Shown here: piece by piece, positions 1 through 64,000 of the stretch | How positions within the stretch are numbered: position 1 is the first letter of the stretch | How the letters are laid out: each line of letters opens with the position of its first letter | Assembly (NCBI RefSeq): GCF_016432865.1 | Contig: NC_067399.1 | Coordinates: forward strand, 45,012,001-45,076,000 | DNA from: Antechinus flavipes | Lineage: Eukaryota | Length of the DNA stretch: 64,000 bases | Reading direction: 5' to 3' | The notes under the pieces: generated by a model | The model's input: only the letters and a program-made list of their open reading frames with translations | Database searches by the model: none | What the model was told of the DNA's origin: nothing | Program-made: the position numbers and the translations under genes

Positions 1-1325
1 GATTATCCAAAGAACAAGATTTTGATGTATACATCTTGGTTTTGACATGACTCCACAAGAAAATGTCTGCAAAAGACACTCCGAGAATGTTATCTACAAA
101 CTATGGAACATGAAATATCCTGTATTGTTAAAATTAAAATTAAAACTTTAACTCAAAGTTAATAAAACTGAATAAGTATAAAAGGAATTTAAATAAATTT
201 TAAAGTGATGGTTCTGTCTATAGCATCTATACTTTTGAAATTATTAAAGCTTAAAATGACACTAAAACTTTTGGGACACCACATATCTATGAATGTATAT
301 ATGTGTATATGAAATATATTAGGGCTTTGCAAACTTTGCATTGCTAGATAAATGGCTTTTATTGAGCTTCATCATTTTCCACATACATTTATTTACCCAT
401 TATTTATTTCCCTAAACCAGTCAATAGTTATGTCCTTTTTTTTTTTTTTTTTTTTTTTTTTTGATATTCCAGATTTATAATCTTGGGCTCATTTTAATTC
501 TTGTCATCAATTTAATTTTTAAAACATAACTTTTTAGTGTTGTCTACAATTTTTTTAAACATCATCCAAATTTTCCTCTTTTTTGTTCCAAGAGTCATTA
601 ACAAATAATATTTTTAAAGATATAAAAAAAGATGGTAAAACTGATTAATATTTAAAAAAACATCTGAAATACGTATGATGTGTCATATTCATGGACCTAC
701 TCACTTTAGAAAGTTGTGGAGTGGAGTGTCTCATGGTATCTTTTCTTTGGAGCCATGCTTATTCTCTATTATTTTGCAACATTCACTTTTGCGGCTGCTT
801 TTTCATTTATATTTGTTATAGTGATGTCCTTATCATCTATTTTCCAGGTAACGTGTCCTTGATCTATTCTTCTTTCCTTTTCCAAAGCCATCAATTTCAT
901 ATGCCTAGATTACTGTACCAATCTTTGTAAGTACATTTGACTTCCGTCTCCCCATTTTGCTCCATTTTGTAAAAAAACAAAAACAAAAAAACAAAACTCC
1001 TAGAATAATCTTCCTCAAATTTTTTTTGTCTTTTCAATTATCTAATAGATAAAACCCATACTTGAATAAAATTCAAAATACTTCACCAGTTACTCTTCCA
1101 CAGTAATGTAATTAGAATACTTGTTTATATCCCCATCCTCATGCCTTAATCTCCATGTTAAGTTTTCTTAGTTGTACTTACTCTTACTTTGATCCAAATC
1201 AATCATCCATCTATAAATTTATGACTTTCCTTTCAAAATCCAATTTCCTGAACTCAATTCTTTTTGGAAGTCCTCCTAATCATTGTCTTTGAAATGTCAC
1301 AGCATAGATACTAGATGTAGAGTTA

Positions 1326-1584
1326 TGTTAAGGGGCAGGTCAATTCTCAGAGAGCCTCCCCAGCTGTGGATCATAGCATCTGAAGGAGCTGCGGGGCAGC
1401 CTTTGCTGACACAGGTGTTGCGGACTGGGAATGAGATAAATTGGAGGCAGAGGGAAGAGGAGAGAGGTCAGACAATGCAATGGCTTCTCAGTCTCCTTGT
1501 ATCATCCTCTCACAAGAGGAGATCTATTCTGTAGGTCTGGGGCCTCCAGCAGCCACTGTCAGGTGGCTCCTGTGTATTCCAACA
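1326..1584. mobile_element. Candidate short solo LTR
   Basis: A GC-richer 259-bp block bounded by TGTT...AACA in AT-rich flanks. No clear TSD and the family was not recognised. Confidence 0.3.
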
Positions 1585-3594
1585 GCTCTCCCATGTATTC
1601 CAGCAGAGTTAGGTTGGGGTTTAAATCCTGACTTTGATGTTTAGCTGTGTATAGTCTTGGGTAAGGCATTTAACCTCTCTCTCCACCTCAATTTCCTAAT
1701 CTTTAAAATAGGTTAATTATTCCACTAACATATCTTAGCATAACTTTTCATGATTTTCAGTCAAGAGCAGTGATTTTTTTAGATTTTCTCTCCTTGACCT
1801 GTTTTCTAGGTCATGGTTTTTGATAATATACGTTTCCTTCTCTCTTTTTTTTTTTTTTAAAGTAGTTTAATAATTCTTGAGTAGTTTACCACTCTCTGTT
1901 CTGAAGCCTTCATTCTCCTTGAGTTTCTTTGCTTCCTAGGTATTCCTTCATTTCTCCCAGGGCAAGACAATTGCTCTTGTGGCTAGGACATTTCTTTTCT
2001 TTGAGGCTCCAGTCAGATTCGTTGCAGAGAGTTACTCTGTTCTTCTGATTTATACCTTAGATTTTTTTTTTTCTGCCTGAGGCATTTCTTTCTTATTTTA
2101 TTCTTTGAATTCATAGCATGGCCTCCATTTCTGGATTAAAATGCTACTCCCATACAGCTGGAGGTTTGGGGGAGGCTCTGCTTGATTTGGCATTAGATGG
2201 TTAAGATTAAGCCTTGCCTTCTGCCAGATTGATCTGTCCTCTTGTCTCTTTCTATAGTTTGGGCCCAGGTTGCCTGGAGGCTGGGTTGGGTGCAGGCTAG
2301 CCCTTTCTCCTGCCGTGGATGGGGTCCTTGGGTTGCTGGTCTAACCAACTTCCCCTAATGGCTGAGGCCCTGGGTCCCTGCACCACTGTTCCTTCTCTCA
2401 GGGGGTCCTTAGGTCACCCTGTTTTCTACCAACACGAAGCACTAGGGTTGCTTATACTGGACATTGGTTGAGCCCTGTCTCCTGGGGTGGGGCCAAGCTG
2501 CTCACTTTGTACCTGTTTGTTTTATAGTTGTGTACTTTGCTTTCTATCTACCCTAGCATGTGTCTGCTCAGAACTTCTTGCAGAAAGATGGCAGTCCTTT
2601 TGTGTAGTCTTTGAAATCTCTTTGGTTTTATCTCTGTTCTGTTTGATGTACTTTTAGAGCTTGACTGGTGTTGCAGGGGATTGATGCTCTAGGTTGTATT
2701 TCTATGTTCAAATTTTGTAATCTATAAAATATTATCATGTGATACTACTACTACCATGTTTTCATATACCATTTCTAATATTTTAGTTTGCACTTGTGTT
2801 AAGTGTTCTGAAGATATGCAGATTTAGCCTCCCCAATTAGAGCATAATCCTGTCCTATGAATAGAAAATGTCTTTTTATTTTGAATTTTCACAATCCTTT
2901 ATTGTGTATTGTTTAGCACAGAGGTTTTTGTTGTACTTTAAAAAAAATCGAATTTGTTAAAATGGAGAGTTGGACTGAAATTATTCTTTGGGAGTCCTAA
3001 TCATAATACTAAAGGAGGAGAAAGTTCTTACTTCGATAAATTGAAGATTCAATCATCCCCTAGACCAGCATAGGATTTTTTTCACTGTTGCATTTGAATA
3101 AGATTGGGTCTAGCATTGTGCCTAGCCCAAACTTTCTCCTACAGAGCAATCCATAAAGTGACACTGAATAACTTCTTTCATTGCTTGCTGGGTCAATTGG
3201 TTTTAAGCAACAGAGATATCTATAAGAAGCAAATGAAATACATTTGACAGAAGTACTTTCTATAAGGCCTTACCTAAGGAAGAATGCAGGAGGTTACAAA
3301 GGATCAGTAATGATTGAGAAATCTCTAGTTTTAGAAATTACAGAAACAGATTGTATCTCAGAAAAGCTCTTCCTAATCTTTTCAAGAGCTGATTCCAAGA
3401 AAAATTCTGGCAGAGTCCTAGGGACATGAAGTTGCCAAGTCTATGAACTACCAGGAAAAATAAAAGGGGAAACTGAAATATGATGCAATTCCTTAGCTCC
3501 CCCTCAGGCTCTCCCCCTACTTCCCCCCACCGTGTTTGTGGTTTTGCTATTGGACAATGCCAATAGCCTCAATAAGGCCAAGGCCGTGTGGTCA

Positions 3595-3650
3595 GTGGAA
3601 TTGCAAAACTGAAAAGGGGCTGGATGCACCAAGAGAGGGATAAAAGGATC
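3595..3650 (+). promoter_or_regulatory. Putative HP proximal promoter (TATA-like GATAAAA at 3639-3645; C/EBP-like TTGCAAAA at 3601-3608)
   Basis: The motifs lie about 55-100 nt upstream of the ATG at 3699. HP is a known C/EBP- and IL-6-responsive acute-phase gene. Motif match only. Confidence 0.4.
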
Positions 3651-3698
3651 ACAGCCACCCCTTTCACATCACTCTTCTAGACACAACACAGCCCCAAG

Positions 3699-6600
3699 AT
3701 GAGGTAAGTGTTTTTGTTCCCTTCTTTATTTCCCCCTTTTTTTCCCCTCATACTTTTTCCTGCTGAGGCACTAAGTATGGAAGGAGGAGAATTCAAATAC
3801 GTTCTCCTCACCCCAGTGCAAACAGGGCAAATGAAGTATGTACTGAGTGAAGGGTTTGGTACTCCTCATCCAGTTCTTTCCTAGCAAATGTTTTCTGAGG
3901 CCATTGATGTCTTTCCCAAGTGAACAGTACAAGGAGAGGGTTCATTTGCCTGAGATCATTGGGTTTCCAGGAAATTTGTACTGATATATCTCCTTAAATT
4001 TGATTTAGATTCAGTTGGAACGTCTCTGTATGTTGGACTGTTAGGATGGGTATCTGAGGAATAGACAAGATAAGAGACATGGTTAAGTATCTCTCCTCAG
4101 TGACTGGAAAAGGAAATGACCCCTGCTTTGGGGATTTCTCTTCCATTTTCTCATCTATAAAATGTTGCATTAGATAAAGGTCTGGCTTCAGAGACAGGAA
4201 GATTTGGTTTCAGGTCCTTTCTTTGCTACATATTGGCTGTGTGATCACACTGGTTATGAAACTCTGAGCAAGTACTTCTCAGTGCTCTAGGGGACTCTGA
4301 GACTCAAGTTGTGGAGATTGCACCAATCTGTATTGGTGGAGCAGTTTCTTGTAACAATAAAATCATAGATTTGATTTTGGTGGTGTGTTGTGAAACTCAA
4401 GTGAGATGATATATGAAGTGACTTGTAAACTTAATTGGCAAATGCTGGTGATTTTTAAAAAATTATTCAGATGACTCATGTAGCCTTTAAAATTTTGTTT
4501 CCTGAATGCTGTCAGAAATTAGGACCTACCAACAGCAGTTATCGCTATTAGTAAGCCCTTTCTGTGGTAAGCTGGTTTGTAGCAAGTGGCAACGTGGGAT
4601 CCAGGGAATCTTTTTTTCAAGAGGATCAGCTTCTCACCCAGTAGAATAGATGCTCCTTGAGGGTAGGATTGAAATAAAAAAACACATTTGTATCAGCAGT
4701 ACCTAGCACATCTACAGCAGACAATTAATTGTTGAACTGAATTGGTCTTGAAAGCCTTGTTTTTCCTCTGTTTTGTGCTACGGGCCCATGTCTGTGTTTG
4801 GGAGTCAGCCTATCCCTTGGGGAAAGGAAGGACGTCATTGTCACTTTGCCTACTTTCTTCCACAGGATTCTGTATACTGTAGTTGCCCTCCTTCTCTGCG
4901 GACTGCTGTCTGTAGATGCCCAAAATGAAAACGATGTCATGGATATGGAAGGTAGGTGCACTTTGTGAGGGCTGGAGGGTCGTGAAGCACAGAAGCAAGA
5001 TAGACGGCCACTGACCTGTGCCCCCTCCTTCATGGCACTTAACAGTGTGGCCTTGATAGAGCCGATGCTATTACAATTTCAGTGAATCTGCGGCCTTAGA
5101 ACACTAATCTTCCTTTCAATGTCAAATCCCTTGCATTCTGGGGCAGGTCTGTCTCATCAATATCTTAATTTATACTTTCATGTAAAGTATTGGGGACCCT
5201 AGTATTTAATGGCTGCTTATTTTATACTTTTAGTTGGCAATGGGGCCTTTTCCCCATTTCTTCTTCTTTTCTGCTTTTGACTGAACAATGGGGACCTTTT
5301 TTTCTTCTGAGCTCTGGTGGGGATCCGATTTGGTGTCTTAACCTGATTCTCTTTTCTCACAGATGAGCTTTGTCCAAGACCTCCTTCTATTGAAAATGGC
5401 TATGCTGAGCAGGCTGTCCGCTACAAGTGTAATAAGTACTATACGCTGAAAAGTGATGGAGATGGTAAGCTTTGAATGCTCATTACTAGAAACACTCCTC
5501 CTTTAGAAGTGGGATTAAACTAGTGATCCACAGTTATATTCAAGTCCATGACTTCCATGAGGAATTATTTCTCCCATTGTAATCTTGAGGAAGTTAAATC
5601 TTCTATTTCTTCAAATAGGGATATTACCACCCATTCTGTCCCAAGGCTGTTGTGAGGATCTAATGAGGTCATGTATACAAAGTATCTTTGGGATAAAAGA
5701 AGAAATGTTTTAAATTTCTGTCCTAGATGAATGTATTTGGTTTTCTTTAGCAGAGATTCTTAATTTGGAGTCTGAGATTTTGATAACTACATTACAGTAG
5801 AATTTGTTTCCTTTTTAATCTCTATTTTTGAACAATGAATTTAAAAATGTTCTGAGAAAGAGCTCATACCTTCAGTAGATCACCTCGAAAGCAGGTCATG
5901 AGACAAACAGATGAAGAACCCTTGCTCTCTTATTAGACTGCAAAGTCTTTGAGGAATTATTTCATTTTGTATTCTCAGAACCTTTCACATAATAGGCATT
6001 AAGAAAGTTTGTTAAATGAATACATTCATCAGTGACTGAATCCTACCACAATTTTTTTTTCCAAATCTGAAGCTTTTCTATGCCCATTCCAGTTCTAGTA
6101 GCTGTTTCAGAATTTAATTGCTTGATTTCAATCTTTTTAAACACTTTTTGTTATCTTTCCTTAGGAATCTATATCTTAAATAAGGACAAACAGTGGGATA
6201 TTGGTGAAAAACTACCTACATGTGAAGCAGGTAGGCACCAGAAATTATGGGGATAAAGCCAAAAATGTGGGAAGCAAATTGGGTGGAATGGATGAAAGAC
6301 TAGGCCACACATTTGTTCCAATGCTGTATTTCATCTGCGATCTACTCAAGAGAAAGGGGAATTGAAGCTCTCAGAGAAACAAGGTCTATGTAGCCAAACT
6401 AAATACATAATTGAATAGTTTTCTGCTGATAAAAGTTGGGAAGCCCTTCTGGTTCTTCCACAAATTCTCCATCCTTTAGGTGGGAAGAGTGTGCCCTTAA
6501 GCTCAATTCTGACCAAGGTTACTATGAATTCTCTCTTCTACCCCAGGCAGAACTCTTTCAGATGAACCCCAAGGGACTATCCAAATGGATGATGAGTGCT

Positions 6601-7511
6601 ATTTAAATAAGACAGTTGTTGGCTAGGGCTTGAACATCTTTCTTGTGCATATATTTTCATTATAATAGCATTTTAACCACAAATCGGGAATCTTTTTTAT
6701 CTTTCTGCCTTTATTTTTCTCTTCTTTTCTATCAGTATGTGGAAAACCTGAGACACCAGCCAAGCCAGTACAGCGGATCATTGGGGGCTCACTAGATGCA
6801 AAGGGCAGCTTTCCCTGGCAAGGTCTCTTGGTTTCCCACAAAAATCTCAGCAGTGGAGCTACTTTGATTAGTGACCAGTGGCTGCTAACGACAGCGAAAA
6901 ACATCTTTCTGAGTCACAACCAAACTACCAGTCTGGAAGACATCACCCCCACGTTGAAGCTCTTCCTGGGGAAGAAGCGTGTGGACATTGACCACGTGAT
7001 TCTACATCCCGATTCCTCTATGGTGGACATTGCACTCATCAAACTTAAAAGTAAAGTACTTGTTAATGAGAAGGTGATGCCCATTTGCTTGCCTCAGAAA
7101 GACTATGTAGAAGTGGGGCGTGTAGGTTATGTGTCTGGTTGGGGGAGAAATAGCAATTTTGCTTTTACTGAACGTTTAAAGTACGTCATGTTGCCTGTGG
7201 CTGACAATGACAAATGCATAGAACACTATGAAGGCAGCACAGATCCAGAAAAGAAGAAACAAACGAGTCCTGTGGGAGTTCAGCCCATATTGAACCAACA
7301 TACTTTCTGTGCCGGTATGACCCGATTTAGAGAGGATACGTGCTACGGTGATGCTGGCAGTGCCTTTGCCGTTCATGATGAGGCTGATGACACGTGGTAC
7401 GCAGCAGGTATTCTGTCCTTTGACAAGAGCTGTGCAGTGGCTGAATATGGCGTTTACGTGAAAGTGCCCTCCATCCTGGACTGGATCCGAGAGACAATAG
7501 CCACCAACTAA
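3699..7511 (+). CDS. HP: Haptoglobin precursor, 5 coding exons (3699-3703, 4866-4951, 5363-5464, 6165-6230, 6736-7511), 344 aa
   Basis: All introns are GT-AG and the frame is continuous: [115 protein letters not shown]...ETIATN*. It has a signal peptide, one CCP domain, the R/IIGG alpha-beta cleavage site and an inactive serine-protease domain (TTAKN in place of His, GDAGS in place of Ser). Exon 1 is ATGAG|gt as in human HP. AATAAA at 7663-7668. Confidence 0.97.
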
Positions 7512-8079
7512 ACGGAAGGCAGGCTGAAATTCTGGTTTTGTCTGTTTGTACCAGCTGAAGGCATGGAATGAATTGTACAAGATAAGATTTCATGTAGGGC
7601 TAAGTAAGTTGGATGTCGCACAAAATATCTGTAAATTAGTGGGAGCTACTCTAAGTACAAATAATAAAGTGTTCTCTTGAATATACTCAGATGTGCTCTT
7701 CTTAAATCTTGGTCAATTAGGAATCTTTACATGTACAATTTGGGCAGCCTTTTAGGCTAGAATCCATTGGGGAAGCAAACAAAAAGTGAAAAATTATCCA
7801 ACTGGCAGCACCACTGGCAAACAAGGATTCCCCTCATGACAAAACAGACTTTGGGTCAAAGCTCCACCATTACTGATAAAATGAATTTAACATAGACGGG
7901 GAAAAGGTTTCCATTTAGATTTGAGTTTTCAGCACTTTAATGAATACAAGGCAGCATGGTCTAATGGCAAAAAATATTAAAGGTTTAGCTTCCATTCCCA
8001 GACATCCGAGGAGCTAGCTATATAGCCTCAGATATGTTTATAAGTTTTTCTGTTCCTTAGTTTCTACATCTATAACTAA

Positions 8080-8195
8080 ATTAAATAAGCATTTATCAAG
8101 TGCCTACTATGTATATATCAAGCCCTGGAAATATGAAGAGAAAAACGAAATAGTGCCCACTCTTCAAAGGACTTACATTCTACTTGGGGGAAATG
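8080..8195 (-). mobile_element. L2 LINE 3'-end fragment
   Basis: taagcatttatcaagtgcctactatgt...aaggacttacattctacttgggg matches the reverse complement of the typical L2 3' terminus. Similar fragments occur near 13135, 14770 (+), 16765 and 25815. Confidence 0.55.
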
Positions 8196-9415
8196 ACATA
8201 TTCACAGATCACTTATTAATTGGAGGAATTGGGAAAGAAATCATATGGGAAATCTTGCATGGAAGATCATTGCAGGCATGGGAAATAGCTTGTTCAGAGG
8301 CACATAGATGATGGTGAATAGCCCTGTTTATCTGGAACAGAGATAAAAGTTGAATCATAGGAAGATGGCCTGGAAAGGTGGAGAGGAGTCAGCATTTTAA
8401 ATGCCCAAGAGGAGTTTGTTTTCTACACTAGAAATAATATGGAATTACCAAATCATCTTCAACAGGGACCTATGCTTTAGAGGGGCTGGATGGGAAAAGG
8501 CAAAGACAAGAGGAGATACATAGGTGGCTATTAAAACAATCCACTTCAGAGGTGATGAAGATCTGTTCTCTGGCAGTATCTGAGTAGAGATAAGGGGATG
8601 GGTTAGAGAGATGTTTTAGAGTTAGTGATTTAGCAATTGATTGGATTGGGATTAGGAGGGAGGCATTATTGTCAGAGAGGGAATGGTTAAAGGTGATGTT
8701 CTAGCAAACAACTTATCAGATAGGTGGGAAGAGAATCAGGAAGTGAGCAATGTCACAAAACTCCAAGGAAGAGAGAAAGATGGAGATGGTAGAAAATATT
8801 AAATGTTCCAGTCAAGCAGGATAAGGATTAAGAGAAAGCCACTGGATGTAGCAATTAAAGAGATCACCAGCATGGAATAAATGCTTAACAAATGTTTGCT
8901 GACCCACTGGCAACCCTGAGATAATAGTTTCAGTCAAATGATGGATTAGAAAGCTCCATTACACAGGCTTGAGAAGTGAATAAAATGTGAGGAAGAATAG
9001 ATGATGAATGTAGACAACTTCTTCTACGAGTTTGGTAATGTAGGGGAAAGAGCTATGACAATTTTAAAAATAATTTTATTAATATTTTATTTATTTACAT
9101 ATAAGTACAAATAAATATATTTATAAATAAAAATATTATAAATATATATTTTTAAAGTTTCATTTTATAACCTAACAATTTGATACTGATCCAAGTTCTC
9201 TTACACTCCAAATAGGTTGGAAGAAGAGAAAAAAATCTCATAACTTTCTTTCAGAAAGTTCTTATTTCTCTCTCTCTCTTAGTATTTAGGTAATGGACAG
9301 CACAACAGCACTACCTGTTCAATCCTACTGCCTCCTTCAAATTATACCCTTCTTTTTCAAATATAATTTCCTACCATAAATCATTATTTAGTCTCTACCA
9401 AGGCCCATTTTGTTT

Positions 9416-9558
9416 NNNNNNNNNNNNNNNNNNNNNNNNNNNNNNNNNNNNNNNNNNNNNNNNNNNNNNNNNNNNNNNNNNNNNNNNNNNNNNNNNNNNN
9501 NNNNNNNNNNNNNNNNNNNNNNNNNNNNNNNNNNNNNNNNNNNNNNNNNNNNNNNNNN
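9416..9558. other. Assembly gap (143 N) between HP and TXNL4B
   Basis: Run of n in the sequence. Confidence 1.
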
Positions 9559-9704
9559 TGTTTATCTGATATTTTCACATCAGTTAATAAGTTTCAAGAA
9601 CTTAGGGAATAATATAGCCAGCAAAAAATAATTACTTTATTTTATTGGCTAGCATCCATTCAGTATACAGAAAGATAATATTACAGATTTACTCTATTTA
9701 GACA

Positions 9705-9920
9705 GGAGGCACAATAGAAGTGGTCTTGGAACAAGGAAGATCAGAATTTGAAAATCAACTCTTATGCACACTGGTTGTGTGGCTCTGAGTCATTTAAATT
9801 TTCAATCTTCCAGGCAACACTTGAAGAACATGAGGGCAGAGAAAGTGACACCTGCACTGGGAGAGGGAATTTCCTTATTTTGGAGTTTCATTAACCAGTG
9901 AAATCACAGGTCCAGTCCCT
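9705..9920 (+). mobile_element. Degenerate marsupial SINE (WALLSI/CORE-like)
   Basis: A tRNA-like head (gaagatcagaatttgaaaatc...ctggttgtgtggctctgagtcattt) followed by agagaaagtg...acctgcactgggagagggaattt...aatcacaggtccagtccc. A related copy lies at about 4170-4380. Confidence 0.45.
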
Positions 9921-11001
9921 TTTCCCCTAAGAAGCACACAATTAAGAAAGAACGATTTGTGGAAATTAGTACTCCAAAGATGCATTCCCAAAAATCCTCA
10001 AGAAAAATGTGACTAGAGTAATGAACCTTGTATAAATAAATGGGGGGATGGTTTTTCTTTAGATGGTATTATTACTGAAGCCTTGGAAGAATAGGAAATT
10101 CCAGAAGACTAGAAGTCAATAGAGTGAATTATCCAATGCTATTACTAATCTAATTCAGCTTCTTAGGTTTCCTTCTTTGGGCTACTTGGGGAGACACATT
10201 CTATGAAAGTTTCAAGCTTGGGCTTGAATCAGATGAGGTACAGAACAGTGGGAGTCTGAGCTATCCTAAGAACCACTTTTCATCCAGACAAGTACAAATA
10301 ATAATTGCTACTTTATGCTTGAAACAAGAGCACTATTGCATAAATTCATAATGTTTTCAAGCTATTAAAATACTCAAAAGGTTCTAGAACAAAACTTGCC
10401 TATCACTGAACCTCATCTTCTCTTTTTTCCCCTTATCCTCCCAGGTAAGACTAGAAGATAGGATGAGATGGAAGCAACTATAGGAGTCTAGTTTCATTAG
10501 CTACTTAAAAAAAAGGGGGGGAGGCCAAGAACTACAGAGGAGGAGAAAGCCATTTACTGTTTTCATCCTTGATATAATAAGCATAATAATAAGCATAATT
10601 CAATCTGGTATTAATTAGCTCCATGTTAAAGAATAACCTACATTCATTTGGGGAAAAAGATAAATGGGGTCTACTGAGAGAGAAAGAGCAAGTTGGTAGA
10701 AGAGGGGTGGGATTAGAAATTAAGCCTGATTCCAAGACTGAAAGTATTTAGCACAATTTGCCAAATGTGTATAGATAGTAGAAAATTAGGGTCCAAGATA
10801 TCCTCAAATATCAACAAATTTCAATATATCTCATAATCAATTGTCTGACACCATTTTAGAATTTGATGTAAAATTCAAACCTCTTCTCTCTGGTGTATGA
10901 TCTCTTCAGTAAAACAGGATGATCATGTAACAATAGCTTATTTGGCTATATATATAGTTTCAACTGCATTTCTCTTTTCAATTTCAGTTCAAGTTGATGT
11001 T

Positions 11002-12757
11002 TTAAATGCCTTGATAAAGAAGGTCATATTTAGGAATGTTCTTGGGATCAATTGGACTTTGCACAATAAGTTTTCCCCGCATTGCTCCTCGATAGATTAC
11101 TTCAACTAAATCTATGAAATCCTGTTTAGTTTTGAAACTTCCCACAAACTTTGTGTGATCTGGAGACCTACAGGAAAAAAGGTAAAAAAAGAAAGAACCC
11201 CATTTAGAAGTGCTTCAAACCATCTTATTGAAAACTTTCTGAAAATCTGAAATGACAAACTACTATCAGAGAGATTTTGTACATAGGAGGCTATCATATG
11301 GCTTTGAATATAATTTTTAGGGAGTTATCTTAACATAGCAGTTTTATATTTGAAAGATTTAACTCAAAGTCAAATGTAAAAAGGAATTAAAAAATTTTCT
11401 CAGTTACATTTCATTGTCAAAAGCACTATATCTAGAGCATGGGTAAGCAGACATGATCCATAATGACTTGGACCTATGCTTTTAAAATGCACAATAGCAA
11501 CACAGAAAGACAAATAACTCAATTGTATCAACAGGCTATGATATTGACTATAAAAATCATTAACTGGAAATAAATGAAAAGATTTTGCATTTTGTACAAG
11601 AAGCTTTGGTATTAGTTTTGTGTTGAGGAAAGATATTTAAGTTATAAAATGAGGTATACTATACTCTTTTGCAAAACATAAGTTATTGATCCTAGAAGTT
11701 TAAAAATGTTTAACCAAATGTTTACCAAATATTTAAACATTTTAGGTTAAAGAATTCCTCAGTGGGAACTTTGAGGAGCTCACTAGCATCTGTTAGATTA
11801 AAACATTTAATAGTATTTTACAAATCGTTCTGTTACATTACTGAAATGTAGGAAATAGGTATTTACCAATAATATTTAAGAAAACTGCTGTTTCTCAGGA
11901 AAGTTTTTTCAAATTGTACCTTTTGATATTTTTAAGATACTGGGTTTTTTCCACTTTCCAGGGAAAATATATACTTTAACATATACTTTAATAAATATAT
12001 AATAACTAAGTACACTTTTCATTATTATTATATTATTTCTCCGTGAAATGCTTAGCAAACAGCTAAGGCTTTCAGAAAAAAATTAATTTTTTAAAGAAAT
12101 GAGCTAATTTAAAGAGAGAATATTAAGTGGGAAAAATATCAGTTCCCAGATTTAACTATTTCAAGATTGTCATGTGACAAAAATCATATTTCAAGCAAAC
12201 AAGCAAATAAAACTGTTCGATAGTGCAAATTTCTAAGATTATATCAACAAAGTGATGTCAACTTCACTTACCCATAATCTACTTTCATATGCTGCCCATT
12301 GAAGAAAAAGACAGTTGATGGAATGTAACTGATGTCAAAATACTGGGTATAAATTGGTGTTTGGTCCACATCTACCAGATATATCATAGCCATTTTACTT
12401 AAGTCATGATAAGTCTTAGAAAGCTGTGGAATTGAAAAAAAAATAGACGTTATAATACAGGAAGAAGCTAATTGTTCTGTGTGATGTGTTTCTGAGTAGT
12501 ATGTTAAGAAAACATTGGACCAAGAGTTAGGAAAAGTTTTGATTTTATGCACATTAGGCACATCATACGGCGCTACTTCATGACAACACACATAACCTAA
12601 AGAATCTTGTGTAAAACATACTTACGATGTCATCTATTTGTAGACAGACAGGGTCCTCATCTCTCCCAAACCTGAGAACCAGAACCTTTTCTGCAGTACT
12701 TTTGATTGCCTGGTCCACTTCTTTTTTAGAAGTAAGCTTGGGCAGCAAGAGGCTCAT
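11002..12757 (-). CDS. TXNL4B: Thioredoxin-like protein 4B (Dim2), 3 coding exons (12757-12626, 12423-12272, 11167-11002), 149 aa
   Basis: Spliced product [153 protein letters not shown] introns; 132+152+166=450 nt. The first coding exon probably starts at an acceptor near 12794, and a candidate non-coding first-exon donor lies at 13962. Confidence 0.97.
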
Positions 12758-13649
12758 CCCGAACTGGGCCACACGGAGGCTCCCACCACCAGATCTGCAA
12801 CAAAGCCGAAGGGTGGGTACTGAAGGACCCCGACGGCCCCGCTTGGTGACCGAAGAGTGTCTCCCATAACAGCCAGGCAGTACAAAGGCACACACCCTGT
12901 TCCCAAACCACGTCAAACCAACTCCTGCGAGTGACTGTAGTTTTAAATCCACATTGTTCAAAGCTCTGACAACTTCTCCTTGTCTCTTTCCTGAAGACAG
13001 AAGTTTTCAAAAATGCACAGGGCCATTTATAGAAATAAAAATAACCCATACTGATATAACTTAATCAAGTACTTTCCTGACCCCATAAGGCAATATAAGT
13101 AATTAACAGAAACAAAGGCGGTGGTGGAGTCAGTCAGTAAGCATTTATTAAGCACCTGCTGTATGCCAGTTCCAGTGCTAAGTACAGCCTTGGACCTTGG
13201 GCCAGCTGCCCTCGGCAGCTCTGGCCATGGCCTGGATGACCTTAGCTTCCCTCCGCGAGGGGCTCTGACTAGGGGCCACAAGAACCATTGCAAAACCCAG
13301 CAGAGGCAGGTGCGCCTCTCTTAATGCAGACGCATCAAACAACAGGTCATTAACTAGGGAGGTCCTGGCGTCATCTGTTGCCCACACCCCATTTCCTAGA
13401 GGTATCCTGCCGAGAACAAGGGGGCCCGGGGCCCCCTCAGAGCAGCCCGGCCACCAAATGGGCAATGATCGAGCCCACCAAGGTCATGCAGCCAATGGAT
13501 ACCATTCACCAATTAAGGGGGCTCAGCTGTCTCAGAGCAGGGAGCGGACCTTATAACATCATCCCGTTTCCTCCGTTTTCCCTTCCATTTTACAGGTGAA
13601 GGAAACTGAGACCCAAAGAATTAGACCAGACCTAGAGCCCCTAGAGAAG

Positions 13650-14700
13650 GCAACTTCCTCACCTCCACCCACGCCCTCCCGGTAAGTCAGCACAGGCGCT
13701 CAGCTCCCTCCGTGCATGTCAACACCAGCAGGGCTTCGTCGTAGCACCCCCCCAATCCGCCGTTGCTTAGCAACCCCTTAAAAGAGAAATTCTTGAGCGG
13801 AGATCATGGGTGAGGAAGCGGAAAAACGTTTTTGAAGCGCATGCGCGCAAAGCGGCTTCCACCTCGAGTTTCCGGGGGTCGGCGCGCGCTGCGCACTCAG
13901 GTTCCCGGTTCTCCCCGCAGCTCAACTGACGGAAGACACCAGCCGCTTCCTCTCCCTCTCACCCGACAGGAAATCTCCGAGCTTGGAATCACTTCCGGCT
14001 GCATTCACCAATCGTCGGCCCTCCAGTTCTGACGACAGCTCCCAGGGCTTCCTCGTCTTTGAATTCGGGAGCGAATGATTGGCTGTCAGGGAGAGTCGGA
14101 AGTCTCCGTGATTGGAGCGCAGAGAGAGGCCACTCTAGGGCTTCCTCTCTGTGGGGGTGAGCATGGCTCTGTTTCAGCTCTATGGTTTTTGGGCCGCTCT
14201 CGATGGTGCGGGTGGCCGGATAGAGCAGACGCCACGGGGCTTTGTGGGACGGGAATGGCCGCTTTCGAGACGTTCCTTTTGCCTGGGTTCTGAGGCGACG
14301 GATGTGGGACAAGTAGGGTAGCGGAACTGGCGTCTACATAGCGGGAGGGGAGCGGCCGCGAAAACCCCTGGGCGGTGTGGTGAGTGGCCGCTCTCTCTTC
14401 TCCCCAGGGTCGGCTCTGCAAGGGGCTGCGTACTGGGGCTCCCGGGTGCCGGCCCTGTCCCGGCCTGGGAAGTTCAGGGTGCCTTCCTCCAGGGCTAGTA
14501 GAACTTCCTTTGCCTTTCCGACGCTCCTTGCTTTCCTGAGGCGGCCGGCCTGGGAGGGAGAGGGATCGAATCAGGTCGGGTCCTGGCTCTGGACCTCCGG
14601 GGGTCTTCTCTATAAGAAGAGGGAGACTAGGGCCTCCCTCATACAGCGTCTCCCTCCCTTCCCACTTTGCAGTTTACTTTGTCTCGTCGGGACGTAGTCG
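13650..14700. promoter_or_regulatory. CpG island / bidirectional promoter of TXNL4B (-) and DHX38 (+)
   Basis: CpG-dense block between head-to-head genes. NRF1-type GCGCATGCGC at 13837-13846; ETS/GABP-type ACTTCCGG at 13991-13998 and CGGAAGT at 14097-14103; CCAAT at 14008-14012 and ATTGG at 14078 and 14111. Candidate DHX38 exon-1 donor GTGAGT at 14380. Confidence 0.85.
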
Positions 14701-15747
14701 TTTGCTTGTTGCTTCCTCGTTAGATTGTAAGCTCTCGGAGGGCAGGCCTGGTTTTTCCCTTATTTTGTACCCCCCAGTGCTCATCATATAGTAGGTGCTT
14801 AATAAATGCTTGCCGACTTTTGATTGACTTTGTGATCGCTTAATTAATGCTTGTTGACTACTTCTTGTGGGCTCTGGTTTAGTTTAGATTTTCCCTCTTT
14901 ACTGCACATTGATGACACCCAACCCCGTACTCTGTTTTATTGAATTTATCGTTTCCTATAGACTTGAGATTAAAAAAAAAGAAAATTCCAGCGTCTGAAA
15001 AGGAACCTAAAGGTGTTCTGCTCAGATACCCTCATTTGACAGATGGGGAAACTGAGGTCCAGAAGGAGGATGAGACTCCTTGGCAGCCACACCGTAGGGG
15101 GCAGGTCATTTCGGATTCAGCACTCTCCCCAAGTGACCCGATTTTTGGTCTTTTGGTCAGGAGTGGTCTTTGAAGGTGCCCTTGTGCAGAGCTGTGTGCG
15201 TTAATAGGGGCCACACTGCAGACCCCGATTCCTTAAAGACTCCTCTGGGTAAAGGTGCAGAGTATCAATTCTCAGGCTCTCAGAAAGGATCCTATTTTAA
15301 AGCAAGTGTGGGAGGAGGAACAAGGAAGAGTTTTGTCTTTAGTTGTCTTGGAAGATTGCTGGAGCCTTTAATTCTAATAATTCATTTAAGTAAATTACAG
15401 CATTCTGTGACCATTCTTGTTCTGTGGATAACCATGTGTAGAGTAAAGGTCTGATGAAACAGGACCGTAGGTGGGGGTGCTCTTCTCCAGAACCACTGTT
15501 AGTTTTGCACTAGAAGGGTGGAGGATAGTCATCTTTTGGTTCCTGTGGGGAGGAGGTGTTCTGTTTATTTAAGAGACTTTCCCTTCATTTGGCCTCTCCT
15601 GGCTAAAGGACTATCTTTTGGGGCTCTTTTTATATGTGTGGGTCAAAAGTAGTTCTTTTGTATATTCATTTCTGAAGTTCATTTGTTTTCCCTCCTAACC
15701 TTTGTTGCCTGATAATTTGCTTTTTCAGAGAATTCCCTAAGCTTGTG

Positions 15748-36131
<20,384 letters not shown>

Positions 36132-37223
36132 GCCAGCGCTGGATCTGTGGGAGGCCTCTAGTATCCAGGAGCCAATGCTAGCTTCCTCGCAGACCTGGTG
36201 GTGGCTGTGAATGAAACTTGTATAGACTGGTGGTTCTTGCTGAGACCCAAGATTGGAAAGCACGGTTGTCTTTTGGTGGCTTAATGACACTTTTTCATCG
36301 ACCTCTTTCCTCTGGCATGTTGGCAGGGTGATTCCTTCAGGGATGAGGAACCTCGGTCCCATGAGGGGCCGGAACCCATCTTGTCTGAGAAGGGAGGGAC
36401 ACTGCAATGCTCGGTGTATAAATGTATCTTTGCTTTGTGTCTTGTTTTTTAATCTTTGTGTAAAGCAGCAAAATGGATCTGGTGGGAATTGTAACTTGTT
36501 TACAACCCAGGAATTTGGAAATAATTTTGTTTCTAAAACTTTACTGTGTTTCTGGCTATTCCTTTGTCTTATGCTGCCCTTCAGCATCACTTTAAAGTTG
36601 GATTGGATTGCTCACATCTTTTCTTTTTATTTTTCCACAAATCCCTTGGTAGTCTTGGCTTCCTTTCTTTTTTCCCAGAAAATACCATACCTTTTCCTAT
36701 GGAGCATGCTGTATAGCTCCCCACAGAAAGGACCCTTGAGCTGGATTAGGATTAGTGAAGCTATGGTTAGCCAGCTTTGCTTTAGGTTTAGTTGGCCATG
36801 ACAAAGCATTGACTGTGCAATCATTAATGGGGTGTGTGGTGAGCAAGAAGAAATGTCTATCAGAAGAGTGGCTGTTTTAGCAAGTCCTTCATCTCCATTA
36901 CTCCCAGTTATTGGCCATTTCTGCTTCTAGACAGTTTGATTCTATTGGCTAAGTATTGCTTTATTGATTTTCTGAGAAAAGAGTTTCCTCTGTCCCCCAA
37001 TTAAAGAGGCTCTTAGTTTTGCTGAGATGTTTTTTTTTTTTTGTGTGTGTGTGTGTGTTCAGTCTTTTCACCTGCCTGGTTACATCCCTCTTAGATGTTC
37101 CCAAGACAGTGGGGTTTTTTTGGGCATTTTTTCTTAAATGAATTTTATGTTAGGAATGAATTAATGGCCTTTGTCTTATTCGACAAAGGCCAATGTTGAA
37201 CTATTCCCAAATGATCTATAACA

Positions 37224-37229
37224 AATAAA
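37224..37229 (+). terminator. Candidate DHX38 polyadenylation signal AATAAA
   Basis: First canonical AATAAA I found after the stop codon at 36131 (about 1.1 kb 3' UTR), followed by T-rich sequence. Confidence 0.45.
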
Positions 37230-37719
37230 CTATTTGTTATTCTCAAACAGGCGAAGTCCCTGGAAATTCTATTTCAGAAACTTGGTTTTCTTTTTGTTGA
37301 AGCTGTGATCCCTATTTTGTGATTGGAGTTGGAGGTCTGGCTCATACTGAGCATCAACTAGGAATGTTTGTAGGATGATCAAAGCAAATTCTGGAGTGGA
37401 ATTTTGATATCCAACCTGTTCCCAGGGTAGTTTCCTAAATTGACCTTGGTGGGAGAGCTGGAAGGATCTAGGTGGGAATGATAATCAGAGGCAACAGAGC
37501 TGAGGCCACTGGACTGGTAATTGGGAAACCTGAGTTCTCTCTAACCTTGTCTATGCCATTTCTATAACCCTAGATCAGTTAACGTTCCTCAGCTGTTTCA
37601 TCTGTAAAATGAGGTGGACAAAATGATCTCAGAAGTCTTTCATTTTTGACTTTAATGTCACCCCCTTTTAGAAGGAAAGAATTAAGTTGAATCATTTGAA
37701 TATAGTGTGGAAACTCACC

Positions 37720-37947
37720 CATCCATTTCAATCATGTCTGACACTTCTTGGTCCCATTTTTGGAAGTTTTCTTGGGAAAGATAGTGGAGTACTTTGCCAT
37801 TTCCTTCTCCAGCTCATTTTACAAATGAGGACAACTGAGGCAAACAGAATGAAGTGGCTTGCCTTGGGTCACACGGCTAATGAGTATCTGAGGTCACATT
37901 TGAACTCAGGAAGATGAGTCTTCCCAACTCGGTGCCACCTAGCTGCC
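37720..37947 (-). mobile_element. Mar1-like CORE-SINE
   Basis: gttttcttgggaaagatagtggagtactttgccatttccttctccagctcattttacaaatgagg...cacatttgaactcaggaagatgagtctt...gccacctagctgcc. Confidence 0.7.
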
Positions 37948-40024
37948 TTGAAAATGAGGTGGCTTTTTTTGCTTTCAGGGTTCTGCCAGACAGGTCAACA
38001 TTCTTATCGTGAGGCATTGCCTATTTAATCTGCAGATAGCCATTGATGTAGTTACATTTTTCTTGAATATTCCTGCCTAATGTTGAGTTTGTGGACACAG
38101 TGAAGGCTTTTAGTTTAAAAAAATAAGGCTAATTATTGGAGCATTTTATGTTTGATATGTAAGTACTAAGCTCCATAGATTACTTCACAGGTTCTCTGCT
38201 CATGCAAGCAGCTTCCTTTTCCTACTCTTACTGACTAGAGAAGGCACAAAAGTCACTTAAATATTTTACAAAGGACCTGGGATTTAAAGACATTTTGAAT
38301 AGTGAGGGCAGCTGGGATCCTTAATCATGTGGAAAATCTGATCTTTTTGGGGATTGAGAAGATCAAAATTCCTAGTGAAAGACCCCCTTTTCACTCCTTT
38401 AACTTTTTCTGTTCTTTCTCCCTACAAACCAACGCAAATGCCTCATTTAATCTTAGTTTTATGTCTGTGATTCCTGGTGAACAATTTCATTCAGTCAAAT
38501 ACTTTAAAAAATTTTGTTGAGTTTGTTTTGGCATAAGACTTCCCAATAACCTTCTACAAAGTAGGGTTTTTTAGCCATTAGAACGGAGGGTTATGTGCTT
38601 TAACCACTTTACCTTTATTCGCTATACTTTACTTTGCTACTTAATAGATTTGTAGACAGGCAACACTTGGTGAACTCTTCTAGAAACTCCAATTTTCCTG
38701 TTTTGGGGAAACAGTTTCTACACTTAACATTTCTGTGTGTCCCTCTTGTAGCCAAAGCCTCCCAGTACTGGTTTTGCTCTCAAGAGACAGTGCATTGAGT
38801 CTTCAGATTTGTGTGTGTCTCCCATAGTTTACAAATGGCTTTTTTTTTTGCAGTTTGAACTCACTACTGGTTAAAAAGGAAAGAGGATTCCTGAAGACTG
38901 AATAACTGAAGAGTCTGAATATTGTGACTGCTTTCAACATACTGACAACCAGGTGTTTTGTATTTGCAGAGGTAGTAGTAGCCCATTACAAGAAGCTGAA
39001 AATGCAACCGTCCAAATCTTTTGTTGAATTATATTTTCAGAGTAGGATCTATCATTCTTTAGAGGTTTCCTGAATAGAATGTGTCTTATACTCAAGCAAC
39101 TTCTGTGGTCTGTCATTTGGCTCATTGGAAGCTTTGTTGATCAGCTTATAACAAATTTATGACAATGAGTAAAATTCAGTCCCTTCCCATATAACTATCA
39201 CCATAAAGAATGTATCAATGTGTGGGTTTGATACTGTAGAGCCAGAAAAAGGTTTTTTTTTTTTTTTGGGGGGGGGGAGTTATTGAGTAGCAAATATATG
39301 TCTCACATAGCTCCTTTTTCCCATCTCTTCATTCTTTCCTACTTTCACTTCCCTTCCCTCCCAAGAAGTTCTCCCAAATCATCTTAAATTGAACACAAAA
39401 AGAGTTAAATGTTAAGTATTGAGAAGTGAGAGCAAGCATTTGGTTCAAAGAACATTTTTCTACTTGGTGATTCACTATGGAAAGCATGGCATTAACTATT
39501 TTTCCCCGGGTCCTGCAGATTAGGAATGTGATTTCTAGCACTCTAGTCAATGTAATGCAGTTTCAACTTCAATAAAATAATTTGGATGTCCTGTGGATTT
39601 TATTATGAGGTTTTGTGTAGGAGAAAAATATGGTTAAAAGAAAAAAAGGATAATTGGGGATTGAGGAGAAGGTAGTTAATGTGTTTTCTGCTTTCATCTT
39701 GAAAAATTTGCATTAGGGTTCACTATTGTTCCTCACATTTTTCATTTTTTGTTGGACACCCCTCCCCCCCTTTTTCCTTTTCAAAGTTTAAAGATTCTTA
39801 TATCTTTAGATCCTTTAAACTCTGAATGATTTTCTGTTGAATTAAAAAAAAAAAAAACCCAGAGGTTTGCTTTGGGAGTTATCTATGAGTGTGGTAAAAT
39901 ATTTGTCAATATAAATGAAAGAAACCTATCATTACTTTGCCCAGGATCAGAGTGAGTTAGGGCTGAGGGAATGGCTAAAGTGAGCCCTGAAATGGGCAGA
40001 AGGATCTGGAGTCTCATTGACACT

Positions 40025-40227
40025 TCTTCTGTATGAAAGACTTTTATTACAAATCTCAGTCTGATAGATGCTAATAGGATCTAAGGCTTGCTCTTCTGTG
40101 GCTCTGTGTGGACAAAGCTGAAAAGCATTTAGGAGCATAGGCAAAATAGGGTTCTTGCCATAGCAGGTCCTCAGTGGGAGTTGATTAGATAAGTCATGAG
40201 GCTGCAAACTCAGTTCTCTCCTGAGCA
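40025..40227 (-). other. Candidate terminal exon of PMFBP1 (CSGEN* plus 3' UTR with AATAAA at 40048-40043)
   Basis: Acceptor tgtcacag at 40228 is phase-0 compatible with the GTAAGG donor at 40893; stop at 40212-40210; minus-strand AATAAA about 160 nt downstream. The pyrimidine tract is weak. Confidence 0.35.
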
Positions 40228-40848
40228 CTGTGACATGAGATGATATTCAATGCAAGGAATTGTAATATCATATTGAGGAACCTAGGAGGAAGCAGAAAAT
40301 GAAAATTTTGACTTGAGAAGAAAATCACAAGTTTTGAGGCAACTGGAAATCTCAAGAGATGATTTCAAGAATGGCATCTTCCCTCTGATTTTACTCTGCA
40401 GTAGGGAAGAATGATGGAAAATTTAAAGGTAGCAGAAAAATACAATTGTAGAGTCATGATTGTTTTTTCCTCAAGAAAGATTAGGAAAAACCCATTGATT
40501 GAGGAAATCTGATCTTGTGCCTTGGCAGTGGGGTCTTAGCTAGGCTTCTCTGGTGTTTAAGGGCCTCTTAAACATTTATATTTCTAAATAAGAGTATAAG
40601 AAAATAATATAGCACCTAAGTTACATGTGAGTTAGAATTTGTGTGTGTGTTTAGCTGGCTATGAACATTCCTCTCTCCTGTGAGGTATCCTTGATTTCCT
40701 ACCTTTCTCCCTTCCCCCCAGTGGCTGGCTGCCCTTCTCTGGTGGTCAAACTGCTACTTGGTGAGCAGCACTGTGCATAGGCATTGATTCCAGCTCAAGT
40801 GATATGGCTGCCATCATTCTTTAGGGAAGCACCTCCAGTTTCCTTCCA

Positions 40849-43800
40849 TTATTTTAGTCTCCTTTTGGCCAAGGCCTGGAAAATTCTCCTTACCATCAGA
40901 TGCTCATTTTTTTGACGCCTATGATCTATTTCTTTCCTCAGCTTCTTGTTTTCATGCTGCAAATGGACCATCACGTTGTGGAGATGGCTGTGGGGAAGGA
41001 AGAGAGTGTACCAACAGTGAGGGATCAGTATGGAACACAAAGGCATCTGGGACAGATGGAGAGAGGTGCCGTTTTTAGAATGATGGAATTTTGAAAGCTG
41101 GAAGGGGAATTCAGATATCACTGAGTCTCCCTTGATAAAGAATATGGAATAGGCCCAGAGGGAAAGGATCTGTGTGAAATCATGCATCCAGGGGAGCAGC
41201 AGAGTCAGAATTGCACCAATCCTCTGATACTCTTCAGTCTAGGATCCAACTTTGTGTTTCCTTCCTTGAAATGTGGGCCGAGGGTGGGGAAGAAGAATCC
41301 CTTTGGGCTTCTTGTTAGGTTTGAATGAGAGAAGTGTCCAAGTTCTTTGTGGATCCCCTTGTCTGCCTCAGGGTAATGAATAAGGAAAGGGTATAGACAG
41401 ATTCAGTCTTCATAAACTAGGGTAACTTACTCCTTTTCATCAGTCAGTTGGCAAATGCATTTGACCTGCTCTTGGATTGTGGATCCTAATAGCTCAGTGT
41501 TGTCTCTGTAATTAAATTCACAAGCGAAAATAATAATCCAGTCTCCCCACCCTGTCTCACCCCCTTTTCTTATCTTAGACCAAAATACCATAGCTGTGTA
41601 AGATTCAAGTTTTGTGGCTGGGAAGGCTGAGTGCTTAGTTCTATATTGGCAAGAAAGAATCCTGACCCCTTCAGCTTATTCCAAGGGTTTTCATGACAGA
41701 ATCAGAGAAGTTTTGATGAAATAAAAAGAAGTGCCTTTGGGCCTAATTCTATACCAGTTGAATGCTCCAGATCACTCTGATCTAATCCTTCTCAAACTTA
41801 GTATGGGCTGGAACTGAGGGGCAGGGATTATACAGTGTTTTCATGGATACATTTGGGTCCGTGTGGAATGCCCCAGGGCAGTGAGGCTGAGCTCAAGGAT
41901 TATCTTCCTCCTTACTTTTGTTCTTTCACCCAATGATGTACATTAGATGCCACCATTTCTCTCTCCTGTTGAAGTGTCCAGGTGTCCTTGTGAGCATGCC
42001 CCAGGCTGTTCCGAAGGGCTTCCACCTGGGACAAGTAATAGGCCATATGGAAAGGCAGAAAGTGGGAAAGAGGCAGGGGAGTGGCCCCCGCTCACTCCTA
42101 AAGCTCAGGTGAGATCTATTCTCTCCCAAGGAGGAGACTAACTTTGTGCCCTACTATTTTTGTCTGAGGGCAGATCCTTAGATTTATTTCCACTAAATTG
42201 TTGTTCTACCAGGAACAGTTATGGTTGGGAAGAAGGTGGATAGGAAAAGAGGAGCTTGGCTCTTAAATGCCCAGAAGAAAATTCTCCAGCACATTCTTCC
42301 CTAAACCCCTTTTGGATTCTCGTTCTAACCAACCCTCCTCTCCCCCTCCCCCCCCCCCCCCCCCCGGTTTGGGAGTTGCTTAAGTTGTATGTTGTTCTTT
42401 GGTGTGTAAAGTGAACCTCAAATCCCAACACTCATCCTGTGTCCATGGACCCAGGAAAGAACCACATATATGGGATGTTAGAAGTGAGGTTAGAATGGGG
42501 ACCAAGAGAACCTGCAGGTGGAGAGAGGCTCATGTACCTCACAGCTAGTTGTTATATATCTGTGCTTTAAGATGGAGATTTCATCCTGTAGAAAGTCTTT
42601 CTATCAAGAAAAATCAGATGACAGTTAGAGTCTGACACCATGAACATCCCAAATCTCTTCAGTTCCCAGAGAAGACACTTCTTACTGAGCCTGGCCCCAG
42701 GGTAGGGGGCATTAGGAAACCTTGGCCCAAGGAGGCTGGCCTGTTACCCTTTTCTCTTCTTCCCGTAGGTTCTCCTTGAGGGAGGCCATTTCCACCTTAA
42801 AGATCACAAGCTGCTCATCTTTGGCTGCCAAGAACTGGAGGTCACTCTCGTGTGTCTTCTGCCAGAAGGCCAACTGATAGTTCATATCTTCGATCTGCTG
42901 AATGAAGGCTTCAACCTACGCAAGGAAGCGGAGTCCAGCGTGTGAGACAGGCCTTGGCCCGGGAGCATTCCCTGCCCAGTGGGGGGGGGAGGGGGGCGGT
43001 GCTCCATTCACTCTGGGAAGCAAGAAGGGTTAGGTCCAGTTGTTCAGGAAGAAAGCGTGGTAGAAGGCAGTGGTCACCTGAGGCCTAGGCCCTCAAGGGG
43101 CTCTGCAAACCAGCCCACAGACCCAGGGAGGGGAGAGGGGTGGACGAAGCTTGTAACTTGAGGTGCCAGGCCGTCCTGGGGCCTCTTGGGTTGGGGGAGC
43201 TCGGGAAAGCTACCGGTCTGAGCTGCACAGCCCAGGCTTGCCCCACCAGGCCGGGGAGGCGGGCCAGGCAGGACTAGGCTGGTTTTGGGAGGCAGACCGG
43301 AGCTCTTACCTCTTCCTCACTCTGCTGGTGGAAGTCCTGGAGTTTCTTCAACTCCCCATTGAGCTTTTTCATGCGATTCTTATAAGCACATGTCTCCTCC
43401 TCCAGCTGAGACTTCTTCTTCTGGGTCTGCTGTAACTCTTGGCGAAGCATGACTGCCTCCAGGTTGGCCTGATAGAGCTTTGGAGCAGAGGCCAATAAGT
43501 TGTGGTGAGACCAGCTGCAGCAGCCAACCTCCCCCCCTTAGGTTAAGGGTGAAGGACATGAGGAAAGCGTCCCCAAGAGATCCTGGACAGCATCTCATTG
43601 GAGGTTGCTTCCTTTTGGAAGGTTCTGCTTTTCTCTAGTGACAAGACCTCTAGCTAGTGCTTTTCTAGGTGGGTTAGGAAAGAGAAAGGGAGAAAGTTAA
43701 CATTTTTGTTTATTTTTGGAAAAATTTGTTAGTTTTTTTCAATTAGCAATCATTTTTTTTTTCTTCCTTTCATTTTCTCTCCCCCTACTTAAAACAGATA

Positions 43801-45922
43801 AATCAAACAAGATAAAGACCCCCTCAAAATAAATATGCATAGTTAGGGGAAACAAATTCTCACATTGGCCCAATTTCAAATGGTGGGTCTCTTTTTGTAC
43901 CAGTGAACCAGTGTAGCTGAGAAAGTTAGCTGAGAGTTATCTCTACAGATCAATACTCAGCAATAGAAAGGAATTGCCAAGAGTATTAAAAACCAACTTT
44001 TAGTTTTTTTTTTTTTTTTTTTTTTTGCTCTCAAGTTCTCTCTTTTTCTAATCATAATTGATTAGTTATACACCTTTAAGGCAATTCATCTTTATCCATT
44101 TTCCCCTTTATTTCAAGTCCATCTACACTTGGCCCTTGGTCCTCCCTGGGGCAGGATTAAGAGCAGCCAGGTGTTGGCTTTTCCTTCCTGCCTTGATGGT
44201 GGTGGTACTGTGGGAAGGGAGTATGAGAAAATCTCCTCTCCTTTGAGGTGCCACATGATTTGGCTTCCAGGTTTTGTTGAATATTTTGGTCATAGCCAGA
44301 TGCATGGCAATCCCTGCCCCTTGCTCTTCCATTAGTCCCTATCCTCTGAATCTCATGCTCTAAGCTTCTGAGAAGTGTTTCTGTACAAGGGGATAGGAGG
44401 TTATTTCCTAACCTTCTCCAAAGCCTCCTTCAGATTGTCTTGATAAGCATCTGATGACTTTTGAGGTGGCTCCGGAAGGGAGGGAGTATCTTTGAGCTCA
44501 TTCTTTTGATCCTGTTTTTCAGGCTTTTGCTGATCCTTTTCTTGTTTCAGAGGTTCTTTCTGGCACATCACCTTGAAGAAGGGAACACCATCATCCATTT
44601 TCCAACTCTCACCACTAAGTACTTTTAGAGGTCTTGGGTTGGATACTCTTGTGAAATCTATTGTGGCTTGTTTTTAAGCTCTATTGATGGCTAATTTTCT
44701 TTGGGATTATGTTTCCCATTTTTAGGAGTTTGGGGCTTGGTACATGATATGTTCAAAGGAGTCTTTCATGAGTACTCTGGATTAAGTATGAAGGTACAGC
44801 CTTGTGTACTTAACATAACTTCCTAGAACTGCTGCTTTCTAGGATGATTTTTCTTAGTGTTAGAAATAACAAGAATGTATTCCCTAAAGTCAGACTTAAT
44901 AGGAAAACTTTACACCCAGGCCTTAGAGCAAGCTATGTAATATGTTATTTAGAGAAATGTGCTTCATTTGGAATTGGAAGATCTATTATTTGCACTTACC
45001 TCATAGGATTGTTGTGAAGATCCAATGAAATACACACATACAGTACTTTATAAATGCTTGACACTGTTATGATGTTAAAAGTTTGGTTGGCTAAGCCTTT
45101 ACCCTATCTTTGTATGAATAGGAAGGAAACCTAACCATGGGTATTGTATGCTTGGCTCTCCATCTGCATTACATCTGCATATATACACCCCACCCATACA
45201 CACACACACACATCCATACACATACACACACACACACATCTATTGTCTTTCAATGCTGTATTCCCTTTTATCCATTGCAGTGGATAAAATGAAATTTTGG
45301 ATTTATAGCACCTATTCTTGTGGAACCTCAAGATATTTTATCTTAAGAATTACTGTGTTGAGAAACAAGACGAATATTGTCTAACTTGTTAATACAAATA
45401 GCTGTAGGATAAGAATTCCTAATATTAAATTATTTGGTCTTCTGTCAAGAAAAATGTTTTCTCCAGAGAAGCTAAGGAATATGGATTCAGAGGAAATGAA
45501 GGGATCCCTAAAAAGTCTGGAGGTTAATGCTAAGAGCTTGAGAAATTGACAAGATTGAAAAATTCCAACATAAAGGTGAAATACAAAAAAGATATAGTTA
45601 TGAGGACAGACACACTGGAAGCCAAAGTAGAAGTCAATGAGAAATATGTTAGAGGTGCTATCATGTTCTAAAGTGACCAGAGAAATCAGGATTCATTTCA
45701 CTTCCATAATGGAGGAGAGTCAGAGCTTCTCTGTGATTTACCTGGGGAATGATTCCCCAACATCCAGTTCTTTGCAAGGCTCACCTCATTTTCCTTCACC
45801 TCGGTCGCCTTCTCAGCAGTCTCGAGTTTGTTTGCAGTTGAATCCAATTGCTTTGTACAATGTTTCAGTGCATCCCGGAGGATCTCGTTCTCCTCCTCTA
45901 GTTTACCCACTTTCTCCTTCTC
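40849..45922 (-). CDS. PMFBP1: Polyamine-modulated factor 1-binding protein 1, 3' coiled-coil exons (45922-45785, 44571-44413, 43468-43310, 42915-42748, 42025-41916, 41505-41431, 40987-40894); the 5' part runs through the repeat array and beyond the window
   Basis: Phase-compatible GT-AG exons encode EKEKVGKLEEENEILRDALKHC.., ..AYQDNLKEALEK, ..KKSQLEEETCAYKNRMKKLNGELKKLQDFHQQSEEE, VEAFIQQIEDMNYQLAFWQKTHESDLQFLAAKDEQL..MASLKENL.., ..HWVKEQK, DNTELLGSTIQEQVKCICQLTDEKD and HLHNVMVHLQHENKKLRKEI... These match the recalled human PMFBP1 C-terminal half. The position is syntenic and convergent with DHX38. The terminal exon is uncertain. Confidence 0.85.
45196..45238. repeat. Interrupted (CA)n microsatellite
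   Basis: catacacacacacacacatccatacacatacacacacacacac. Confidence 0.8.
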
Positions 45923-46662
45923 CTACTCCCTCATTGATCAAATGAGATAATATATGTAAAGTACATTGCAACTCTTAAAGCATTATAAATGTGACCTGTT
46001 TACTAGTATTGTGATTTTAAAAGCAAAGTGCATACTTGCTACTCTTCTCTATAATTCTTCCTTTTCTCCTGTGATACCTTGACCCTTTTCTCTAGCTTCA
46101 TTGACTATCTTTTAATTCTTCTAAAAAATTTCTCTCTTGCAAATAAAAATGGGGCAAGTTTAGTTGGAAAAGAAATGATCTTGGTTTTCCTTTTCCTTTC
46201 TTCCTCATTTTAGAAATTAGGGTTGGTAACTATCTACTTCCACTCTTATCCATTTCCCCTTTGACTTCCATGTTTAAAAACAACCAGCAAATAATTAGCC
46301 ATTGCCACATGTAACTAAAATAGGGTTAGGAAAGGCCATGATTGGGAATTGGCTTGGGGAATTCTACTAAAGTAGTCGATCAATTATCAATATTAAAACC
46401 CTCCCTATATAAAGAAAGAAGCTGACTATCTTTGAGTCATTAATTGAGATGTATAAGTGAAACCCTGAATTGACAAGTGACTAGATAGGGGTGAATGATG
46501 ACCAAGAAGCCTAGAAAGGAGCTTGGTCATAGGATTTGAGGTATTACTTATTTACTGGGTAGTGGTACATCTATGACAAAGGATGGGTGACCTTCAATAT
46601 ACAATCATTGCTCAGAGCTGTTCCTCTTTCCCACCATTTGTGGTGCTCTTGGATCTGCTCAC

Positions 46663-46770
46663 CTTTTCTACCTGCTCTTGGATCTTTTCAACAGCACAAA
46701 GCTTTCTTGAAGGTGAATCACATTGCTGAGTCTCAGCCTCAGGTTCATTTAATTTGTCCTTTTTTGACTC
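46663..46770 (-). CDS. Repeat exon A (108 nt, open; weak AAG acceptor): ESKKDKLNEPEAETQQCDSPSRKLCAVEKIQEQVEK
   Basis: Open phase-0 frame and GTGAGC donor; the consensus TAG acceptor is mutated to TCA, so an upstream AAG is assumed. Confidence 0.35.
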
Positions 46771-47382
46771 CTTATTGAAGGAAAAAAGAATCCAGACATC
46801 AGGAATATCTGCCACCCCACATGTTCACACCTATCGCTCAGACACACAGTTTCATACTTCGTCTTGTGATGTGTGCCTGTTCTCATCAATCTCTCTCCTC
46901 TTCTATAAACTCTTATAAAGAAAATGGGAGTGAGTTTGCACACTGTCTTGATATATTTTTTTTTTGCTCACTTTTTCACTTACAAACTAAGGAGGGTAGG
47001 TAGCCAGCCTACTGCCCTCCACTGTCACACATTTCTCCTTTGGTTTTCAGTTCTCAACCAATCAGCTAGTTAACTAACCTCATATAGGAGGTGGGAAGAG
47101 GTGCCAAGGTGCAGGTGATTTGGGACTCTTATGAAATGTATGTTTTTAAAAGTGCTCAAAATGGAGAAAGAAGTGAACTTCGCTTCAATAAATGTGACAT
47201 GAAAGTAAAGTGGGTTTGGTAGGAAGATAGACAGGTTTGGATGTTGATTGGGAAGGATTTTCGATATAGCCTCTTACTGGGGAATGAAATCTGTGTGAAA
47301 AAGGATGGATATCTAGATTATAGAATGACAATCCAGGACTGTCCATTTCCCCCACCATTTTGCTGCTCTTCACTCTACTTAC

Positions 47383-47519
47383 CTTTTCTGCCGGCTGAAG
47401 GCTCTTCTTCTCAGCTGAACTGTGTCTTCTTGTAGGTGAGTCCTGTTGCAACGAATAATATCATATATCTTATCCCTGAGACTCTGGCTGTCCTCCTTGG
47501 GCTCATGGAAGCTGTCCTT
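47383..47519 (-). pseudogene. Repeat exon B, disabled
   Basis: A +2 nt frameshift (atatatga), and the pyrimidine tract upstream of the acceptor is deleted. Confidence 0.6.
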
Positions 47520-47813
47520 CTGCTTGCCCCATACATCAGTAATTATTTGTCACCTTAAGTGCTTACTCCTAGCACCCTGGGGCACGATCCCACACTTCAT
47601 TCATCCTGTGCTTTGTGGCCTTTTCTCATCAAGATCCTTCCTACAAATTCTTGCAATGAAAATTATGTGAGTTTGGGTGGAAAACAGCCTGTCATGTCTT
47701 TCTTTTTGCTCACTGTCTCCATCAAATAATAGGAATAAGGGTAGAATATAGGAAATAGAATTAGAATTAGAAATAGGAATAATTTAGGTGGGCTGCTCTT
47801 GGCTCTAGCTCAC

Positions 47814-47948
47814 CCTTTCTGCCTGCTGTTGGATGGTCTTCTCAGCAGAACTATGTCGTCTTGTGGGTGGTTCCCATTGTGATGGATAACAGTGCATCTT
47901 CTGGATACTCTGCTTGTAATCTTCGGGCTCACAGCATCGATCCTTCTC
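47814..47948 (-). CDS. Repeat exon C (135 nt, open): EKDRCCEPEDYKQSIQKMHCYPSQWEPPTRRHSSAEKTIQQQAER
   Basis: caagtag acceptor, GTGAGC donor, 45 codons with no stop. Confidence 0.55.
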
Positions 47949-48340
47949 CTACTTGTCATTGAAGAAAAGCTCCGGATAGTCAAGAATTACCTTCCACCTA
48001 AAACAGCCCATCCCCAACACCCCGAGTCCTACACACTGTCCTGTAATGTCTTGACCTATTCTCCTCCATCTCCTTGGCTGCTTCTACTATTCTCTTATAA
48101 AGCAAATGGGAGTGAGTTTGGTTGAAAAACTGTCTTGACTTTCTTTCCCCTTATGTACATAATAGGAATGAGTGTAGGGAATTCCTTGCCTCCTATTCCC
48201 CCCATTTCTCCTTTGATTTTCAGCTCTAAAACAACTAAGCAACTAACCAGTTAGCCAATCTCAAGTAGGAGATGGGAAAAGGTCATGTCAAGACCCAGGT
48301 AATTTGGGGCTCCATATATAATCTTTATTATTATTATTAT

Positions 48341-48455
48341 TTGCTGAGGCAATTGGGGTTAAGTGACTTGCCCAGGGTCACATAGCCAGGAAATGTTAAG
48401 TGTCTGAGGCCAGATTTGAACTCAGCTTCTCCTGACTTCAGGGCTGGTGCTCTGT
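48341..48455 (-). mobile_element. WSINE1-like SINE (5'-truncated) in an array intron
   Basis: ttgctgaggcaattggggttaagtgacttgcccagggtcaca...gatttgaactcag...cagggctggtgctct, with a (TTA)n tail and ctttattatt repeated on both sides. Confidence 0.8.
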
Positions 48456-48725
48456 AACCTTTATTATTAAAAGTCTCTCCTACATGGAGAAAACATTACC
48501 TTTGCCTTGGTGAATATGACTAAAGTCAGATTTCATTCACTTTGGTAGGACAGATAGAGATGAATGGTGACCAAGAAGCTTAAGAGTGAGCTTAGTCATA
48601 TATTTGAGGCTGGTTACACATTGCTGAGAGATACCTCTGTGACAAAGGATAGGTATCTAGTTTGCAGAATGACTCTCTAAACATAGCTGCTTCCCCACCA
48701 TTAAAGTGTTTTTGGATCTGCTCAC

Positions 48726-48854
48726 CTTTTCTGCCTGCTGTTGGAGCATCTTCTCAGGAGTGCTGAGTCTTCTTGTAGAGTCCCATTGTGATGAATAACA
48801 GTGTGACTTACACTGTACAATCTGGTTCTCATCCTCGTCATCATATGATTTGTC
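48726..48854 (-). CDS. Repeat exon D (129 nt, open): DKSYDDEDENQIVQCKSHCYSSQWDSTRRLSTPEKMLQQQAEK
   Basis: gaatag acceptor, GTGAGC donor, 43 codons. Confidence 0.5.
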
Positions 48855-49067
48855 CTATTCCTCATTTAAAAATAAAGTCACATACTTCAGGAATTAACTG
48901 CCACCTAAGTTGCTCACACCCATGGCTCTGAGCCACAGCCTCATACTTCAACCTTCTTGGCCTATTCTCATCAATCTCTTTGACCACTACAAACTCTGAC
49001 ATAGAAAACTGAATAGTGTTTATTTGGAAAAGTTTCTCAACTTTTTTTTTTTCTTTTCTAATTTTTT

Positions 49068-49203
49068 GGCTGAGCAATTGGGGTTAAGTGATTTGCCCAG
49101 GATCACACACAGCTAGGAAGTGTTAAGTGTTCTGAGGTCAGATTTGAACTCAGGACTTCCTGACAGGGCTGGTACTCCATCTACTGTGTCACCTAGCTGC
49201 CCC
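49068..49203 (-). mobile_element. WSINE1-like SINE in an array intron
   Basis: gctgagcaattggggttaagtgatttgcccagg...gatttgaactcagg...cacctagctgcccc, preceded by a T-rich tail. Confidence 0.8.
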
Positions 49204-49656
49204 TTTAACTTTCTTTAAAAAATTTTTTATTTCCTTATTCACTTTGTAGAAAACAGGGTTTGGTAGTCTTCTGCCCTCCACTCCCCCTGATTTCTATTTG
49301 GGATTCCAGATCTAAAACAACCAGCAATCAACAAGTTAGTCAGCCTCAAACAATAAGTGGGAAAAGATGGTGCAAAGCACCAGGGCCCTGGGAGTTACTA
49401 TGCTCTGTATTTTAAAGCACTCTTCTTATAGGGTAAAAATATTGACATCACTCAGTGTGTGTGACATGAAAACGAAACGTGGTTTTAGTAGAATAAGTAA
49501 GGTTGGAAACATGAGATTGGTGTCAAAGGATTTTAGGTATTTGCCACTTACTGAAGAATGATAGCTCTGTGACAAAGGAAAGATGTCTAGATTACAGAAT
49601 GAATTTTCTGAGCTCTCCCATTTCCCCACTATTTTGATGCTCTTGGCTCTGCTCAC

Positions 49657-49788
49657 CTTTTCTGCTTGCTGAAGGATCTTCTCAGCACAACTGTGTCCTC
49701 TTGTAGGTGAGTCCTGTTGTGATGGATAACAGTGCCTCTTATCTCTGAGACTCAGGGTGTCCTCCTCGGGCTCATAAAATCTGTCCAC
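49657..49788 (-). CDS. Repeat exon E (132 nt, open): VDRFYEPEEDTLSLRDKRHCYPSQQDSPTRGHSCAEKILQQAEK
   Basis: gagcag acceptor, GTGAGC donor, 44 codons. Confidence 0.55.
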
Positions 49789-50283
49789 CTGCTCATCATT
49801 GAAGAACAAAGCCTCAGACACATCAGGCATTAGTTGCCATTTTGAATGCTCATCCCTAACACCTGAGGCTCAATCCCACACTTAGACTTCTTGGCCTGTT
49901 CTTATTAATCTATTTGACTTCTCTAAACTCTTTAATAAATAACTGGAGTGAGTTTATAAAACTGTTGTGACTTTTGTTTAACTTTCTCATTCTTATTATA
50001 GGAACAAGTATAGGTAGCCTCCTGCCCTCCACACCCACCGGTTTCTATTTTGATTTCCAGATCCAAACAGCAATCAAGAAGTTAGCCAAACTCAAATAGG
50101 AAGTAAAAAGGCGTGTAAAGCTCCAGGTGGTTTTATGCTTTTTGATTTGGATTTGTTATTTTATAATTCTCTAGATTGTAAAAGTCTTGATCTTTGTCAA
50201 CATGACAGGTGGTCTAGATTACAGAATAGCTGTTCAGATCTGTTCCCTGTTTCTGCAATTGAGTTGCTCTTGGGTCTGCTCAC

Positions 50284-50418
50284 CTTTTCTGCCTGCTGAA
50301 GGGTCTTCTCAACAGTACTGAGACTTCTAGAAGATGACTCCCGTGGCAGTAGATAATGTTGTATCTTATCCCAGAAATTCATGCTGTCATTTTTGGACCC
50401 ATAGTAACTATCCTCCTC
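50284..50418 (-). CDS. Repeat exon F (135 nt, open): EEDSYYGSKNDSMNFWDKIQHYLLPRESSSRSLSTVEKTLQQAEK
   Basis: caagtag acceptor, GTGAGC donor, 45 codons. Confidence 0.55.
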
Positions 50419-51028
50419 CTACTTGTCATTGAAGAACAAAGCCTCAGACATCAGAAATTATCCACTACCTAAAATGCTCACCCCCTCCCCCCGCCCCCAG
50501 CACCCTGAGGCACAGTCCCACACTTCATTCTGTGATGTGTTTGCCCTTTTTTTTTTTTTTTTTTTTTTAAAACGAAGTCTTGCAAAGAAAGTGGAAGTGA
50601 GTTTGGTTGGAAAACTGACTCTTGAAGACTTTTTCTAATTTCCTCATCCCTGTGGAGCAGTGGGAATAGGCAGCCTCATGGTCTCCACTCCCACTCATTT
50701 TCTCCTTTGGTTGTCAGCTCTAATACAACTAGGTAACCAACTAGGTAGGTTGAAAGAGCAAGTATGAAAAGCTGGTGCAAAAGTCCAGGTGAAAATACTG
50801 ACCATTGCCTTAGTGAGTGTGACACAGAAGTAATATCTGGCATTGGTGGAGAGATAAGTCAGGTTGGATGTTCACCAGGAAAGGTAGGAGGGAGCTTGGT
50901 CGTAGGATTTTAGATTTAGTCACTAACTGGGGAACAACAGGTGTATGACAGGATTGTCTAGATTTCATGACGATTCAGAGTTTTCCTTCCCCTTTCTCCA
51001 CCATTTTGGTGTTCTTGGCTCTGCTCAC

Positions 51029-51163
51029 CTTTTCTGCCTTCTGAAGGATCATCTTTTCAGCAAGACTAAGTCTTCTTGTAGATGAGTCCCGTTCCAATGG
51101 ATAGCATTGACTCTTATCTCTGAGAATCAAGCTGTCATCCTCAGACTCAGAGGATATATTTTC
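51029..51163 (-). CDS. Repeat exon G (135 nt, open): ENISSESEDDSLILRDKSQCYPLERDSSTRRLSLAEKMILQKAEK
   Basis: gaatag acceptor, GTGAGC donor, 45 codons. Confidence 0.55.
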
Positions 51164-51812
51164 CTATTCATCATGGAAAAACAAAGTCCCAGACAGCAGC
51201 ACTTACCTGCCAGCTAAAATTTTCACCTCCCCCCAATATCTTGAGCTACAGAGCCCCATACTTGATTCTGTGACTTCCTTGGCCTGTTCTCATTAGTCTC
51301 TTTGGTTTCTTGTACAAACTCTTACAAAGAAAATGGGAGGGCGTTTAGCCAGAAAATTGACTGTTTTTCTTTTTCCAAAATCCTTACATAAAGAGTTGAA
51401 GGAAAGAAAGTAGGTAGTAAGCCTCCTTTTCTCCTTTGATATTCAGTTCCTAACCATGTAACTAACAGGTAATGAACCTCAAATAGGAAGTAGGAAAAGA
51501 TGTGGCAAACATCCAGGTGATCTGGCACTCTTATTTTAGAGCTCTGTATTTTAAAACACTCTCCCTGCATGGTAAAGGTACTCACCATTGCCTCAGGGAG
51601 AGTGACATGGAAGCAAAACCTGGATTTGGGAAGAGGATAAATTAGGTTGGATGATGACCAGGAAGCCTATGAGACTGGTCACAGGATTTTAGGTGTTAAT
51701 TACTCACAGAAGAATGATAGCTCTGTGATAAAGGATAGATGTCTAAATTACAGAATAAGTGTTTAGAGCTTTGTCCTTTCCCAACTATTGTGGGGCTTTT
51801 GGCTCTACTTAC

Positions 51813-51935
51813 CCTTTCTGCCTCCATAAGAATCTTCTTCTCAGCAGAACTGAGTTTTCTGGAAAATAAGTCCTGTGGCAATGGATAATATTGTGTCTTA
51901 TCCCTGAGAATCAGTTTGTCCTCCTTGGCCACATA
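51813..51935 (-). pseudogene. Repeat exon H, acceptor deleted
   Basis: The remaining frame is open and the donor is GTAAGT, but the pyrimidine tract, AG and first codons are deleted and I found no phase-0 AG nearby. Confidence 0.5.
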
Positions 51936-52529
51936 GGTTGATATCCCAGATATCAGGAATTACCCACTACCTAAAATGGTCACCCCCAGCACCCTGAGGC
52001 ACAGTCCCACACTTCATTCTGTGATGTGTTTGCCCTTTTCTTACCAGGTCTTGCAAAGAAAGTGGAAGTGAGTTTGGTTGGAAAACTGACTGCCTTGATT
52101 TTTTCTAATTTCCTCATCCCTGTGGAGCAGTGGGAATAGGCAGCCTCATGGCCTTTACTCCCACCAAGCTCTAATACAACTAGGAAACCAACTAGGTAGC
52201 CCAGTTGAAAGAGCAAGTATGAAAAGCTAGTGCAAAAGTCCAGGTACTTGTTACTATATTTGGGTCTGACATTCTCCTGACATTGTGAAAACATTGACCA
52301 TTGGCGCCTCAGTGAGTGAGACACAGAGGTAATATGTAGTGGGGAGACAAGTCAGGTTGGATGCTCACCAGGAAAGGTAGGAGGGAGCTTAGTATAGGAT
52401 TTTAGGTTTAAGTCACTGACTGGGTAATGACAGGTGTATGATGGGATGGGTGTCTAGATTACAGAGTGACTGTTCAGAGCTTTCTCCTTTTTACCCCCAT
52501 TTTGGTGATCATCTTTTTTGTCTGCTCAC

Positions 52530-52667
52530 CTTTTTTGCCTGCTGAAGGATTTTCTTCTCAGCAGCACTAAGTTTTCTTGTAGATGAGTCCCGTTCCAATA
52601 GATAGTATTGCATTTTATTTCTGAGAATCAGGTTGTCATCCTCGGGCTCATTGGATCTATCCTTCTC
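52530..52667 (-). CDS. Repeat exon I (138 nt, open): EKDRSNEPEDDNLILRNKMQYYLLERDSSTRKLSAAEKKILQQAKK
   Basis: gagtag acceptor, GTGAGC donor, 46 codons. Confidence 0.55.
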
Positions 52668-52791
52668 CTACTCATCATGGAATAACAAAGTCCCAGACAT
52701 TCCAAGTTACCTGCCAGCTTAAATTCTCACCCTCCCAATATCCTGAGCTATAGCCCCAAAACTTCATTCTACGACTTTTTGACTTATTCTC

Positions 52792-53483
52792 TTTTTAATA
52801 ATTTTTTATTTCTTTTTTCTGGTTATACATATATTAACTTTTTTTTTTTTTTTTAAATACACATTTTTAATGAGTTATGTTGGGAGAGAAAAATAAAGTG
52901 AAAAACCATGAGAGAAAAAAAACAGAAAAAAGAAGTGAATGTAGTATGTATTGATTTACATTCAATATCCGTAGTTCTTTTTATGGATGCAGATGGAGTT
53001 TTCTCTCTAAAGTTTGTTGGAATTGGCTTGAATCATTAAAGCACTGAGAAGAATCAAGTCTTTCATAGTTGATCATCACACAATCTTGCTGTTACTATGT
53101 ACAATGTAGTCCTGGTTCTGCTTGTTTTGCTCAGTATCAGTTCATGTAAATCTTTTCCAGGCCTTTCTAAAATCATCCTGTTCATCATTTTTTTTTTTTT
53201 TTAACAAAACAATGATAATCCATTACCTTCATATGCCACAACTTAATCATTACCCACTTGATGGGCATCTACTCATTTTCCAATTCTTTGCTACCTTAAA
53301 GAGAGCTGCTACAAAACTTTTTGCATTTTTACCCTCTATTATGATTTCCTTGGGATACAGACCCAGTAACAACACTGTTGTGTCAAAGGCATGCAGAGTT
53401 TTATAGCTCTTTGGGCATAGTTCCAGATTGCTCTTCAGAATGGTTGGATCATTTCACAGCTCCCCCAACAAATGCATTAGAGT
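52792..53483 (-). mobile_element. 5'-truncated L1 3' end inserted into one array unit, with a 19-bp TSD
   Basis: T-rich tail at the left end and marsupial L1 3' sequence (gggcatctactcattttccaattctttgc...gttccagattgctcttcagaatggttggatc). TSD gactttttgacttattctc (52773-52791) versus gactttttaacttattctc (53484-53502). Confidence 0.85.
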
Positions 53484-53919
53484 GACTTTTTAACTTATTC
53501 TCATCAGTTTCTTTGATCTTTGTACCAACTCTTGCAAAGAAAATGGGAGGGGGTTTAGCAGAAAATTGACTATTTTTCCAAAATCCTTACATATAGAGTT
53601 GAGGAAGGAAAAGTAGGTAGTTAGCCTCCTTTTCTCCACTCCCACCCATTTCTCCTTTGGTATTCAATTCTTAAACAAGTAACCAATAGGTAATGGAACC
53701 TGAAATAAGAAGCAAAACCTGGATTTGGGAAGAGGATAAGTGAAGGTTGGATGATGACCAGGAAGCCTATGAGAGAGCCTGGTCATAGGATTTTAGGTGT
53801 TAACTACTTACTGGAGAATGATATTCTCTATGACAAAGGATAGATGTCTAGATTACAGAATGAGTGTTTAGAGCTTTGCCCTTTCTCCCCACCATTGTGG
53901 TGCTTTTGGCTCTACTTAC

Positions 53920-54059
53920 CTTTTTTGTATGCTTAAAAATCTTCTTCTCAGCAATACTGAATTTTCTGGAAATTAAGTCCTGTAGCAATGAATAATATTG
54001 TGTCTTATCCCTGAGAATGAAGTTGTCTCATCCTTGGCCATATAGGAATTATCCTTCTC
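53920..54059 (-). pseudogene. Repeat exon J, disabled
   Basis: Acceptor TAG changed to TAA and a +2 nt insertion (gatgagacaac), giving 140 nt. Confidence 0.6.
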
Positions 54060-54657
54060 TTACTTGTCATTGAAGAACAAAGCCCCAGACATCAGGAATT
54101 GCCCACTATCTAAAATGCTCAACCTCCTCCCCCCCAACACCCTGAGGCACAGTCCCACACTTCATTCTGTGATGTGTTTGCCCTTTTCTTACCAGGTCTT
54201 GCAAAGAAAGTGGAAGTGAGTTTGGTTGGAAAACTGACTGCCTTGACTTTTTCTAATTTCCTCATCCCTGTGGAGCAGTGGGAATAGGCAGCCTCATGGC
54301 CTCCACTCCCACTCATTTTCTCCTTTGGTTGTCAGCTCTAATACAACTAGGTAACCAACTAGGTAGCCAAGTTGAAAGAGCAAATATGAAAAGCTGGTGC
54401 AAAAGTCCAGGTGAAAAAACTGACCATTGTGCCTCAGTGAGTATGACACAGAAGTAATATCTGGCATTGGTGAAGAGATAAGTCAGGTTTGGCTGTTCAC
54501 CAGGAAAGGTAGGAGGGAGCTTGGTCATAGGATTTTAGGTTTAAGCAACTGACTGGGGAATGTCAAGTGTATGATGGGATGGGTGTCTAGATTAAAGAGT
54601 GACTGTTCAGAGCTTTGTCCTTTTTATCCCCATTTTGGTGATCTTAGGTCTGCTCAC

Positions 54658-54759
54658 CTTTTCTGGCTGCTGAAGCATCATCTTCTCAGGAGCACTAAGT
54701 GTTCTTGTACATGAGTCCTGTTGCACTGGATAATATTCGTGCTTTTTCGATCTGTCCCC
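54658..54759 (-). CDS. Repeat exon K (102 nt, open, in-frame 36-nt deletion): GDRSKKHEYYPVQQDSCTRTLSAPEKMMLQQPEK
   Basis: gaatag acceptor, GTGAGC donor, 34 codons. Confidence 0.5.
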
Positions 54760-55027
54760 CTATTCATCATTCAAGAAACAAAATTCCAGATGACAGTTAA
54801 CTTACGGCTTCAGTGCTCACCATCAAAGCCCTGAGCCATAGTCCCACCCTTCATCCTGTAATTTAAGTAAGATTTGATAATGACCGAGAAGGCTATGAGT
54901 GAGCTTGGTCATAGGATTTTTAGGTATTAACTGCTGAAGAATGATAGCTCTGTGATAAAGGACAAATGTCCAGATTACAGAATGAGTGTTCATAGCTTTC
55001 CCCTTTGCTCACCACTTTGGTGCTCAC

Positions 55028-55165
55028 CTTTTCTATTTGCTGAAGGATGATTTTCTCAGTAGCACTAAGTCTTCTTGTAGATGAGCCCCGTTGCAATGAA
55101 TAGTATTGTATCTTATCCCTGACAATAAGGTTGTCATCCTCGGACTCAGAGGATCGGTCTTCCTC
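55028..55165 (-). CDS. Repeat exon L (138 nt, open): EEDRSSESEDDNLIVRDKIQYYSLQRGSSTRRLSATEKIILQQIEK
   Basis: gagtag acceptor, GTGAGC donor, 46 codons. Confidence 0.55.
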
Positions 55166-55837
55166 CTACTCATCATGGAAGAACAAAGTCCCAGATATTC
55201 AGGACTTACCTGCAAGTTGAAATTCTTACTCCTCCCCGCCCCCCCCCCCCCCCCCCCCCATACCCTGAGCCATAGTCCTAAACTTCATCCTGTGATTTCT
55301 TAGCCTGTTCTTACCAGTCTTTCTGATCTCTGGTACAAACACTAAAAAAAGAACTGGGAGTAAGTGGTTGAAAAAGTGACTCTTCACTTTTCCCAAATTT
55401 CTTCCTTTACCAAAGAATGGCCAGAGTAGGTAGCCTCATGTCCTTCACTTGCATCCAGTTCTCTCTTGTTTTTCAGCTCTAAAATAACCACGTAATAGAT
55501 AGCTAATCTCAAAGAAGTGGAAAAATGGTGGTTCAAAGGTCCAGGTGATTTAATGCTCCTGTTTTAGGACTTTTTTATTTTCAAAGCCTTTCCTACCTTT
55601 TGAAAGGATTGACCATTTCCCTCAGTGAGAATGACATGGAAGCGAAACTCACATTTGGTAGGAAAATAAGTAATGTTGGGTGATAAGCAGAAAGCCAAGG
55701 AGTGAGCTTGGTCATAAAATATTAGGTGTTAGCTACTTAATAAGAATGATAATTCTGTAATAAAGGATAATTGCCTAGATTATAAAATGACTGTTCAAGC
55801 TATGCCCTTTCCCACTATTGTGGTGCTCTTTGCTCAC

Positions 55838-55970
55838 CTTTTCTGCCTCTACAAGGGTCTTCTTCTCAGGTACACTAAGTCTTCTTGTGGATAAGTCCTG
55901 TTGCAATGGGGAATTGTGTCAAATCTCTGAGAATCAGGTTGTCATCTTTAGAGTCTTAGGATCTATCCTT
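55838..55970 (-). pseudogene. Repeat exon M, disabled
   Basis: In-frame TAA at 55958-55956 plus a -2 frameshift (133 nt). Confidence 0.65.
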
Positions 55971-56525
55971 CTACTCATTATGGAAGAACAAAGTCCCAGA
56001 CATCAGCTGTTACCTGTCAGCTAAAATCCTTCCTTCCTTCCTTCATCTCTAAATACCCTGAGCTATAGTGCCATATTCTGTGACTTTTTGCCCTATTCTC
56101 ATCAATCTGTTTTGACCTTTTCTACAAACACTTGCAAAGAAAATGGGAGTAAGTTTGACTGAGAAATGAACTGTTTTGAGTTTCTTTTTCCAAATTTCCT
56201 TACTCATTGAAGAGCAGTGAAAGTAGGTACTTCTCATGCCTTTCATCCTTACCTATTTCTCCTTTGGTTTTCAGTTCTAAAACGACTGTTTTAGTAATGA
56301 ACTAGGTAACTAAACTCAAGGAAGAAGTATGAAAAGCTGGTGTGAAGGTCCCGATGGTTGCGTTTTCCTATATATGGACTCTCACACTCTTCTTACATGG
56401 TGAAAATATTGACCATTTCCCTCAATGGGTGTGACGTGGAAATAGTACTTGGCATTGGTGGGAGATAGGAAAGATTGTTTCCTGTTTATCAAGAAAAGTA
56501 GAAGTGAGTTTGGTCATAGGATTTT

Positions 56526-57159
56526 AGGTTTTAGCCACTGATTGGGGAATGATAGCTGTATAATAGGATGGTATCTAGAATATATAAGAACTGTTCAGAG
56601 CTTTACCCTCCCCCCATTGGCTTATCACCCAACATTACTTATTTTCCTACCAAATGTGAGTTTCGCTTCCATGTCATTCTCACTGAGGGCAATGGTCAAT
56701 CCTTTCAAAAGGTAGGAAAGGCTTTGAAAATAAAAAAGTCCTAAAACAGGAGCATTAAATCACCTGGACCTTTGAACCACCATTTTTCCACTTCTTCTTT
56801 GAGATTAGCTATCTATTACGTGGTTATTTTAGAGCTGAAAAACAAGAGAGAACTGGATGCAAGTGAAGGACATGAGGCTACCTACTCTGGCCATTCTTTG
56901 GTAAAGGAAGAAATTTGGGAAAAGTGAAGAGTCACTTCAGGTTTTAGCCACTGATTGGGGAATGATAGCTGTATAATAGGATGGTATCTAGAATATATAA
57001 GAACTGTTCAAAGCTTTACCCTCCCCCTCCATTGCAACAGGACTTATCCACAAGAAGACTTAGTGTACCTGAGAAGAAGACCCTTGTAGAGGCAGAAAAG
57101 GTGAGCAAAGAGCACCACAATAGTGGGAAAGGGCATAGCTTGAACAGTCATTTTATAAT
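56526..57159. repeat. Complex local rearrangement: direct duplication 56526-56619/56939-57034 plus two inverted templated copies (56620-56937 of 55374-55688; 57029-57159 of 55779-55909)
   Basis: The inverted segments are near-identical reverse complements of their sources by eye. The first differs by a 3-bp indel and one substitution, and I saw no difference in the second. Confidence 0.85.
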
Positions 57160-57177
57160 GCTCTTGGGTCTGCTCAC

Positions 57178-57315
57178 CTTTTCTGCCTGCTGGAGGATCT
57201 TCTTCTCAGCAGCACTAAGTTTTCTTATAGATGAGCCCCGTCGAAATGAAGAGGATGGAGTCTTATCCTTGACAATGAGGTGGTCATCTTCGGATTCAGA
57301 GGATTGGTCCTCCTC
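57178..57315 (-). CDS. Repeat exon N (138 nt, open): EEDQSSESEDDHLIVKDKTPSSSFRRGSSIRKLSAAEKKILQQAEK
   Basis: gagtag acceptor, GTGAGC donor, 46 codons. Confidence 0.55.
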
Positions 57316-57845
57316 CTACTCATCATGGAAGAACAAAGTAGACATCAGAACTTATTGTCAGCTAAAATTCTTACCCTCAATATCCTGAGCTATAGTCCTA
57401 CACTTCCATCCTGTGACTTTTGGGCCTGTTTTCATCAATCTCTTTGATCTTTGGTACAAACACTAGCAAAAATGAGTGGTTGGAAAAGCGACTTCACTTT
57501 TCCAAAATTTCTTCCTTTACCAAAGAATGGCCAGAATGCCCTTTATTTCTACCCATTTCTCTTTTGATCTTCAGCTCTAAAATAACTAAGTAACTAAGCT
57601 ACCTTTGAAAGTATTTACCATTGTCCTCAGTGAGAGTGACATGGAAGTGAAACTCACATTTGGTAGGAGGATCAGTGATGTTGGATGATGAACAGAAAGC
57701 CAAGGAGTGAGCTTGGTCATAAGATATTGGGTATTAATTACTTAATAGAAGATCTTAGCTCTGTGATAAAGGATAATTGCCTCAGTTACAGAATGACTGT
57801 TCAGAGCTGTGCTCTTTCCCCACTATTGTGGTGTTCTTTGCTCAC

Positions 57846-57982
57846 CTTTTCAGTTTGTGGAAGGCTCCTCTTCTTAGGTGCACTAAGTCTTCTTATTGAT
57901 GAGTCCTGTTGCAATGGAGAATTGTGTCTTATCCCTGAAAATCAGGTTGTCATCCTTAAGAGTCTTAGGATCTATCCTTTTC
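57846..57982 (-). pseudogene. Repeat exon O, disabled
   Basis: Same in-frame TAA as copy M (57967-57965) plus frameshifts (137 nt). Confidence 0.65.
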
Positions 57983-58607
57983 CTACTCATCATGGAAGAA
58001 CTAAGTCCCAGACATCAGCTGTTACCTGTCAGCTAAAATTCTCCATTCCTTCTCCCTAATACCCTGAACCATAGTCCCACACCTTTATTTTGTGACTTTT
58101 TGGCCTATTCTCCTGAATTTCTTTGATCTTTTCTACAGACACTTGCAAAGAAAATGGGAGTGGGTTTGGCTGAGACATGGACTGTTTTGACTTTTTCCAA
58201 ACTTCCCAACTTATTGAGATTAGGTACCTTCATGCCTTCCACCCTCACCCATTTCTCCTTCAGTTCTAAGACAATTAAGTAACCAACTAAGTAGCTAAAC
58301 TCAAAGAGGAAGTATGAAAAGCTGGTATGATGGTCCAAGTGGTTGGGTATATTTGGGCTCTCACTCTCTCCCTACATGGTGAAAATATTGATCACTGCCT
58401 CAGTAGGTGTGACATGGAAGTAAAACTTGGCATTGGTGGGAGATAAATAAGAGGTTGGTTATTCACTAGGAAATGTAGGAAGGAGCTTTCTCATAAGATT
58501 TTAGGATTTAGCCACTGATTGGGGAATGACAGATGTATGACAGATTACAGAAGACTGTTCAGAGCTTTCTACTTTCCCCACCATTTTGTGCTCTTGGGTT
58601 AGCTCAC

Positions 58608-58745
58608 CTTTTCTGCCTGCTGAAGGGTCCTCCTCTCAGGAGCACTAAATTTTCTTGATGATGAGCGCCGTAGATAGGGACAGCATGAGGTCTTATCCCT
58701 GACAATCACTTTGTCATCCTCAGAGTCAGAGGATCGGTCTTCCTC
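58608..58745 (-). CDS. Repeat exon P (138 nt, open): EEDRSSDSEDDKVIVRDKTSCCPYLRRSSSRKFSAPERRTLQQAEK
   Basis: gagtag acceptor, GTGAGC donor, 46 codons. Confidence 0.55.
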
Positions 58746-59383
58746 CTACTCAGAATGGAAGAACAAAGTCCCAGACACCACCAGTTACCTGCCAGCTAAA
58801 ATTCTCACACCCCTCCCCCCCTAATACCCTGAGCCATGGTCCTATACTTTATCCTCTGACTTCTTGACCTGTTTTCATCAGTTTCTTTATCTTTTGTACA
58901 AACTCTTGCAAAAAAAAAATGGAAATGAGTTTGATTGGAAAAGTGACTTCATTTTCTTTTTCAAAATTTCTCCCTTCACCAATGAGTAGTGAGAGTTAGG
59001 TATCCTTATGTGGTCTTCACTTCTACCAGCTCTAAAATAATCAAGGAATCAACAAGGTAGCCAACCTTAAAGAAGAAGTGGGAAAATTTGATTTAGGTGG
59101 TTTGATGCTCCTGTTTTAGGGCCCAGTATTTTCAAACATTTTCCCTATCTTTTGAAAGTATTGACCATTCCCCCCTCAGTGATTGTGACATGGAAGTCAA
59201 ACTTAGATTTGGTAGGAGGATAAGTAATGTTGGATGATGAAAAGAAAGTCAAGGAATGGGCTTGGCCATAAGATATTAGTAGTTAGCTACTTAATAATGA
59301 TAGCTCTGTGATAAAGGATAATTGTCTAGATTAGAGAGCTGTGTTCTTTCCTTACTATTGTGATGCTCTTGGGTCTGGCTCAC

Positions 59384-59503
59384 CTTTTCTGCCTGCTGGA
59401 GGATCTTCCTCTCAGCAGCACTAAGTCTTCTTGTAAATAAGCAGGATGGGGTTTTATCCCTGACAATGAGGTTGTCATCTTCAGACTCAGAGGATTGGTC
59501 CTC
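59384..59503 (-). CDS. Repeat exon Q (120 nt, open): EDQSSESEDDNLIVRDKTPSCLFTRRLSAAERKILQQAEK
   Basis: Acceptor shifted by 3 nt (gagtaatag), GTGAGC donor, 40 codons. Confidence 0.5.
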
Positions 59504-60171
59504 CTATTACTCATCATGGAAGAACAAAGTCCCAGACATCAGGACTTATCTGCTAGTTGAAATTCTCACCCCCCTCCCCAAAATCCTGAGCCATAGTTCT
59601 ATACTTCATACTGTGACTTCTTGACTTGTTTTCATCAATCTCTTTATCTCCTGTACAAACTCTTGCAAAGAAAATGGGAATCAGTTTGATTGGAAAAGTG
59701 ACTATCTTCATTTTCTTTCCCCATATTTCTTCCTTTACCAATGAATGATCAGAGTAGGTAGTCTCATGCCCTTCACATCCACCCGTTTCTCTCTTGTTTT
59801 TCAGCTCTAAAATAATCAAAGAACCAACCAAGTAGACAACCTCAAAGAGGAAGTGGGGAAATGTGGTTCAAAGGTCCAGTTGGTTTGATGCTCCTGCTTT
59901 AGGAGTCTTTATTTTCAAACATCCTCTTTACCTTTTGAAAGTTTTGACCATTGCCCTGAGTGAGAGTGACATGGAAGTGAAACTTGGATTTGGTAGGAGG
60001 ACAATTAATGTTGAATGATGAGCAGAAAGCCAAGGAGTGAGCTTGGTCATATTAGTTGTTAGCTACTTACTAGGGAATCTTAGCTCTGTGATAAAAGAAT
60101 AGATGTCTAGATTACAGAATGGCTGTTAAGAGCTGTGCCCTTTCCCCACTATTGTGTTGCTCTTGGCTCAC

Positions 60172-60303
60172 CTTTTTTGCTTGTGGAAGGCTCTTCTTAC
60201 GTGCACTAAGTCTTCTTTTGGGTGATTCCTGTTGCAATGGATAATATTTTGTCTTATTCCTGAAAACTAGGTTTTTATCCTCTGCTTTATAGTAGCTATT
60301 CTT
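60172..60303 (-). CDS. Repeat exon R (132 nt, open): KNSYYKAEDKNLVFRNKTKYYPLQQESPKRRLSARKKSLPQAKK
   Basis: gaatag acceptor, GTGAGC donor, 44 codons. Confidence 0.5.
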
Positions 60304-60411
60304 CTATTCATTATGGAAGAATAAAGTCCCAGACTTCAGCTATTATCTGTCAACTAAAATTCTCACTCTCCACACTTGAGCCACAGTCCCACACTTCATT
60401 CTGTGACTTTT

Positions 60412-60537
60412 TGGGGTTAAGTGACTTGCCCAGGATCACACGGCTAGGAAGTGTTAATTGTCTGAGGCAGGATTTGAACTCAGGTCCTCCTGACTTCAGG
60501 GCTAGTACTCTATCCACTGTACCAGGTAGCTGTCCCC
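60412..60537 (-). mobile_element. WSINE1-like SINE (tail lost) in an array intron
   Basis: tggggttaagtgacttgcccaggatcacacggctaggaagtgttaa...gatttgaactcaggtcctcctgacttcagggct...gtagctgtcccc. Confidence 0.8.
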
Positions 60538-60940
60538 TACAAATACTTTAAAAGAAAATGGGAATGGGTTTGGCTGAGGAAAGGACTGTCTTAACTTCTT
60601 TTCCCCAAGTTTCCTAACTCACTGAGAGAGTACAGGTACCCTCAACTGACTATGTAGCCAAGCTTAGGGAGGAAGTATGAAAAGTTGGTGTGAAGGTCCA
60701 GGTGGTTGGGTATTCCCATATATGGGCTCCCTCACTCTCCCTACATGATGAAAATAATGACCATTTCCCTCAATGGGTGTGATGTGGAAATAGTACAAAG
60801 CAACAAGTACTAGGGAAAGGTAGTAAGGAGGCTAGTCTAGAGAATGGCAAATATATGACTGGATAGATGTCTAGATTACAGGAGGACTATTCAGAGCTTC
60901 ACCCTTTCTCCACCACTTTGGTGCTCCTGGCTCTGCTCAC

Positions 60941-61075
60941 CTTTTCTGCTTGCTGAAGGATGATCCTTCTCTCAGGAGCACTAAGTCTTCTTGATGATGA
61001 GCCCCGTGGAAAGGGACAGTATGAGGTCTTGTCCCTGATAATCACGTTGTCATCCTCGGACTCAGAGAATCTGTC
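60941..61075 (-). CDS. Repeat exon S (135 nt, open): DRFSESEDDNVIIRDKTSYCPFPRGSSSRRLSAPERRIILQQAEK
   Basis: gagtag acceptor, GTGAGC donor, 45 codons. Confidence 0.55.
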
Positions 61076-61727
61076 CTACTCATCACGGAAAAACAAAGTC
61101 CCAGACATCACCAGTTACCTGCCAGCTAAAATTCTCACCCCCTAATACCCTGAGCCACAGCCCCACACTTCATCCTGTGACTTCTTGACTTGTTTTCACC
61201 AATCTCCTTGATCTCTTGTACAAACTCTTGCAAAGAAAATGAGAATGAGTTTGGCTGGAAAAATGATGGTCTTCACCTTCTTTTCCCAAATTTCTCCCTT
61301 TAGCAATGAGTTGTGAGAGCAGGTATCCTCGTGTGCCCTTCACTTCCACCCATTTCTCTTTTGTTTTTCAGCTCTAAAATAACCAAGGAACCAACTAGGT
61401 AGCCAAGAGGAAGTGGGAGAATTTGGTTCAAAGTTCCAGGTGGTTTGATGCTCCTGTTTTAGGACTCTATTTTTTTCAAACACCTTCCCTACCTTTTCAA
61501 AGTTTTGACTGTTGCCCTCAGTGAGTGTGACATGGAAATGAAATTCGGATTTGGTAGGAGGGTAAGTAATGTATGATGAGCAGAAAGCCAAGGAGTGAGC
61601 TTGGTCGTAAGATGTGAGTTGTTACTTACTAGAGAATCTTAGTTCTGTGACAAAGGATAGCTGCCTAGATTAAAGAATGACTTTTCAGAGCTGTGCCCTT
61701 TCCCCACTCTTGTGGGTCTCGGCTCAC

Positions 61728-61870
61728 CTTTTCTGCCTATAAGAGGATCTTCTTCTCAGGAGCATTAAGTCTCCTTGTAGATGAATCCTATTGCAATGGA
61801 TAATATTGTGTCTTATTCCTAAGAAGTAGGCTGTTCTCTTGGCCCCATAGGATCTATCTTCCTCCTCCTC
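61728..61870 (-). pseudogene. Repeat exon T, disabled
   Basis: No YAG acceptor and two in-frame TAG stops (CAA TAG GAT; TTA TAG GCA). Confidence 0.65.
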
Positions 61871-62520
61871 TTCATCATGGCAGAACAAAACCTCAGACTT
61901 TCAGCTATTACTTGTCAGCTAAAATTCTCTTCCTCCTCCTCCCCCAGTACCCTGAACCATAGTCCCACACTTGCATTCTGTGACTTATTGGCTTATTCTT
62001 ATCAATCTTTCTGATCTTTTCTACAAACACCAGCAAAAAAAAAAATTAGTAAGTTTGGCTGAGAAAGGGACTATTTTCACTTTCTCTTTCTCAAATTTCT
62101 TAACTCTTTGAGGAGCAGTGAGAGGAGGTGCTTTCATACCCTCCCTGCCCTCACGCATTTCTCCTTTGGTTTTCAGTTCTAAAACAACTAAGCAACCAAT
62201 TGGGTAGCCAAGCTAAAAGAGGAAGTAAGAAAAGCTGGTGTGAAGGTCCAAGTGGTTGGGTATTCCTATATTTGGGCTCTCACACTCTCCCTACATGGTG
62301 AAAATATTGATCAGTGCGCTTCAGTGGATATGACATGGAAGTAATACTTGACATTGGTGGGAGATAAGTAATGTTGGTTTTCACTAGGAAAGGTAGAAGT
62401 GAACTCGGTCATAGGATTTTAGATTTTAGCCACTGACTGGGGAGTGATAGTTGTATGACAGGATGGGTGCTCAGAGCTTTCTCCTTTCCTCACCACTTTG
62501 GTGCTCCTGGCTCTGCTCAC

Positions 62521-62658
62521 CTTTTCTGCTTGCTGAAGGAGCTTCCTTTCAGGAGAACTAAGTTTTCTTGATGATGAACCTCGTTGAAATGGACAGTCTG
62601 AGGTCTTATCCCTGATAATCATGTTGTCATCCTCGGACTCAGAGGATCTGTCCTCCTC
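62521..62658 (-). CDS. Repeat exon U (138 nt, open): EEDRSSESEDDNMIIRDKTSDCPFQRGSSSRKLSSPERKLLQQAEK
   Basis: gagtag acceptor, GTGAGC donor, 46 codons. Confidence 0.55.
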
Positions 62659-63259
62659 CTACTCATCATGGAAAAACAGAGTCCCAGACATCACCAGTTA
62701 CCTGGCTAGCTAAAATTCTGACCCTCCCAAACCCTGAGCCACAACCCCACACTTCATCCTGTGACTTCTTTATGTATCTTCATCCATCTCTTTGACCTCT
62801 TGTATAAATTCTTTCAAAGAAAGTAGCCATGGGTTTGGCTGAGTAAAGGAGTGTTTTTGACTTTCTTTTAATAGGTAGCCTTGTAGCCTCCTGCTCTCCA
62901 CTCTCCCCCGCTTCTCCTTTGATTTTCAACTCCTTGACAATGAAGCAATCAACCAGGTAATGAACTTCAAATAAGGAAGTGAGAAAAGGTGTTGCAAAGG
63001 TACAGCTGATCTGGTGCTCTTATTTTAGGAAATTGTATTTTAATACACTATACAGTGAAAGTATTGTGCCTCAGATAGTATAACATAGAAGCAAAATCTG
63101 GATTTGCTAGGAGATTAAATAAGATTGGATGATGAAGTTTTAGGTGTTAGCTCCTTACTGGAGAATGATACCTTTGTAATAGAGTACATGCTAGATTATG
63201 AACTGACTTTCAGAGATTTACCCTTTCCCCATCTTTTTGGTGTTCTTGGCTCTACTCAC

Positions 63260-63397
63260 TTTTTCTGCCTGCTTAAGAATCTTTTTCTCAGAAGCACTGA
63301 GTCGTCTTGTAGATGAGTCTCGTTGCAATGGACAGTTTTGTGCTTTATCCCTGAGAATTAGGTTGTCTTCCTCGGACTCAGAGAATCTATCCTCCTC
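63260..63397 (-). CDS. Repeat exon V (138 nt, open; weak GAG acceptor): EEDRFSESEEDNLILRDKAQNCPLQRDSSTRRLSASEKKILKQAEK
   Basis: Open frame and GTGAGT donor; the consensus TAG is absent, leaving only GAG. Confidence 0.4.
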
Positions 63398-64000
63398 CTC
63401 ATCATGGAAGAACAAAGTCCCAGACACATCAGTACTTATCTACTAGCTAAAATTCTCATCCCCCAATACCACAAGCCACAGTCCCACTCTTCATCTTGTG
63501 ACTTCTTGGTCTATTCTCATCAATCTCTTTAATCTCTTGTGCAAACTCTTGCCAAAAATGTTAGGAGTGAATTTTGTTGTAAAGGTAATTGTTTTCACTT
63601 CCTTTTTTCCATATTTCCTCTTTCCTCCAAGAGTGGCCAGAGTAGGGAGGCTTATGTCTTACTTACACTATTTCTCCTTTGGTTTTCAGCTCTAATACAA
63701 CCAAGCAACCAATCAGGTAGCTAACTTCAAAGAGGAAGTTGGGAAAGATGGTGCAAAGATCCAAGTAGTTTGGAGTATTCTTTTAGGACTCTATATTTTC
63801 AAACATCCTCCCTATCTGTTGAAAGTATTGACTTTTTTCCTAAGTGAGTGTGACATGGAAGTAATATCTGCCCTTTGGTGGAAGGATAAGTAAGGTTGTA
63901 TGTCTACCAGGAAACCTAGAAATGAGCTGGGTTATAGGATTTTAGGTTTTAGCCACTGACTGGGGAATGATTGCTCTGTGACCAAAAAATCGATGTCTAG

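Follow-up and report, generated by a model that had tools for sequence, protein, structure and literature searches.

Large in-frame tandem amplifications of exons are known from the Olduvai/DUF1220 exon doublets of NBPF, the kringle IV-2 units of LPA and the repeat exons of nebulin and titin. In a window of 64,000 nucleotides from Antechinus flavipes (the whole stretch of DNA that was analysed) we found a tandem exon array with splice signals and with signatures of selection on reading frame and splice sites. Like the known systems, it is built of head-to-tail intron-plus-exon units, contains two-unit higher-order blocks, and has symmetric phases that would let any copy number be translated, the copy number probably being variable. 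It differs from them in that the module is a short, fast-evolving peptide of ~46 amino acids, probably disordered rather than a folded domain; that the copies are old (16–37% diverged); that an internal acceptor apparently allows 46- and 20-amino-acid forms of the exon to coexist; and that expression of the array is a prediction.

As seen from Table 1, a single tandem array, made up of 23 or more units of ~0.75 kb each, occupies positions 45779–64000 of the minus strand (repeat search, donor-motif scan and nhmmer profile). Repeat search and donor-motif scan gave 22 forward units with an exon in the stretch 46657–64000, most of them spaced by 0.67–0.93 kb, and nhmmer with the unit profile (E values per unit 1e-65 to 1e-239) added a 23rd full-length unit at 45779–46655. 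The first-pass annotation had proposed a large tandem amplification, with at least 22 copies, of a symmetric phase-0 exon, which is confirmed and extended here; its start of the array at 46663, however, has to be moved to 45779, and the exon at 45785–45922, which it took for the first ordinary one, belongs to the unit that ends the array and has diverged most. The number 23 is a lower bound: the window stops within the last unit, and the array runs on past this point. No array unit was found at positions 1–45,700 by nhmmer profile or repeat comparison. TRF did not detect the array, because the longest period it allows is 500.

Table 1 Features of the window, in window coordinates
Positions	Strand	Feature	Basis
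24480–33038	+	DHX38/PRP16 exons: helicase motif I exon at 24.5 kb, C-terminal exons ~30969–33038	
40894–44571	-	Candidate downstream exons 44413–44571, 43310–43468, 42748–42915, ~40894–40987	Open frames and splice motifs only
45779–64000	-	Whole tandem array, at least 23 forward units (intron and one exon each)	nhmmer profile
45785–45922	-	138 nt, open; exon of the terminal unit, which has diverged most; TAG acceptor, GAG/GTGAGC donor; coiled-coil-like peptide, no proline	
46663–46770	-	108 nt, open; net in-frame deletion of 30 nt; old type, nearest to sugar glider copies	
47383–47442	-	Long form broken (upstream acceptor deleted, stops); 60-nt short form after internal CAG open; GTAAGT donor	
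47814–47948	-	135 nt, open; no internal acceptor	
48726–48854	-	129 nt, open; no internal acceptor	
49657–49791	-	135 nt, open; in-phase internal acceptor, would give 57-nt short form	
50284–50418	-	135 nt, open; clade C; no internal acceptor	
51029–51163	-	135 nt, open; clade A	
51813–51872	-	Clade C; upstream acceptor lost by 34-nt deletion; 60-nt short form after internal CAG open; GTAAGT donor	
52530–52667	-	138 nt, open; clade A	
52792–53482	-	~690-nt insertion with A-rich tail in intron of unit 52524	
53920–53979	-	Clade C; long form with +2 frameshift, acceptor TAG to TAA; 60-nt short form open; GTAAGT donor	
54658–54759	-	102 nt, open; 36-nt in-frame deletion; internal acceptor present	
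55028–55165	-	138 nt, open; clade A; reference copy	
55838–55897	-	Clade B; long form with -2 frameshift, common to copy 57840; 60-nt short form open	
56620–57159	+	Inverted pieces of neighbouring units within array	
57178–57315	-	138 nt, open; clade A	
57846–57905	-	Clade B; long form frameshifted; 60-nt short form open	
58608–58745	-	138 nt, open; clade A	
59384–59503	-	120 nt, open; clade A; 15-nt in-frame deletion	
60172–60303	-	132 nt, open; clade B; internal acceptor, would give 57-nt short form	
60941–61075	-	135 nt, open; clade A	
61728–61865	-	Clade B; both halves dead: two in-frame TAG stops and 1-nt deletion; upstream end approximate	
62521–62658	-	138 nt, open; clade A	
63260–63397	-	138 nt, open; acceptor TAG to GAG; donor AAA/GTGAGT	

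Whole units are only 63–84% identical, with pairwise divergence of 16–37%; the array is therefore old, and cannot consist of collapsed or expanded reads. The inverted stretch at 56620–57159 might still hint at misassembly: 56620–56937 matches 55374–55688 with 98.7% identity and 57029–57159 matches 55779–55909 with 100% identity, both inverted, which would reflect a rearrangement of recent date or else local misassembly. That the unit stems from a dispersed repeat or a satellite, or that the array as a whole is an assembly artefact, with exon-like features arising by chance, is hardly credible, since the window's remaining 45.7 kb hold no copy, the exact splice architecture is common to the units and the terminal exon, and a search of 1.84 billion representative proteins with the repeat profile gave marsupial-derived matches only, besides two low-complexity chance matches. 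The insertion in the intron of unit 52524, which we take to be a LINE-1 3′ end, brings that unit to 1.39 kb.

Each unit carries one phase 0-0 exon; the open long forms span 102–138 nt, and every length is a multiple of 3. Most copies have a TAG or CAG acceptor preceded by a short pyrimidine tract, the exon donors are of the AAG/GTGAGC or AAG/GTAAGT type, and all 23 donors fit MAG/GTRAGT at 7–9 of 9 positions. The unit layout first described (acceptor, exon of ~138 nt, AAG/GTGAGC-type donor, phase 0-0) is thus borne out, as are the figures of 16 open copies and at least ~690 amino acids of repeat: between 46663 and 63397 we counted 16 copies that are open and have a usable acceptor, together 2094 nt or 698 amino acids. 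Copy 51807 is open too, with a 34-nt deletion that has removed its upstream acceptor, so that 17 of the 22 copies are open, the long form is broken in five, and the acceptor is lost in a sixth.

Decay of the long form went along with the presence of an in-phase internal acceptor, which 12 copies lack and nine have. All 12 copies without it are open at full length, whereas among the nine with it the 5′ half is broken in six and the 3′ half forms an open short exon of 20 amino acids in eight (Fisher p = 0.0015 for internal acceptor versus 5′-half decay, a value that overstates independence given the shared ancestry of the copies). The copy at 61728–61865 is the sole one with a closed 3′ half. 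Two frameshifted clade B copies, 55832 and 57840, still have their upstream TAG acceptor, and use of it would therefore poison the frame.

Together with the link between internal acceptor and decay of the 5′ half, the following signatures point to the retention of most copies as exons that can be spliced and translated. Multiples of 3 made up 10 of the 16 distinct gap runs in the exon and 12 of 66 runs in flanking intron sequence (Fisher p = 9e-4; the p-values overstate independence, as the copies share ancestry and represent about five independent lesion events). At a mean divergence from consensus of 17%, the neutral probability of a copy being stop-free is 0.24–0.54, counting substitutions alone; neutrality would then leave an expected 6.6 or so of the 17 open copies open (~40% per copy), and 17 of the 22 array copies are open. 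Even nearest neighbours are at most 84% identical, and the frames have therefore been open over a long time. In the main clade, A, pairwise divergence was 0.09 over the 24 nt leading up to the acceptor and 0.03 at donor positions +1 to +6, versus 0.21–0.34 in introns, so that splice sites diverge 2–6 times less than introns; clades B and C show no conservation in the region of the upstream acceptor (divergence 0.30). Constraint at the amino-acid level appears weak: pN/pS was 0.52–0.63 in the coding frame and 0.69–0.92 in two control frames, a marginal difference, and the substitution divergence of exons is about that of introns. The best-conserved codons are invariant as nucleotides (AGA in 17 of 17, AGT in 15 of 17), which fits a splicing enhancer as well as a protein motif.

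The weak constraint, the similar substitution rates of exon and intron, the broken long forms, the acceptor lost in a sixth copy, and the lack of annotated proteins with the repeats in the library of 1.84 billion would also suit a decaying relic, where exons once amplified and perhaps used are now skipped as intronic pseudo-exons and the open frames are leftovers. We regard this as improbable, because the 12 copies without internal acceptor are all open despite the divergence of the array, indels in the exons tend to be multiples of 3, clade A splice sites are better conserved than introns, and a spliced RefSeq model exists in the sugar glider.

This model, XP_068952627.1 (‘restin homolog isoform X4’ of Petaurus breviceps papuanus, a RefSeq prediction), matches the repeat profile with an E value of 2.5e-5, and Logan contig L001 contains four such repeat units. 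It shares with the array the repeat peptide family and joins, head to tail, the end of a repeat exon, a whole repeat exon and a short form that starts from the corresponding internal acceptor (CCATTGCAG/CAGGAC), so that the model uses this acceptor. It differs in having 76 amino acids only, starting within a repeat exon and ending by read-through into a retained intron of the array; its copies are without SESEDD and RRLS and are similar to those older copies that lie at the 3′ end of the window's array. The 16–37% divergence and the sugar glider sequences point to an amplification that is tens of millions of years old and common to at least two marsupial lineages, and the lineage-specific remodelling first suggested needs to be qualified in this respect.

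Tandemly duplicated exons are often spliced mutually exclusively (PMC9013439, PMC9741552). The array shares with such exons a tandem-duplication origin and homologous exons with their own splice sites, and selection acting on each copy's frame would leave the same picture if one or very few array exons entered each transcript, giving alternative 46-amino-acid segments and no long insert. However, the array has at least 23 copies as opposed to 2–4, and all its exon lengths are multiples of 3, so that the frame enforces no exclusivity. We thus find a mutually or near-exclusive choice very unlikely and serial inclusion more likely, because the sugar glider model has three consecutive segments of repeat origin joined in series.

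The host gene would be PMFBP1, as we infer by position only, from synteny with DHX38. DHX38 lies on the plus strand, convergent (tail to tail) with the array gene, and its exon matches human PRP16 residues 541–610 (E 2e-36, versus 3e-26 for DHX8); in human, DHX38 and PMFBP1 are listed at one locus. Homology searches for PMFBP1 were blank, with a length filter that would hide full-length relatives anyway. The minus-strand exons downstream of the array are, like its terminal exon, coiled-coil-like, and the candidates at 44413–44571, 43310–43468 and 42748–42915 are all phase 0-0. Only about five further candidate coding exons lie downstream within the window, which places the array, as far as the window reaches, in the 3′ part of the gene and gives no support to the suggested position in the middle of the protein. 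Human and mouse PMFBP1 differ in that no such repeat is described there in the literature searched.

The array exons might instead belong to transcripts of their own, from a separate gene or as alternative 3′ isoforms, which would start upstream of or within the array and end within it, the exons being co-spliced and perhaps translated, and the PMFBP1 scaffold would then not be lengthened. The short sugar glider model, which begins in a repeat exon and reads into an array intron, is named after restin and not PMFBP1, and the profile search of the 1.84 billion proteins found no long many-repeat protein, so that annotated marsupial PMFBP1 models bearing the array are absent from that library or nonexistent. 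We nevertheless consider separate transcripts unlikely, though worth serious attention: the downstream exons that the array adjoins lie on its strand and include its last unit, the shared phase 0-0 means that read-through splicing stays in frame, and the name ‘restin homolog’ may itself suggest longer coiled-coil isoforms in the sugar glider.

We therefore favour, as the probable explanation, an old tandem amplification of a cassette unit in the 3′ part of the gene converging on DHX38, by position PMFBP1. The ancestral unit would have been one exon with its upstream intron, expanded to at least 23 units by unequal crossing-over, partly of two-unit blocks (A–C and A–B dimers). With every exon a multiple of 3 and in phase 0-0, any copy number could be spliced serially with the frame intact, and we infer that the array exons are joined to the downstream exons in mature mRNA of Antechinus flavipes. 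A copy may be used as the long form (102–138 nt, ~46 amino acids) through its upstream TAG or CAG acceptor, or as the short form (57–60 nt, ~20 amino acids) through the in-phase internal CAG acceptor, whose presence would free the copy to lose its 5′ half. The product would be a long series of charged, fast-evolving modules, each with an acidic serine cluster (SESEDD), a YYP core, a near-invariant R-R/K-L-S motif and a short helix (AEKKILQQAEK). Such a segment is predicted to act as a flexible, potentially phosphorylated spacer between coiled-coil segments of a sperm-neck scaffold.

We analysed the extent of the ~0.75-kb repeat on the minus strand with several searches. A repeat search of the window returned direct-repeat families of 8-18 members each, spaced at ~0.67-0.93 kb between 46.4 and 64 kb, and a scan for the reverse-complemented donor motif located 22 copies in forward orientation, the first anchored at 46657 and the last at 63254 (these anchors, used here to name the copies, lie 6 nt below the lower exon coordinate). 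One unit taken as a blastn query matched every unit at 64-80% identity, and matched nothing below 46.6 kb. A profile HMM of the units recovered all of them with nhmmer at E values of 1e-29 to 1e-239, and added a full-length unit at 45779-46655 (E 8.5e-65), whose exon (45785-45922) has the acceptor GAGTAG|GAG, as in other units, and the donor GAG|GTGAGC. The exon ending at 45922, taken by the first-pass annotation for the first ordinary exon outside the array, thus belongs to the terminal, most 3′ unit of the array itself. With nhmmer we counted at least 23 head-to-tail homologous units, each with an exon and an intron and each spanning the whole profile, at E values of 1e-65 to 1e-239; there may be more, as the window end cuts the 5′-most unit. 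The first-pass figure of at least 22 tandem copies holds. TRF reported nothing because its maximum period was 500, and this blank is not evidence against the array. Outside the array, the remaining 45.7 kb of the window gave no unit copy by blastn or nhmmer, and the units themselves contain no transposon protein domain.

The array is a genuine tandem array. Nearest-neighbour identity of whole units is 84% at most (median 69%), so the copies are too diverged for an assembly artefact, which we rejected. Assuming ordinary mammalian neutral rates, such divergence suggests that the duplications date back tens of millions of years. A coding reading of the array on the plus strand was also rejected, as it gave no consistent frame.

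Coordinates of features outside the array
Feature	Position	Strand	Remarks
DHX38/PRP16 exons	24480-33038	+	include the helicase motif I exon (match to human PRP16); the gene converges on the array gene
Candidate downstream exon	44413-44571	minus	159 nt, phase 0-0, coiled-coil-like
Candidate downstream exon	43310-43468	minus	159 nt, phase 0-0, coiled-coil-like
Candidate downstream exon	42748-42915	minus	168 nt, phase 0-0, coiled-coil-like
Candidate downstream exon	near 40.9 kb	minus	
(AC)n microsatellite	45194-45238		~20 units, intronic, just 3′ of the terminal array exon
Run of N	9416-9558		143 N long; a gap or masked sequence

Read on the minus strand, a unit consists of an intron followed by an exon of 102-138 nt at the unit end. 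The donor is AAG|GTGAGC in most copies; three have AAG|GTAAGT instead. Counting the terminal one, 17 copies have an open long form, that is, the exon read from the upstream TAG or CAG acceptor, with that acceptor usable. These long forms are 102-138 nt in length and total 2232 nt, or 744 aa; the consensus peptide of the repeat exon is EEDRSSESEDDNLIVRDKTQYYPLQRDSSTRRLSAAEKKILQQAEK. All 17 are multiples of 3, which bears out the proposal that a symmetric phase-0 exon was amplified, and the 16 open copies within 46663-63397 encode 698 aa, in agreement with the first estimate of at least ~690 aa from 16 open copies. The long form is broken in five copies (47377, 53914, 55832, 57840 and 61722), and copy 51807 has lost its acceptor.

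Two further elements recur in the introns. Most units have a conserved TTTTAGCTGGCAG|GTAAC or GTAAGT motif ~40-45 nt upstream of the long-form acceptor (for example, at 55203-55211). It resembles an acceptor with a near-perfect donor 7 nt further on, and could be a decoy site or the remnant of a different splice junction. The intron of unit 55022 has ~24 consecutive G at 55236-55260 (minus strand; C on the plus strand), which look like a length-variable homopolymer; shorter G runs occupy the same intron position in other units.

Two units are lengthened. Unit 52524 has an insertion of ~690 nt in its intron (52792-53482, minus strand) with an A-rich tail, which we take to be a LINE-1 3′ fragment. 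Unit 55832 is lengthened by inverted pieces that match neighbouring units at 99-100%: 56620-56937 aligns with the reverse complement of 55374-55688 at 98.7% identity and 57029-57159 with that of 55779-55909 at 100%, while 56936-57034 is a direct copy (96%) of 56523-56619. The stretch 56620-57159 has either undergone a complex rearrangement very recently or been misassembled locally.

In a tree of the units, the terminal unit is the most diverged; next come copy 46657 and the units of L001, a related Logan contig, and then the older copies 47377-49651, which are followed by three clades. Clade A comprises ten copies, all of them open long forms, clade B comprises 55832, 57840, 60166 and 61722, and clade C comprises 50278, 51807 and 53914. 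Along the gene these copies are arranged as A-B and A-C pairs, an order that indicates unequal crossing-over of two-unit blocks. From its place in the tree, the terminal exon is a plausible parent copy of the array.

We compared the constraint on exons and introns. In a coarse conservation profile (30-nt windows), exon and intron identity were alike, with no clear contrast; a contrast was seen only at splice sites, in indel phase and within clades. The ratio pN/pS was weakly lower in the coding frame (0.52-0.63) than in two control frames (0.69-0.92); for nine clade A copies it was 0.52 (95% CI 0.32-0.83), with bootstrap probabilities of 0.04 and 0.10 of reaching the control frames. Nucleotide substitution alone says little on exon use. 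Of the distinct gap runs, those with a length that is a multiple of 3 number 10 of 16 in the exon and 12 of 66 in the introns on either side (p = 9e-4, an optimistic value, as the copies share ancestry). At 17% divergence from the consensus, the neutral probability of a copy being stop-free is 0.24-0.54, and the number of open copies is far above the neutral expectation. These patterns indicate that the reading frame is kept by selection. The donors match 7-9 of 9 consensus positions in 23 of 23 copies. Within clade A, divergence is 0.09 over the 24 nt preceding the acceptor and 0.03 at donor positions +1 to +6, as against 0.21-0.34 in the introns and 0.18-0.22 in the exon. Splice sites are present and, to judge from these divergences, under constraint.

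In nine copies an internal acceptor (…TTGCAACAG|GA) lies in phase, 57-60 nt upstream of the donor, and defines a short form of 57-60 nt, also in phase. The 5′ half of the exon is broken in six of these nine copies, and the 20-aa 3′ half is open in eight. In the 12 copies where the internal AG is absent (CGG or TGG), all 12 are open over the full length (Fisher p = 0.0015, which is likewise optimistic, given shared ancestry). We counted ~five independent disabling events, every one of them on a lineage with the internal acceptor. The region of the upstream acceptor has lost its conservation in clades B and C (divergence 0.30, many gaps). This is the pattern expected if copies that carry the internal acceptor are spliced there; splicing at the internal site would release the 5′ half from selection.

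The plus-strand gene in the window is DHX38/PRP16, as residues 541-610 of the human chain matched at E 2e-36, compared with 3e-26 for DHX8; its C-terminal exons lie at ~31-33 kb (near 30969-33038). The minus-strand array gene ends at ~40 kb and converges on DHX38. DHX38 and PMFBP1 are listed at one human locus; in human the two genes lie tail-to-tail (convergent). We consider it likely, from this position next to DHX38, that the array gene is PMFBP1. Neither the repeat peptide nor the downstream exons gave a specific Pfam match, and an Atlas look-alike search returned generic coiled-coil clusters only. A word-index search with the 87-aa frame of a downstream exon was blank, under a length filter (0.55-1.75x) that excludes full-length PMFBP1. 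The array precedes only ~five further exons in the window, which lends no support to the first placing of the repeat in the middle of the protein. The whole 3′ part of the gene seems to be built of symmetric exons, which may make exon amplification easier to tolerate.

We searched 1.84 billion representative proteins with a profile of the 17 repeat peptides. This gave five hits, of which two were low-complexity chance matches and three were marsupial. P0001 and P0002 were read from L001, which is 3.2 kb long and is tied to run accession SRR22536468; P0003 is XP_068952627.1, annotated as ‘restin homolog isoform X4’ of Petaurus breviceps papuanus, the sugar glider. L001 and the Petaurus protein have an identical 30-aa string in common. 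Four units are present in L001: two open, one frameshifted and one cut by an insertion. That insertion (GGGGTGGCCAGGTGGCGCAGTGAG…), which interrupts the fourth repeat exon at L001:3100-3185, resembles what we take to be the head of a tRNA-derived marsupial SINE. P0003 runs from the end of a repeat exon through a complete repeat exon and a short form into an intron read-through, and its short form begins exactly at the equivalent of the internal acceptor of L001 unit 2 (CCATTGCAG|CAGGAC). An annotation pipeline has thus joined repeat exons in another marsupial. The presence of the repeat in the sugar glider means either that the array is older than the split of the two lineages or that it had a parallel origin. 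No long many-repeat protein was found by the profile among the 1.84 billion representative proteins, which is a real caveat for the inclusion of all copies in PMFBP1. Word-index homology searches with P0003 and with the repeat alignment added nothing, again with a length filter (0.55-1.75x) that excludes full-length proteins. Inclusion of the array exons in mature mRNA and protein is putative, the one indirect support being the joined repeat exons of the sugar glider model.

We propose that the array would be spliced as cassette exons in series, the exons being defined by strong donors and moderate acceptors, probably with the aid of the purine-rich GAGAAGAAG and ACAAGAAGA tracts, which are the exon's most conserved part. 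Long and short modules would alternate according to the acceptor offered in each copy. The predicted product is a charged, Ser-rich, largely non-coiled segment. In 10 of 16 copies, residue 25 of the module is a proline. AlphaFold2 modelled one 46-aa module with low confidence (mean pLDDT 71, above 80 only in a helix at residues 35-45). An R-R/K-L-S motif, which we take to resemble a basophilic-kinase site, is nearly invariant and occurs once per module; in the alignment the terminal exon has neither the R-R/K-x-S motif nor the acidic Ser cluster. Such a segment may serve as a flexible spacer in the sperm neck. A more specific reading, which we regard as speculative and improbable, is that marsupial PMFBP1 has a phosphorylatable spacer of 700-1000+ aa, made by 23+ serial exons as long and short modules with R-R/K-x-S and acidic Ser clusters, and that this spacer is a structural part of the long, articulated connecting piece by which the marsupial sperm head can rotate on the tail. 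If that were so, differences between species in copy number or exon choice would tune neck length or flexibility.

The array is a case of tandem exon duplication, a known process (PMC9013439, PMC9741552); it is unusual in how many copies it has, how old they are and that the exon comes in two forms. In mutually exclusive exon clusters, exactly one exon is used per transcript, a choice imposed by the frame, by spliceosome incompatibility or by competing RNA pairing. By contrast, the RefSeq model of the sugar glider joins several copies, and in the array exon lengths in multiples of 3 mean that the frame enforces nothing. The locus is a clean case for the evolution of a large exon array, in which dimer blocks and the birth and death of copies are visible, as is the shift from the long to the short exon form through an internal acceptor, all in one locus.

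PMFBP1 is of clinical interest for sperm head–tail coupling (PMC12539209, PMC8363609). Of the genes responsible for acephalic sperm in men it is one of the two principal ones, and what it does at the molecular level within the head–tail coupling apparatus is so far poorly defined (PMC12539209). In marsupial sperm the connecting piece is articulated and unusually long, and during maturation the head rotates on it (PMC8812575). None of the papers searched connects PMFBP1 to marsupials or to a repeat of this kind. Should transcripts skip the array, it would be an old intronic curiosity only. Splicing of the array into the marsupial protein, if it occurs, would amount to a natural experiment, in which the same scaffold carries a very long, modular and probably flexible insert. 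Inclusion would then tie protein architecture to neck mechanics, and would offer a testable candidate for a marsupial-specific sperm trait.
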